DNA of 36,928 bases from Candidatus Parcubacteria bacterium. GTDB lineage: Bacteria; Patescibacteriota; Minisyncoccia; 2-02-FULL-40-12; GWA2-44-9. A model generated the notes under the pieces. It had not been told where the DNA came from and did no database searches. It saw only the letters and a program-made list of their open reading frames with translations. Numbering within the stretch: position 1 is the first letter of the stretch; the number at the start of each line of letters is the position of its first letter. The DNA lies in NCBI GenBank assembly GCA_019662005.1, contig JAIFWG010000003.1, positions 1 through 36,928 of the forward strand, in the 5' to 3' direction. The position numbers and the translations under genes are program-made. Below, piece by piece: positions 1 through 36,928 of the stretch.

Positions 1-496
1 GAAAAGCCGGAAAATTCCAGCCGTTAACCGAAAGTTTTAAATTTCCTTTTTTTAAAATAACTAGATCAGTCCAAGAGCCTTCAATCTTTTCTACTGGTTC
101 CCATTTCCCGGTTTCAATAAAATGCTTTGCCTGTAAATCATAAAGATTCCCTTGAGAGGCATATTGCTGAAGCTCGTGAGGAGGGACGAAGAAATCAGCA
201 TCCCATCCAGTAATTGAGCTAACGGAAGAATGCTTTTTCCCACATTCAGGGCAGTCATAAAACCGAATGTCTTGGCGTTCTTTCGTAACGCGTTCAACGA
301 CTGCTTGTTCTTCACAAGCCTTGAAATTTTCATAGCAAACTTTTTGTAAATCTTTTTGCACATTATTTGTAAAAGCGATTAAATCATCGCCTTCAGCCAT
401 TTCGGTTTCAACTTCAGCACTAAATCCCGGCCTTGAATTTTCATAAGAACCGCGTGAAATGACGCCACTAAATGAACTTGAGATTTTAATTTTCAT
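1..496 (-). CDS. hypothetical protein, partial (N-terminus at 496, continues past window start)
   Basis: Frame is open from ATG 496..494 to position 1. It is absent from the ORF track because it has no stop in the window. ATGA overlap with the stop of 493..654. Protein-like composition (MKIKISSSFSGVISRGSYENSRPGFSAEVETEMAEGDD...CPECGKKH...). It supersedes the out-of-frame track ORF 91..363. Confidence 0.55.
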   Translation of the reverse strand, partial: MKIKISSSFSGVISRGSYENSRPGFSAEVETEMAEGDDLIAFTNNVQKDLQKVCYENFKACEEQAVVERVTKERQDIRFYDCPECGKKHSSVSSITGWDADFFVPPHELQQYASQGNLYDLQAKHFIETGKWEPVEKIEGSWTDLVILKKGNLKLSVNGWNFPAF

Positions 497-654
497 TTCG
501 TCACCATTCTTTTCTCCATCCATTCGTCTAAAACAGATTTTCTGATTCGCCACTGTCCGCCGATTTTGGTAAACGGAAGCTGTTTTCGTTTGATCAATTT
601 GTAAATGCTTACAAGATGAAACCTTAAATAAAGTCCCGCTTCTCGAGGTGTCAT
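493..654 (-). CDS. excisionase/MerR-type helix-turn-helix DNA-binding protein (53 aa)
   Basis: Hand translation is MTPREAGLYLRFHLVSIYKLIKRKQLPFTKIGGQWRIRKSVLDEWMEKRMVTK. The pattern (A..L.vS..ti..l....lP..KiGgqWRi....LdeW) matches Xis/HTH_17-type small DNA binders. Below the ORF-track size cut-off. Confidence 0.6.
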   Translation of the reverse strand: MTPREAGLYLRFHLVSIYKLIKRKQLPFTKIGGQWRIRKSVLDEWMEKRMVTK

Positions 655-662
655 GACGTCAT

Positions 663-860
663 TCAATTAAGTGCTGGCCCCCATGCTGTCATTAAAGTTT
701 TTATTTCTTCGTGTGTAAACTTCCAGTGAATCTCTTTTTTGATTAACACTGAGATGCGTTTTTTAAGTTGTAAATATTTGCGCGGATCTTCGAACTTGTT
801 TTTAATTAAACTTCGAATGAACACAGTCGTTACTTCCTCAAGCTTTTCGTCGTCTGTCAT
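663..860 (-). CDS. hypothetical protein (65 aa)
   Basis: Track ORF in the same-strand gene chain. Confidence 0.55.
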   Translation of the reverse strand: MTDDEKLEEVTTVFIRSLIKNKFEDPRKYLQLKKRISVLIKKEIHWKFTHEEIKTLMTAWGPALN

Positions 861-924
861 TTTGGGCCACCTTTGTAAGTGAAATAACCAGCAGACAAAT
901 AAAAATCCAATGCTCTAAACTCAT
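838..924 (-). CDS. possible 28-aa hydrophobic micro-protein (MSLEHWIFICLLVISLTKVAQNDRRRKA)
   Basis: ATGA overlap with the stop of 921..1079, and one hydrophobic segment. It overlaps the start of 663..860 by 23 nt, so it is weakly supported. Confidence 0.2.
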   Translation of the reverse strand: MSLEHWIFICLLVISLTKVAQNDRRRKA

Positions 925-1079
925 GCGTCCACCTCTAGGTCATAACGCGCATCTTCAGAGGCACATTTTGCACAAGAACCCTCTTCGTCCAGCTCATACC
1001 TACAATCAGGACAGGTTTCTTTTTGGCAAAGCTTATCGATCATTTTTTGAGTGGTTCCTGGAGGTAAGTCCCAGTTCAT
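921..1079 (-). CDS. small zinc-ribbon-like protein (52 aa)
   Basis: Hand translation is MNWDLPPGTTQKMIDKLCQKETCPDCRYELDEEGSCAKCASEDARYDLEVDA, with CPDC...CAKC pairs. ATGA overlap with the stop of 1076..1306. Confidence 0.5.
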   Translation of the reverse strand: MNWDLPPGTTQKMIDKLCQKETCPDCRYELDEEGSCAKCASEDARYDLEVDA

Positions 1080-1306
1080 ACTTGAATGCCCTTGGCTTTA
1101 AGGGCCTGAATATCTTCGGCACTTAATTTCTGATTGGTTTGGGACATGATTTCTTTATTGACGATGGCAAGCCCGTAGTTTCTAACCTCAGTTTCAAAAC
1201 GGATTTTGTAATCTACATTTCCGCTTACTGGACTGATTTCAGCCCCTATGACAGTTCCAACCATTGTTATCAATACTTGATCTCCGATTTTGTATTCTTG
1301 GTTCAT
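1076..1306 (-). CDS. hypothetical protein (76 aa)
   Basis: Track ORF 1076..1384 trimmed to the internal ATG (MNQEYKIGD), which is preceded by AAGGAG. That ATG forms an ATGA overlap with the stop of 1303..1923. Confidence 0.55.
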   Translation of the reverse strand: MNQEYKIGDQVLITMVGTVIGAEISPVSGNVDYKIRFETEVRNYGLAIVNKEIMSQTNQKLSAEDIQALKAKGIQV

Positions 1307-1923
1307 AGCGATCTCCTTGTTAGTTTTTTGTATTTTTTGATGTATTCCTGAGTTAAAAGCGGGGGATTTTTGACTCGTCCGCATCCTGCATTCCAGCAGG
1401 TGAGAACGTTTTCAGTTGAAACCGGAAGTTTTTTTGATTTTAAAATCTGAGGAATGCGCGTTTCGAGGTACCAGTGCGCTATTTTTTGTGCAATTTCACG
1501 ATTCAGGGCATCTTGATGTTGATAAGAAGTTTTATGGGCAGAATTAAAGTCTGAAACAACACCGGAATGTAACTGAAATAAACCTAAAGCACGCCCACCA
1601 TCGCCAATCACACGCGGACGGTTTGAAGATTCTAAAGACGCAATAACTGGAAGACTAATTGCACATGAATTTGGGCAATTTGCAGTGACTTGAGAATAAG
1701 TTATATCAGGTAGGGTGAATAAACTAACTAAACCAATGCAAAAAAACGCTGTAAATCTATGCGGGGTAAAGGAAAGACGGTTGTACCGAACGTCCCATAA
1801 TGTATCCAATGTCTCGTAAATCATTGCAGCATAAAGATTTGTGCCATATTTACTAACTGTGCCGATTAGGAAAGATAGGGCAACTAAGCCAGCTAAAATG
1901 TGCAAATCCGTAAATGTGGGCAT
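1303..1923 (-). CDS. membrane-anchored lytic transglycosylase (SLT domain)
   Basis: LESSNRPRVIGDGGRALGLFQL fits the SLT catalytic ES...GA.GLMQ signature, and CWNAGCG fits the AYNAG motif. Two N-terminal hydrophobic segments are present (LHILAGLVALSFLIGTV and FTAFFCIGLVSLFTL). Confidence 0.7.
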   Translation of the reverse strand: MPTFTDLHILAGLVALSFLIGTVSKYGTNLYAAMIYETLDTLWDVRYNRLSFTPHRFTAFFCIGLVSLFTLPDITYSQVTANCPNSCAISLPVIASLESSNRPRVIGDGGRALGLFQLHSGVVSDFNSAHKTSYQHQDALNREIAQKIAHWYLETRIPQILKSKKLPVSTENVLTCWNAGCGRVKNPPLLTQEYIKKYKKLTRRSL

Positions 1924-1924
1924 T

Positions 1925-2179
1925 TTATCTCCCGAACGGTTTTTTAATTCTTGAAATGCGTTCTAAATAAGCGCGGTAGTCTTGTAATTTATTGAAATTC
2001 TCTAAAAGAGGGGAGCTTTCGCCTTTAACCCATTTATCGACAGCGGTGTCACTGACGGTCAAATCCTTTGCCAATCGATATTTCGACATTGGCCTACCGT
2101 TCTCCTGCCTCATTTTGAGAATTTCCATTACAAGCTCATTTCCGGCTTCAATTCCAGCTTCAGCCATAGAGGTTTGCAT
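1925..2179 (-). CDS. Cro/CI (XRE)-type HTH transcriptional regulator
   Basis: MSKYRLAKDLTVSDTAVDKWVKGESSP is a typical XRE helix-turn-helix. The gene is small (84 aa) and follows a long structured intergenic region. Confidence 0.7.
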   Translation of the reverse strand: MQTSMAEAGIEAGNELVMEILKMRQENGRPMSKYRLAKDLTVSDTAVDKWVKGESSPLLENFNKLQDYRAYLERISRIKKPFGR

Positions 2180-2255
2180 TTCATAATACCTGCTTCCGCT
2201 GCATTATCGGCTCACCGCCGTAGAACTTTAGAATTATTTTTGAGAATGGAAAGGC

Positions 2256-2366
2256 GACCGAGCCGCTGAACCTTGGACGGTTCGGATTGCCCGAATATGT
2301 GGTTACACATATCAGCGACCCGGTCTTAAATTTTAATTTTAAGAGTTTCATTTTTTCCGTCCAAGG
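2256..2366 (-). other. nested-hairpin structured element (candidate 5' leader or ncRNA)
   Basis: GACCG 2256-2260 pairs with CGGTC 2321-2325, and CGCTGA 2264-2269 pairs with TCAGCG 2312-2317. These enclose hairpins TTCGG/CCGAA (2281-2295) and ATATGTG-gtta-CACATAT (2295-2312). A 10-bp long-range pairing links CCTTGGACGG 2271-2280 with CCGTCCAAGG 2357-2366. Confidence 0.3.
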
Positions 2367-2386
2367 AATTCATATGCATGAGAAAC

Positions 2387-2414
2387 ATTTAACATAGACA
2401 CTTTCCTTTGTCAA
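2387..2414 (-). promoter_or_regulatory. candidate sigma70-type promoter for the Cro-like gene
   Basis: On the minus strand: TTGACA (2414..2409), a 16-nt spacer, then TTAAAT (2392..2387). It would give a leader of about 200 nt containing the structured element. Confidence 0.3.
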
Positions 2415-2453
2415 CATTGATTTTAAGAACTGCACAAAAAACCGGGCAGTTAA

Positions 2454-2744
2454 TTAATAGCGTTCGACTTTAGCGATTGCTTGCTCCAATATTGAAATGC
2501 TTGGAGTGGTATTTGTTACATCAAATGAATGGAGAGATTTTAAAGCCTGCTTGGAAGCTTCTAACAAATCAGGCGTTGCCGCAATAAGATAGGCGTTGGC
2601 CATAGTTTGCCTGAGATTTTTTCCTGATATTACAGCGCAAACGCTTCCATCACTTGCAATCACGTGAACTTCGCAATCACCTGTGAAATGTCCATGCTTG
2701 ATTGGTTCTACTCGCCATGGTGCTGGAGAATATTGATTTTCCAT
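2454..2744 (-). CDS. hypothetical protein, paralog of 2747..3025
   Basis: Track ORF. It shares PW...IAA(T/A)P(D/E)LLEA.K with its neighbour. Confidence 0.6.
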   Translation of the reverse strand: MENQYSPAPWRVEPIKHGHFTGDCEVHVIASDGSVCAVISGKNLRQTMANAYLIAATPDLLEASKQALKSLHSFDVTNTTPSISILEQAIAKVERY

Positions 2745-2746
2745 AT

Positions 2747-3025
2747 TTAACGACCTTCTGCTTTGTCGATAACTTTTGCTGCTTTAGCAAGAGCATTATC
2801 AAAAACTTGTTCAACTGGTTTGCCATCTGGTGAGACTGTATAAAACAATTCTTTAAGAGCTTCTAACAGCTCCGGCGCTGCTGCAATCACATGTGCGCTA
2901 GCCCTTGCATCAGGTCTCTTCATGACTTTTGCGATTATTTTTTCTCCGTCCATAATCCAGAAGGATGAGTCGATTTCCAATTCATAATTCCATGGCCTCT
3001 GTTTATGCCTCGCTTTAGTTTTCAT
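2747..3025 (-). CDS. hypothetical protein, paralog of 2454..2744
   Basis: Track ORF. It carries the VIAAAPELLEALKE motif shared with its neighbour. Confidence 0.6.
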   Translation of the reverse strand: MKTKARHKQRPWNYELEIDSSFWIMDGEKIIAKVMKRPDARASAHVIAAAPELLEALKELFYTVSPDGKPVEQVFDNALAKAAKVIDKAEGR

Positions 3026-3029
3026 GGTT

Positions 3030-3233
3030 TTAAGCCTCCCTTATTACATTGCGGAAAGCCAAGTCTGCAAGCATATCAACTGCTTTTTGTTTTGACCAAA
3101 AGAAAACGGTTTTATTGGCTTTCCAAGTCTTTCCGCCTTCAATTTCATATTGGCCATCAAAATCAATTGCATAACGACCAAAGCAGGTATCAGCTTTTCT
3201 GATTGCGCTAGGTTTGCTAAGAGTTATCTTCAC
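3030..3233 (-). CDS. hypothetical protein (67 aa)
   Basis: Track ORF in the same-strand chain. Confidence 0.55.
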   Translation of the reverse strand: MKITLSKPSAIRKADTCFGRYAIDFDGQYEIEGGKTWKANKTVFFWSKQKAVDMLADLAFRNVIREA

Positions 3234-3251
3234 GGTTTAATTCTCCTTTGG

Positions 3252-3449
3252 TTAAAATTTTACCTGTATAGCATCTTTGATTTCAAAAAGTTTTGGACCG
3301 CCTAACTGTGGTTGATAGCCTTTTTCTCCGGCAAGTACAATTTTGTAATAACACTTTGGCCCAACTTCAACGATTTGATCATCTCGTGTATCAACTCGTG
3401 CTATTTGTCCTTTTAATAATTTCTTATCGCAAGCGAAACATTTTCTCAT
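3252..3449 (-). CDS. hypothetical small Cys-containing protein (65 aa)
   Basis: Track ORF with CFAC...C near the N-terminus. Confidence 0.55.
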   Translation of the reverse strand: MRKCFACDKKLLKGQIARVDTRDDQIVEVGPKCYYKIVLAGEKGYQPQLGGPKLFEIKDAIQVKF

Positions 3450-3459
3450 AATACCTCTC

Positions 3460-3600
3460 CTAGTCTTTATCTTTTAACTCTGGTATGAATTTCGCTAAAG
3501 CTTTTAATGTTAATTCTTTGATGGTCATATTATTGTCATCTGCATATTTTTGAATTAAATCCTTCGTTGCATCCTTAATTTCAACGATTAACTTTGCCAT
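3460..3600 (-). CDS. ribbon-helix-helix (CopG/Arc-like) small protein (46 aa)
   Basis: Hand translation is MAKLIVEIKDATKDLIQKYADDNNMTIKELTLKALAKFIPELKDKD. A GGAGGAG RBS lies upstream. It is the first gene of the leftward arm and is below the track cut-off. Confidence 0.55.
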   Translation of the reverse strand: MAKLIVEIKDATKDLIQKYADDNNMTIKELTLKALAKFIPELKDKD

Positions 3601-3620
3601 TACTCCTCCTGGTTAGTAAT

Positions 3621-3649
3621 AATATACGACCGTCCGTCCGTAAAGTAAA
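3621..3649 (-). promoter_or_regulatory. candidate leftward promoter
   Basis: On the minus strand: TTTACT (3649..3644), a 17-nt spacer, then TATATT (3626..3621). It sits upstream of the GGAGGAG RBS of 3460..3600. Confidence 0.35.
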
Positions 3650-3710
3650 GGACTATTTTGCGATTATTTCTAAATTCCCGCGCTTTTAATTTAAAACCTA
3701 ATAAAAGAAG

Positions 3711-3740
3711 TTGACTATTGTAAGTAATGATTGATATGAT
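3711..3740 (+). promoter_or_regulatory. candidate rightward (late-arm) promoter
   Basis: TTGACT (3711-3716), an 18-nt spacer, then TATGAT (3735-3740). Only 9 nt separate the -10 from the terS ATG at 3750, and no SD is visible. Confidence 0.35.
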
Positions 3741-3749
3741 AGGTATTAC

Positions 3750-4175
3750 ATGCCAGCGCTCTCAAATCCCAAACTTGAAGCTCTCGCCCAAACTTTCGTC
3801 AAACATCCCACCAAAAGATTCAACCAAACACAGTCTTATCTAGAAGTACATCCAAACTCATCTACAGCAGCAGCCCGCTCTTCAGCCCCTGAAGTCCTAG
3901 CCAAACCTAATGTAAGAGAAAGAATCCATGAGCTAATCAGACAGGAAGGTCTCGGTGAGGTTCCAATTCTGCGAAGATTCAATCGCTGGGTTTATGATGA
4001 AAAGAATCCGTCTGTAAGTTTGGATGCGACGAAAACGATTGCGAAGATGTTAGGAATGTTAGATTCTGATGAAAAGAATATGAACAATAATCAAGACCTT
4101 AACATTTGCATAAACATTATCGGACATTCGAGAGATGCGAATGGTCCTAACTCAATAGACATCAACACTTTATGA
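3750..4175 (+). CDS. terS: terminase small subunit
   Basis: The N-terminal pattern LSNPKLEALAQTFV...TQSYLEVHPNSSTAAARSSAPEVLAKPNVRERIHEL resembles Terminase_2-type small subunits. The gene lies directly upstream of terL. Confidence 0.7.
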   Translation: MPALSNPKLEALAQTFVKHPTKRFNQTQSYLEVHPNSSTAAARSSAPEVLAKPNVRERIHELIRQEGLGEVPILRRFNRWVYDEKNPSVSLDATKTIAKMLGMLDSDEKNMNNNQDLNICINIIGHSRDANGPNSIDINTL

Positions 4176-4218
4176 GTTATTGTGATTGTTTACATAACAA
4201 AGGTTATAGGACTCATCA

Positions 4219-5919
4219 ATGAGTGAGTCATTGAGTAATATTCAAGCCGGGGGTGCGGCTGACGGCGGGGCCGCGAAGGAAAGTACCGGTAGTTATAATA
4301 GTATTCCTCCCCATAACATTTCTGCCCAATCCGAACCTTCATCAAAACTAAAAACGAAAGATGAATTGAAGCAATTCAGGCTAGATAATTTGAGGCGGGG
4401 TCGTGAAGCGAAGCGAATGAAGAAGGCGGGGGTAGTTCCAGAAAAGCCTGTTTTAGAAAAAGCCCCGAAAAAGTCCGCTCAAAATATAGCCTCCCCGAAA
4501 AAAGAAGAAGTAAAAGAGAAACCTAAGCCTCAAATTCAATTTGATTTAAGCGTGAAGCAAGGGGAGGCACTTCAGAGCGCAGCGAAATTCTTGTTATATG
4601 GCGGGGCGAAGGGTGGTGGAAAGTCTTGGTTTTTATGTGTTTGGATGTTTCTGGCTGCGATTAAGTATAAGGGGAACAAATTATTTTTCTGTCGCAGACG
4701 TTCGGTTGATTTCACGAACACGACTTTAGAGACCTGGAGAAAGTCGATTCCGGCCCAGTATTACAGGGTAAACGAGCAGAAAAAAAAGATTTACATTTTA
4801 CCGACAAGAAGTGTCATTGATTATGGGGGGCTTGACGACCCTCTTTTGATTCAGTCTTTAAACTCTGCTGAATATGCTTATATAGGCATTGACCAAGCGG
4901 AAGAGATTGAGCAGGACTCATTCTCGATGCTTAGAGGCACGCTTAGACACCGGCTTCCTGACGGGTCGTGTCCTAAATACAAGATTCGGTTAACAGCAAA
5001 CCCGGCCCAGTGTTGGTTAAAAGATTTCTTTATTTTAAATCCCGAACCCGAAACTCAATATATCCCGGCCCTTCCGACAGACAATCCACATCTTCCGGAA
5101 GATTACGTGGAGAATCTGAGACAAGCCTTTAAAAACCGTCCTCATTTACTGGCAGCCTATCTTCACGGGTCATGGGATGATCTGAGTGGGAACGACACGT
5201 GTATCAGAGGTACCTGGATTGAAGAAGCAAAGAAGAAAACGGTCAGGGGCCAGGTTTCGAAGAGGATCATTGTCAACGACCCCGCCATTACGGGCGATGA
5301 GAATGTCTGTTTCCTGATGGAAAAGGCTGGAAACGTTTATTATAAAGCGGATGAACTGATCATTGAACACCGGAGACCGCTTGAGACAGCGGCCTTTCTA
5401 TCAGCTTACCGAAAGAGAACTCAGGCCCAGATCATCGCGGTGGACTGTATTGGTATTGGTCAGGGTGTTGTGGACGGCTTGAATCAGCTTGAAGAACCTA
5501 TCCTTTCGATTAATTCCTGTTCTAAACCGACGAGTCAACATAATCAGGTGAAATACGCGAATTTAAGGTCTCAGATGTGGTGGGAAGCTGCAGAAAAGTT
5601 TGCCAATAACAACGTGTCCCTTCCGGCAGACGATTTTGAGCTTGCGAGACAACTTGGGGCCGTTAAATTTGATCCTTCTGGAATCGGAAAATTGTATGTC
5701 CAGGATAAAGCGGAAATAAAGAAAAATTTAGGTCGTAGTCCAGACCGGGCAGACGCGTTTATCATGGGGATTTATGCTTTAGATTATGTTAACAGTCTTG
5801 ACCACCAGGAATATCAGGAAGCGTCAATTGACAGGGTAGGTCACGGCATTTTAATAGAATCTCACGAAGAAGATCTGTATGTCGGAGTGGGAGATGATTT
5901 CAGTGGCTACAATTTTTAA
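4219..5919 (+). CDS. terL: terminase large subunit
   Basis: Walker A is LLYGGAKGGGKSW and Walker B-like is YAYIGIDQAEE. The C-terminal RNaseH-like nuclease shows IAVDCIGIGQGVVDGL and PDRADAFIMG. About 105 aa of Lys/Glu/Pro-rich N-terminal extension precede the core. Confidence 0.9.
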   Translation: MSESLSNIQAGGAADGGAAKESTGSYNSIPPHNISAQSEPSSKLKTKDELKQFRLDNLRRGREAKRMKKAGVVPEKPVLEKAPKKSAQNIASPKKEEVKEKPKPQIQFDLSVKQGEALQSAAKFLLYGGAKGGGKSWFLCVWMFLAAIKYKGNKLFFCRRRSVDFTNTTLETWRKSIPAQYYRVNEQKKKIYILPTRSVIDYGGLDDPLLIQSLNSAEYAYIGIDQAEEIEQDSFSMLRGTLRHRLPDGSCPKYKIRLTANPAQCWLKDFFILNPEPETQYIPALPTDNPHLPEDYVENLRQAFKNRPHLLAAYLHGSWDDLSGNDTCIRGTWIEEAKKKTVRGQVSKRIIVNDPAITGDENVCFLMEKAGNVYYKADELIIEHRRPLETAAFLSAYRKRTQAQIIAVDCIGIGQGVVDGLNQLEEPILSINSCSKPTSQHNQVKYANLRSQMWWEAAEKFANNNVSLPADDFELARQLGAVKFDPSGIGKLYVQDKAEIKKNLGRSPDRADAFIMGIYALDYVNSLDHQEYQEASIDRVGHGILIESHEEDLYVGVGDDFSGYNF

Positions 5920-6029
5920 TTGTGATGGGACAAGGAATTTAATCAACAAATTTAAACATATCAAGTTCCGGTTTCCGTTTTATTTTGATACTTGCCGGGA
6001 CTGCATCATTAAATGGGAGGAATTGAGTC

Positions 6030-6188
6030 ATGGCAAAAGAAGTTGATTATCAGGCCGGAGATTGTAACGAAGCGGCGGTTAAATCTTCACAAACTACTTC
6101 AAATTATAAGAAGGCTACGGCGAATCAATCTACGGATTATGAAGCTAATTTATCGGATAAATACACGAAGTCGCAGGATATTGAGTAA
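6030..6188 (+). CDS. hypothetical small protein (52 aa)
   Basis: A GGGAGG RBS lies 8 nt upstream of the ATG, and a TAATG overlap joins it to the portal start. Preferred over the out-of-frame track ORF 6013..6198, which has Arg/Ile/Leu-rich junk-like composition. Confidence 0.45.
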   Translation: MAKEVDYQAGDCNEAAVKSSQTTSNYKKATANQSTDYEANLSDKYTKSQDIE

Positions 6189-8194
6189 TGGACCCTAAAG
6201 ACCCAGAATCTCTCGAAAACGTTAAAGAAATCGAAATCACGCAGGACGTGATTGATTTCGTAACCGATCTTGATTCTGAAGTTGAGACCCACAAAGGGTA
6301 TCGTGGAGACTGGGAAGCTAGAATCGACAACTATACCCGAAAAAGGTACGGGATCAGGGCGAAAAAGAGTTTCCCGTGGGTAGGATGCGCGAATTTTGTA
6401 TTACCCCAGATTGATTCAGATATTAATCGTTTAAAACCCGCCTATATCAACCTCGCTTACGGGGTCTCTCCGATTGTGACCTTTGAACCGTTTGGCCCTG
6501 AAGACGTCTTGCCCGCCCGGAAAAGGGAACTGCTTTTTGATTGGCGCATGCGATCCAAAGTCAAATTCTTTAAGGAATATGCCCTTGGCGTGGATTACAT
6601 GCTGCACTGTGGATTTGTTGTTTTTTTTACGGGTTGGCGTTTTGAGACTCGAACCTACTGTAAATATTTAAATCTATCCGATCTTCCCCAAGATGTTTTA
6701 GATGCCCTGTATTTACCAGAAGCGACTGATGACGTTCTCTTTCATGTGATCGCAGAAGAGATGCTGCCAGATCTAAATTTACAGGAAAATGTAGATGAAA
6801 TTAAAAGGGTCGTGGCTGAATTTCGGGCCGGGAAAACAAAATTCGAGTTTGAATTCACTGAAATTTATGAGAACCGGGCGGATGTAAAAGCCTGCAATCC
6901 ACGCGAAGAGATTCTTTTTCCAGTGGATACGATCAATATCCAAGAAGCTCCATTTATTGACCGAAGATTTTATATGCGAAAGAACAAAATCAAATCTCTT
7001 ATGAAATCGAATAAATATATCACTTTCGATGACAACGAAATTAATTCTTGGGCCACGGACACCACAGAATCAAACGCTGATTACGTAAAAGCCGTCAGAG
7101 ACGGAAAATCTTTTCAGAATTATGACCGGGATGGGGAAGTGTGTTTAAGAGAACGCTGCACATGGTATGACGTAAACGGGGATGGGATTGAAGAACGCGT
7201 AATGGTGACTCATCCCGAAAGTAATCCGAGTAAGATTCTCAGATTCATTGAGAATCCTTATGATCATGGTCTATTTCCATTTACTGTTGTGAGGAGAGAA
7301 TTTAATGACGCGGAAATTCTTAGTTCCCGTGGTGTTCCCGCTTTGGATGATGATTTTCAAACTGGAATTTCAACTATCTTCAACCAAGATATCGATGCTG
7401 GCACTATTTCTACAACCCCTACGGTTGTGGCTCGAAAAAATTCTGTCAAAAATCTTAGAAATTTAAGATATGTGCCAGGTCAGGTTGTTGAAACTGAAAA
7501 TGGGGCAGCGGACTATACCGTGACGCAGAACCCGAATCTAGGGCAAGCGGGCAGGTTTGCATCCATGCAATATTTGAAGTCGTGGGCCAATGACCGAATC
7601 GGTAATACTACCGCAGCTATTTCTCAGGCGAATAATTCTCCCGGAAATGGGCCGCAAGGTTCTAAAACGGCACGGGAAGTTTCTGCAATCGAGTCCAATA
7701 GCGGAATGTTGCAATCGATGGATTTGCTTGTTTTTCAGAACCAGATGGTTGATCTTTATTTTCAAATTGATTCTCTTTATGAGCAGTTTGGAGATGATGA
7801 AGAAGAATTCATGATCACAAATCAACAATCCATCAAGGTAAGCCGCAGAGAAATTCAGGGAAGTTTTAATCTTATTCCCAATGGCCGTTTGGACAACGCA
7901 AACCCTGCGTTAAGAGCCCAAAAGATGCTTGCGATGCTTCAAATGTTTATTAACGACCCTTTCATTCGCCAGGATGCAATCAGGAAACTTTATCTTGATG
8001 ATTATGATGTCAGGATCTCACAGCAACTTTTAAAGAGTCCTCAAGAATTACAAGAAGATGCGATGCAGCAAATGCAGTCTCAAAATGATCAGTTACAGAC
8101 GGCTCTTCTCATGCAAAAGGGCAGAGATAATTTGGAAATCAGGAAAGAAGCGATTTTGGCTCCGATTACAGGCAGGAAATATGGGCCGGGCTAA
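6188..8194 (+). CDS. portal protein (putative)
   Basis: A 668-aa ORF immediately after terL and before scaffold and capsid. The call rests on synteny and size. Confidence 0.7.
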   Translation: MDPKDPESLENVKEIEITQDVIDFVTDLDSEVETHKGYRGDWEARIDNYTRKRYGIRAKKSFPWVGCANFVLPQIDSDINRLKPAYINLAYGVSPIVTFEPFGPEDVLPARKRELLFDWRMRSKVKFFKEYALGVDYMLHCGFVVFFTGWRFETRTYCKYLNLSDLPQDVLDALYLPEATDDVLFHVIAEEMLPDLNLQENVDEIKRVVAEFRAGKTKFEFEFTEIYENRADVKACNPREEILFPVDTINIQEAPFIDRRFYMRKNKIKSLMKSNKYITFDDNEINSWATDTTESNADYVKAVRDGKSFQNYDRDGEVCLRERCTWYDVNGDGIEERVMVTHPESNPSKILRFIENPYDHGLFPFTVVRREFNDAEILSSRGVPALDDDFQTGISTIFNQDIDAGTISTTPTVVARKNSVKNLRNLRYVPGQVVETENGAADYTVTQNPNLGQAGRFASMQYLKSWANDRIGNTTAAISQANNSPGNGPQGSKTAREVSAIESNSGMLQSMDLLVFQNQMVDLYFQIDSLYEQFGDDEEEFMITNQQSIKVSRREIQGSFNLIPNGRLDNANPALRAQKMLAMLQMFINDPFIRQDAIRKLYLDDYDVRISQQLLKSPQELQEDAMQQMQSQNDQLQTALLMQKGRDNLEIRKEAILAPITGRKYGPG

Positions 8195-8570
8195 AAAAGG
8201 GATCTCTGATGCTGTTAGAAGAAACAAAACAAGCACCGTTGACATGGCAATTGAAGAGAGACTTGCGAGTGCCGGACGGCGAGAACGTCACAGTATCATC
8301 TATCTCGGAGAGTTGGTGGAGCGACACCTGCGCGGGGAGATTGGCGCAATCCTCAAAGCTCTCACGGCAGGACGTATTTCAACTGAGCTTGGAAAATCAT
8401 CAGTATCTGGCGTCTCAGCAGAACGGGTATTAGGGCGTCTTGAGATGGCTGAAAGTTTATGGAATGACCTTGAACAGTTTGTGCATGACAAGGATAAATT
8501 GATTTCACAAGAAATAGAATCGATTCCGAAAGAAGATTTGTCGACAAAAACATTTAATTATCACCCTTAG
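8181..8570 (+). CDS. hypothetical protein (129 aa)
   Basis: Track ORF 8058..8570 trimmed to MGRAKKG, which overlaps the portal end by 14 nt. Confidence 0.5.
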   Translation: MGRAKKGISDAVRRNKTSTVDMAIEERLASAGRRERHSIIYLGELVERHLRGEIGAILKALTAGRISTELGKSSVSGVSAERVLGRLEMAESLWNDLEQFVHDKDKLISQEIESIPKEDLSTKTFNYHP

Positions 8571-8670
8571 GAATATATGAAAAAAAAGAAAAAATCCAAA
8601 AAAAAGTAATTTAATTTAAAACCCCGGCCTCATGAACCGGGGATAACCAACAAAGTAAGTCCTTAGCTAA

Positions 8671-8712
8671 GGCGAGAAGTGCGGAATAAAATCCGTGCTC
8701 TCGCCTTTTTTG
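8671..8712 (+). terminator. rho-independent terminator
   Basis: GGCGAGA...TCTCGCC stem with inner GCGGA/TCCGT pairing, followed by TTTTTTG. Confidence 0.65.
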
Positions 8713-8841
8713 TTGGCTGACCCGGCAGAAAACCGTGGAACCTTTTTCGGCACTGAAGAGCCGCAACTCTAAAAACTGTGCGAGCCTCAAACTCGTAAAA
8801 CTGTGAATTAGTGCCGGGGCAACTTGAGAGCCTTCAATCTC

Positions 8842-9879
8842 ATGAAATGTGAGGAAACTAACGTGACGGTAAAACAAACAATCTTAAATCCAGAGCAAAT
8901 AGCAGCTAATCGGGCACAAGATGCGACTTCCGAAAAGGAGTTCGCTTCTCGTTTAGCTCAGAGTATGGATTTGCCCTCAACTCTCACTGAAGAGATTGAT
9001 CAAGAAGAAAAGAACAGACAATCTCCTCCAAAAGTTGAGGAACCGGAAGAGCAGGTTGAGGAATCAGAAGAGCCTGAAACTGAAGATGTCGCCGAAGAAC
9101 CTGAATCAGAGACAGAGGAATCAGTTGAGGAAGAAGAAGATTTGATTCCGAGATCGAAGGTTCAGAAACGCTTTGATGAGCAGACGGCTCAAATCAAGGA
9201 TCTTGAGCGAAGACTTCAGAAAGAGACTCAAGCTCGGGAAGCGGCGACTCCAAAGACTGATCCTCAGCAGGATGCTCTTGAGAAAATGAGTGAATCGGAA
9301 CTAAAGACTTTAAAACGTCAAATTCGTGTGGAACAAATAAATCTTGGGGCAGACAAGGCGAATAGAGCTCAGCTTGATCAGCTTCTCGATTTAGAAGAAA
9401 AAATTGACCGCACGATTCAAACGGCTCCGGCTCGTTTTCAAAACACTCAAATCTCCCGGTTTAACCAAGCAGTTCAAGCAACAGCAGAGTCCTTTGAGAA
9501 TTTTGAATCTGTGAAAACGCAAATTTTTCAGCAAGCAAAGGCCATTTATGAATCAAGCCCCGAATTGCAGGGATCGGTTGCAGGCCAAGAGCGTGCATGG
9601 AAATTTGCAGTTGATCATTTCACGGCGGTTCAGAAAGCATCTGAGGGCAAATCCGATACGACTGAGTTAAAGAGACAGGTGAACACCTTGAAGAAGAAAA
9701 TCAGTGTGGATACGACTTCTAAGAAAGGCATTCAGCAGCCGGACAATGATGCCAAGCTTAAACGCCGGGCAATCAATGGGACGGAAGCTGACAAAACGAA
9801 TTTCTTGAAGACGCGCATCAATGTCAATGAACTTGTGCCTGATTCAGAGCTTCGCTCCCTGGAGAACATGAGGAGATAG
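8842..9879 (+). CDS. scaffolding protein (putative)
   Basis: Highly acidic E-rich N-region (EEPEEQVEESEEPETEDVAEEPESETEESVEEEED) followed by coiled-coil-like sequence, located between portal and capsid. The start is ambiguous among TTG 8824, ATG 8842 and GTG 8863 (the last has GAGGAA upstream). Confidence 0.65.
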   Translation: MKCEETNVTVKQTILNPEQIAANRAQDATSEKEFASRLAQSMDLPSTLTEEIDQEEKNRQSPPKVEEPEEQVEESEEPETEDVAEEPESETEESVEEEEDLIPRSKVQKRFDEQTAQIKDLERRLQKETQAREAATPKTDPQQDALEKMSESELKTLKRQIRVEQINLGADKANRAQLDQLLDLEEKIDRTIQTAPARFQNTQISRFNQAVQATAESFENFESVKTQIFQQAKAIYESSPELQGSVAGQERAWKFAVDHFTAVQKASEGKSDTTELKRQVNTLKKKISVDTTSKKGIQQPDNDAKLKRRAINGTEADKTNFLKTRINVNELVPDSELRSLENMRR

Positions 9880-9883
9880 TCCA

Positions 9884-10810
9884 GTGGCAACACAACCTAC
9901 AGTTAACACCTATTTACAGAAAGGTAATCGTGAAGATTTAGCGTCTGAAGTTGCAGCGCTTTATCCTGACGAAGTTCCTTTCTTTGCAATGGCAGGGAAA
10001 GTTAAAGCAACGGCCAGAACACATGAATGGATGACGGATGTTCTTGCGTCTACCAGTCGTACTGGCTCCATCGAAGGAGCATCGGTTACTTACGCCGCTC
10101 CTGGAATGCGTACTCGTGTTACGAACTATACGCACATTAAACACCGCAACTTTGACGTTACCTTCACTCAAATTGCCGTGGATAAAGCGGGTGTTCGTGA
10201 TGAAATTGCGAACCAGGTCATGAAAGCGATGAAAAGTTTGCTTCGTGATTATGATTCCATTTTCTTGTGGAGCACTGTAGCAACGGCTGGCGCTACGGGT
10301 TTGGCTCGGCGTTCTGCGGGTCTTTTCAAGGTCATTATCTCGAACACGGCCTTAGGAACGGGAACTGGCTCATCGGGACGTATCCAGATCACTGAAGCGA
10401 ATGTGAATATCGTGCTTCAGAAGATTTGGAATAATGGTGGAAATCCTCGCGCTTTGTTTTGCGGTGGATTCCATAAACGCGTTATTTCCCAGAAGTTCAG
10501 CGCGAAGACGGGTTTCACGTGGAACATTGAAGCCTCGACTCGCACTGCGATTCAGAACGTGAATAAGTACGAGGGTTCATTTGGGACGGTTGACGTTATT
10601 CCTGACCGGAACATGATGGCTTCTCGCGTTGCAATCGTGACTCCTGAAATGGCGAAGATTGCAATTCTTCGCGATGTTCAGCAGTACAAAGGGGCAGCAA
10701 CAGCCTCTTCTGTCAAGGGCTGGGTCGAAGCTGAAATGTGTCTTCAGTACGGAAATGAGAAGGCTCATGGTCAACTTCGTTGGCTGAGATCAACGGGAAC
10801 AATTTCGTAA
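9884..10810 (+). CDS. major capsid protein (HK97 fold, SU10/DUF5309-like signature)
   Basis: GTG start with an AGGAGA RBS. The N-terminal GNREDLASEVAALYPDEVPFFAMAGKVKATARTHEWMTDVLA matches the REDL...P.eTPf...HeW.tD.L signature I associate with this capsid family. Position after the scaffold supports the call. Confidence 0.8.
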   Translation: MATQPTVNTYLQKGNREDLASEVAALYPDEVPFFAMAGKVKATARTHEWMTDVLASTSRTGSIEGASVTYAAPGMRTRVTNYTHIKHRNFDVTFTQIAVDKAGVRDEIANQVMKAMKSLLRDYDSIFLWSTVATAGATGLARRSAGLFKVIISNTALGTGTGSSGRIQITEANVNIVLQKIWNNGGNPRALFCGGFHKRVISQKFSAKTGFTWNIEASTRTAIQNVNKYEGSFGTVDVIPDRNMMASRVAIVTPEMAKIAILRDVQQYKGAATASSVKGWVEAEMCLQYGNEKAHGQLRWLRSTGTIS

Positions 10811-10833
10811 GCAATTGTTTCTAACGGTTTTCG

Positions 10834-10859
10834 CAGGGGTTTTCCTTTAAAAACCCCTG
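10834..10859 (+). terminator. post-capsid stem-loop (weak terminator or attenuator)
   Basis: CAGGGGTTTT / AAAACCCCTG 10-bp stem directly after the capsid stop. No strong U-tract follows. Confidence 0.35.
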
Positions 10860-10865
10860 ACTCTT

Positions 10866-11324
10866 ATGGAAGAACAGACAAGTCCAATATTAGAACAGGG
10901 AAGACAGGAATCCATCCGGGAAATCGTTAAAGAAAATCCCGGAATTGAGCAGAATGCTTTTGATTTTATTAAAGCGGTAGGGAAACGATTTATCGAAAAA
11001 CAGGTGGCCCGTTTTCCTGAAATCTGTGAGATCGCAAGAGTTCAGAACATCCTTGAATGGAAAGATTACGAAAAATACGGGAAAAAAGGGAAGTTTACAG
11101 ATTCTTATGGGTGGTCAGAAGACGGAACTTTCAAGTTTGATTACCAAATCCCTCAAGAACTTTACATGTTCATGGTGAATCTTGTTGATCCCTACTTTTG
11201 GGATAATGAAAGAGTTTGGCGAAAATTCATGAAAAGAATCTGTGATGGGGAAGATGCCCTTGATTCATTGATGCAAGCCAAGATGTATTACGGGCCTGCG
11301 TTCCGCCCGATGGAGACAAATTAG
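10866..11324 (+). CDS. hypothetical protein
   Basis: Track ORF in the late operon. Confidence 0.6.
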   Translation: MEEQTSPILEQGRQESIREIVKENPGIEQNAFDFIKAVGKRFIEKQVARFPEICEIARVQNILEWKDYEKYGKKGKFTDSYGWSEDGTFKFDYQIPQELYMFMVNLVDPYFWDNERVWRKFMKRICDGEDALDSLMQAKMYYGPAFRPMETN

Positions 11325-11792
11325 ATGGGCCAGACAATTACAAGGTTGGCGGACAGAAAATTAGAGGGCAAAGCTGTTTTTAATAACCGTTTTGTTGTTG
11401 AGATTTGCGAAAAGGTCCATGTCCATTATAGGAATCTACGAATCATTCTTTCTCTTAAAGATTGGATTAGCGTCGCGCAAGGAATGGCGGACGCCTTGAA
11501 ACGTTGGGAAAAACTTGGAAGCCCCGATCCTGGAGATAGACACATTGAATTATGTCGCAAAGAGGTAGCCTGTGACCCTATTGGTTCTGACGATATTGCT
11601 ATTAATCTTAATCGCAATTTGTACCTTTTAAATGAAGGAAAGATTTTTGCTGAGGGCGCAGAACTTAGCGATCAAACTTACATTCACTTAAAAGTTAGAG
11701 ATCAGCGCCTAGAACTGTCCCTCAGCGAATTCAATCAACTCGCGGATGCAATTATTGAAGCGAAGGATAAATTGTGCGTACCGCAGTCCTAG
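11325..11792 (+). CDS. hypothetical protein
   Basis: Track ORF that starts right after the upstream stop. Confidence 0.6.
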   Translation: MGQTITRLADRKLEGKAVFNNRFVVEICEKVHVHYRNLRIILSLKDWISVAQGMADALKRWEKLGSPDPGDRHIELCRKEVACDPIGSDDIAINLNRNLYLLNEGKIFAEGAELSDQTYIHLKVRDQRLELSLSEFNQLADAIIEAKDKLCVPQS

Positions 11793-12379
11793 TTCCGATT
11801 TATAAAAGATTGGAATATGCGAGGCTTTGTATTGAGGCTATTAAAAAATCAAAAGATTATGAATCTGCTGAATTTTACTTTTTGGATGGTTCCTCAGGTC
11901 TTCGGAACACCATCATTGATTTCTTTGAAGAGGTTCGCGGCAAATATGAATATTTGGCAAAGATGGATTCCGATTGCCTCGTCCCTGATAACTGGTTGAA
12001 AGATTTGACGCATATTCTTGATACGACCGATTATGACATTATTTCTCCCAATGTCTTTCCATCTAATGCAGCCTTTCTTTATGGGCGAGAAGGCGCGATC
12101 GTTCGTCCCTCCGAATCAGTGGGGGGCCTTTGGTGCATGAGAGCGAGCCTCATAAAAGATATGAATTTTGAGCGTTATTCTCCAAATGGAATTTCCGGGG
12201 CTTTTAATCTTTTAACTCAGATCATTAAAGAGAATGAGGCGAAGTGTGGTTGGATTCCATCCGTCACCATCCAAGATATCGGACACTGGAGCGGCGCTCA
12301 TCCTCTTCATATTAAGAGCAAAGAACATGAAGAATACTCAGCGGAAGTTAGACGCGATGTCTCCTGGAGTGCGGCATGA
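11774..12379 (+). CDS. glycosyltransferase family 2-like (GT-A)
   Basis: TAVLVPIYKRLEYARLCIEAI is a GT2-type N-terminus, and AKMDSDCLV is DxD-like. GTG start. Confidence 0.6.
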   Translation: MRTAVLVPIYKRLEYARLCIEAIKKSKDYESAEFYFLDGSSGLRNTIIDFFEEVRGKYEYLAKMDSDCLVPDNWLKDLTHILDTTDYDIISPNVFPSNAAFLYGREGAIVRPSESVGGLWCMRASLIKDMNFERYSPNGISGAFNLLTQIIKENEAKCGWIPSVTIQDIGHWSGAHPLHIKSKEHEEYSAEVRRDVSWSAA

Positions 12380-12918
12380 TTGTACGCGTCGATGATGTGT
12401 CTCCAAATACAAACATGGCAGACCTCAATAAATCAGCCGAATTTATGCACGAAGTTTTGGGTGCAGAGATTTGGTATTGCGTCAATCTTTTTTCAAAACT
12501 TTCTATTTATGGAAGCGTTTATCCCGATCTTCCGATGCGAAACCGCGATCTTAAATATTTTATGGATGTAGACAGAATCATGCGCGATTTTGCATTTCCA
12601 GAATATGTGAAGAAGGTATCTCACGGCTTAATTCATTCTGATCATGGAAAAATGTCTGATGGGGCGCAGGAACTCTCTATTGTTACGTCCTGTAGATTTC
12701 TCGGTGCAGATACTTTTGTTACGCCTTTCACGTCATGGAATGAGGCGACAGAACGAATTTGTGAAAAAAACCGGATTACGCTTATTAACGGACAAGGTTG
12801 GAAATCTCTCGAATCTGAGCCATTCTCTATTGACCATGACAAGTGGTTTTTTCATCCGTGGCGAATGAACTCCTCGCAAATAAGGGTCGCGATCAATGCC
12901 TGCAAAATCAATGCATAG
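12376..12918 (+). CDS. putative polysaccharide deacetylase-like protein (NodB/DUF2334-like)
   Basis: The RVDDVSP N-terminal motif and SHGLIHSDH (HxxxH-type) resemble deacetylase metal-binding motifs. ATGA-coupled to the upstream GT. Confidence 0.35.
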   Translation: MIVRVDDVSPNTNMADLNKSAEFMHEVLGAEIWYCVNLFSKLSIYGSVYPDLPMRNRDLKYFMDVDRIMRDFAFPEYVKKVSHGLIHSDHGKMSDGAQELSIVTSCRFLGADTFVTPFTSWNEATERICEKNRITLINGQGWKSLESEPFSIDHDKWFFHPWRMNSSQIRVAINACKINA

Positions 12919-13441
12919 TTACGCTGAAACGCTCTATGCGATTCTGGATGAATTTAAACCAAGGGTTTGTTTTGAGTGGGGGCCTGGAACATCCACTCAG
13001 ATCATGGCTTTACATCCAAGTGTCCAGCGTCTCGATTCTGTCGAGAATGAGCAGATTTTCTATGATTTGATTGAACGGCTTCATTATGACAATGTGAATT
13101 TTCATTATTTTCGTGAAATGGATGAATACGTCGAGGCCCTTAAAGGCAATTATGATTTTGTGTTTATTGATGGGCGTGATCGTTCAAGATGTCTAGATGT
13201 TGCAAAAAAACATTCTCCTATCGTTATGTTGCATGACGCGGCTCGTTCAGACTATAGGCAAGCTATTCATGAATATCAATTCAAAGTTTGGACAGATTTC
13301 GGACAAACGGTGTCTCTTACAAATAATATTCAGGTTTATTCGAGGCTCAAATCTGCTCTCAATACTCTTGAATGTGATGAGCCGAAAGAAGAGAAAATTC
13401 GCATCATTCCACAAGCTGAATTTAAAGGGATGGCGGTATGA
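12896..13441 (+). CDS. class I SAM-dependent methyltransferase-like
   Basis: CFEWGPGTSTQIM resembles motif I (E.G.G.S), and YDFVFIDGRDR resembles the post-motif of O-methyltransferase-type folds. The start could instead be ATG 12911. Confidence 0.5.
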   Translation: MPAKSMHSYAETLYAILDEFKPRVCFEWGPGTSTQIMALHPSVQRLDSVENEQIFYDLIERLHYDNVNFHYFREMDEYVEALKGNYDFVFIDGRDRSRCLDVAKKHSPIVMLHDAARSDYRQAIHEYQFKVWTDFGQTVSLTNNIQVYSRLKSALNTLECDEPKEEKIRIIPQAEFKGMAV

Positions 13442-13983
13442 AACTTGGCTGTCACCAACCGAATTTCGTTCCCTGGCTTTCTTATTTCCACAAGATTCAG
13501 AAAAGCGATGTTTTTGTTGTCATGATTCACTGCCAATTTGAAAAGAATAATTTTCAAAATCGTTTTAATCTTGACGAGAAGTGGATCACCAAACCCGTTA
13601 CGGGTGGAATGACAACCATTAAGGATAAATTCTATACAGATGGAAACAAGCTTATTGATGTGAATATGCCACTCATTATTGGTTTTTGTAAGATGTTAAG
13701 TATTAACACCTCCAAGATTCATTATGACTTTGAAACTAAAAATAAAGGGACTGAGAGGATTATTGAGATATGTAAAAGATTCCAGTGCGATGAATATCTT
13801 ACAAATCCTGACTCAATGAATAAATATCTGGATGAAAAACTGATGAATGACAATGCGATTGAAGTTGTGGGCTGTGAACTTCCAAAACAATATCGAGTTC
13901 CACTTTTTACTGCCCTTGAAACATGGGGAGTGCAGGGCTGCATTAATATCATCCAGAAGGATTGGTCAAAATGCAAAGCGTAA
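13438..13983 (+). CDS. WbqC-like family protein
   Basis: The N-terminus MKLGCHQPNFVPWLSYFHKIQKSDVFVVMIHCQFEKNNFQNRF follows the WbqC pattern (M.QP.f.PyiGYF..i...D.fv.lD.vqf.k....NR). ATGA-coupled. Confidence 0.65.
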   Translation: MKLGCHQPNFVPWLSYFHKIQKSDVFVVMIHCQFEKNNFQNRFNLDEKWITKPVTGGMTTIKDKFYTDGNKLIDVNMPLIIGFCKMLSINTSKIHYDFETKNKGTERIIEICKRFQCDEYLTNPDSMNKYLDEKLMNDNAIEVVGCELPKQYRVPLFTALETWGVQGCINIIQKDWSKCKA

Positions 13984-14426
13984 TGACTATCCCAATGCCT
14001 AATAGGGCTGATTGTGGGGAGAGATATCAATCAGTAATGGCTGATTATGGGGTATTTTTAAATCATAGTTTGATTGATATCGGATGTTCAAATGGATATT
14101 TCATGGCTCGCTTTGTAACTGACGGCGGCGGCAAAGCCGTTGGCGTGGAACCTGACGAAAAATTTAATCATGAGCTTATTGTTAGGAGCATTAAAGACGT
14201 CGAAGGAAATTTTGATATATGTTTTTATCTGGATTTGCATTATCACAATGGGATCAATTATTTCCCGTGGATCAAAGAGCGTGTTTCAACATTGTTTGTT
14301 GCTCCATCAGGCGTTGGAAACAATGACCGGCTAGAAGAAGATTTAACGAAAGAATTTGGAAATCATGAATTTATCAGCAGATCAAATTACGCTAACAGAA
14401 ACATTTACAAAGTGAGGGTTAAATGA
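13983..14426 (+). CDS. SAM-dependent methyltransferase-like
   Basis: LIDIGCSNGYF fits the motif I glycine-rich loop. TAATG overlap with the WbqC-like stop (the track ORF begins at TTG 13962). Confidence 0.5.
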   Translation: MTIPMPNRADCGERYQSVMADYGVFLNHSLIDIGCSNGYFMARFVTDGGGKAVGVEPDEKFNHELIVRSIKDVEGNFDICFYLDLHYHNGINYFPWIKERVSTLFVAPSGVGNNDRLEEDLTKEFGNHEFISRSNYANRNIYKVRVK

Positions 14427-14857
14427 CACCGGGTGATGTTAGATCAATTTATGCTTCAGGAACGGCTTATACATTAACGAACACAGCAACGGCTTTGGAT
14501 TTCGGAACCACTGACCCATCGGTGGTTCTTAACGCTCCTGGAACTTGGCTCATGTTCGGACGCGTAACGGTTCAAAATACAGGGGCAACTTTTGCGGCAA
14601 ATAGAGCCTACACTTTTAAGTTGAGGCGCACGAATAACACAGCTGCTGATGTGACAGGCGCAACGACAACTCAAAGTACAGATATTGTCACGACTGAAAC
14701 AATTACTTACACAGTAACGATTCCTCCGGCTCTTTATACAACAACGGCTGACTCCAATAATGATGCGATTACGATATTTGGGTCAGTCGCAACGGTACCA
14801 TCTGCCGGGACTTTTGACGTAACTGAAGCCTCAATCATAGCGCTCAAAATTTGCTAA
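14423..14857 (+). CDS. Thr/Ala-rich beta-type small protein, function unknown
   Basis: Track ORF, ATGA-coupled. Composition is rich in T, A and N (e.g. TGATTTQSTDIVTTETITYTVTIPPALYTTTAD). Confidence 0.6.
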   Translation: MTPGDVRSIYASGTAYTLTNTATALDFGTTDPSVVLNAPGTWLMFGRVTVQNTGATFAANRAYTFKLRRTNNTAADVTGATTTQSTDIVTTETITYTVTIPPALYTTTADSNNDAITIFGSVATVPSAGTFDVTEASIIALKIC

Positions 14858-15858
14858 TGGATACGCTGAGACAGTTTTTCTCTTTTATGAACGATGTGAG
14901 TTTTCCATACGTCGTTTTGCGTAATTGGGAAAGACTGCCTTATGACGTTACGCTTGGGGAACACAGCGATCTTGATCTATTGGTTTACGATTTTAATCAC
15001 TGGAAAGAAATATTCCCGCAGGCAAAACCAGAGTTTGCTTATCCGCGTGTTCGCATGAAAGTTCCGATTGATGATTCTTATGTCTATGTGGATGTGAGAC
15101 ATATTGGGGATGATTATTATCCGGCTGATTTTGAGAAGGCTATCCTCGAAAAAAGAGAATGGAGTCAGCGGGGATTTTATACTCCAGACCCTCTTCATCA
15201 CAGGATTGCTCTTGCTTATCACATTGTTCATCACAAGGCGATGATCTCAGATAATTACAGAAAATATATCGGAGATGCGAAGATTCCTGAATTGCTTGAG
15301 GCTCTGAGAAATTCTAATGTTGGGTGGATTGAACCCAAAGACAAATCCGTTGGGGCCTTTAATGGATATTGGAAAGGGGCAACATCAATCGTCAGTAGAG
15401 AGAACGGAAAAATTCTAAAAAGACAAGTTAGTTATCTGGATTATTCGCTTGTCCGCAACGAGTATGAAATCCTTTCAAGGTCAAGTTCTATCCATTTCCC
15501 GGAAGTCTATTCTTGTGATGTCGAAAAGAGAGAAATCGAGATTCAGGATTGTGGAGAACCTTTGCTCAATAACCTTCCCGATAACTGGCTTCAGCAGCTA
15601 CGGAATATTTTAAATGATTTAGATACTTTTGGAATTATTCACAGAGACATAAAGCTTGATAATTTAATGGTGAAATACGATGTGATTAAGCTGATTGATT
15701 TCGGATGGGCCAAGTTCAAATCTGAGGAGGACGAGAAACCGCCGCCGTCCTGTCTTGGATTTCCAAACAAACCGTCGTGGGGTTTCGACGACAATTATTC
15801 TATGAACCGAGTTATTAAACAAATCGAGTTTGAATTGGAAGAGAAGGTTTTTGCATGA
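14857..15858 (+). CDS. nucleotidyltransferase-like N-domain fused to a Hanks-type (eukaryotic-like) protein-kinase-fold domain
   Basis: The N-part HSDLDLLVYD is NTase-like. The C-part has HRDIKLDN (15640-15663) and DFG (15697-15705), plus GKILKRQ and NEYEIL upstream. TAATG overlap at the start. Confidence 0.65.
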   Translation: MDTLRQFFSFMNDVSFPYVVLRNWERLPYDVTLGEHSDLDLLVYDFNHWKEIFPQAKPEFAYPRVRMKVPIDDSYVYVDVRHIGDDYYPADFEKAILEKREWSQRGFYTPDPLHHRIALAYHIVHHKAMISDNYRKYIGDAKIPELLEALRNSNVGWIEPKDKSVGAFNGYWKGATSIVSRENGKILKRQVSYLDYSLVRNEYEILSRSSSIHFPEVYSCDVEKREIEIQDCGEPLLNNLPDNWLQQLRNILNDLDTFGIIHRDIKLDNLMVKYDVIKLIDFGWAKFKSEEDEKPPPSCLGFPNKPSWGFDDNYSMNRVIKQIEFELEEKVFA

Positions 15859-16994
15859 AGATTCTTGGCATAGAACGCGATGATTCAGCTTGCAACTTTT
15901 ATAGAATTCTCATGCCTCTTGATAATGTCCTGAAACAGAATCTGGCTGATGTTGCAATCATTCACCAGAGAGATGTCGCCATGGATCGATCCATCAAACT
16001 TGCTCTTGAAGCTGATGTCATTGTGTTCCAACGGCCCGCAAACGAAGAATGGCTTCAGTTTATTAAGACTTGCCGGAAGTACGGAAAACACATTGTGGCC
16101 GATTATGATGACGATCCTTTCAATACTTCACCACTTAATCCCTTTTATCAATATATCGGGACAGAACCCGTGGAATATACATGGGCGGATGGAACGAAAG
16201 AAATGCTTTGGTCAGAAGATATGGTCAGTGGAGACGGTAATAAAATATTCAACATTGAGCGAAACATTGCTTTTCGGGATATGTTTAGATTGAATTTCAA
16301 GAAGGCTGATATGGTGACTTGTACGACTTCAATCTTACAAAACGAATTCTTGAAAATCACTCCAAACGTTTCAGTGCTTCCGAACGTTATTGATCCGACT
16401 TTTTGGCCTACGCTTCCGGAGTTTCCAAAAAGAGAAGTTAGGATTGGTTGGCAAGGTGGTTGGTCGCATTACGAAGATTTATATGAAATTGTTCCAGTGA
16501 TTAAAAATGTCCTTGAAAAACATGACAACGTGAAATTCGTTTATTTTGGAGATCAAAGATTCCGACATCTTTTCAAAGGCTGCGATCAAAACAAGATTGA
16601 ATGGCAGGACTGGGTGCATCATGAAACGTACCCTTACAAGATGACGCTTCTTAATCTTGATATTGGCATTTGTCCTCTTGCCAATAATTCTTTCAATTGG
16701 ACGAAATCCGCAATCAAGTGGATGGAATATTCGATGCTTGGATGCGCGACCGTAGCGGCGAATATTGAACCGTACGCCCCTGCGATTAAGAGCGGAGAAA
16801 CCGGATTTCTTGTTTCTGACAATTCTGAATGGGAAATGGCTCTTGACGCACTCATTGAAAATGGATGGCAACGCCGCCTCATGGCAAAACGGGCTTTCGC
16901 AGATGTCATGGAAAATCACAACATTCAGACAAAAGCAAAGTTATGGGTCGAAGCTTACGACGCAATGCTTCGCCCTAAAGAGGTAACTGTATGA
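15855..16994 (+). CDS. GT-B fold glycosyltransferase (GT1/GT4-like)
   Basis: The C-terminal MEYSMLGCATVAANIEPYAPAIKSGETGFLV resembles the E..g....EAma.G.PVva......e.i..g..G.lv donor-binding motif. ATGA-coupled at both ends. Confidence 0.6.
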   Translation: MKILGIERDDSACNFYRILMPLDNVLKQNLADVAIIHQRDVAMDRSIKLALEADVIVFQRPANEEWLQFIKTCRKYGKHIVADYDDDPFNTSPLNPFYQYIGTEPVEYTWADGTKEMLWSEDMVSGDGNKIFNIERNIAFRDMFRLNFKKADMVTCTTSILQNEFLKITPNVSVLPNVIDPTFWPTLPEFPKREVRIGWQGGWSHYEDLYEIVPVIKNVLEKHDNVKFVYFGDQRFRHLFKGCDQNKIEWQDWVHHETYPYKMTLLNLDIGICPLANNSFNWTKSAIKWMEYSMLGCATVAANIEPYAPAIKSGETGFLVSDNSEWEMALDALIENGWQRRLMAKRAFADVMENHNIQTKAKLWVEAYDAMLRPKEVTV

Positions 16995-17668
16995 GTATGA
17001 CCTTCGCGGATCAACAGACGCTTTTAAGTGTTCTTTTGGGAGATAGTAATACTAGTACGGATGACGCTTTTTCTTTAACCACAAGGAAATTATTCCTTAA
17101 CCGTGGAGAGCTTCATTTTTGCAAGGATTCGAAATGCGTTCGTGAAAAAGCCGCAGGAACCATTTCTGGGACTCAACTTGTATTCCCATCAGGGATTCTT
17201 CGGCCCGTGGCTCTTATTGTTAATGGCAAAGATATCTGGAATGACAGGCAGACATCCATTACTGAATATGAGCGGTGGAATACATCTGGAAGCGCATATC
17301 CTGCTGTATATATTACGGAGGAATCTGGTTCCAGATATTTTAATTTTTGGGGTTCTTCTAACGGTAAGGCTTATATCCTTCATTATATAAGGAAGCCCAC
17401 AGTGGCTCTTTCTTCTGATAGTGACGAATCCATCCTCCAGGATGAATTCAGGGAAGCTTCTGTTTATTGGGCAGCTGCAGAACTTCTTCAGCAAGTTGGT
17501 AAAAATACAATCGCTGACAAGTACGCTGCAAAATACAACAAATTTGTTCGAGATGGCGAAGCTTATGGTGAAGAAATCTATCTCAATTTAATGTTTGCAA
17601 AGCCAGACACAAACCTTATCGATGCTGGAGATGCGGATGTTGTAGGGCAGGGATTTGATTTTGCTTGA
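16991..17668 (+). CDS. virion structural protein (adaptor / tail-tubular-A-like position)
   Basis: A 225-aa ORF that precedes a 528-aa structural ORF and the fibres. The call rests on synteny only. Confidence 0.4.
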   Translation: MSMTFADQQTLLSVLLGDSNTSTDDAFSLTTRKLFLNRGELHFCKDSKCVREKAAGTISGTQLVFPSGILRPVALIVNGKDIWNDRQTSITEYERWNTSGSAYPAVYITEESGSRYFNFWGSSNGKAYILHYIRKPTVALSSDSDESILQDEFREASVYWAAAELLQQVGKNTIADKYAAKYNKFVRDGEAYGEEIYLNLMFAKPDTNLIDAGDADVVGQGFDFA

Positions 17669-17685
17669 AAAAAGGGAATAAGTGA

Positions 17686-19272
17686 ATGGGCATTGAGCAG
17701 ACGAATAAACCTCTTTTAGATAGATACGATGGGCTAGAGATAGTCCTAGAACTTCTGTCATTCTCTGGAGGAGAAAATACAATTTCCGAAGATCAGGCCA
17801 CAAAAGCCAACGAAGCTCGCATCCTTGAGAATTGGGATGCGACAAGTCTTGGCGGAATGGAGAGAACCAGAGGTTTTAATGAAGTCGCTGACGGAAGTTC
17901 CAGTTACACAAATGCTGCTGATTTCATAAAACAACATGAGGATTCTGGGGGAACCCAAGTCTATGCAATCTATGAAGGCGATTTAATTTATAAAAGCGGA
18001 TCAGCTTTTACCAATGATGATAATAATGCTTTTACTTCCGGAATTCTTTCTCATGGATTTTCAGATGAGCTTGGATTTTTATGGATTACGAATTCCACGG
18101 ACAACCTGAAAAAGAAAGCAGTTGGAGTTTCCATTGCAACCCCCAGTAGTGTTCCCCCTGATGCCTGTGATCGTGTTTATAGGCATAAAAACAGAATGGT
18201 CGCAGAAGGTTCCTTGAATTATCCATACCGTGTTTATGGATCGAGGGCTGGCACCGGGAACTGGACAGCAGCAGATGCATGGAGTCTTTCAAATGATGCG
18301 TACAGCATTGATCTTCCAGATCATACGCAGGGATGTATGCCTGATTTTCCTTCTGGTAATGAGATTCTAGTTTTTACAAAAAGAAATGCTTACGCCCTTT
18401 CTAATTTCCCGAACACAGCTTTTAGGCCTATTTCAACTCCCGGACGCGGGTGCTCGGCTCCCTATTCAATCGCTCTTGGCGATGAAGGCGTCTATTTCCT
18501 CTCTCAATATCCGACTCTTGGAATATTCGTCTATGACGGCGTGAATTTTAATGAGATTACGCAATTTAATAGTGATGTCTTTGTGGAATTGATTGATTTT
18601 ACAAAACGAATTTATGGAATCTATCGTGACCGGAAATACTATCTCATTTATAACGAGCTTGGCAGCGGAGCCTCTTACCCTAACTGCATGAGAATTTTTG
18701 ATGCCAAATTCTCTCGCTGGATGAATAGGCCTGTCAACCCTGATCTTTCGGATAATTTTGGATATCCGGCCCTTCTTAAATATTCGGCCAATGAACTCTA
18801 TATAACTTCTAGCCAGAAAGACAAGATTTACGAGTTTGAAACGGAAGATGACTCAGATGAAAACAATGACACGCAAGCCACTTACAAGACCAAAGACTTT
18901 TCAAGTCGAGATTTTGCTTTTGCTGGAGGCGGTCAGTTCGCAGTTGATGATGTCAAGATACAGCTTACAAAAATAACAGTTACTTATTATGGAACCGTTG
19001 GAAATATCACAATCCAATGGACAGCAGACCGGGGCCTTAATAGCGGATCAAAGACTTTAACTCTTACGGCGAGTGGGGATTTATTGAATTCAACCTTTAT
19101 AGTCAATTCATCTTTGTTAGCGTCTCTTCCGCCAGACAAATCAGTTACAACTTCATTTCCTTCAAGCGCTGTTGGAAGACGTTTTAATTTCCAGATCACA
19201 AATGAAGGTTCTGGAATTCGACCTAAAATTAAAAAGATAAAAATTCACGCTTTGGCTGTGGACGAGGCTTAG
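17686..19272 (+). CDS. virion structural protein (nozzle / tail-tubular-B-like position)
   Basis: A 528-aa ORF with beta-rich composition. The call rests on synteny only. Confidence 0.4.
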   Translation: MGIEQTNKPLLDRYDGLEIVLELLSFSGGENTISEDQATKANEARILENWDATSLGGMERTRGFNEVADGSSSYTNAADFIKQHEDSGGTQVYAIYEGDLIYKSGSAFTNDDNNAFTSGILSHGFSDELGFLWITNSTDNLKKKAVGVSIATPSSVPPDACDRVYRHKNRMVAEGSLNYPYRVYGSRAGTGNWTAADAWSLSNDAYSIDLPDHTQGCMPDFPSGNEILVFTKRNAYALSNFPNTAFRPISTPGRGCSAPYSIALGDEGVYFLSQYPTLGIFVYDGVNFNEITQFNSDVFVELIDFTKRIYGIYRDRKYYLIYNELGSGASYPNCMRIFDAKFSRWMNRPVNPDLSDNFGYPALLKYSANELYITSSQKDKIYEFETEDDSDENNDTQATYKTKDFSSRDFAFAGGGQFAVDDVKIQLTKITVTYYGTVGNITIQWTADRGLNSGSKTLTLTASGDLLNSTFIVNSSLLASLPPDKSVTTSFPSSAVGRRFNFQITNEGSGIRPKIKKIKIHALAVDEA

Positions 19273-19280
19273 GAGAAAAA

Positions 19281-19991
19281 ATGGCATATGACTCGGATTT
19301 GGTAAGAACAAAAAACTGGGGAACTGAAATTTTAACGGACTCTGACCTAGAGGGGCAGTTCGATCTCATTATCAACTGGGTTATGGCTGCTCTTAACGCA
19401 ACGACCGGGCATGCGCATGACGGTTCAAGCAATCATGGCCCGAAATTGTCATCCTCTGCGGTAACGACGACTTTTGGGAATGGGTTTACAACGGTAAGTG
19501 CAGCGACAGGGGATTATGTGGTAATTGCCTCTGATGTTTCAGATTCAAATAAAACAAAGAAAGCCTTAGTTTCAGACATTGTAACTCTTGCGGCAATTAC
19601 TCCGGCCTCTCAATCTGAAATGGAAGCTGCCACAAATAACACAAAAAGCGTGACCCCCGTTGGCGTGAAATGGAACCCTGGAGTTGCAAAAGCGTGGGGA
19701 GTCTTCAATGGCTCTGGAACTCCAGCTTTTACCACATCCTACAACATGGACGCCACGATTACGGATAACGGAACGGGTGACTACACCGTGACCATGACAA
19801 CGGATTTTTCAAGTGCGGATTACGCATTCGTTGGAGGATGTCTTTCGGCTCAAGCTGGAAACACCACAACGATTGCAATTAAGAACGGGACTTCGCCTGC
19901 TGCTGGAAGCGTTAATTTTACAACAACTAACGAAGCCGGATCTGCGGTTGATTGCACAAGAGCGAGCTTTGCACTTTTTGGAGATCAATAG
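19281..19991 (+). CDS. tail fibre protein
   Basis: AGGAG RBS. The N-terminus (DSDLVRTKNWGTEILTDSDLEGQFDLIINWV...TGHAHDGSSNHGPKL) is a recurrent phage tail-fibre N-terminal signature. Confidence 0.6.
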   Translation: MAYDSDLVRTKNWGTEILTDSDLEGQFDLIINWVMAALNATTGHAHDGSSNHGPKLSSSAVTTTFGNGFTTVSAATGDYVVIASDVSDSNKTKKALVSDIVTLAAITPASQSEMEAATNNTKSVTPVGVKWNPGVAKAWGVFNGSGTPAFTTSYNMDATITDNGTGDYTVTMTTDFSSADYAFVGGCLSAQAGNTTTIAIKNGTSPAAGSVNFTTTNEAGSAVDCTRASFALFGDQ

Positions 19992-19992
19992 T

Positions 19993-20358
19993 ATGCCACA
20001 TTTAGATAGGGTGATTGTTTGGAATAGACCGGACGGTGGAGTGAGTGTAACGCATCTTCATTCAGATGACATGCTTCCTGGTGAGAGCGAGGATGATTTC
20101 ATTGCGAGGTTTACTTTAAAGATTAAGAGTAAAAATCCTGAGCTTGGTAAATCCGTAGAGCTTGTGAAACAGAAGATCGATCTTCCTGATTCTTCTAAGC
20201 AGGATGAGTGGTCTGTAAATGGGGATAAGGTTGAAGTTGATCCGGCAAAGACGCAGACCAAAATTGATAAGGAAGCGGAGAAGGCAGCGATCTTTCAGAA
20301 GCTCGGTGTGAGTAAAGAAGAGTTCCAGGCTGTTGCTTTGGTGAAATCCGGTGGCTGA
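19993..20358 (+). CDS. hypothetical protein (121 aa)
   Basis: Track ORF 19813..20358 trimmed to ATG 19993 (MPHLDRV), which lies just after the upstream stop. Confidence 0.5.
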   Translation: MPHLDRVIVWNRPDGGVSVTHLHSDDMLPGESEDDFIARFTLKIKSKNPELGKSVELVKQKIDLPDSSKQDEWSVNGDKVEVDPAKTQTKIDKEAEKAAIFQKLGVSKEEFQAVALVKSGG

Positions 20359-21766
20359 TGGTTTTTCAGAACTCTCCAGCGATAAACTACAAACAGTTCA
20401 GGGCATTTCTGAACTTAATCGAATGCTTCAATTTTTGTATGAGAATGTCGCTGGGGACGGAGTTAAACAAAGGGTTTATTCAGGGATAGGAAGTCCGGAA
20501 GGCTCTGTGGTCGCTGAGATTGGTTCATTCTACATGCGGCTTGATGGAGCGCCTGGCACCTGTGCTTATATCAAGGAATCGGGCGTTCAGACCGCAACAG
20601 GTTGGACGTCGATAGTCGTTGCCGGAGGAGGGTCTGGGGGTTCTGGTAATGCTCAATATGTGACACTTGCAACAGACGCGAGTTTAACCGCAGAGAGAGT
20701 TTTGACGGAGGGTGCCAATATTAGTCTTACCGATGCTGGCGCAAATTCAACCATTACTATAAAGGCAACTCCAGCGGGATCTGATACCCAGATTCAGTTT
20801 AATGATGACGGAACATTTGGTGGGGATTCTGATTTAACTTGGGATAAGACAGCTAATATTTTTAAAATTAATGGCGATATTAATTTTTCAGAAACGACGG
20901 ATGCAGATAAGACAATCAAAGTCTTGGATCAGGCTACTGCAAACACTAACGGTAATCGTTTATTCATTACCGGGTCCGACGGAAATGGTTCGGCTGATGG
21001 GGGAGATCTTATTGTATCTGGAGGCGATGGCGGCGTTCTTGGAGGCGATGGCGGCTACATTAGTTTTTCAGCTGGTAACGCTACCGGAGCGGGTCGTGGC
21101 GGAGAATTTATTGTCTATGCAGGGGGAGGCGGCGAAACGGGCGACGGTGGTACTGCCTATTTAGTGGGCGGTGATGGCGGGAGCACCAGCGGAGATGCAG
21201 GTGGGGTCGGATTAACGGCTGGAAATGTATTTGTAGATGCGGACGGGTATGGAGGAGATGTCTTTCTTACCGCTGGCGCAGGTGCCACGAGCGGAAATTA
21301 TAATGGCAGCATTTATATCCAAATGGGGCAAGGTTCTGCATTGCCAGGCGTCAACACCGGAACGGTTTATATCTTTGGTAAGGATGTGATCGATGTAACG
21401 GCAGAGCAAAATTTTGTTAATTTTGGCCCATTTGAAATGGGCGTTGCATCCGGGACCACGATTACGAATCAACGTTCTTATCAATTCCTAGCGACTACTA
21501 TTAACGGTGTTGCCGGTGGCGGTGCGGAAACAGTCACTAACGCAGCAACGGTTTATATCGATGCGGCTCCTTCAGGTTCCGACATAACAATCACAAATGC
21601 TTATTCTCTTTGGGTAGATGCTGGCCTTGCTCGTTTTGACGGAAACGGAACGAACGTTTTTGAGCTTCCAGCAAATGCTACTGATCCTACAGGCGGTGGC
21701 GGTGCGGCGGTTGGAAGAATCCCAATCCGAGTTGGAGGAGCTACGAAATATTTAGCTTATTATTAA
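20351..21766 (+). CDS. tail fibre/spike protein with Gly-rich repeat core
   Basis: YVTLATDASLTAERVLTEGANISLTDAGANSTITI and the C-terminal GRIPIRVGGATKYLAYY are recurrent fibre motifs. GGDGG-type repeats fill the middle. Confidence 0.6.
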   Translation: MADGFSELSSDKLQTVQGISELNRMLQFLYENVAGDGVKQRVYSGIGSPEGSVVAEIGSFYMRLDGAPGTCAYIKESGVQTATGWTSIVVAGGGSGGSGNAQYVTLATDASLTAERVLTEGANISLTDAGANSTITIKATPAGSDTQIQFNDDGTFGGDSDLTWDKTANIFKINGDINFSETTDADKTIKVLDQATANTNGNRLFITGSDGNGSADGGDLIVSGGDGGVLGGDGGYISFSAGNATGAGRGGEFIVYAGGGGETGDGGTAYLVGGDGGSTSGDAGGVGLTAGNVFVDADGYGGDVFLTAGAGATSGNYNGSIYIQMGQGSALPGVNTGTVYIFGKDVIDVTAEQNFVNFGPFEMGVASGTTITNQRSYQFLATTINGVAGGGAETVTNAATVYIDAAPSGSDITITNAYSLWVDAGLARFDGNGTNVFELPANATDPTGGGGAAVGRIPIRVGGATKYLAYY

Positions 21767-21900
21767 TGGATATTACAGACAAAGAAAAAAATATTTTACT
21801 TCAAATGATAAATTCAATTAATTTTCCAGGAAAATTAATTGAAGATATTTATGCACTTAAAAAAAAGATAGAAGCTGAGAATGACCCTCAAAAAGCATGA
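21766..21900 (+). CDS. possible 44-aa protein
   Basis: TAATG overlap with the fibre stop. Translation is MDITDKEKNILLQMINSINFPGKLIEDIYALKKKIEAENDPQKA. AT-rich, and it overlaps the next ORF by 20 nt. Confidence 0.3.
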   Translation: MDITDKEKNILLQMINSINFPGKLIEDIYALKKKIEAENDPQKA

Positions 21901-22297
21901 GCTTCTTCAGAAATGTTTAAAATTAATTTTAAATAGCAAGATTTGCCCGCTTACTTCGAAGGGAGATTGGCCCAGAATTCTTTTATTTGCTCATCTTAGG
22001 GGATATCTTTATACCAACAAAGATGCGTCTGTTTTTGTGATGGCTTACAGAATTCCCAGATGGGAAAAAAAGTGGTCAGATGTGATGCCTGAACAAGAAT
22101 CTGGTGAAACGCTCTATGTGGCTTTTGCAGTCAGTGAAGGGAAAAGAAAAATTTCTCTTCTTAAAATATTACGTCAATATCTTAAAAAAAATGAAATTGA
22201 AGAAATCATCTATTACAAAAGGAATTCTGATACTGATTTTAAAAGAATTGATTTAAGGAGAAACCATGTCAAAACAAACAGCGCCCAGTCTTCCTGA
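21881..22297 (+). CDS. hypothetical protein (AT-rich insert)
   Basis: Track ORF that is visibly more AT-rich than its flanks. Confidence 0.45.
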   Translation: MTLKKHELLQKCLKLILNSKICPLTSKGDWPRILLFAHLRGYLYTNKDASVFVMAYRIPRWEKKWSDVMPEQESGETLYVAFAVSEGKRKISLLKILRQYLKKNEIEEIIYYKRNSDTDFKRIDLRRNHVKTNSAQSS

Positions 22298-23108
22298 AAC
22301 ACCAAGTTTTCAGTCTGATCCAAATGTTGGATGGTCACAGGATGTTTTAAAAGATCAGAGCAATTACTTGATTAATGGACTTACATCCGACCAAGGATTA
22401 TCCGGACAACTCGGAGAAGCAACTTCAACGAATCCGATGATTACGCAGTTGACCTTACAGGCTTTGCAAAGTCAGCTTGCGCCAAGTTATAGAACAGGGC
22501 TTCAGAATATCACAAATACTTTGGAGGCGAATAATCAGTTGACAGGCTCTACAACAGCCTCGGCCTTGGGGAATTACGAAGGTGATTATCTTGCGCAGCT
22601 TACAGCGGCAGGAGCGAATGCTGGAATCGCGGATATTAATCGCGCTCTTCAGAACCGCGTTTCTCTTTATGGGGTGGGGCTTAATGCTGCGCAAGGCGTT
22701 GGCCAGACAGGTCTTAATAATCAAAGTCAGACGAATCAATTCGCGCTACAAAATTACGAAAACCAAGTTTCGGCTGCACTGATAAATCAACCCCAGCAAA
22801 GAGGAGGATTTATGGGGGCTTTAACTGGGGCTTTAGGTGGTGGGATTGGCGGTTTTGCGCTGGGCGGTCCCTACGGAGCTGCTGTTGGTGCGGGACTTGG
22901 AGGATTATCAGGAGGATTTGGGCAGTCGGGATCAGGGGGGCAGTTCCTCGGAGCCGGAGCATCTCTTTTTGGAAACAGGAATAGTGGGATTCCTGGAATT
23001 ACGAGCGGCGGAGGCGAGCAAATTTACAATCCGATTTATCAGCCTCTTAATTCATCGTCTAATCTTCTTGGCAATCTCAGCAATTATTATCCGTATGGAT
23101 TAAATTAG
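22266..23108 (+). CDS. internal-virion-like protein, Gln/Asn-rich with Gly-rich C-terminus
   Basis: AAGGAG RBS. The GGFMGALTGALGGGIGGFALGGPYGAAVGAGLGGLSGGFG segment and the position after the fibres support the call. Confidence 0.5.
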   Translation: MSKQTAPSLPETPSFQSDPNVGWSQDVLKDQSNYLINGLTSDQGLSGQLGEATSTNPMITQLTLQALQSQLAPSYRTGLQNITNTLEANNQLTGSTTASALGNYEGDYLAQLTAAGANAGIADINRALQNRVSLYGVGLNAAQGVGQTGLNNQSQTNQFALQNYENQVSAALINQPQQRGGFMGALTGALGGGIGGFALGGPYGAAVGAGLGGLSGGFGQSGSGGQFLGAGASLFGNRNSGIPGITSGGGEQIYNPIYQPLNSSSNLLGNLSNYYPYGLN

Positions 23109-23125
23109 GAGAATCTATGGGAGTT

Positions 23126-23707
23126 TTAATGGTTCCAATTTCTTCGCATACGATTAAAACAAGGTTTGCAAGGCCCGCAATAGAAAGGGGTTTTTATGGA
23201 TTTTTTATATATAGATATTGGAAAAGATTTTTTACATTGAGAACAAATCTTTTCTCCTGTTTTTTTAATATAATCAGCCACTTCGGAATGATGGCTCAGA
23301 TGATACTTTCTGGTTGTCAATTCAAGATTCTCAACTCTGTTGTCATTTTTAATTCCATTTTTATGATGGATTATTTCTCTCGGAGAAAGCCTTCTCCCGA
23401 TGTGTTTCTCCATGACCAGCCTATGCTCTCTGACGTAACCAATGGCATTTCTATCGGGATGAAATGGAGTATAAATAAGAACGTACCCATGATTAGAGCT
23501 AATTCCTTTTCTTATTCCTCTGTTGACCTTAGACATTTTACTTTTAAAGTAAAATCCAGATTTTCTCATTTTAATTTTTTGTTTAGAGAGATGGTATTGA
23601 ATTGCATTATTCGAAACATTAAGAATTTTGGATATTTCTGTAATAGGTTTTCCGCTCTCATAAAGTCTTATGATCAATTTTTTATCAAGGTTTTTGTGTA
23701 TTGACAT
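23126..23707 (-). CDS. HNH homing endonuclease with N-terminal HTH
   Basis: [51 protein letters not shown] is a classic HNH motif. The N-terminal [24 protein letters not shown] is an HTH. It lies opposite to the surrounding operon and is AT-rich. Trimmed to ATG 23707. Confidence 0.8.
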
Positions 23708-23721
23708 GGAGGAATTATAGT

Positions 23722-24615
23722 ATGGGATCAGTCTTAACGGAACTGCTAAATTATAAACAACAAAAGGACGCTCGATCAAATGCCGATTTGAACGCAATTC
23801 CTCAAGCGGCTTTAATGCTTCAGCGGGCGAAGCAACAGCAATATGACAATATGATTAAGGGGGCATTGACTCAGGCGACACTCGCCGGAAGCGGTATTTC
23901 TCTTAATCCTCAGACGAATAGTTTAAATGCTTATACGTCCCCTGCAAATCAGTTAAAGAATCTTCTGACTGTGAGTTCAATCAATAAGAATAACGCAACA
24001 GTAACGAATCTCCAGAATAAGCCTGCTCTAGATGCTGAAAAACAGCAAGTTAAACAGGATGCTCAGGATCAAAAGTCCTGGGAAAAGATTGTGAGGAACT
24101 CTGATCCATCTTTAGCCTCATCTCGCTCGACATTCGGGATGGCTTCAAACGGAAATCTCCGGGCAGACCGAGCTTTATCAACTTTACAAAATAACAAGAT
24201 TCTAACTAATCAAGATGCTCAGAACATCGTTGCTGATATCGCGGGCATTTATGCGGGCGGAGCGCCATCTGACCAGGGTATGAAACATTCTCAGTATGAA
24301 TCAATCCAACAGAGGATTGCGGGACTTCAACAATATATCAACGGAAAGCCTACAGATGCGCTTCCTCCGGACATTAAGAATCATCTAACTCAGGTGATTG
24401 GCGATCTGAAAAACGTAAATAATGAAGCAATTAAATCTCACTTTGATTATCAGGAAAAAGCAAACAGTGGAGTTATATCCAAGTATCAGGATGAATGGAA
24501 TCAGATGAAGGGGGCTTATGTTTCGGGGGATTCTTCGAATATTTCAGATGGAGCTACAGGCACTTACAATGGGAAACCAGTTGTAAGACAGGGGGGCAAA
24601 TGGGTTCTCAAATAA
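23722..24615 (+). CDS. internal-virion-like protein, Gln/Asn-rich
   Basis: Track ORF trimmed to ATG 23722, which has a GGAGG RBS. Confidence 0.5.
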
Positions 24616-26120
24616 TTCCGGATGATCAGGTTCAGCTTGATTCAATTCCCGATGATGCAGTTATTCCTGATAGCGCTGCGGCCATTGATCAGCCTCAATT
24701 TCAAGGAACTGGAAACCAGTTAGTCGATTCTTTCCTGATGGCTGGAAATGAAGCAAAGCGCGGATTTTTTAAAGGAGGAGCTGCTGCAGTTACTCCTCTT
24801 TCCATGCTTCTAAAACTAGGCCAGGTTCCGGATCAATTTAATCTTCCGGAGCAATCAAGACAACTCTATGACAAGTATGCCGGAGATGTTCCAGAATCAA
24901 ACATAAATCCTGTCGCAAAGTTTATTTATGAAGGAATTGGATCGACTCCCGGACAAGTTGCAGCATGGGAACAAACAGGCGCTCCATTGCTTAAAGCGGG
25001 CGGGGCTGCATTTGGGGCAGGGAAAAATCTCCTTGGGAAACTTATGGAGTCGAAAGCTGCTCCACTTGAAGCTCAAAAGGTTGCGCTCAATTCTCATCTG
25101 GAAACGACAAAAGTCCTTAACGATATTCAATCTACATCCATTGCCGCTGACATGAACGCTAATATGGCGGCTAAGAAGATAAGTACCGGAGAGCAGATTA
25201 AAGATATTTCCGGAAATATCAAAACAGCGGCTGATGAAGCGTCCAGAAATGCAAGAAGTTCAGTAATGAATTATTGGAACGAATTAAAGACTAATTTTGG
25301 GCGTGACTATGCTGCAGCAGGAAAGGGAGCGAAGATTACCCCATCTCAAGAATTAGATGCTTTGACTAGAGGCGCTGCTGATTCTGGAATTTACAGCAAG
25401 ATTGAGAGTGGAAGTCCTTTGAATCCGGCAGAGAAGAAGATCATGTCTTTAATCAATAATGCTCAAGATAGAGCTTCTTCTGAATTAAATGTTGCAAGGC
25501 CATTGTCTCATTTTGACCAGGAGATTAATTCCCTTGCAAGTGAACATGGTGGGGATCATACGGTTACCGCTGTTCGGAAGAGTGTTGCTGACATTCTTGA
25601 TGAATTTAAGGTTGTTAGGTCTAAATATAAACAACCTTATCAGTTAAAAAATGAGATGTTTAAGATATTTCAACCATTTAATAAATCTGGAAGTTTTGAT
25701 ACTACTTCTGGAACAAATCTTTTAAACAGAGCATTTAATGGAAAAGCTAGCCCTGATGAGATGCGCCTTGTTGAGGAATTGACTAAGCGTGATCCTGAAT
25801 TATTCTCACAATTAAAGTCACTTAAAACTACAAAAGATAGCTTGGTCTCAGGCCTTCAGCAGGCTCAAGAATCACACGCGAAAAACTTAACCAGTTTAAT
25901 GCAAGATTCTCAGAAGGCAACAATGGATGCGCTTGTGGAACATAAGAACAGTTCTGATTTACTGGATTCTTTGATTACGAAAGCCAAGGCGAGTGATGCG
26001 AAGAAAGTTTTGATTTCTGACTTACTTCTTCACGGAGCCAGGGGAGCGGCTACTACTGCGGGTGTGGGTGCTGTTTTTGGAGCCGGGAAATCTCTTTACG
26101 ATATTTTAAATAGGCATTAA
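24600..26120 (+). CDS. internal-virion-like protein with C-terminal hydrophobic segment
   Basis: Track ORF 24495..26120 trimmed to MGSQIIPDD. The C-terminus is GARGAATTAGVGAVFGAG. Confidence 0.5.
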   Translation: MGSQIIPDDQVQLDSIPDDAVIPDSAAAIDQPQFQGTGNQLVDSFLMAGNEAKRGFFKGGAAAVTPLSMLLKLGQVPDQFNLPEQSRQLYDKYAGDVPESNINPVAKFIYEGIGSTPGQVAAWEQTGAPLLKAGGAAFGAGKNLLGKLMESKAAPLEAQKVALNSHLETTKVLNDIQSTSIAADMNANMAAKKISTGEQIKDISGNIKTAADEASRNARSSVMNYWNELKTNFGRDYAAAGKGAKITPSQELDALTRGAADSGIYSKIESGSPLNPAEKKIMSLINNAQDRASSELNVARPLSHFDQEINSLASEHGGDHTVTAVRKSVADILDEFKVVRSKYKQPYQLKNEMFKIFQPFNKSGSFDTTSGTNLLNRAFNGKASPDEMRLVEELTKRDPELFSQLKSLKTTKDSLVSGLQQAQESHAKNLTSLMQDSQKATMDALVEHKNSSDLLDSLITKAKASDAKKVLISDLLLHGARGAATTAGVGAVFGAGKSLYDILNRH

Positions 26121-26189
26121 TAGCGCCATCAATAAACACATACATGCCTAAAGTTATGATTATGAGCCATGGGTTCATAGAAGGATTAT

Positions 26190-26354
26190 ATGCCTAAAGA
26201 AACTGTGTCTGTAAACAATTTCGATGAGATAAAGTTGGCACTTCGCCAGGAACTAGCAATTTTGTCTAAGAAATTCCAGTCTTCACTTTCAGCCGTAAAG
26301 ATCGATGAAGTCGCCAATTCTACGGATATTTTAAAGCTTGAGAAGATTGGCTGA
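26190..26354 (+). CDS. hypothetical small protein (54 aa)
   Basis: Hand translation is MPKETVSVNNFDEIKLALRQELAILSKKFQSSLSAVKIDEVANSTDILKLEKIG, with GAAGGA upstream. Below the track cut-off. Confidence 0.4.
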   Translation: MPKETVSVNNFDEIKLALRQELAILSKKFQSSLSAVKIDEVANSTDILKLEKIG

Positions 26355-26367
26355 GATTTTAAAAACA

Positions 26368-27096
26368 ATGACTCAGCTTTATGATTCTTTCGCAAAGAAT
26401 ATGGAGCTGAATCCCACAATTAATGTAGCCCAGCCAGAAATTAACATTCCAGAAATTAAAGTTCCGGATATTTATGTTCCCGAAATAATAATTCCGACCA
26501 TTAATGTACCAACTCCCCAAGTCACCGTCAACCCAGAAATCAATATTGACTTAAATAAAGTCATAGATGCTCTTGAAAATCTAAAATACCTATCAAACCT
26601 ACCAAATAAGCCACTCTCGGTTCGTATGTCTGATGGGAATAAGTTTGTGAAGGTTATCCAACAACTTCAGAAAGCAACTGACAATCTCGGCGTAGTTTAC
26701 GCTGGCCAAAGCGGAATCACTTCCGACGAACTTACTATTATCTCCGGAAGAGACGCGACTGATTTTATATGGAATGGGACAGCAAAATTAACTCCTAAAT
26801 TCGCCACAATTGCAGCGAGTTCTTCTGGAAACAATACTATCGTTTCAGCCGTAAGCACTAAAAAAATCAGAGTTATTCAGATGGATTTAATGGCCGATGG
26901 GGATGTTAATGTAAAGTTTCAAAGCGGAGCAGGTGGAACAGATATTACGGGACTTTCTTACCTGACTCTTAACACGGGTCTTGTGAGAGGCTATTCTCCT
27001 ATCGGATGGTTTGAAACTGCGGCCAGCAATCTTCTTAATTTAAATTTAAGTGACGCGGTCGCGGTAGGGGGTTCGCTTACCTACGTAGAGGTTTGA
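26368..27096 (+). CDS. structural-type protein with N-terminal PxIxV pentapeptide repeats
   Basis: Track ORF (TTG 26338, or ATG 26368). It contains PEINI PEIKV PDIYV PEIII PTINV PTPQV, followed by a beta-rich C-domain. Confidence 0.5.
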   Translation: MTQLYDSFAKNMELNPTINVAQPEINIPEIKVPDIYVPEIIIPTINVPTPQVTVNPEINIDLNKVIDALENLKYLSNLPNKPLSVRMSDGNKFVKVIQQLQKATDNLGVVYAGQSGITSDELTIISGRDATDFIWNGTAKLTPKFATIAASSSGNNTIVSAVSTKKIRVIQMDLMADGDVNVKFQSGAGGTDITGLSYLTLNTGLVRGYSPIGWFETAASNLLNLNLSDAVAVGGSLTYVEV

Positions 27097-28541
27097 TGTT
27101 AAGCGTAATCATTCCTTCCCGAAATGAAATATATCTAGAAAAAACTATCCGAAATATCCTTGAGAACGCCCAAGGAGATATTGAAGTCATCGCGGAACTG
27201 GATGGGTACGTTCCCGACCCTCAGATTATCATTGATGATCCTCGCGTAAAGTTTGTTCATCATCCCACCTCTATCGGGCAACGCGCCTGTATTAATCACG
27301 GGGTTTCGATTGCTTCTGGAAAATTCATCATGAAACTTGATGCTCATTGTGCGGTAGCTCTTAGATTTGATGTGGAGCTTGCAAAGAACTGTGAAGAGTC
27401 ATGGACGGTCGTTCCCCGAATGTACAACCTCGATATTCATACCTGGAAACCAAAACTTCACAAGCTCACCGATTATATGTATTTCACAAGTCCTAATGAT
27501 CCAGACAAACCATTTCGCGCAGCCTACTACGAAGGCCGAGAATACCGAAGACAACACAAAAACCCCGAAATAATTGATGACACCATGTGTTGTATGGGGC
27601 CGGGCTGGTTCATGCATAAAAAAAGGTTTTTAGAGCAGGGGGGTTGTGATGAGTTCCATGAAGGTGGCTGGGGTCAGCAAGGGATTGAAGTTTCGCTTAA
27701 AGCATGGCTTTCCGGCGGCGCTCTTAAAGTAAATAAAAATACTTGGTTCGCTCATTGGTTTCGAGGCGGTGGTGGGCCTGGGTTTCCTTATCACCTTTCA
27801 GGTAATCAGGTTGAGAGAGTCCGAGATTATAGCAAGGATCTTTGGCTGAATGACAAATGGCCGCTGGCAACTCGAAAATTGTCCTGGGTCATTGAGAAAT
27901 TCAGACCGCCTACCTGGGATGAATATGTCGAACCTAATGAAAACGAGAAAAAGAATTTATTCGTCAAATTTTACAGGCACATGATCAAACCTGGAAAGAA
28001 TGTTATTCGCTGGAGAGGTCATCGAGTTCTAAAACTGCCATCTGACCTTGCCTTATATCAACAAGCTATCTTTGAAAAAAAACCTGATTTTATTGTTGAG
28101 ACAGGAACTAAATGGGGAGGTTCTGCGATTTTCTTGGCGGATATGTGTGAGTTGAATGGGCATGGTCAGGTTATTACCGTTGATATTGCACCGCTTCACA
28201 AACCAGAGCATCCAAGGATTACTTACATCACAGGAAATTCAATAGATAAAGCAATCGTTGAACAGATTAAAGGAATCGTTGGAGATAAATCGGTCATGGT
28301 CATATTAGATTCTGACCATTCATTCCATCATGTGATGTGGGAACTTCATCGCTATAACAAGCTTGTGACGCTTGGACAGTATCTTGTCGTTGAAGATTGC
28401 CACAATAAATACGGAGAGCGTCATCATCCGATGGACGCAAGAGACTGGTTTTTAAAAAGAACCGGAAGATTCAAGTTAGAAGATTTCGCGAGTAAATATT
28501 TAGTGGGTCTTTCAATGGATGGGTGGTTGCTCAGAAAATGA
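27096..28541 (+). CDS. bifunctional GT27-like (ppGalNAc-transferase-type) glycosyltransferase / CmcI-type methyltransferase
   Basis: N-half motifs are SVIIPSRNE, KLDAHCAV (27333-27356), GGWGQQGIEVSLKAWLSGG (27663-27719) and TWFAHWFR (27741-27764). C-half motifs are KPDFIVETGTKWGGSAIFLADM and ILDSDHSFHHVMWELHRYNKLV...YLVVEDC. Confidence 0.65.
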   Translation: MLSVIIPSRNEIYLEKTIRNILENAQGDIEVIAELDGYVPDPQIIIDDPRVKFVHHPTSIGQRACINHGVSIASGKFIMKLDAHCAVALRFDVELAKNCEESWTVVPRMYNLDIHTWKPKLHKLTDYMYFTSPNDPDKPFRAAYYEGREYRRQHKNPEIIDDTMCCMGPGWFMHKKRFLEQGGCDEFHEGGWGQQGIEVSLKAWLSGGALKVNKNTWFAHWFRGGGGPGFPYHLSGNQVERVRDYSKDLWLNDKWPLATRKLSWVIEKFRPPTWDEYVEPNENEKKNLFVKFYRHMIKPGKNVIRWRGHRVLKLPSDLALYQQAIFEKKPDFIVETGTKWGGSAIFLADMCELNGHGQVITVDIAPLHKPEHPRITYITGNSIDKAIVEQIKGIVGDKSVMVILDSDHSFHHVMWELHRYNKLVTLGQYLVVEDCHNKYGERHHPMDARDWFLKRTGRFKLEDFASKYLVGLSMDGWLLRK

Positions 28542-29308
28542 AAGTCTCCATAATTATTTCAGTATTAGACAGCCACGAAGCTTTACGACGCCAGCTTCTT
28601 TACATGGAAAAAATGGGAATTCCAGATGATACCGAAATTGTCATCGTGGATGATGGAAGCAAAATCCCTCTCGAATATCACGGTAATCTTCCCGTCCGAA
28701 TTCTTCGTCTTGAATGGCCAGAACGAAAATGGACAGCTTCAATCGCGCGTAACAGGGGAGTTGAAATTGCGAATGGTGAGTATCTTTTAATGTTCGATCT
28801 TGATCATTTCATAAACAAAGAACTCCTTGATATGGTCAGGACATTCGGCGGGTATAAAGTCCAATTCATTAGGTCAATCGCTGTGATATTAGAAGATGGA
28901 AGTTTCTGTCAAGATCCTGAAGTGCTTTTCAAATGGGGATATCCCAAAAGCAGATATATGGTCAGAGGGTTTGGGATTACTCCCCATCCCAATATGTTTG
29001 CGATGCGTAAAGACATATTTTTAAAACTTGGCGGTTATGACGAATATAGAGTCTTGAATCGTCAATATCCCCAAGGCGAAGACAGCTATTTCAAAAAGGT
29101 TTGGCAATCGAAAGTAGATGAAGGCATTTATCATGTCCACACCGAACGCCCGACGATTTACACATTCCCGACTGGAAAAATGTGTGGGGATGTAGATTTC
29201 AATCCCTTTAATCTTTTCCACAATTCAAGCCGTGCCACTGATCGGAACAAATTCTACAAAAAACAAATCGAGAAATATGGACATAACCGGGATATACATT
29301 TCTCTTAA
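28538..29308 (+). CDS. glycosyltransferase family 2
   Basis: KVSIIISVLDSHEAL...EIVIVDDGS, with FDLDH as the DxD motif. The ATG at 28538 forms an ATGA overlap with the upstream stop. Confidence 0.65.
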   Translation: MKVSIIISVLDSHEALRRQLLYMEKMGIPDDTEIVIVDDGSKIPLEYHGNLPVRILRLEWPERKWTASIARNRGVEIANGEYLLMFDLDHFINKELLDMVRTFGGYKVQFIRSIAVILEDGSFCQDPEVLFKWGYPKSRYMVRGFGITPHPNMFAMRKDIFLKLGGYDEYRVLNRQYPQGEDSYFKKVWQSKVDEGIYHVHTERPTIYTFPTGKMCGDVDFNPFNLFHNSSRATDRNKFYKKQIEKYGHNRDIHFS

Positions 29309-29981
29309 TAAGCTACCTCAATATTGGGTTGATTATCACCTTGAAGTTCTTAAAGATGCTGCCCCGGGCATGCCCATTATTTCCATCACAAAAAAACCGA
29401 TGGATTTGGGAATGAATCTTTTGGATACCGATGAGCCTGGGTACACCAATATTTACAGGCAGTTATTAAGAGCGGCGAAATTAGCCACGACAAAATACGT
29501 TGCAATGATTGAGGATGACTGCCTTTATTCAAAAAGCCATTTTTTTAAATTCAGGCCACAAGATGATGAGTTTGCCTATAACCGAAACAGATGGTCTCTC
29601 TTTAGTTGGGGGGAGCCTATTTACTCGCTCAGACAAAGACTGAGTAACTGCTCTCTCATCGCTCCGCGTGATCTTTTAATAGAAGCTCTTCAAGAACGCT
29701 TTGATAAATACAACGGGCATCCTCCGGACAGTGAAATGGGTGAATGCGGAAGAGCCAGGATTGAAGACAGGCTGAAAGTTACTCGCCGTAAACAGGTCGA
29801 TTTTTTATCAAGAGTTTCAATTGTCCATATTAATCATCCTCTTGGAACTGAGGATAGACAACAACAACAGTGGAAATCTCATGCAGAGATCAGGGCTTAT
29901 GACATTCCTCATTGGGGGAAAGCTGCGGACATAGTCAATTTTTTTAATAATGGAATTAACCAAATGGAGGCTTTGAAATGA
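29277..29981 (+). CDS. putative glycosyltransferase-like protein
   Basis: VAMIEDDCLY is a DxD-like motif in a GT-A-like context. The start was chosen at ATG 29277. Functional support is weak. Confidence 0.3.
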   Translation: MDITGIYISLNKLPQYWVDYHLEVLKDAAPGMPIISITKKPMDLGMNLLDTDEPGYTNIYRQLLRAAKLATTKYVAMIEDDCLYSKSHFFKFRPQDDEFAYNRNRWSLFSWGEPIYSLRQRLSNCSLIAPRDLLIEALQERFDKYNGHPPDSEMGECGRARIEDRLKVTRRKQVDFLSRVSIVHINHPLGTEDRQQQQWKSHAEIRAYDIPHWGKAADIVNFFNNGINQMEALK

Positions 29982-30397
29982 GCGTAACTCGATGGGGGCC
30001 GGATACCTGCAAATGTCTATTTGATTTTGAGCCTGATCCCAATGATGGAACTAATCAAATTCTGATAGAAGTTCTGAATATTTGTTCAGAACATAAAGGG
30101 TTGTCTGGAAAGGATCTTCACCAGACAGTTTTAAAGCAAGAGAACCAGCATAAAAACAAAATACATTCAAAATTATTGGAACTCGATGCCATGGCTGAAG
30201 ACATAACTCAAGACGATGGCTCCGTGATAAGACGATTCAAGAAAGGGGTTGGATTTGATTTTAATTTCACAGGTAAAGACGATTCAAGGACTTTAAATAT
30301 AACGACTAAAGGGCATGTTTTATCAGGGGCTCAAAAGGCAGCATTGACTGATTTTTCTCTTCAAGAAACAGGGAAATCAATTTTAGAGATTAAATAA
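29978..30397 (+). CDS. CxC...CxxH protein, paralog A (139 aa)
   Basis: WGPDTCKCLFDF...ICSEHK. About 30% identical by eye to the next ORF, which has the same length. Confidence 0.6.
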   Translation: MSVTRWGPDTCKCLFDFEPDPNDGTNQILIEVLNICSEHKGLSGKDLHQTVLKQENQHKNKIHSKLLELDAMAEDITQDDGSVIRRFKKGVGFDFNFTGKDDSRTLNITTKGHVLSGAQKAALTDFSLQETGKSILEIK

Positions 30398-30413
30398 CTG
30401 GAAAGGGAATCTA

Positions 30414-30833
30414 ATGACTATACAAACGAATGCTTGGCACCCGGATACCTGCGGATGTGCTTTTGAATATACATGGGATGATCAGGATTTAGATCGCGTG
30501 CGGACTTTGAATAAAGTCATTCATGTGTGCGATCTCCATAAAATAATTTCTCTCACACCTTCAAGCCATTACTCGACAGTATCAGATGAAAACGTGAGAA
30601 AGAACAAACTTTATGGGAGATTTTTGGGAGTTTCTGATCTCACGCAAACGGATGCAAGCGGAAATGTTAATTTTAAAAACGGGGTAGATGTCTCATTCTC
30701 TTGGGACGGGACTGATTATGCCCGGATATTAAGCGCTTCTATCACTGGTTATAACCTGTCTGGGGCCAATAAAAATTCCGTACAAGATTGGTGTGACTCG
30801 ACCTTCGGGTTTGGGAAAGTAGCTATTAACTAA
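30414..30833 (+). CDS. CxC...CxxH protein, paralog B (139 aa)
   Basis: WHPDTCGCAFEY...VCDLHK. It shares EN..KNK, TQ.D.SG...FK.GV and LSGA.K with paralog A. Confidence 0.6.
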   Translation: MTIQTNAWHPDTCGCAFEYTWDDQDLDRVRTLNKVIHVCDLHKIISLTPSSHYSTVSDENVRKNKLYGRFLGVSDLTQTDASGNVNFKNGVDVSFSWDGTDYARILSASITGYNLSGANKNSVQDWCDSTFGFGKVAIN

Positions 30834-30835
30834 AA

Positions 30836-31015
30836 ATGGGCAATACGTTAATCCAAACTCAGACAGACAGCGCTCTTTCCACCAACCAAGTCTCAGACGG
30901 AACTACTTTTTACAATGCTTTAGGTGGTGCGATTAGAGGCAGCACAACCGAAACTTTCCGTCAATTTATAAACCGGACGGGAAGCGAAAGCTTCCATTTT
31001 TGTTTCCGCCAATGA
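30836..31015 (+). CDS. N-terminal fragment (59 aa) of the S/P/T-tailed late protein, separated by a frameshift
   Basis: MGNTLIQTQTDSALSTNQVSDGTTFYNALGGAIRGSTTETFRQFINRTG... matches the start of the domain repeated twice in 31176..32795. The reading frame of 31176..32795 is already open from 30972. Confidence 0.55.
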   Translation: MGNTLIQTQTDSALSTNQVSDGTTFYNALGGAIRGSTTETFRQFINRTGSESFHFCFRQ

Positions 31016-31175
31016 TGTCAGTAGTGCAAGCACTCTTAAATTCAGGAAAAATACGGCAGACGGCTCAACGGCTGCGAGCATTACTGGCAACACCACAGGC
31101 TTTTTTCAAGACGCGACCAACACAGATTCTGTCGTTGCCGGTGATCTTGTTGATTGGTCTATTACTGCGCCCGCT

Positions 31176-32795
31176 GTGGCCGGAAATCATTCAATCGAAT
31201 ATAAAAATATTTATGCCACATTTGCTGCTGGTACAAATTCATTCCAACGGCTCATAGGTTACACTGACGGAACAACCGGTACGCCGCCCCAAATAGTAAG
31301 CGCCGCGACTCGTTATTATAACGCTGGCGGAAATGTAAGTGCCCTTTCCGTGACGGAAGCTCCTGCCCAATTTAAATACAGAACAGCCGGGACGATTAAA
31401 AGTCTTTCCCAGATGGTCAGCGCAAACTCAGCCAGTTTCGCTACGACCGTAACTTTAAACATAAATGGTACGGGTGGCACTAATACGATTTCTGTAACGG
31501 CATCCACCACCGGTCTTTTTGAAGACACAACTCATTCCGATACGATTGCGGCAGGAGATCTCATTTCAATCGTTGGCGTCGGGGGCGTCGGAACTGGAAG
31601 TTCTACTATTCTTGGGGCTGCGCTTGAATTCGGGACTACGAATAGTAAGTTCCAAATGTATAGCTGGACTTCTCCAACAGCCCTTACTGCCGGTTCAACA
31701 TTCTACTATCCTTTATCCGGCGGTCTTATTGTCAATACGACAAACACAGAAAACGAATCCATTCAGCTTCGCGCTTCCTTCGTGATGACGGCTACAAATC
31801 TAGAATGTTATCTCACGGCCAATGCTTCTACAGGCGCCGGAACATTTGATTTTAGAAATGGTGCCGCAAGCACCGCTCTCACAATTTCTGTCACAGCTCT
31901 TACATCGGGTCTTTTTGAGGACACAACTCATTCTGCTTCAATCGCAATAGGGGACAAAATAAATTATAGGTATGTCGTAGGTTCCGGCGGAACTGGAACT
32001 TTAGATATGTTTGGCTGTATGCTGGCAGCTTCTGGCTCATCGCCTTCCAGCAGTCCGAGCTCAAGTCCTAGCAGTTCTCCAAGCCCGTCATCTTCGCCTT
32101 CGAGCAGTCCAAGTTCTTCACCGAGTCCATCTACAAGTCCATCAAGCAGTCCAAGTAGTTCACCCAGTTCGAGTCGTAGTTCGAGTCCTAGCTCATCACC
32201 CAGTCCATCGACTTCACCAAGTTCTTCGCCGAGCACATCACCAAGTAGTTCACCGAGCCCAAGTACGAGTCCATCGGCATCGCCGAGCACGAGTCCTTCA
32301 ACATCTCGGAGTGCATCACCTAGCACCAGTCCATCGAGCAGTCCAAGTCCATCGACAAGTCCGAGTTCAAGTGCGTCGACAAGTCCAAGCAGCAGTCCGT
32401 CACCATCGACTTCACCGTCTAGTTCTCCGTCAACTTCGCCTAGTAGCTCACCAAGCCCTAGTACGAGTCCGTCAAGTAGCCCAAGTAGCTCAAAATCAAC
32501 TTCGCCAAGTACGAGCGTTTCTTCGTCGCCCAGCAGTTCGCCATCAACTTCACCAAGTTCATCGCCGAGTCCGTCAACGAGTCCTAGTTCATCGCCTAGT
32601 TCGAGTCGTAGCGCAAGTCCATCAAGCAGTCCAAGCACGTCACCGTCAAGTTCTCCGAGCCCTTCGGCTTCACCATCAAGCAGTCCGAGTAGTTCACCAA
32701 GCAGTTCACCATCAGCAAGCCCTTCAGCATCACCGAGTTCATCTCCTTCTGCTGGAGCGTTTTTACCGAGACTAACATTGTTAGGAGCGGGATAA
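31176..32795 (+). CDS. late protein with tandem beta-type domains and a C-terminal Ser/Pro/Thr tract of about 240 residues
   Basis: Track ORF (GTG start, no RBS). Domain repeats are marked by YYNAGG/FYYPLSGG and TTGLFEDTTHSDTIAAGD/TSGLFEDTTHSASIAIGD. The real N-terminus is probably 30836, reached via a frameshift. Confidence 0.7.
   Translation: MAGNHSIEYKNIYATFAAGTNSFQRLIGYTDGTTGTPPQIVSAATRYYNAGGNVSALSVTEAPAQFKYRTAGTIKSLSQMVSANSASFATTVTLNINGTGGTNTISVTASTTGLFEDTTHSDTIAAGDLISIVGVGGVGTGSSTILGAALEFGTTNSKFQMYSWTSPTALTAGSTFYYPLSGGLIVNTTNTENESIQLRASFVMTATNLECYLTANASTGAGTFDFRNGAASTALTISVTALTSGLFEDTTHSASIAIGDKINYRYVVGSGGTGTLDMFGCMLAASGSSPSSSPSSSPSSSPSPSSSPSSSPSSSPSPSTSPSSSPSSSPSSSRSSSPSSSPSPSTSPSSSPSTSPSSSPSPSTSPSASPSTSPSTSRSASPSTSPSSSPSPSTSPSSSASTSPSSSPSPSTSPSSSPSTSPSSSPSPSTSPSSSPSSSKSTSPSTSVSSSPSSSPSTSPSSSPSPSTSPSSSPSSSRSASPSSSPSTSPSSSPSPSASPSSSPSSSPSSSPSASPSASPSSSPSAGAFLPRLTLLGAG
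32031..32750 (+). repeat. coding low-complexity tract, (S-P-S-S/T)n tetrapeptide periodicity
   Basis: About 240 codons that are almost exclusively Ser, Pro and Thr, with rare R/K/A/V. Ser is encoded with all six codons. Confidence 0.9.
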
Positions 32796-32798
32796 ATT

Positions 32799-33101
32799 AT
32801 GCCATTCACTGATGATCAATTTAAGGAATTTATCAAAGCAATGGATACCAGAGAAATGCTTATTCGCATTGATGAAAACACTAAGAATTTTCATCAATCA
32901 ATTGGTCGACGATTGGATGATCATATCAATGAAGACTTAAAAGAACTGGGTGTTCATACTCGCGACATTGAAAAATCTCATATCCGCATTGATGTCTTAG
33001 AAAAAGAACAAACAAAGCTCAGGGGAATCGTAATAGGTGTTGGAACGCTCGCAACCATAATTCTATCCATGCTCCAACTGTGGATAGCGTTCGTTAAATA
33101 A
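32799..33101 (+). CDS. lysis-associated membrane protein (XhlA-like topology: coiled coil plus C-terminal TM)
   Basis: The C-terminal IVIGVGTLATIILSMLQLWIAFV follows a charged helical N-region. It lies directly upstream of a holin-like ORF. Confidence 0.4.
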   Translation: MPFTDDQFKEFIKAMDTREMLIRIDENTKNFHQSIGRRLDDHINEDLKELGVHTRDIEKSHIRIDVLEKEQTKLRGIVIGVGTLATIILSMLQLWIAFVK

Positions 33102-33115
33102 TAGGAGGATTAAAA

Positions 33116-33319
33116 ATGAATCAATTTTTAAGCATTTTAAAGCTTGAACCGCTCAAAGGCAGTAGAACACAATTCACGATTTTGGCAGGGTTGGTAATTA
33201 ATATTTTGGTTCAGATTGGATTTATTCATTGGACGCCAGATCAAGTAAAGACGGTGAATGATTTTTTGACTTTAATTGCTGGCTATTTCCTAGCCGAAAA
33301 ACTCACGGTGTCAAAATGA
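33116..33319 (+). CDS. holin-like protein (two TM segments)
   Basis: A 67-aa ORF with TM segments FTILAGLVINILVQIGFI and FLTLIAGYFLA and a charged C-terminus. AGGAGG RBS. Confidence 0.5.
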   Translation: MNQFLSILKLEPLKGSRTQFTILAGLVINILVQIGFIHWTPDQVKTVNDFLTLIAGYFLAEKLTVSK

Positions 33320-33594
33320 AAAAAATATTGATTGGATTTATAGTCTTTGGAATGATTGGATGTGCGGCGGTTAAACAATCAAAAATTGATGCGACGGATT
33401 GCTTTAAAGACCCGGCTTGCAGAGAAGATGCGGTAGCAATAGCAGATAACGTTAAGGCTGAAGTGGTGGCTGTGGTCGGGGTTAGTCCATTGCCTCTTTC
33501 TACAAATGTTGTTGGGGGAATCGCCTACGGAGTAGCATTGATTCTAGCTTTAATTAAACTCGGCAAAAATAAACGCGAAGAAGTTCCTGCATAA
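33316..33594 (+). CDS. lipoprotein with C-terminal TM (unimolecular-spanin-like)
   Basis: Signal peptide plus lipobox MKKILIGFIVFGMIGC. The C-terminal TM is GGIAYGVALILALIKLG, followed by KNKREE. ATGA-coupled to the holin-like ORF. Confidence 0.45.
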   Translation: MKKILIGFIVFGMIGCAAVKQSKIDATDCFKDPACREDAVAIADNVKAEVVAVVGVSPLPLSTNVVGGIAYGVALILALIKLGKNKREEVPA

Positions 33595-33657
33595 AGGATC
33601 ATAGCAGATTGCATTCTCTCAAACGGTGGGGAAAGTAAAAATAGAGGATAAGCTTCT

Positions 33658-33843
33658 ATGGAAAAAGATAATCAGAAGGACTTTGTGGAGTACGATGAGG
33701 ACGCTTTCAAGCCTTACGTTTCTACTCTTCGCGAACTAACATCCGAGCCTGTTCGTTTTACAATTTATCAGCGGTATGCTCAGTTGCTTGATATTGGGGA
33801 TCGTCAATCCCGTCGCAGCAGCGCAGGAAGAACTTTTGATTAA
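33658..33843 (+). CDS. hypothetical protein (61 aa)
   Basis: Track ORF and the last gene of the plus-strand arm. Confidence 0.5.
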   Translation: MEKDNQKDFVEYDEDAFKPYVSTLRELTSEPVRFTIYQRYAQLLDIGDRQSRRSSAGRTFD

Positions 33844-33844
33844 T

Positions 33845-34420
33845 CTAGCTAGCGTTCTTTTCGTCCCTTTTATGGCGCTTTAGCGTCCAAATACGATTGT
33901 AGCAGCGGCTACATCTGCCGAAAGAATTGTGCTTGGTATCATTTTTTCCGCATAAAATACAATTGGTGTATTTTCTTGACCATCCTCTTTTCCCGAAGCT
34001 GGATCTTAGCGAGTTTTCCCATCTATCAATAAACCTACAATTATTAAATTCATAATGCCCACTGCTGTCAATTCTATCGATAGAAGGATTTTCTAATTTA
34101 TCGGCATTATCTCTAAACCACAAATCCTTAATTTGTTCTTTGGTTAGGAAACATTTTATTCCTTTAGCGCCATACCAACGATAAGCTGTATTGCTTTTTA
34201 CATGACACCTCCCCTGTATTCCTTTTAAAATTTTTTCCCAATGGGGAAGGGAATGGAATCTAGCATTCTTAATCTTCTTAATTCTTTCAAAATTTTTAAG
34301 ATAAAAATCCCTGTTTTTCTTTAAGCATATTTCTCGATTCTTTTCGTAATATTCTTTATTTTTCTGTTTAACTTTTTCTGGATTTTTTAACTTCCATTTT
34401 TCCAAACTTTCAGTAGACAT
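33845..34420 (-). CDS. putative HNH-family homing endonuclease with C-terminal zinc finger
   Basis: WYGAKGIKCF...PSIDRIDSSGHYEFNNCRFIDRWEN resembles the SIDRID...NCRW type of phage homing-endonuclease core. CILCGK...CSRCYN lies at the C-terminus. The gene is AT-rich and Lys-rich. Confidence 0.5.
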   Translation of the reverse strand: MSTESLEKWKLKNPEKVKQKNKEYYEKNREICLKKNRDFYLKNFERIKKIKNARFHSLPHWEKILKGIQGRCHVKSNTAYRWYGAKGIKCFLTKEQIKDLWFRDNADKLENPSIDRIDSSGHYEFNNCRFIDRWENSLRSSFGKRGWSRKYTNCILCGKNDTKHNSFGRCSRCYNRIWTLKRHKRDEKNAS

Positions 34421-34454
34421 TTTTAATTTTTGTTCCGTCTATGATTTTTTAAAG

Positions 34455-34536
34455 ATGCTGACTGGGAAACGCCTCTTCATTTGCCGTGAGTTAAGGTTAG
34501 TTTCGTTGCCCCTGTTTGCCGCAGGCCAGTCAGCAT
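34455..34536 (-). other. long-range hairpin (11-bp stem, 60-nt interior)
   Basis: ATGCTGACTGG 34455-34465 pairs with CCAGTCAGCAT 34526-34536. The interior holds CGGCAAA twice (minus-strand reading) and small sub-hairpins. It sits between a micro-ORF and the HNH gene. Confidence 0.35.
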
Positions 34537-34542
34537 GTAAAA

Positions 34543-34656
34543 TTATTTTTTCGAATAATAATCCCAAACAATTCCAACTATAAAGGCAATAAATACAATA
34601 AAACTAATAGCACCAATTTTTATGAAAGCGTCCCATGTTTCAAAACAATCAGTCAT
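34543..34656 (-). CDS. 37-aa single-TM micro-protein
   Basis: ATGA overlap with the stop of 34653..34895. Translation is MTDCFETWDAFIKIGAISFIVFIAFIVGIVWDYYSKK. Below the track cut-off. Confidence 0.45.
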   Translation of the reverse strand: MTDCFETWDAFIKIGAISFIVFIAFIVGIVWDYYSKK

Positions 34657-34895
34657 TTCTCCTCTTCCTCAAGACGCTGGAGTAGTGCAGAGCGGCAATC
34701 GTTGAAACCTTCCGAAAAAAAATTCATCGTATCTCCATGATATGCGCTTTCTTTGGATTCTTCAGGCACCCTCTCCCTGACCCAGGCGAAAAATATTTTT
34801 TTTAATTTAGATATTGGCATAAGACAGTAGGGGACAGTCTCATCACCTTTTAAATCTTTCTGAAAATGAGTTGTTAGTTTTTCATCCAGAGTCAT
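34653..34895 (-). CDS. hypothetical protein
   Basis: Track ORF 34653..34991 trimmed to MTLDEKL, because the longer start would overlap the upstream gene by 110 nt. The start is uncertain. Confidence 0.45.
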   Translation of the reverse strand: MTLDEKLTTHFQKDLKGDETVPYCLMPISKLKKIFFAWVRERVPEESKESAYHGDTMNFFSEGFNDCRSALLQRLEEEEK

Positions 34896-35316
34896 CCTGC
34901 ACATCCTTTCCCTCCGGCTCTTTGGGTAAAAGCTTGGTGCGTAATTCTCCCGCACAAAATGCCCAAACATTTCGTTTTTCAATTTCTCCATCAGAATCGT
35001 ATTCGTGCGCCCTGTCTAACATGTATTCCGTGACCTGATCCGCGACTTTCTTCCGCTCCGCGAGGACTGCCGCTTCTAATTCAATAATCTTTTTTTCTTG
35101 GGAATTGACCACTCCTTTTTTCCAAACCAAAAGTTCTTTTTTGAGAATTTCAATCTCTTCTTCCAGCGGCCTCCGGGCTTCGAGGGCGTGGGAGGTAAGG
35201 GCTGTTACAATCGCTTGCTTCGCATTCCGAATTCGTTCTTTCTTGGTTAGAATTGCATCATCAACTAAAAAGGTATCTACAATCTGTCTCGCTATCACTT
35301 CCTCATCGTCAGGCAT
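34882..35316 (-). CDS. hypothetical coiled-coil protein
   Basis: Track ORF trimmed to MPDDEEV (ATGCCTGA overlap with the upstream stop). It contains EEEIEILKKELLVWKK...IIELEAAVLAERKK. Confidence 0.5.
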   Translation of the reverse strand: MPDDEEVIARQIVDTFLVDDAILTKKERIRNAKQAIVTALTSHALEARRPLEEEIEILKKELLVWKKGVVNSQEKKIIELEAAVLAERKKVADQVTEYMLDRAHEYDSDGEIEKRNVWAFCAGELRTKLLPKEPEGKDVQDDSG

Positions 35317-35503
35317 GGTTAGACCTATATTTTTTCTCAATCCAGTAAAGGATTTTTCCTTTCTTGTGACAGAATCCGCAAATCTCATTTACCGGAAGCT
35401 TATAATCAAGAATCTTTGAAGTGTCTGGCTCCTCGGCAGGAGTAAGCCACCAGTGAAAACCGAAGAAGCATTTAATTCGTGTCCAAATCCTATCCTCAGG
35501 CAT
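35309..35503 (-). CDS. hypothetical Cys/Trp-rich small protein
   Basis: Track ORF containing C...CGFCHKKG. Confidence 0.5.
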   Translation of the reverse strand: MPEDRIWTRIKCFFGFHWWLTPAEEPDTSKILDYKLPVNEICGFCHKKGKILYWIEKKYRSNHA

Positions 35504-35714
35504 GGAGTTCCCTCATCTTTTGGAATACAGCAATGATGGTTTCCGTCATAATGGTTTCATTGAGTATAATTTGGTTTATCTGGAAAGAATGGAGCTGATA
35601 ACCGCGCCTCAGATTAACTTCAATCACTTGCTGGAACTTATCGCTTATCAGTGGATATTCGGGCTGTCCGGCAAGCCAATTTTTTGTGACTTCTGCAACT
35701 ATAAACTCGCTCAT
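35496..35714 (-). CDS. hypothetical protein
   Basis: Track ORF with overlapping start and stop in the chain. Confidence 0.5.
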   Translation of the reverse strand: MSEFIVAEVTKNWLAGQPEYPLISDKFQQVIEVNLRRGYQLHSFQINQIILNETIMTETIIAVFQKMRELHA

Positions 35715-36136
35715 CTTACTTTCCTCCGCTTTGGAAGGTTGGTCAATATTGATTTCATAAGAAACTGAATCATGTAGGCGTACAATTCGTCCGAATCTTC
35801 GGCAAGTCTGACGCCGCGCGCTCTTAATTCAAAGGAAACGGCATGGAAACATTCATGAGCAATTACGTCCGGCGAATGTTCCCGCGTCCAGATAAAGATA
35901 AGCGTTCCAGATTCTTGCGCGTAACAAGTCGTATGGCCTAGCGGTTCATGCTGCTTTTCCTCCGAAACGTCAATGTCGAAATGATGTTTTATAACCTGAC
36001 AATATCCGGCGTAGTTCGGCGCAATCACATAATAATAATTGCTTTGAAAAACTGGTTCCCAGATATGAATCAAAGAGCCGTAGCTTTTAACAACATACTG
36101 AGCCTTGACCCGCACCTTCCTTGTCCGCTCACTCAT
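35711..36136 (-). CDS. putative zinc metallopeptidase (HExxH)
   Basis: VIAHECFHAV contains HExxH. The start is taken at ATG 36136 (ATGAGTGA overlap with the upstream micro-ORF stop), but 36148 is also possible. Confidence 0.45.
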   Translation of the reverse strand: MSERTRKVRVKAQYVVKSYGSLIHIWEPVFQSNYYYVIAPNYAGYCQVIKHHFDIDVSEEKQHEPLGHTTCYAQESGTLIFIWTREHSPDVIAHECFHAVSFELRARGVRLAEDSDELYAYMIQFLMKSILTNLPKRRKVR

Positions 36137-36275
36137 CCCCATCACCATAAATTTTAACTTCCGTTAATTCATCTCTTATTCGATCAAGTTCTTTTTTTGA
36201 ATGAACGTCCGAGACATCCTCAATCAATTCTTCCAGGTCTAAAATTATTTTTTCTAAAGTGATTCGGGGGTTCAT
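36129..36275 (-). CDS. 48-aa acidic small protein
   Basis: AAGGAAAG RBS. Translation is MNPRITLEKIILDLEELIEDVSDVHSKKELDRIRDELTEVKIYGDGDE. Below the track cut-off. Confidence 0.45.
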   Translation of the reverse strand: MNPRITLEKIILDLEELIEDVSDVHSKKELDRIRDELTEVKIYGDGDE

Positions 36276-36297
36276 CGTTAAACTTTCCTTGTCCGCT

Positions 36298-36483
36298 TCA
36301 TCGGGCGGCTCTAAGAGCTTCTTTGACGGGGTCTTTTAAATACCAGTCCTCGATTGCTTCTATGTCCCGCATTTTATCCGAGCATATTCGCGGATCTGAG
36401 AGAAACTGCTCGGCGCAAGCGGTGCGATATAAAATTCGTAGAGCTTTCTTAACTAATCGATGTTCTAGTTCTTCTATTCTCAT
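36298..36483 (-). CDS. hypothetical protein (61 aa)
   Basis: Track ORF with a GGAAGGAAAGGG RBS region upstream. Confidence 0.55.
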   Translation of the reverse strand: MRIEELEHRLVKKALRILYRTACAEQFLSDPRICSDKMRDIEAIEDWYLKDPVKEALRAAR

Positions 36484-36515
36484 CTCATCCCTTTCCTTCC
36501 CGCTCAGTCGTTGTT

Positions 36516-36683
36516 TTATTTAAAGCGCATTACAGGTCTAAGCGTGACGTTTCCGCAGCCGCAAGTTTTGCAAAGGATATTAGGTGCATGAGCGGAAACC
36601 GTCATTCCTTTTTTAATTTCTTCCGTCCATGTTTCCCCACAATTTTGACAACTGGCTGTCATGTCATAGGTTGGTTCCTTCAT
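36516..36683 (-). CDS. 55-aa zinc-ribbon-like protein (duplicated gene, copy 1)
   Basis: AAGGAG RBS. Translation is MKEPTYDMTASCQNCGETWTEEIKKGMTVSAHAPNILCKTCGCGNVTLRPVMRFK (CxxC...CxxCxC). Below the track cut-off. Confidence 0.55.
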   Translation of the reverse strand: MKEPTYDMTASCQNCGETWTEEIKKGMTVSAHAPNILCKTCGCGNVTLRPVMRFK

Positions 36684-36822
36684 CCTCTTCCATCTCCTTT
36701 TTTATTAAAAGCATCCGCTTTTGAGGGGCGGTGCTGGCGGCGGGCCATTTCAACCCGCACGCTGTTTTAGCATACAACAAGGATTTCTTTCCCTTTCCTT
36801 CCCGCTCAGTCGTTAAGAGGTT

Positions 36823-36928
36823 TTATTTAAAGCGCATTACAGGTCTAAGCGTGACGTTTCCGCAGCCGCAAGTTTTGCAAAGGATATTAGGTGCATGAGC
36901 GGAAACCGTCATTCCTTTTTTAATTTCT
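36823..36928 (-). CDS. second copy of the zinc-ribbon-like gene, 5'-truncated by the window edge
   Basis: The 3' 106 nt are identical to copy 1 (offset 307 nt), with the stop at 36823-36825. Confidence 0.5.
   Translation of the reverse strand, partial: EIKKGMTVSAHAPNILCKTCGCGNVTLRPVMRFK

Follow-up and report, generated by a model that had tools for sequence, protein, structure and literature searches.

To our knowledge, the coating of a virion protein with glycan by a phage has so far been shown only for mycobacteriophages, where host sugar nucleotides are the presumed donor. Giant viruses such as the chlorovirus PBCV-1 and mimivirus glycosylate their capsids in the cytoplasm with several virus-encoded enzymes, sugar methylation included. 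Temperate-phage seroconversion (GtrABC, O-acetylases) also employs phage-borne glycosyltransferases; the Gtr proteins reside in the membrane, have their activity in the periplasm and are expressed from genes in the lysogeny region. In the BshA/BshB and MshA/MshB pathways, transfer of HexNAc by a GT4 enzyme is followed by de-N-acetylation. Genes for the O-glycosylation of proteins in the cytoplasm are known to reside at flagellin loci. FlmG (PMC7591256) is an example of the TPR-glycosyltransferases that O-glycosylate flagellin in that compartment, and flagellin glycans can bear phosphodiester-linked methylated groups (PMC10714395). Two papers (PMC11600133, PMC12619734) summarise Freeman 2023 as showing that capsid and tail tube proteins are targets of mycobacteriophage glycosyltransferases and an O-methyltransferase.

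Our analysis concerns a gene module (11325-16994) of an uncultured, SU10-like and presumably short-tailed phage, found in a 36,928-nucleotide stretch of contig JAIFWG010000003.1 (the window). With moderate confidence, we propose that this module is a phage-encoded cytoplasmic protein-glycosylation pathway that is co-transcribed with the late genes for head and tail and, most likely, decorates a virion surface protein. The features of the locus are:

9884..10810, + strand: major capsid protein, SU10 type (Pfam SU10_MCP, 5.5e-68); context and candidate acceptor
10834..10859, + strand: 10-bp stem-loop in the 55-nt gap 3' of the capsid gene (fold -16.6 kcal/mol, z = -1.9)
10866..11324, + strand: u1, small conserved head/neck-region protein with a G-W-S motif, kept in all relatives
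11325..11792, + strand: u2, 155-aa His/Cys-rich domain protein with no Pfam family (48-68% conservation)
11774..12379, + strand: GT2, soluble glycosyltransferase of GT-A fold (Pfam PF00535, 4.5e-8, 33.7 bits against a cut-off of 23.3)
12376..12918, + strand: putative HexNAc de-N-acetylase with NodB/DUF2334-like motifs, variable member (DUF2334, 0.062, below the Pfam cut-off)
12896..13441, + strand: MT1, putative class I SAM methyltransferase, variable member (weak profile match to methyltransferase-like 3cvo, 1.8e-5)
13438..13983, + strand: WbqC-family protein (Pfam PF08889, 2.7e-23)
13962..14426, + strand: MT2, SAM methyltransferase, variable member (Pfam Methyltransf_9, 1.5e-7)
14423..14857, + strand: TA, Thr/Ala-rich protein modelled as a free-standing TNF/C1q-like beta jelly-roll domain (AF2 pLDDT 90)
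14851..15858, + strand: NTkin, NTase-like N-domain (1-170) and minimal Bud32/RIO-like kinase (~180-335; Pfam Pkinase, 4.6e-8, C-terminal half)
15855..16994, + strand: GT-B, GT4-like glycosyltransferase (Pfam PF13692, Glyco_trans_1_4, 3.1e-8, and PF00534)
16991..17668, + strand: head-to-tail adaptor, SU10 type (Pfam SU10_adaptor, 9.2e-14); context
27093..29308, + strand: separate glyco cluster, a GT2 and rhamnosyl O-methyltransferase fusion plus a second GT2 (Pfam RMNT_CmcI, 7e-41; GT2, 9.5e-13; GT2, 7.7e-11); context

The preliminary description had recognized a run of coupled late-strand ORFs between the capsid and adaptor genes, and this arrangement was borne out. Eight coupled ORFs (11774-16994), all on the + strand, lie between the SU10-type capsid gene upstream and the SU10-type adaptor gene downstream. 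Every junction of the module overlaps, by ATGA (4 nt) at 12376, 13438, 14423, 15855 and 16991, by TAATG at 14855-14859 and by 19-23 nt at the remaining three. Sites resembling promoters or terminators are not in excess within the module, according to a site scan. The stem-loop behind the capsid gene was not called by the terminator scan because it lacks a T tract; it is possibly an attenuator or an RNA-stabilising hairpin. This operon structure suggests late expression of the module. Its start had been placed at GT2, but the true first gene is u2, at 11325, as domain fusions in cellular proteins (below) indicate. In contrast, u1 is not island-specific: it resembles small post-capsid proteins of other lineages (hhalign probability 89%), and u1-like proteins also occur in island-less phages, e.g. 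HTVC106P gp58.

Family assignments were made by Pfam searches with cut-offs. GT2, WbqC, one methyltransferase (MT2), the kinase and GT-B/GT4 pass, so these earlier labels stand, whereas the deacetylase, MT1 and NTase-like labels derive from motifs or weak matches and are weak, which counts against our main reading. In the deacetylase-like protein, D6-D7 and H83/H87/H90 (H-x3-H-x2-H) are invariant in 10 homologues. MT1 has invariant ExGxGxS and DGR motifs and a profile match to the O-methyltransferase YrrM (5e-3). The sole basis for the NTase-like call is an invariant GxHSDLDLLV...D pattern in NTkin. The kinase half of that protein retains K190, E204, HRD264-266, N271 and DFG283-285 invariantly and matches NCBIfam Bud32 (1e-9); its AF2 model (pLDDT 87.5) gives Foldseek matches to Bud32, Rio2 and Ark1. 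GT-B matches phrog_7162 'glycosyltransferase' (8e-37) and profiles of the BshA, MshA and PglA structures. For u2, no sequence relative was found in the PDB. The profile searches and junctions thus uphold the view that the ORFs are carbohydrate-active and coupled inside the morphogenesis operon. As had also been described, the ~40 window ORFs scanned include no gene for nucleotide-sugar synthesis, and a second carbohydrate region is present at 27093-29308. Homologues of its fusion protein are found on viral contigs of widely differing sizes (8.8-72 kb).

One earlier assignment did not survive. The Thr/Ala-rich ORF had been counted as part of the sugar-modification island; its predicted jelly roll matches the TNF-like lectins PLTL and BC2L-C, ExsF and the C-terminal domains of phage fibre-type proteins (Foldseek), and it is restricted to three lineages (the window, L013/L036 and L038). 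TA is thus a non-enzymatic accessory insertion, lectin-like or knob-like, outside the pathway. The proposed members are therefore u2, GT2, the deacetylase-like protein, the two methyltransferases, WbqC, the NTase-like/kinase fusion and GT-B.

Comparison with related phages shows that the module is ancestral and lineage-wide. The order u1-u2-GT2-[variable]-WbqC-NTkin-GT-B-adaptor is kept in ~25 distinct IMG/VR contigs (capsid protein 51-87% identical). A recent cassette insertion, which had been raised earlier, is ruled out, since these relatives hold the module at the identical place. In L012, identities are 58% for the capsid protein, 54% for u2, 53% for NTkin and 51% for GT-B, versus 42% for the portal and 40% for the adaptor. 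The GT2 and WbqC genes are found in every IMG/VR relative, and within this core lineage GT-B is always directly upstream of the SU10 adaptor gene. GT-B sits between capsid and SU10 adaptor genes also in other, deeply diverged phage lineages: among 48 distant loci, the adaptor is directly downstream in 24, an SU10 capsid gene is upstream in 12, and other capsid families are present in 12 more. Swaps are limited to tailoring enzymes. MT2 is present in about half of the IMG/VR relatives and its order with WbqC swaps, while in L015 and L017 a UDPG-dehydrogenase-like/hexapeptide acyltransferase fusion replaces the NodB-like deacetylase and MT1; L015 adds a PIG-L de-N-acetylase in the deacetylase slot. 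NTkin has 353 homologues, many on 36-43 kb contigs. Neither NTkin nor u2 has a single tblastn match in 50,697 GenBank phage records, and the absence of a cultured member from this module family counts against our main reading.

Independent support for a protein acceptor comes from cellular homologues. Some cellular proteins, of up to 2784 aa, combine in one chain the u2 domain, NTase-like domain, kinase, TPR, GT2 and GT4; u2 stands on the N-terminal side of the NTase-like and kinase domains, and TPR, GT2 and GT4 come after these. The conserved core (u2 domain, NTase-like/kinase, GT2) has its homologues in such multidomain proteins of flagellin loci, themselves uncharacterised. For five such genes, in Desulfatiglandales, Ignavibacteria and three Actinomycetota MAGs, flagellin or hook-associated genes are found no more than 10 kb away, and downstream of a Cytophagia copy comes a GT-B homologue (5e-32). 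The flagellin link is one of synteny, and about half of the cellular loci have no flagellar gene within 10 kb, which argues against our reading. Nevertheless, since the nearest cellular relatives of the phage enzymes adjoin flagellin genes, a glycan coat on a virion protein appears most likely. The earlier proposal of an action on virion proteins is supported as far as a protein acceptor is concerned, by these homologues and by the lack of membrane segments; that the acceptor is a virion protein we infer. It is likely the capsid protein, or possibly the adaptor or a fibre protein.

The same homologues make a flagellin-like host acceptor conceivable, and the target of the enzymes in the infected cell could instead be a host protein or a glycoconjugate of the envelope (flagellin, pilin, S-layer protein or lipid-linked intermediates), whose modification would block superinfection or keep progeny off debris. 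The WbqC family is named after O-antigen gene clusters, and in some relatives one and the same slot has received a secreted-type TNF-like lectin family and a signal-peptide ORF. We nevertheless consider host modification unlikely. The module is coupled translationally to structural genes, and GT-B keeps its place beside the adaptor even between deeply diverged lineages. Membrane or hydrophobic segments are absent from all island proteins (maximum KD19 = 1.34), and none of these proteins is of flippase or Gtr type; in contrast to Gtr systems, all are soluble and encoded in a late operon. The module lies among structural genes, no ORF scanned in the window matched an integrase or repressor family, and expression just before lysis would leave little time for a changed host surface to matter.

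More doubtful still is a soluble product, made or tailored by the module (e.g. a nucleotide sugar, a thiol-like glycoside or an aminoglycoside-like compound). The nearest solved relatives of GT-B, BshA and MshA, are paired with de-N-acetylases in bacillithiol and mycothiol synthesis, and the likeness extends to the pairing of a GT4-type enzyme with a de-N-acetylase, of NodB-like or PIG-L type interchangeably. Variant islands carry enzymes of nucleotide-sugar type, among them the UDPG-dehydrogenase-like/acyltransferase fusion, and several distant GT-B loci carry PseB-, DegT- and UDP-GlcNAc-2-epimerase-like genes. However, the similarity to BshA/MshA is confined to the generic donor-binding half, a ligase homologue is lacking, and a protein is the presumed acceptor here. 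Nor does a soluble product explain why the position beside the adaptor is fixed, or why the cellular homologues are fused to TPR domains and have flagellin genes as neighbours. Hypermodification of phage DNA against restriction, with glycosylated or phosphorylated bases, is given almost no weight: it does employ GT-B enzymes and kinases in phages (summarised in PMC12619734, citing Pyle 2024), but the ~40 scanned ORFs include no thymidylate-synthase-like hydroxymethylase, DNA polymerase or P-loop hmU kinase, the kinase present is Bud32/RIO-like, the location is a structural operon rather than a replication module, and the homologues in cells are linked to flagellin genes.

The proposed glycosylation of a virion protein can be compared with that in the mycobacteriophages (Che8, Corndog/cluster O, Myrna), as summarised in the papers cited above. 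Both encode glycosyltransferases and a methyltransferase. There, virion structural proteins are the acceptor, whereas here they are the proposed acceptor. The mycobacteriophages are siphoviruses and myoviruses of Actinobacteria, and their capsid protein has a C-terminal Ser/Thr acceptor tail; no such Ser/Thr-rich tail is present in our capsid protein, which counts against our reading. The enzyme set here is much larger (kinase/NTase-like fusion, u2 domain, WbqC, deacetylase) and is fixed between capsid and adaptor genes. Flagellin systems (FlmG, PMC7591256; C. difficile type A and P. aeruginosa FgtA clusters, PMC10714395) share soluble enzymes that modify a self-assembling surface protein before assembly, with glycosyltransferase, phosphotransferase and methyltransferase activities together. 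Unlike the flagellin-locus fusions, the phage version consists of separate genes within a capsid operon and has no TPR acceptor-binding domain, the latter being a further point against us. Giant-virus capsid glycosylation differs in that the viruses are eukaryotic and the enzymes unrelated, and many synthesise their own sugar nucleotides.

The order of glycan steps, their chemistry and their benefit we infer as follows. One glycosyltransferase would transfer a HexNAc-type sugar from a host UDP-sugar to the acceptor; GT-B is the likelier initiator of the two because it is the universally retained enzyme, and the second transferase would extend the glycan. The deacetylase would generate a free amine, and the methyltransferases and WbqC would provide tailoring. 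The NTase-like/kinase protein, with u2, may add a phosphate or phospho-linked group, for which phosphodiester-linked flagellin glycans are a precedent (PMC10714395). Variation restricted to tailoring enzymes is the pattern expected of a diversifying surface glycan. If this proposal is true, the phage could benefit from altered adsorption or from a coat that is hydrophilic or varies antigenically.

We are somewhat inclined to read the run of coupled genes between the SU10-type capsid and adaptor genes of this phage as a module for glycosylation of a virion protein. ORF annotation of the window and Pfam searches revealed a phage morphogenesis operon on the + strand, spanning 3750 to ~33600, with the following genes.

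Within 3750 to ~33600, + strand: small and large terminase
6188-8194, + strand: portal, SU10-type
In the morphogenesis operon, + strand: scaffold
9884-10810, + strand: major capsid protein, SU10-type
10866-11324, + strand: u1
11325-11792, + strand: u2, 155 aa
11774-12379, + strand: GT2-like protein
12376-12918, + strand: deacetylase-like protein
12896-13441, + strand: methyltransferase-like protein MT1
13438-13983, + strand: WbqC-like protein
13962-14426, + strand: methyltransferase-like protein MT2
14423-14857, + strand: Thr/Ala-rich protein
14851-15858, + strand: NTkin, NTase-like N-domain and kinase-like C-terminal half
15855-16994, + strand: GT-B protein
16991-17668, + strand: adaptor, SU10-type
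In the morphogenesis operon, + strand: tail proteins

The contig was deposited in a Candidatus Parcubacteria MAG (locus tags KW791_00475 to _00515) although its sequence is that of a phage genome, and this placement may be a binning artefact. A near-identity DNA search of 50,697 GenBank phage records found no close sequence. The closest capsid proteins, which are ~34% identical, belong to uncultured 'Manatee Spring' podophages, Pelagibacter phage HTVC106P and Methylophilales phage Venkman. Terminal repeats were sought in the window as a test of completeness, and none were found. The portal gene is overlapped at its end, in another frame, by a basic 170-aa ORF (8058-8570), which relatives keep at 30-53% identity and which is therefore probably a genuine gene. 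At 19281-21766, the first 56-87 residues of a 236-aa and a 471-aa protein are kept in relatives while the remainder is replaced, and this pattern of a kept anchor with presumed variable receptor-binding parts is typical of fibre or spike proteins.

A preliminary description of the region proposed an eight-gene sugar-modification island at 11774-16994. All eight ORFs are present at their coordinates, and translational coupling was borne out by five ATGA overlaps, one TAATG overlap and three overlaps of 19-23 nt. The start of the module must be moved, however, to u2 at 11325, as the u2 domain is fused to the same partners in cellular proteins. Promoter-like and terminator-like sites in the island region were not in excess when compared with shuffled sequence. 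The operon's only sizeable intergenic gap, directly after the capsid gene, is occupied by a GC-rich stem-loop of 10 bp (10834-10859; -16.6 kcal/mol, z = -1.9), which may be an attenuator setting the ratio of capsid to downstream expression.

Both glycosyltransferase assignments held. The GT2-like protein matched PF00535 with 33.7 bits (curated cut-off 23.3), and the GT-B protein matched PF13692 with 34.4 bits (cut-off 27) and phrog_7162 at 8e-37. In a profile search, the GT-B protein also matched the solved GT4 enzymes BshA, MshA and PglA (7e-7 to 8e-3), in its C-terminal, donor-binding half only. The WbqC-like protein scored 83.4 bits against PF08889 (cut-off 21.3); a PDB profile search returned no solved relative, and a literature search on WbqC returned nothing functional. 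MT2 matched Methyltransf_9 with 31.1 bits (cut-off 23.8) and has the character of a class I SAM enzyme, while MT1 is a putative one, with weak profile matches to methyltransferase-like structures (3cvo, 1.8e-5). The deacetylase-like protein is a putative de-N-acetylase of CE4/NodB or DUF2334 type: the DD and H-x3-H-x2-H residues are invariant, but the DUF2334 score of 13.3 bits is below the cut-off of 26, and a PDB profile search gave no match. Further downstream, after the tail genes, lies a second glyco cluster (27093-29308) consisting of a fusion of GT2 with a rhamnosyl O-methyltransferase (CmcI) and another GT2. Homologues of the fusion sit in viral contigs that differ widely in size (8.8-72 kb), so this gene looks like a mobile accessory gene.

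Relatives were collected by IMG/VR scans, of which the capsid-based one yielded 17 relatives and the GT-B profile 79 loci. One gene order is shared by all of the ~25 distinct contigs whose capsid is 51-87% identical and whose downstream sequence is long enough: capsid, u1, u2, GT2, a variable slot, WbqC, sometimes the Thr/Ala-rich gene, NTkin, GT-B, adaptor and a nozzle-like protein. Five of these genes (u2, GT2, WbqC, NTkin and GT-B) occur in every one of them. In the related locus L012, where the capsid is 58% identical, the module proteins (NTkin 53%, GT-B 51%, u2 54% identity) are conserved equally to structural proteins or more (portal 42%, adaptor 40%). The suggestion that the island might be a recent cassette insertion was thus ruled out by comparison with related phages, among which the synteny is lineage-wide. 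The cultured relatives Venkman and HTVC106P are without the module.

The variable slot holds a NodB-like deacetylase, MT1 and MT2. L015 and L017 instead have a UDP-glucose-dehydrogenase-like/hexapeptide acyltransferase fusion there, and L015 adds a PIG-L de-N-acetylase in place of the deacetylase-like protein, which we count as indirect support for the deacetylase assignment. Changing the de-N-acetylase type, and putting acylation in place of methylation, is the pattern expected of a pathway that tailors the amine of a HexNAc. Relatives also carry inserted HNH endonuclease-like ORFs at the capsid/u1 and u2/GT2 junctions (L010 6014-6583; L015 11876-12592), and in L017 an additional methyltransferase gene separates the capsid gene from u1. 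L007 encodes, between GT-B and the adaptor, a different Thr/Ala/Ser-rich protein of 193 aa (11099-11677) with a signal-peptide-like N-terminus and a weak Reelin subrepeat match.

The Thr/Ala-rich protein belongs to a family for which 341 homologues were detected, with a conserved C-terminal domain of ~135 aa behind varied N-termini (none, Sec signal peptides or fibre-like segments). Its model is a TNF/C1q-like jelly roll (pLDDT 90), and among its nearest structures are two bacterial TNF-like lectins, PLTL and BC2L-C (TM 0.58-0.70, E about 1e-6). The others in this nearest group are ExsF, an exosporium protein, and the C-terminal domains of phage proteins of fibre, pectate-lyase and C1q type; a PDB profile search returned nothing meaningful. 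Because of the jelly-roll model and its restriction among relatives to L013/L036 and L038, this protein is an accessory insertion and not a pathway enzyme. In L020, two copies of this TNF-like lectin or knob domain (6001-6579 and 9230-9919) flank a pectate-lyase-like protein.

GT-B is found at the head-tail junction even in lineages where it is only 25-33% identical. The SU10 adaptor is the first downstream ORF in half of the distant GT-B loci (24/48), and an SU10 capsid gene lies upstream in 12, with other capsid families in 12 more. The minimal form consists of capsid, u1-like protein and GT-B (L064), and a richer one adds a Methyltransf_24 enzyme (L055). MW202801 adds radical-SAM, GT2, PhyH, methyltransferase and NodB-like genes, and other distant loci carry PseB/CapD-, DegT- and UDP-GlcNAc-2-epimerase-like sugar-nucleotide genes. 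Since GT-B keeps its junction position while its companions vary, it is the constant element and the remainder is modular. The u1-like proteins that precede GT-B in other lineages raised u1 as a dedicated GT-B partner or acceptor, but this specific link was rejected because they also occur in glycosyltransferase-free phages (e.g., HTVC106P gp58).

The kinase assignment for the C-terminal half of NTkin was upheld (Pkinase 33.2 bits, cut-off 31.7; Bud32 1e-9). Its AlphaFold model is confident (pLDDT 87.5), with Foldseek matches to Bud32, Rio2 and Ark1. Judged from its residues K190, E204, H264-R-D266, N271 and D283-F-G285, invariant in 31 sequences, this half is a minimal Bud32/RIO-like kinase with all catalytic residues invariant. 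The N-domain carries a GxHSDLDLLV...D pattern in which G36, H38, S39, D40, D42 and D81 are invariant and lie on predicted strands; it was without match in Pfam or PDB profile searches, and for its NTase-like fold the Foldseek list is dominated by the kinase domain. Profile searches likewise found no Pfam family or PDB relative for u2. Its many conserved His and Cys residues suggest that the domain binds metal. It has an internal duplication (H-x-H-[YW]-R-[ND]-L-R at residues 32-39 and 121-128), and some homologues carry extra copies of its N-terminal half. Both NTkin and u2 are absent from the 50,697 GenBank phage records (tblastn).

An exhaustive search found 157 relatives of u2. Many are long proteins that begin with the u2 domain, which is followed by NTase-like, kinase, TPR and GT2 segments; the largest add several GT4 domains. 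Pfam recognized the kinase, TPR, GT2 and GT4 parts, and HMMs of the window lineage matched the u2, NTase-like, kinase and GT2 domains in the same order at 1e-36 to 1e-6. As these domains are fused in cellular proteins, u2, NTkin and a GT2 act elsewhere as a single polypeptide, of which the phage has a split version. When one genome per species was scanned, fusions turned up in MAGs of Gaiellales/Thermoleophilia, Ignavibacteria, Desulfatiglandales and Cytophagia. The Desulfatiglandales fusion gene has a flagellin gene on one side and, on the other, FlbT, a 1291-aa GT2-TPR protein, FlaF, FlgL and FlgK; in Ignavibacteria, genes for a GT2-TPR protein, flagellin, FliS and FliD come after the fusion gene; and in three Actinomycetota loci, flagellin, FlgK or FlgL is encoded no more than 10 kb away. 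In Cytophagia, the fusion gene precedes a homologue of the phage GT-B (5e-32) and sugar-nucleotide genes. By synteny, these uncharacterised fusions would be linked to flagellin.

We propose that the module would carry out late, cytoplasmic glycosylation of a phage structural protein. Donors would be host UDP-HexNAc-type sugars; transfer would be followed by de-N-acetylation, methylation and a WbqC step, and NTkin with u2 would provide a phosphate-dependent step. All island proteins are predicted to be soluble, with no hydrophobic 19-mer above 1.34, and this excludes periplasmic Gtr-type or Wzx/Wzy-type chemistry. A Gtr-type lysogeny module with membrane GtrA, GtrB and Gtr(type) was not found, the genes lying instead in the structural operon. 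Modification of a host protein or the envelope is, in our judgement, unlikely, and a soluble molecule as the product is more improbable still. DNA as the target is very improbable, as no hydroxymethylase (ThyA-like), polymerase or P-loop kinase was found among the ~40 window ORFs scanned with Pfam.

Virus-encoded virion glycosylation is known in giant viruses and, to our knowledge, experimental proof of its phage-encoded form has so far been confined to mycobacteriophages. For the latter, modification by phage-encoded enzymes is summarised in PMC11600133 and PMC12619734. The mycobacteriophage type involves a Ser/Thr-rich C-terminal capsid extension; in contrast, no such acceptor tail was found on the capsid of the window, and its C-terminus is equal in length to those of island-less relatives. 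Flagellin is the classic target of cytoplasmic O-glycosylation, by soluble and often TPR-bearing transferases (FlmG, PMC7591256). Its glycans may bear phosphodiester-linked, methylated groups, as in C. difficile type A and with P. aeruginosa FgtA, made by clusters of glycosyltransferase, phosphotransferase and methyltransferase genes (PMC10714395). The u2, NTase-like, kinase and GT2 domains of the flagellin-locus fusions are homologous to the island proteins, whereas the TPR region, which would bind the acceptor, is present only in the fusions and gave no Pfam match in any island protein.

A broader reading, which we offer tentatively, is that u2, the NTase-like domain, the Bud32/RIO-like kinase and GT2/GT4 could form an unrecognised protein-modification machine that builds phosphate-linked, tailored glycans on self-assembling polymers. 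It might possibly exist as giant fusions in flagellin loci and as a split operon in a widespread lineage of uncultured short-tailed phages. Its acceptors would then, just as speculatively, be flagellar filaments in cells and capsids in phages, where the coat could diversify through swaps of tailoring enzymes. In the literature searched, glycosylation islands within the capsid operons of short-tailed phages are not described. The fixed position between capsid and adaptor genes in SU10-like phages, the kinase, NTase-like and u2 components, and the homology to flagellin-locus fusion proteins all appear new in that literature.

If virion protein glycosylation is the true function, an entire lineage of abundant environmental phages would share glycan-coated capsids as a trait that is conserved and selected. 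In simpler or richer form, this would extend to several neighbouring lineages in which the GT-B gene adjoins the adaptor gene. Such a trait would bear on virion stability, adsorption, grazing, immune recognition and the reading of virome proteomics. Further, the tie to kinase-containing fusions in flagellin loci would offer a testable function for a Pfam-less domain and a new bacterial enzyme architecture.

What the first reader, a model, noticed from the sequence alone, without database searches (positions are those of the whole stretch)
27096..32795. Candidate phage-encoded mucin-type O-glycosylation system: GT27-like/CmcI fusion enzyme, two more GT-A ORFs and a Ser/Pro/Thr-tailed late protein
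Seen in sequence: the N-half of ORF 27096..28541 carries SVIIPSRNE, KLDAHCAV, GGWGQQGIEVSLKAWLSGG and TWFAHWFR. In pattern these line up with the DxH metal site, the Gal/GalNAc-T motif (WGGENxExSxRxWxCGG) and the following GHVFR of polypeptide GalNAc-transferases (CAZy GT27), the enzymes that start mucin-type O-glycosylation in eukaryotes. The C-half (KPDFIVETGTKWGGSAIFLADM, ILDSDHSFHHVMWEL, YLVVEDC) looks like the CmcI/cephalosporin-hydroxylase-like methyltransferase fold, which includes sugar O-methyltransferases. The ORF is ATGA-coupled to a GT2 (28538..29308) and to a further DxD-like ORF. Two paralogous Cys/His proteins follow, and then a late protein whose last ~240 residues are almost pure S/P/T. 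Inference: enzyme and substrate are encoded together in the late operon, so this looks like a self-contained glycosylation system decorating a fibre or virion protein. Glycosyltransferases are known in some phages, but I do not know of a described GT27-motif/CmcI fusion paired with such a tract.
Basis: partly seen in the sequence, partly recalled or inferred. Interest (0 to 1): 0.88.

Follow-up and report, generated by a model that had tools for sequence, protein, structure and literature searches.

The report
Phage serine-tract O-glycosylation gene cassette
An uncultivated phage carries an enzyme closest to the animal enzymes that start mucin glycosylation, next to a late protein with a 245-residue Ser/Pro tail. 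The same enzyme sits beside serine-repeat proteins in dozens of unrelated phage contigs, which suggests a widespread, undescribed way for phages to build sugar-coated stalks.

Summary
ORF 27096-28541 fuses a GT-A glycosyltransferase to a CmcI-type methyltransferase (Pfam PF04989, E 7e-41). By family profile and by AlphaFold/Foldseek, the closest solved structures to the glycosyltransferase are all polypeptide GalNAc-transferases (GT27): E 5e-17, and all top 50 Foldseek hits. The DxH, the distal His and part of the Gal/GalNAc-T motif are conserved. ORF 28538-29308 is a GT2. ORF 29277-29981 has no Pfam hit but models as a new DxD GT-A.

The late protein 30836-32795 has a 1-nt frameshift near 30979-30983. 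Its 231-residue tract (32058-32750) is about 95% S/P/T.

New comparative evidence supports an enzyme-substrate link:
- The GT27-like domain is widespread in uncultivated phages: 268 clusters at E<=1e-30.
- It is paired with the ORF3-type GT-A in 83 of 101 loci and fused to it in about 38 ORFs.
- It lies beside (Ser-x)n tract proteins in 63 of 85 loci, against 2 of 120 random viral loci (p = 4e-31).
- None of 120 homologues of the tail-bearing protein has a tract, and all five of their phage contexts examined lack the enzymes.

The donor sugar, the acceptor and the glycan are unproven. I found no description of this system. I rate it a new variant of virus-encoded protein glycosylation.

The parts
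27096..28541 (+). Fusion enzyme, 481 aa. The N-terminal GT27-like GT-A domain covers about aa 1-275 (nt 27096-27920). The C-terminal CmcI/rhamnosyl-O-methyltransferase-like domain covers about aa 304-480 (nt 28005-28535).
   Evidence: Pfam PF00535 E 9e-13 and PF04989 E 7e-41. Profile against PDB: GT27 enzymes at E 5e-17 to 5e-11 covering positions 2-248 of 270, and CmcI at 3e-14. The AF2 model has pLDDT 93, and all top 50 Foldseek PDB hits are ppGalNAc-Ts. D82, H84, H220, F222, R223, W192, G193 and E198 are invariant among 49 fusion-family homologues (A1). D82, H84 and H220 remain invariant across the broader 64-sequence set (A4). No TM segment.
28538..29308 (+). GT2-family glycosyltransferase, 256 aa, translationally coupled to the fusion ORF by an ATGA overlap. 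It is an accessory component, not part of the conserved core.
   Evidence: Pfam PF00535 E 7e-11 and PF10111 E 2e-7. PDB GT2 hits at E 6e-5. This subtype occurs in only 12 of the surveyed loci.
29277..29981 (+). ORF3, 234 aa. A previously unannotated GT-A glycosyltransferase family with an invariant E79-D80-D81 (DxD) motif. It is the core partner of the GT27-like domain.
   Evidence: No Pfam, NCBIfam, PHROG or PDB sequence hit. The AF2 model has pLDDT 95 and pTM 0.91. Foldseek hits are GT-A enzymes: SpsA 1e-6, WrtF, B4GALNT1 and alpha3GalT. Its HMM is found in 83 of 101 loci that hold the N-domain, and it is fused C-terminally to the N-domain in about 38 ORFs.
29978..30397 (+). Cys/His protein 1, 139 aa, with a W-x-PDTC-x-C ... 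C-x-x-H motif. Function unknown. It belongs to the structural module of the tail-bearing protein, not to the GT cassette.
   Evidence: Paralogue of the next ORF (35% identity, E 2e-22). A homologue lies directly upstream of the three-repeat protein in L310-L312 (phmmer); in L313-L314 an ORF of similar size occupies that position. Absent from the other GT loci.
30414..30833 (+). Cys/His protein 2, 139 aa, paralogue of the previous ORF.
30836..32795 (+). Late three-repeat beta-rich protein, about 650 aa once frame-corrected, and the candidate acceptor. A 1-nt indel lies at 30979-30983. Three domains of about 130 aa run to about 32057.
   Evidence: There are 185 homologues of 400-430 aa covering 97-100% of the N-terminal region, and they are continuous across the frameshift.
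32058..32750 (+). Ser/Pro/Thr tract of about 231 aa, built from the unit S-x-S-P, and the proposed O-glycosylation target. It is an insertion relative to all 120 listed homologues.
   Evidence: Composition. The DNA is not a simple tandem repeat: TRF finds only four short weak arrays. 0 of 120 homologues carry such a tract.
32751..32792 (+). C-terminal peptide AGAFLPRLTLLGAG, retained after the tract.
   Evidence: The same kind of ending is seen in tract-less homologues (P0277 ...TAFLTLLGAGT, P0241 ...RRRMLMGVGL, P0284 ...SMTLLGVGI) and after the tract of an unrelated protein in L003 (...VFVPRLTLLGVG).
11774..16994 (+). Second glycan-related gene cluster, lying between the major capsid protein gene and the adaptor gene. 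It may feed or extend the same pathway; this was not tested.
   Evidence: Pfam: GT2 at 11774-12379, WbqC-like at 13438-13983, methyltransferase at 13962-14426, protein-kinase-like at 14851-15858 and GT1/GT4-like at 15855-16994.

Best explanation
This is a phage-encoded, cytoplasmic protein O-glycosylation module.

Proposed steps:
1. The soluble GT27-like domain (DxH plus a distal His for the metal and nucleotide-sugar) transfers a first sugar onto serines of the (S-x-S-P)n tract in the late three-repeat protein.
2. The ORF3-type GT-A, and in this phage also the GT2, extend the glycan.
3. The CmcI-like domain fused to the initiating enzyme O-methylates a sugar, possibly as a cap.

The product would be a stiff, protease-resistant, mucin-like or SRRP-like stalk of about 230 residues. 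It would hold the three globular N-terminal domains away from a short C-terminal peptide (PRLTLLGAG) that probably docks on the virion.

Shown: fold and family assignments, conserved catalytic residues, the gene-neighbourhood association, the domain fusions, and the tract as an insertion found only where the enzymes are present.

Inferred: that the tract serines are the acceptor, the order of action, the donor sugars, virion location, and what the stalk does.
For: (1) GT27 likeness. The family profile hits ppGalNAc-T1, T2, T3, T4, T7, T9, T10 and T12 at E 5e-17 to 5e-11 over the whole catalytic domain. GT2 structures align only to the first ~100 residues. All top 50 Foldseek hits are GT27. The DxH and the His of FAHWFR are invariant.
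(2) Association with tracts. 63 of 85 loci encoding the domain hold a (Ser-x)n tract ORF, against 2 of 120 random IMG/VR loci (Fisher p = 3.7e-31). 99 of 102 tract ORFs are on the GT strand, and 69 lie downstream at a median of 1.6 kb. 13 of the 20 loci without a tract have less than 3 kb of downstream sequence. The association survives dereplication: 57 of 75 clusters at 90% identity and 32 of 37 at 70%.
(3) Mobility of the cassette. It travels between unrelated phage backbones (SU10-like podovirus, lambda-like siphovirus, 117-240 kb contigs), yet tracts still accompany it in L003, L004 and L006; none was found in L005.
(4) Natural experiment. 0 of 120 homologues of the window's three-repeat protein have a tract. 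All 5 of their genomic contexts examined lack the GT27-like, CmcI and ORF3 domains.
(5) Fusions. ORF3 is fused to the GT27-like domain in about 38 ORFs and co-occurs with it in 83 of 101 loci.
(6) The three GT proteins have no TM segment. They sit in the late operon between tail-module genes and the lysis-like genes.
(7) From general knowledge of GT27: these enzymes prefer Ser/Thr flanked by Pro at -1, +1 and +3, which S-P-S-x provides.
Against: No biochemical or proteomic data exist. The first Glu of the WGGEN motif is Gln in this family, so activity and donor may differ from GT27. The lectin domain of GT27 is absent. In the reverse test, only 9 of 99 viral loci picked by an SPSASPSASPS-coding DNA pattern had the GT domain within the fetched stretch. 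Flanks were short and many of those loci were giant-virus contigs, but the result shows that tracts are not exclusive to this enzyme. Six GT loci with at least 3.9 kb of downstream sequence showed no tract. The acceptor gene carries a frameshift in this contig, which is either an assembly error or a pseudogene. A second GT cluster, including a GT4, is present and could instead provide the initiating enzyme.
Confidence: 0.65

Rival explanations
1. The glycosyltransferases and the methyltransferase remodel host envelope glycans (LPS, capsule, teichoic acid or S-layer glycan) for superinfection exclusion or receptor masking. They lie near Ser-rich proteins only because both kinds of gene collect in fibre or accessory modules.
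For: Phage GT2 and GT4 genes are usually read this way; PHROGs files such genes under 'moron, auxiliary metabolic gene and host takeover'. Some relatives sit beside sugar-nucleotide and polysaccharide genes: Bac_transf, GT9, GT4 and an epimerase in L005 and L006. NCBIfam's best hit for the C-domain is a glycolipid rhamnosyl O-methyltransferase.
Against: The closest structures are polypeptide, not lipid or oligosaccharide, transferases. There are no GtrA/GtrC-type membrane partners and no TM segments. The tract association is specific, same-strand and preserved across unrelated backbones. Tract-less homologues of the same structural protein occur in phages without the enzymes. The genes are in the late structural operon, not a lysogeny or moron position.
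Confidence: 0.12
2. The enzymes glycosylate other virion proteins, such as capsid or tail proteins as in mycobacteriophages. The Ser/Pro tract is an unmodified flexible linker that co-occurs for structural reasons.
For: In the only experimentally studied phage case, reported for cluster F1 mycobacteriophages as cited in PMC11256854, the major capsid proteins are glycosylated. The window has another GT cluster right after the capsid gene.
Against: No other long S/T/P-rich segment was found in the window. This reading does not explain why the tract appears as an insertion exactly where the enzymes are present, nor the 74% versus 2% association.
Confidence: 0.1
3. The cassette makes or decorates a non-protein molecule, such as a free methylated oligosaccharide, a small molecule or DNA. 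The GT27 likeness reflects only shared GT-A ancestry.
For: NCBIfam gives weak hits to small-molecule GTs (mycofactocin MftF, arsenosugar GT), all far below cut-off. CmcI itself acts on a small molecule.
Against: Those hits cover only the generic N-terminal nucleotide-binding half. The full-domain matches are all GT27. There is no biosynthetic context for a small molecule. Known phage DNA glucosyltransferases belong to other folds (general knowledge).
Confidence: 0.05
4. The tract is not a translated feature but a low-complexity DNA or assembly artefact, and the late gene is a pseudogene.
For: There is a 1-nt frameshift upstream in the same gene. Long ORFs are open in other frames and on the other strand through the tract. 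In at least one relative, L004, gene callers chose the antisense ORF.
Against: The frame encoding (S-x)n continues from a conserved domain into a conserved C-terminal peptide. The DNA is not a simple tandem repeat. The same protein-level pattern, with different codons and different x residues, recurs in about 100 ORFs on the GT strand.
Confidence: 0.03

Closest known systems
Eukaryotic polypeptide N-acetylgalactosaminyltransferases (ppGalNAc-Ts, CAZy GT27)
   Same: GT-A catalytic domain with DxH plus a distal His (FAHWFR against GHVFR), and the W-G...I-E-x-S...W-x-x-G-G segment of the Gal/GalNAc-T motif. A Trp-containing helix follows the His (DLWLNN against EVWMDE). These are the best sequence and structure matches among all PDB entries. 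The acceptors are long Ser/Thr/Pro-rich tracts.
   Different: There is no ricin-type lectin domain and no type-II membrane anchor or stem. Instead the domain is fused to a CmcI-type methyltransferase or to a new GT-A. WGGEN is WGQQG, so the first Glu is lost. The enzyme is soluble, so presumably cytoplasmic, and phage-borne. Only 17-21% identity. Donor sugar and stereochemistry are unknown. Ser is far more common than Thr in the tracts.
Serine-rich-repeat glycoproteins of Gram-positive bacteria (Fap1, GspB, SraP, PsrP) with GtfA/GtfB and accessory GTs
   Same: From general knowledge: (Ser-x)n dipeptide tracts of hundreds of residues, O-glycosylated in the cytoplasm by dedicated neighbouring GTs. 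They form a stalk that projects a binding domain. Here Ser fills 76% of alternate positions, the median tract is 220 aa, and the N-terminal parts are often lectin-like (Laminin_G_3 in 13 of 78).
   Different: The SRRP initiating enzyme is a GT4 (GT-B fold) complex, whereas here it is a GT27-like GT-A. There is no accessory Sec system. Pro fills about a quarter of the x positions. The carriers are phage proteins.
Virion glycosylation of mycobacteriophages (Che8 and relatives; Freeman et al. 2023, Cell Host Microbe, as cited in PMC11256854)
   Same: Phage-encoded glycosyltransferases modify the phage's own structural proteins.
   Different: tblastn of the fusion enzyme against 50,697 GenBank phage records found nothing at E<=1e-5, so the enzymes are unrelated at that level. 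The targets there are capsid proteins, not long (Ser-x)n tracts. I could not read the primary paper.
Chlorovirus PBCV-1 A064R (two rhamnosyltransferase domains plus a methyltransferase domain)
   Same: A virus-encoded multidomain protein joins glycosyltransferase domains to a sugar O-methyltransferase domain. It builds and methylates the glycan of a virion protein (PMC9614988).
   Different: It acts on N-linked glycans of the major capsid protein of a eukaryotic giant virus. The domain families differ, and there is no tract-type acceptor.
CmcI / rhamnosyl O-methyltransferase family (Pfam PF04989)
   Same: The C-domain matches almost the whole profile (7-205 of 206, E 7e-41). It also matches CmcI structures 2bm8 and 2br3 (E 3e-14). 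The glycine-rich SAM loop (ETGTKWGGS) and the acidic metal site (D405, E433, D434 invariant) are conserved.
   Different: It is fused to a glycosyltransferase. It scores far below NCBIfam's equivalog cut-off for the mycobacterial rhamnosyl O-methyltransferase (82 against 400 bits). The substrate is unknown.

Membership tests
CAZy GT27 (ppGalNAc-T) | GT-A catalytic domain whose closest relatives are GT27 over its full length | tested here: met
   Profile against PDB: GT27 at E 5e-17 to 5e-11 over positions 2-248 of 270, while GT2 structures align only to about the first 100. All top 50 Foldseek hits are GT27.
CAZy GT27 (ppGalNAc-T) | DxH motif plus a distal His as Mn2+ ligands (D209, H211 and H344 in mouse T1; PMC4202792) | tested here: met
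   D82, H84 and H220 are invariant in 49 and in 64 family members, and align to LDAHC and GHVFR.
CAZy GT27 (ppGalNAc-T) | Gal/GalNAc-T motif WGGENxExSxRxWxCGG | tested here: inconclusive
   The aligned segment is GGWGQQGIEVSLKAWLSGG. W, G, the second E, S, W and GG are kept, but E-N is replaced by Q-G. Pfam PF02709 did not hit.
CAZy GT27 (ppGalNAc-T) | C-terminal ricin-type lectin domain and N-terminal type-II membrane anchor | tested here: not met
   Pfam finds RMNT_CmcI instead of a ricin domain. No hydrophobic segment is present: KD19 maximum 1.18.
CAZy GT27 (ppGalNAc-T) | Retaining transfer of GalNAc from UDP-GalNAc to Ser/Thr of a polypeptide; assignment by CAZy/dbCAN models | not testable with these tools
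Pfam PF04989 RMNT_CmcI methyltransferases | Full-length match above the gathering score, with the SAM-binding loop and acidic metal site | tested here: met
   140.6 bits against a 23.2 cut-off, profile positions 7-205 of 206. CmcI structures match at E 3e-14. G337, D405, E433 and D434 are invariant.
GT2 (Pfam PF00535), for ORF 28538-29308 | Match above the gathering score | tested here: met
   42.7 bits against a 23.3 cut-off. PF10111 scores 31.6 against 27.3.
GT-A fold glycosyltransferases, for ORF3 29277-29981 | Rossmann-like GT-A fold with an acidic DxD motif after the central strand | tested here: met
   The AF2 model has pLDDT 95. Foldseek hits include SpsA, WrtF, B4GALNT1 and alpha3GalT at probability 1.0, E about 1e-6 and TM about 0.45-0.52. 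E79-D80-D81 is invariant and follows strand 74-79. No sequence-family membership was found.
Serine-rich-repeat glycoprotein systems (GtfA/GtfB type) | GT4 GtfA/GtfB initiating pair and an accessory Sec export locus | tested here: not met
   The window's only GT4-like ORF (15855-16994) did not hit the NCBIfam GtfA models. It has no homologue in the other GT27-like loci. No SecA2/SecY2 genes were seen.
Mycobacteriophage virion glycosylation genes | Homology of the enzymes to those of Che8-type phages | tested here: not met
   tblastn of the fusion enzyme against 50,697 phage records gave no match at E<=1e-5.

The most novel reading that the evidence does not exclude
The window is one example of a widespread, undescribed phage system. 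A GT27-like polypeptide O-glycosyltransferase, the closest non-eukaryotic relative of the enzymes that start mucin-type O-glycosylation, works with a new GT-A family, and in this phage's subgroup with a fused sugar O-methyltransferase. Together they turn genetically portable (Ser-x)n tracts into glycosylated stalks on fibre or decoration proteins of many uncultivated phage lineages. If so, phages build mucin-like or SRRP-like glycoproteins themselves. The family could also bear on the unexplained evolutionary origin of eukaryotic GT27.
Probability: 0.45. Interest if true: 0.85.

Novelty: new variant of a known kind. Interest (0 to 1): 0.78.

Why it matters
Self-glycosylation of phage particles has been shown experimentally only in a few mycobacteriophages. 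Elsewhere, phage glycosyltransferases are routinely read as DNA- or host-modifying.

Here the comparative signal links an enzyme family to a recognisable acceptor motif, with p about 1e-31. The family has 268 clusters at E<=1e-30 and 647 at E<=1e-10 among 1.84 billion representatives. It is absent from 50,697 deposited phage genomes and was found in only 5 contigs, all from metagenome-assembled genomes, in a scan of 185,579 species genomes.

If the link holds:
- It gives a sequence-level rule for predicting glycosylated phage proteins in metagenomes.
- It offers a compact, soluble, bacterial-cytoplasm-compatible toolkit for making mucin-like glycoproteins.
- It provides a testable non-eukaryotic relative of GT27.
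- Glycosylated stalks would affect phage adsorption, mucus or particle adherence, protease resistance and immune recognition.
- It warns annotators that gene callers can pick the antisense frame in these tracts.

Tried and rejected
- PHROGs gave nothing for the fusion enzyme, ORF3, the Cys/His proteins or the tail protein.
- tblastn of the fusion enzyme against GenBank phages found no match. The terminase has only 24-26% identical relatives there, so no cultivated relative is available.
- PDB sequence and profile searches with ORF3 found nothing. Only the predicted structure identified it.
- The reverse search, a DNA pattern coding SPSASPSASPS in IMG/VR, returned a mixed bag. It included giant-virus contigs and short flanks, and only 9 of 99 loci held the GT domain. 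I do not use it as evidence either way beyond showing non-exclusivity.
- The ORF2-type GT2 was tested as a core member by iterated HMM search and rejected: 12 loci only.
- The GT4 and the kinase-like ORF of the second cluster have no homologues in the other GT loci, so they are not part of the conserved system.
- GT60 (Pfam PF11397) and Glyco_transf_7C (PF02709) did not hit.
- The genome-contig scan found only 5 MAG contigs, so no host could be assigned. The NCBI label 'Candidatus Parcubacteria' comes from binning and is not evidence of host.
- Nine literature searches found no description of this system. The library lacks most subscription papers, and the key mycobacteriophage paper was not held.
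- No terminal repeat shows that the contig is a complete genome.

Full report
**Setting**

The window is a whole 36,928-bp contig that NCBI files under a 'Candidatus Parcubacteria' MAG (P0001). It is a tailed-phage genome of the SU10-like podovirus type:
- large terminase at 4219-5919
- SU10-type portal at 6188-8194
- SU10-type major capsid protein at 9884-10810
- SU10-type adaptor at 16991-17668

It has no close relative among 50,697 deposited phage genomes. The finding lies at the end of the late operon. Three small proteins with hydrophobic segments follow it (32799-33594), then an HNH endonuclease on the other strand.

**Checking the observation**

All quoted motifs are present at the stated places.

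*Fusion ORF 27096-28541.* Pfam splits it into Glycos_transf_2 (aa 3-140, E 9e-13) and RMNT_CmcI (aa 304-480, E 7e-41, nearly the whole profile).

*GT27 likeness.*
- A single-sequence search of PDB already puts a ppGalNAc-T first (6s22, E 1.8e-7). It aligns GGWGQQGIEVSLKAWLSGG to WGGENIEMSFRVWQCGG, and FAHWFR to GHVFR.
- A profile of 49 homologues improves this to E 4e-13.
- A broader profile of 64 N-domains reaches E 5e-17. GalNAc-T1, T2, T3, T4, T7, T9, T10 and T12 and the Toxoplasma enzyme are all aligned over positions 2-248 of 270. Ordinary GT2 structures align only over the first ~100 residues.
- The AlphaFold model (pLDDT 93) gives GT27 enzymes as all of the top 50 Foldseek hits in PDB (E 4e-16 downward).
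- D82 and H84 (the DxH) and H220 are invariant across both alignments (A1 and A4). F222, R223, W192, G193 and E198 are invariant in A1 only.
- The first Glu of the GT27 WGGEN motif is Gln in the fusion-family consensus.

*C-domain.* It keeps the CmcI SAM loop and acidic metal site.

*Neighbouring ORFs.*
- ORF 28538-29308 is a GT2, coupled by an ATGA overlap.
- ORF3 (29277-29981) has no hit in Pfam, NCBIfam, PHROGs or PDB by sequence. Its model (pLDDT 95, pTM 0.91) is a GT-A fold, with SpsA, WrtF, B4GALNT1 and alpha-1,3-GalT as matches. An invariant E-D-D follows the central strand.
- The two Cys/His proteins are paralogues.

*The late protein.* It begins at 30836 in one frame and continues in another after a 1-nt indel in the run GGGAA at 30979-30983. 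Homologues read straight through that point. Its last 245 residues are S 59%, P 23% and T 7%. The underlying DNA is not a simple tandem repeat.

**What the comparison with other sequences adds**

*Family size and distribution.*
- The fusion architecture alone has 1,171 hits at E<=1e-5 in the large protein collection.
- The N-domain alone has 268 clusters at E<=1e-30 and 647 at E<=1e-10 among 1.84 billion representatives.
- It is essentially absent from species-representative genomes. Only five MAG contigs were found, and four of them carry tract proteins.

*The cassette is mobile.* It occurs in unrelated backbones:
- an SU10-like podovirus (L003)
- a lambda-like siphovirus, right after a Collar-domain fibre gene (L004)
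- contigs of 117 and 240 kb (L006, L005)

*Association with serine tracts.* I scanned 85 loci encoding the domain, 80 of them from IMG/VR.
- 60 loci hold an ORF with a long S/T/P-rich tract, and 63 hold one with (Ser-x)n periodicity.
- 99 of 102 such ORFs lie on the GT strand. 69 lie downstream, at a median of 1.6 kb and often directly adjacent.
- 13 of the 20 loci without a tract have less than 3 kb of downstream sequence.
- As a control I fetched 120 random IMG/VR loci (1.07 Mb) with an arbitrary 14-mer. Three have an S/T/P tract, two a (Ser-x)n tract and none the GT domain. Fisher's exact p = 3.7e-31.
- After dereplicating the N-domains, the association holds in 57 of 75 clusters at 90% identity and 32 of 37 at 70%.

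*Nature of the tracts.*
- Ser occupies 76% of alternate positions.
- The x positions are Pro 25%, Ala 20%, Ser 14%, Ile/Val 16% and Glu 5%.
- The median length is 220 residues and the maximum 1,628.
- All three enzyme architectures show tracts at similar rates.

*Carrier proteins are diverse.* Of 78 N-terminal parts, 13 are Laminin_G_3 lectin-like. A few are beta-helix, tail-tube or head-completion domains, and most are unclassified. The tract therefore behaves as a portable module.

**Core of the system**

The ORF3-type GT-A occurs in 83 of 101 loci that have the GT27-like domain. In about 38 ORFs it is fused to the C-terminus of that domain. The CmcI fusion occurs in 29 ORFs, and ORF3 is then a separate neighbouring gene. 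The ORF2-type GT2 is found in only 12 loci. The conserved unit is therefore the GT27-like domain, the ORF3-type GT-A and a (Ser-x)n protein. The methyltransferase and further GTs are variable additions.

**A natural experiment in this phage**

The N-terminal 338 residues of the tail-bearing protein belong to a family of 185 proteins. They are 400-430 aa long, carry three internal repeats and have no Pfam domain.
- None of the 120 listed members has a (Ser-x)n tract.
- I fetched five of their genomic contexts, L310-L314. None has a hit to the N-domain, CmcI or ORF3 profiles, and none has a tract. A homologue of the Cys/His protein sits directly upstream in L310-L312 by phmmer; in L313-L314 an ORF of similar size occupies that position.
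- Several members end in a motif like ...LTLLGAG (P0277 TAFLTLLGAGT, P0241 RRRMLMGVGL, P0284 SMTLLGVGI).
- The window's protein ends ...SPSAGAFLPRLTLLGAG.

The tract is thus a ~231-residue insertion between the last globular domain and the family's own C-terminal peptide. It is present exactly in the phage that also acquired the enzyme cassette just upstream. An unrelated tract protein in L003 ends in the same peptide, VFVPRLTLLGVG.

**Most likely mechanism**

The three glycosyltransferase proteins have no membrane segment. They are co-transcribed with late structural genes.
1. I propose that the GT27-like domain starts O-glycosylation on tract serines in the cytoplasm.
2. The ORF3-type GT-A and the GT2 extend the glycan.
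3. The fused CmcI-like domain methylates a sugar.

The result would be a stiff, glycosylated stalk between the globular domains and a docking peptide.

The fold assignments, residue conservation, association statistics, fusions and the insertion are shown. The acceptor, donor sugars, order of steps, virion location and biological role are inferred.

From general knowledge, GT27 enzymes favour Ser/Thr with Pro at -1, +1 and +3, which fits S-P-S-x. Serine-rich-repeat adhesins of Gram-positive bacteria also use cytoplasmic glycosylation of (Ser-x)n tracts to build stalks.

**Rivals**

- *Host-glycan remodelling* is the usual reading of phage GTs. Polysaccharide genes lie near some relatives. But it does not explain the specific, same-strand tract association across backbones, nor the insertion result. 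The closest structures are also polypeptide transferases.
- *Glycosylation of other virion proteins, with an unmodified linker,* is possible, and the second GT cluster after the capsid gene keeps it open.
- *A non-protein product or an artefactual tract* is unlikely, for the reasons given under each rival.

**Comparison with what is known**

The N-domain works like, and is structurally nearest to, GT27. It fails the family's architectural features (lectin domain, membrane anchor) and only partly keeps the Gal/GalNAc-T motif. CAZy membership could not be tested. I therefore call it GT27-like, not GT27.
- Virus-encoded glycosylation of the virus's own structural proteins is known from cluster F1 mycobacteriophages (cited in PMC11256854; the primary paper was not held).
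- It is also known from chloroviruses, whose A064R joins two rhamnosyltransferase domains to a methyltransferase domain (PMC9614988).
- Neither uses this enzyme family or this kind of acceptor.
- Nine full-text searches found no description of a GT27-like phage enzyme, of the CmcI fusion in phages, or of serine-tract phage proteins paired with GTs. The library is incomplete, so this is absence of evidence only.

**Verdict**

I rate it a new variant of a known kind: virus-encoded protein glycosylation with a new enzyme pair and a recognisable acceptor motif. Interest is high because the system is widespread, unannotated and directly testable.

Noticed in passing
window 11774-16994: A second cluster of glycan-related genes lies between the major capsid protein gene and the adaptor gene. 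It holds a GT2-like ORF (11774-12379), a WbqC-like ORF (13438-13983), a methyltransferase (13962-14426), a protein-kinase/Bud32-like ORF (14851-15858) and a GT1/GT4-like ORF (15855-16994). Relative L003 has a comparable GT/MT block in the same position. About a quarter of this small genome is devoted to glycan enzymes.
   Followed up: partly
window 30979-30983: There is a 1-nt indel in a GGGAA run inside the tail-bearing late gene, and homologues read through it. It could be a homopolymer assembly error or a real pseudogenising mutation. Several overlapping ~180-aa ORFs at 12376-13983 hint that the contig may have other indels.
   Followed up: partly
window 36488-36621 and 36790-36928: A segment of about 135 nt is repeated directly 302-307 nt apart, as a 25-nt block and a 109-nt block, each 100% identical. 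The second copy runs to the very end of the contig. It may be an assembly artefact at a repeat or part of a terminal or origin structure. The two contig ends do not match each other.
   Followed up: partly
window 31964-32809 (-) and 32011-32775 (+): Long ORFs are open on the opposite strand and in another frame through the Ser/Pro tract (for example GDELGDAEGL...). They are by-products of the codon periodicity. In relative L004 the public gene call chose the antisense ORF, so these tract proteins are probably under-annotated in databases.
   Followed up: partly
window 32751-32792; L003 15052-15087: A short C-terminal peptide ((F/V)(L/V)PRLTLLG(A/V)G) follows the tract in two proteins with unrelated N-terminal parts. 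It also ends some tract-less homologues. Other tract proteins end in short repeated beta-strand-like motifs (for example RKPSVTF, GRKPDITF). These may be virion-docking signals.
   Followed up: partly
window 29978-30833; L310-L314 just upstream of position 10001: A small Cys/His protein (W-x-PDTC-x-C ... C-x-x-H, about 135-150 aa, no known domain) directly precedes the three-repeat protein in three unrelated phages (L310-L312, by phmmer), with a similar-sized ORF in that position in L313 and L314. It is duplicated in the window. It may be a Zn-binding assembly partner or chaperone.
   Followed up: partly
window 26338-27096: A 252-aa ORF directly upstream of the cassette overlaps the fusion ORF's start codon by 1 nt (TGATG). 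It has a run of PEI(N/K)(I/V)P-like proline-rich repeats followed by a beta-rich C-terminal part. It has no family hit apart from a weak PHROG of unknown function.
   Followed up: no
window 32799-33594 and 33845-34420 (-): Three small ORFs with strongly hydrophobic segments follow the late operon, one with a lipoprotein-like N-terminus (MKKILIGFIVFGMIGC). They look like a holin/spanin-type lysis cassette. An HNH endonuclease gene follows on the opposite strand.
   Followed up: no
L086-L184 (IMG/VR loci with an SPSASPSASPS-coding pattern): Many (Ser-x)n or SPSA-type tracts also occur on giant-virus (GVMAG) contigs and on phage contigs with no GT27-like gene in the fetched stretch. The tract type is therefore broader than this enzyme family and may have other modifying enzymes.
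   Followed up: no

Follow-up and report, generated by a model that had tools for sequence, protein, structure and literature searches.

A mucin-like Ser/Pro/Thr tract downstream of a GT27-like glycosyltransferase cassette: a candidate phage-encoded O-glycosylation system

The tract gene: head, Ser/Pro/Thr tract and C-terminal tail

The window, i.e. the whole stretch of DNA analysed here (36,928 nucleotides, contig JAIFWG010000003.1, deposited as Candidatus Parcubacteria bacterium), carries an open reading frame (ORF) that encodes a long region made almost only of Ser, Pro and Thr. The gene to which it belongs comprises the following features, with an overlapping ORF on the opposite strand:

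30836 to 30994, plus strand: 5' end of the tract gene, comprising the ATG start and the initial ~50 codons of jelly-roll repeat 1; its frame differs from that of the rest.
30984 to 31001, plus strand: zone of the +1 frame break, containing GGG, AAA and T5 runs.
30972 to 32027, plus strand: three tandem jelly-roll repeats of ~130 residues (motif xITASTTGLFEDTTHS...GD), predicted to form a C1q/TNF-like head.
31176 to 32795, plus strand: ORF carrying the tract, as given in the ORF list; it reads ...AASGSSPSSS...SSSPS AGAFLPRLTLLGAG and stop.
32028 to 32750, plus strand: Ser/Pro/Thr tract of the (S-P-S-x)n type, 241 residues; proposed O-glycosylation acceptor and stalk.
32751 to 32795, plus strand: C-terminal tail AGAFLPRLTLLGAG and stop codon; conserved peptide, proposed virion dock.
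31964 to 32809, minus strand: spurious antisense ORF of 281 residues (LGELLG... type), a product of the tract composition.

In the translation, Ser, Pro and Thr account for 94% of the tract (S152, P58, T17, A8, R3, K1, V1, G1), and for ~29% of the N-terminal 284 residues of the same ORF (counted from the translation, using the codon table). The tract is the only one of this kind in the window; the 308-residue SU10-type capsid protein is without any. Prolines follow one another at a distance of 4 residues in 42 cases, of 2 in 9 and of 8 in 6. A higher-order period of 18 residues (54 nucleotides) is superimposed, with an autocorrelation of 0.74 for the peptide at lags 4 and 18 and of 0.51 for the DNA at lag 54. 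The mucin-like tract of about 240 residues with a 4-residue rhythm, which a preliminary description of this DNA had pointed out, is thus real. Its end at 32750 holds, the start has to be moved one codon upstream, from 32031 to 32028, and the 15-residue higher-order unit proposed at the time gives way to one of 18 residues.

Serine is written with 79 AGY and 73 TCN codons, intermixed at every position of the repeat unit, and the longest exact repeat reaches only 22 nucleotides in the DNA, as compared to 31 residues (the equivalent of 93 nucleotides) in the peptide. The earlier remark that codons are mixed and that the DNA is less repetitive than the protein is therefore borne out. Since synonymous-codon shuffles of the tract give a longest DNA repeat of 16.6 ± 2.4 nucleotides, close to the 22 nucleotides observed, codon choice appears near random. 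Tandem Repeats Finder returned short, weak arrays only and, together with the repeat statistics, which show no long DNA repeats, this rules out a recent tandem duplication at the DNA level as the origin of the tract. Selection acting on the peptide and not on the DNA, as had been suggested, fits the near-random codons, a frame kept up to the conserved C-terminal motif and in-frame length changes among relatives.

The composition of the tract leaves two other frames open, as had also been noticed. These are a second plus-strand frame (32011 to 32775, 254 residues) and the antisense ORF, both by-products of composition. At four other loci (L026, L152, L203, L206), gene callers have placed antisense ORFs over the tract region and left the sense ORF uncalled, wholly or partly. 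Such replacement of tract ORFs by antisense ORFs in gene calls constitutes an annotation blind spot.

The ORF as listed covers only part of the gene, which runs from about 30836 to 32795 and encodes, in this order, a putative single-chain pseudo-trimeric C1q/TNF-like head, the 241-residue tract and a conserved PRLTLLGAG peptide. Jelly-roll repeat 1 begins upstream of the ORF and lies partly in another frame. The product of the 5' segment (MGNTLIQTQ...RTGSESF) aligns to HMM positions 2-51 of full-length homologues and, at the break, the frame-2 alignment stops and the frame-0 alignment begins at the same HMM position, 51. No start codon is found in frame 0 between 30972 and 31176. The break corresponds either to one extra nucleotide in the assembly or to a +1 ribosomal shift and, because of it, expression of the window's own tract gene is not assured.

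The 81 head homologues retrieved are 400-430 residues long and have three repeats each; none of the 81 has the tract. An AlphaFold2 model of the head (pLDDT 89) shows three all-beta repeats. In the PDB, single-chain TNF and C1q trimers match it best (E 1.5e-5), with global TM-scores of only ~0.27, and the single jelly-roll domains superpose at 2-4 Å. The best viral structural matches are C1q/collagen fibre proteins and minor tail proteins. The tract protein matched no Pfam family, and PHROGs gave only a weak match to a PHROG of unknown function. The hydrophobic tail mentioned in the preliminary description is present and proves to be a conserved motif as well: the PRL[TP]LLG[AV]G C-terminus is common to L204, L206 and L008, and tails of the hhhhG[VAC]G type occur in ~14 of the 81 tract-less head homologues.

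These data bear on whether the feature is functional here at all. A pseudogene, an assembly artefact or a real gene in another frame or strand could be proposed from the +1 frame break within jelly-roll repeat 1 and from the two other open frames. Moreover, no 100%-identical product of this contig is included among the 81 retrieved proteins, so that the tract ORF seems uncalled in the contig annotation. We nevertheless regard this explanation as very improbable. Both sides of the break are intact and homologous, without other defect, and the Ser/Pro frame runs without interruption from a conserved domain on the upstream side to the conserved C-terminal motif on the downstream side. Equivalent tract ORFs are found at many independent loci. 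The antisense ORF, which lacks homologous context, represents a known type of miscall. An assembly artefact, a concern raised at the outset, is unlikely, as six independent assemblies contain a related tract ORF in identical form. Taken with the maintained frame and the in-frame indels, this indicates that the tract is real and translated.

A glycosyltransferase cassette upstream of the tract gene

A cassette of three glycosyltransferase genes is located on the same strand, 2.3 kb upstream of the tract gene. The window contains the following related features:

27093 to 27950, plus strand: GT27-like GT-A catalytic domain (Pfam GT2; polypeptide GalNAc-transferases, ppGalNAc-Ts, as top PDB matches).
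28005 to 28541, plus strand: methyltransferase domain, rhamnosyl O-methyltransferase/CmcI-like, fused to the GT27-like domain.
28523 to 29308, plus strand: second glycosyltransferase, generic GT2 (Pfam GT2; PDB matches are GT2 enzymes).
29277 to 29981, plus strand: third glycosyltransferase, of a new GT-A family, with an invariant EDD at 29511-29519.
29978 to 30397 and 30414 to 30833, plus strand: two paralogous 139-residue proteins with Cys/His motifs, between the cassette and the tract gene.
11774 to 16994, plus strand: second sugar island, with GT2, WbqC-like, methyltransferase, kinase/APH-like and GT4-like genes (Pfam).

GT27 enzymes transfer GalNAc from UDP-GalNAc to Ser or Thr of a polypeptide, with retention of configuration. 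The top PDB matches of the GT27-like domain are ppGalNAc-Ts over the whole catalytic domain, whether a single sequence or a profile is used. With a profile of 16 sequences, GalNAc-T1, T2, T4, T9, T10 and T12 rank on top (E 5e-14 to 2e-11), T7 is weaker (E 6e-9), and the ppGalNAc-T alignments span profile positions 2-252, whereas generic GT2 enzymes align with only the first ~100 residues. Identity to GT27 enzymes is low. The manganese-binding DxH motif (LDAHC, 27336-27350, residues 82-86) aligns with LDSHCE of GalNAc-T2, and a Gal/GalNAc-T-like motif, WGQQGIEVSLKAWLSGGALKVNKNTWFAHWFR (27669-27764), aligns with WGGENxExSFRVWxCGGxLE...GHVFR, the motif with the third metal-binding His. Across the 16 sequences, D83 and H85 of DxH and E199, G208, G209, W218 and H221 of the Gal/GalNAc-T motif are invariant. 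By resemblance to mucin-type ppGalNAc-Ts, the enzyme is predicted to transfer a sugar from its donor to Ser or Thr.

True ppGalNAc-Ts are type II membrane proteins of the secretory pathway and carry a C-terminal ricin-type lectin domain. Such a lectin domain is absent from the phage protein, whose C-terminal half is the CmcI/rhamnosyl O-methyltransferase-like domain (Pfam, NCBIfam). The latter matches PF04989 (E=7e-41), the NCBIfam rhamnosyl O-methyltransferase (E=5e-23) and CmcI structures. A membrane anchor is absent too: residue 2 already belongs to the catalytic domain, and the maximal 19-residue hydropathy is 1.18. As no transmembrane segment is found in any of the cassette enzymes, they can be taken as soluble.

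The second enzyme shows 89% identity to its counterpart at locus L014. The third has no sequence match in Pfam, NCBIfam or PDB and was assigned to GT-A only through its predicted fold (AlphaFold2 model, pLDDT 95, matching GT-A folds). At least 192 homologues were found, none with a Pfam domain, among which E79, D80 and D81 are invariant. At other loci, this protein adjoins the GT27-like domain or is fused to it; in L021-L023, it takes the place of the methyltransferase domain.

The cassette DNA is 72% identical to that of L014 over 2.87 kb, with unrelated flanks, and the cassette is found in T7-like, lambda-like and SU10-like backbones. Along with the GT27-like/GT-A fusion in L021-L023, this argues that the cassette moves as a unit. 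That the tract had passed directly between L014 and the window was ruled out, the two tracts sharing only patchy matches of 60-105 nucleotides at 69-80% identity.

The two Cys/His-motif proteins have no Pfam match; homologues lie directly 5' of the three-repeat gene at seven loci (L001-L004, L010, L011, L013). The second sugar island sits between the capsid and adaptor genes, and sugar-related DNA amounts to ~8 kb of the 36.9-kb genome. Megablast of positions 20000-36928 against GenBank phages gave no match. With the GT27-like domain and the new GT-A protein as tblastn queries, 50,697 GenBank phage records yielded none either. No tRNA gene is present in the window.

Genome matches of the cassette lie in metagenome-assembled genomes (MAGs) of CPR/Patescibacteria in 30 of 48 cases, and the GT27-like family comprises at least 994 protein clusters, many of them in such MAGs. 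As for the host, a window gene is spanin-like, of the lipoprotein-plus-TM type, and the closest counterparts of the capsid protein belong to phages whose hosts are freshwater and marine Proteobacteria. Both observations count against the CPR/Patescibacteria host to which the MAG matches would point.

Association of the enzyme with S-P-S-x tracts

The enzyme family co-occurs specifically with S-P-S-x tracts at other phage loci. At all 12 IMG/VR loci found via the GT27-like enzyme (49-78% identity), S-P-S-x tracts lie on the same strand; such tracts are also present in L026, L203, L204 and L206 (for L205, no tract is seen in the available stretch). In 13 control loci found via the head domain, the enzyme is absent (0/13), and a single weak tract is seen. 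The reverse direction was explored by a composition-blind DNA pattern scan of viral contigs for (S/T-P-S/T-x)8. Among the 120 matches listed, the enzyme is found at 4 of 7 S-P-S-x loci and at 1 of the 113 others (Fisher p=2e-5), this one having an SPSATPSA tract; within these matches, no T-P-T-x or (SP)n tract has the enzyme next to it. It should be noted that the loci entering these counts are phylogenetically related, so that the counts are not independent events. For MAG loci having more distant homologues of the enzyme pair, a tract lies within 10 kb in only ~21 of 48. A universal link between enzyme and tract is thereby rejected, and the cassette enzymes must also have other or distant substrates.

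Could the tract then be an unglycosylated, flexible Ser/Pro linker or spacer, comparable to PT/ST linkers, while the glycosyltransferases act on host envelope glycans, on other virion proteins or on DNA? Viral contigs often carry long S/T/P tracts, most of which (T-P-T-x, (SP)n) have no such enzyme nearby; ~27 of the 48 MAG loci with the enzyme pair have no tract within 10 kb; and the window has more sugar genes, far from the tract. These facts agree with a linker. Against it, the enzyme is tied to the S-P-S-x type of tract in both directions of the test, and the tract carrier, where enzyme and tract were found together, is always on the same strand and a few kb away. Moreover, the lead enzyme resembles protein-O-glycosylating GT27, not polysaccharide or DNA glycosyltransferases, and the cassette enzymes are without the membrane segments that lipid-carrier synthesis of envelope glycans would favour. 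We therefore consider a bare linker unlikely. In the preliminary description, O-glycosylation or an extended linker had been put forward for a tract held to be unusual at this length in a phage late protein. The upstream cassette, its GT27-like lead enzyme and the co-occurrence with S-P-S-x tracts strengthen this reading, but the supposed rarity does not hold, since at least 120 viral contigs match (S/T-P-S/T-x)8.

The tracts sit on carriers without homology to one another (three-repeat heads, LamG-like domains and others) and, because the tract is also missing from all retrieved head homologues, it can be considered a modular element. It still evolves in length: close relatives differ by in-frame indels of 4, 24, 26 and 28 residues. 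Selection against recombinational collapse, also put forward in the preliminary description, is not supported, as relatives keep gaining or losing blocks of 4-28 residues.

A putative glycosylated stalk compared with known systems

We consider it probable that the tract serves as acceptor domain in a mucin-type O-glycosylation system, encoded by the phage and acting in the cytoplasm, which makes a glycosylated virion-fibre stalk. In the infected cell, the GT27-like enzyme would put the first sugar on Ser and Thr of the tract. The GT2 enzyme and the new GT-A protein, possibly with the second sugar island, would extend the glycan, and the fused CmcI-like domain would O-methylate a sugar, probably a deoxyhexose. 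Dense glycosylation would turn the tract into an extended, protease-resistant stalk of ~60-75 nm (at 0.25-0.31 nm per residue), which would hold the variable head off the virion, the C-terminal peptide docking to the virion.

The stalk role and this orientation, to which conservation patterns alone point, have to be weighed against an arrangement in which the tract is glycosylated but forms no stalk. The head would then sit on the virion, and the tract would be a free glycan brush, shielding the particle or sticking to surfaces of the host or of the environment. Most tracts follow a globular domain on its C-terminal side, and the L018b and L020b proteins end within the tract and lack the tail, as such a brush would. 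In mycobacteriophages, C-terminal glycans of the capsid and tail tube subunits are proposed to act as a shield (PMC12619734, citing Freeman 2023). However, the extreme C-terminal PRLTLLG[AV]G is kept across different carriers and in tract-less proteins. In L015 and L016, the N-terminal globular domain is swapped and variable while tract and tail are conserved, as expected if the C-terminus is virion-proximal. The brush thus appears improbable, and the glycosylated stalk is retained as the preferred reading.

With eukaryotic mucin-type O-glycosylation, the putative system shares, on the enzyme side, the GT-A fold, DxH, the Gal/GalNAc-T motif and the whole-domain match and, on the acceptor side, a long, Ser/Thr/Pro-rich, tandemly periodic sequence of variable length between relatives. 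It differs in that the enzyme lacks lectin domain and membrane anchor and has a CmcI-like methyltransferase or, at other loci, another GT-A domain as fusion partner; the putative system is phage-encoded and cytoplasmic, the repeat is a Ser-dominated S-P-S-x and sequence identity is low.

To our knowledge, a few mycobacteriophages are so far the only phages for which virion glycosylation by phage-encoded enzymes has been shown; Freeman and colleagues reportedly described it in 2023 for Che8, Corndog and Myrna. Glycosyltransferases among structural genes and a proposed C-terminal modification of virion proteins are common to both cases. The carriers differ, being capsid or tail tube subunits with short extensions in mycobacteriophages and a fibre-like protein with a dedicated 241-residue tract here; so do the enzymes, as the GT27-like and new GT-A proteins match none of the GenBank phage records searched.

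Serine-rich repeat glycoproteins of Gram-positive bacteria (Fap1, GspB) also combine long Ser-rich repeats with adjacent cytoplasmic glycosyltransferases and a stalk presenting a binding domain, and GalT1 of the Fap1 pathway is among the PDB matches of the GT27-like domain. However, the repeat is S-P-S-x and not SxSx dipeptides, the initiator is GT27-like and not GtfA/GtfB, and the protein, a putative virion component rather than a cell-wall adhesin, ends in PRLTLLGAG and not in LPXTG. No SecA2 or SecY2 Pfam family was found among the ~40 window ORFs scanned.

Fibre proteins of phages and giant viruses with collagen stalks and C1q heads resemble the tract protein, as predicted here, in having a jelly-roll C1q/TNF-like head and an elongated stalk. 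Here, by contrast, three jelly rolls lie in one chain, which makes a three-chain collagen helix impossible, and the stalk would be a single-chain Ser/Pro tract C-terminal to the head. Finally, PT linkers of secreted enzymes and phage proteins are likewise low-complexity S/T/P sequences between or after domains, widespread in viral contigs, but the window tract is far longer, has a regular 4/18-residue period and is tied to a dedicated enzyme cassette. Our search of the literature on phage GT27, phage mucin-like O-glycosylation and Ser/Pro tracts found no description of such a system.

More generally, it can be proposed that soluble GT27-like polypeptide glycosyltransferases of uncultivated phages and prophages make up a large family, so far without annotation, which travels in a mobile cassette with the new GT-A family. 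Combined with a portable (S-P-S-x)n acceptor, these enzymes would give viruses a mucin-type O-glycosylation system complete in itself, making glycosylated stalks on interchangeable receptor-binding heads. We regard this wider proposal as evenly balanced. The locus points to a widespread virion-glycosylation system unlike that of mycobacteriophages and so far annotated only in generic terms, in which a GT27-like initiating enzyme beside a dedicated mucin-like acceptor tract makes up a defined candidate enzyme-substrate pair. Such a system could become a compact toolkit for producing mucin-like glycoproteins in bacteria. LamG/concanavalin proteins and glycosyltransferases of CPR/DPANN viruses have been read as auxiliary genes for host adhesion (PMC11310336); another possibility is that they serve as modules for virion fibres and for self-glycosylation. 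If confirmed, the system would show that the mucin-type O-glycosylation machinery has a relative among prokaryotes or viruses and, within these, its lead enzymes would stand closest to the eukaryotic mucin-initiating enzymes.

The tract and the gene that carries it

Three features of the tract gene are considered here:

32028-32750, plus strand, Ser/Pro/Thr tract, the 241-residue C-terminal part of the ORF listed at 31176..32795
32751-32792, plus strand, C-terminal tail of the PRLTLLGAG type, a motif shared with other proteins
~30984-31001, plus strand, +1 frame break in the first jelly-roll repeat, with HMM matches in two frames

The tract is the sole S/P/T tract of the window. Its composition is S152, P58, T17, A8, R3, K1, V1, G1 (94% Ser+Pro+Thr), and successive prolines are 4 residues apart in 42 of 57 intervals, the remaining ones corresponding to SP dipeptide units (9) and Pro-less units (6). 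The four-residue rhythm reported in the preliminary description is therefore borne out. Its end at 32750 is correct, while its start, placed at 32031, is off by one codon. A higher-order unit does exist; however, autocorrelation gives a second period of 18 residues (54 nt) and not the 15-mer initially quoted. Serine is written with 79 AGY and 73 TCN codons, intermixed at each unit position, and the longest exact repeat reaches 22 nt in the DNA versus 31 aa in the peptide, in agreement with the earlier view that the DNA is less repetitive than the protein. Since shuffling synonymous codons gives a longest DNA repeat of 16.6 +/- 2.4 nt, codon choice appears near random. All arrays detected by Tandem Repeats Finder are short and weak. 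As previously noticed, the region is also free of stops in a second plus-strand frame and on the antisense strand, and the tract is followed by a short tail, AGAFLPRLTLLGAG. The initial observation is thus real, apart from minor corrections (a start shifted by one codon and a longer higher-order unit).

The region upstream of the tract, hereafter the head, has 81 homologues of 400-430 aa, each made of three ~130-aa repeats that share the motif xITASTTGLFEDTTHS...GD. Three all-beta repeats are seen in an AlphaFold2 model of 30972-32060 (44 sequences; pLDDT 89). Its best matches among solved structures are the single-chain trimers APRIL-BAFF-BAFF (TNF), Cbln1 and single-chain adiponectin (C1q), and among viral proteins it comes closest to collagen-repeat or C1q proteins and to minor tail proteins of actinophages. 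Because global TM-scores are low (~0.27), the modeled head is likely, but not proven, to be a C1q/TNF-like pseudo-trimer.

None of the 81 head homologues found by protein search carries a Ser/Pro tract, probably because gene calling favors antisense ORFs. In four loci compared with the window (designated by L numbers, as are the other viral or genome/MAG contigs), automated calling missed all or part of the sense tract ORF, and the following ORFs were called over it:

L026, 12285-13037, minus strand, antisense ORF
L152, 12783-13388, minus strand, antisense ORF
L203, 13635-14786, minus strand, antisense ORF
L206, 15079-16095, minus strand, antisense ORF

Protein databases therefore lack most tract-bearing proteins. 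The C-terminus reads hhhhG[VAC]G in about 14 of the 81 homologues without a tract, and PRL[TP]LLG[AV]G lies at the extreme C-terminus of three other proteins found in unrelated contexts:

L204, 13639-15087, protein closed by the motif
L206, 14936-16048, protein closed by the motif
L008, 11047-11397, tract-less ORF closed by the motif

Since the tail motif also closes tract-less proteins, the window tract is an insertion between the globular head and a conserved C-terminal peptide. In L180 (1580-3946), a near-identical LPRLTVLGGA sits immediately before the tract and not at the C-terminus.

The ORF 31176..32795 covers repeats 2 and 3 only, repeat 1 being located upstream. There, ATG 30836 starts a frame whose first ~50 codons match HMM positions 2-51 of the head homologues, and the main frame, free of stops from 30972, matches positions 51-396. 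The two pieces meet exactly, with homologous sequence intact on either side. The frame break could be an extra nucleotide from assembly, a new mutation or programmed +1 ribosomal shifting; it is a caveat for the expression of the window's copy.

The L026 tract ORF is identical across six assemblies from different samples. The proteins of two related phages, L015 (13271-15454) and L016 (13260-15269), have in common their first 34 residues, the tract and the C-terminus, the last two being nearly identical, and the central globular LamG-like domain is swapped. In-frame indels of 4, 24 and 26 residues separate their two tracts, and one of 28 residues separates those of L018b and L020b, so that the length variation among relatives looked for at the outset does occur. 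Tract carriers are mutually non-homologous, with three-repeat heads, LamG-like domains, small N-terminal domains or internal positions of the tract. These comparisons show a genuine tract that evolves at the peptide level; a pseudogene or artefact is very improbable.

The glycosyltransferase genes

Three genes upstream of the tract gene, on the same strand, form a cassette:

27093-28541, plus strand, GT2-type domain fused to a rhamnosyl O-methyltransferase/CmcI-like domain
28523-29308, plus strand, generic GT2
29277-29981, plus strand, new GT-A protein with an invariant EDD and a GT-A fold model

The first domain of the fusion is nearest to polypeptide GalNAc-transferases by sequence. Its LDAHC corresponds to the DxH motif of these enzymes, and WGQQGIEVSLKAWLSGGALKVNKNTWFAHWFR aligns with their Gal/GalNAc-T motif. 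Against a profile of 16 homologues of this GT27-like domain, ppGalNAc-Ts T1, T2, T4, T9, T10 and T12 provide the top 12 matches and 14 of the top 15 (E 5e-14 to 2e-11, profile positions 2-252); T7 ranks lower (E 6e-9), and generic GT2 enzymes align with just the first ~100 residues. Unlike true ppGalNAc-Ts, the enzyme has neither lectin domain nor membrane anchor, and no hydrophobic segment is found in any of the three cassette enzymes. Its family comprises at least 994 clusters, every one generically named by its source. The new GT-A protein has no sequence match in Pfam, NCBIfam or PDB. It has 192+ homologues, in which EDD is invariant, and its model (pLDDT 95) adopts a GT-A fold. Neither this protein nor the GT27-like domain has a match among 50,697 GenBank phage records.

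A second sugar island (11774-16994) lies between capsid and adaptor genes, bringing sugar-related genes to ~8 kb of the 36.9-kb genome:

11774-12379, GT2
13438-13983, WbqC-like
13962-14426, methyltransferase
14851-15858, protein kinase/APH-like
15855-16994, GT4-like

In L026, a T7-like relative, an additional RmlD/epimerase-type gene (8552-9265) separates the GT27-like fusion from the GT2, a hint that the glycan may contain a deoxyhexose. In L021 (6634-9135), L022 (9950-11425) and L023 (9989-11836), the fusion partner of the GT27-like domain is the new GT-A and not the methyltransferase; the L021 ORF has more C-terminal domains after these two.

Co-occurrence of enzyme and tract

Scanning IMG/VR with the fusion protein yielded 12 loci (49-78% identity). 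At the set threshold, 11 of them have same-strand S-P-S-x tracts of 40-540 aa, and the twelfth, L019, has one at a relaxed threshold. Tracts of 184-336 aa occur in the relatives L026, L203, L204 and L206, and none within the available stretch of L205. Among 13 loci recovered through the head domain, one weak tract and no GT27-like enzyme were found. A DNA pattern for (S/T-P-S/T-x)8 identified at least 120 viral loci; among the matches listed, most tracts are T-P-T-x, TPTP or (SP)n, and the enzyme is present in 4/7 S-P-S-x loci (at least 6 consecutive units, x not Pro) versus 1/113 others (Fisher p=2e-5), this single one carrying SPSATPSA. Viral contigs, giant-virus bins among them, often contain T-P-T-x, TPTP and mixed S/T/P tracts of up to ~1266 residues (L040, L050, L097, L132, L140 and many more in L032-L151), and the enzyme is not found near these long tracts.

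The cassette itself is common to the window and L014 (72% DNA identity over 2.87 kb, unrelated flanks) and occurs on T7-like, lambda-like and SU10-like backbones. In genomes and MAGs, the new GT-A protein retrieved 48 loci (31-54% identity). The GT27-like domain adjoins it in 46, and only ~21 loci have a tract within 10 kb, which sets a limit on the enzyme-tract association. It is unlikely that the tract is an unglycosylated linker and that the enzymes act elsewhere.

Host, proposed stalk and related systems

Thirty of the 48 genome hits (L155-L202) belong to Patescibacteria/CPR MAGs, including a 568-kb Saccharibacteria contig (L152/L156) with an integrase nearby. Another 13 come from bins that bear the label Gammaproteobacteria, Pseudomonadales or Aquaspirillum, and GC is unusually low (0.35-0.45) in nearly all of them. 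The window capsid protein, in contrast to the Patescibacteria/CPR hits, is nearest (<=34% identity) to those of freshwater and marine Proteobacteria phages. Other genes of interest are:

1303-1923, minus strand, SLT transglycosylase
29978-30397 and 30414-30833, two paralogous 139-aa Cys/His-motif proteins (WxPDTCxC...C..HK)
32799-33594, three small membrane proteins after the tract gene
33316-33594, the third of these, resembling a unimolecular spanin (lipoprotein signal at the N-terminus, membrane segment at the C-terminus)
33845-34420, minus strand, 191-aa Cys-rich ORF between lysis genes and right-end genes

The small membrane proteins, including the spanin-like one, and the transglycosylase suggest a diderm host. 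The Cys/His-motif proteins have no Pfam match. As a homologue is found directly 5' of the three-repeat gene in L001-L004, L010, L011 and L013, they are a conserved partner of that gene. The Cys-rich ORF, also without Pfam match, has motifs that may point to an HNH-like or zinc-binding nuclease.

We favor the view that the phage encodes a cytoplasmic O-glycosylation pathway with the tract as its acceptor; the glycosylation itself, the sugar identities and the biological role are what we infer. The GT27-like enzyme would start O-glycosylation on the tract, then the glycan would be extended and trimmed by the remaining glycosyltransferases and by the methyltransferase domain. The glycosylated tract would form an extended stalk of ~60-75 nm (241 residues x 0.25-0.31 nm), placed between the variable C1q/TNF-like head and the C-terminal docking peptide. 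This orientation is proposed because the tail is conserved on different carriers and because L015 and L016 keep tract and tail with a swapped head. A free glycan brush, with the head sitting on the virion, has a low probability.

The proposed phage system works like mucin-type O-glycosylation (GT27), whose lectin domain and membrane anchor are missing here, and like Gram-positive serine-rich repeat glycoproteins, but is a member of neither family. No export or anchoring genes of the latter were seen among the window ORFs scanned, without a dedicated search. The likeness to mycobacteriophage virion glycosylation is in concept only, as the GT27-like domain and the new GT-A lack GenBank phage matches and the carrier differs. 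The genomic context gives the finding more interest than the tract alone. LamG/concanavalin proteins and glycosyltransferases of CPR/DPANN viruses were interpreted as host-adhesion genes in a groundwater virome study (PMC11310336). The present results suggest that they may be virion modules instead.
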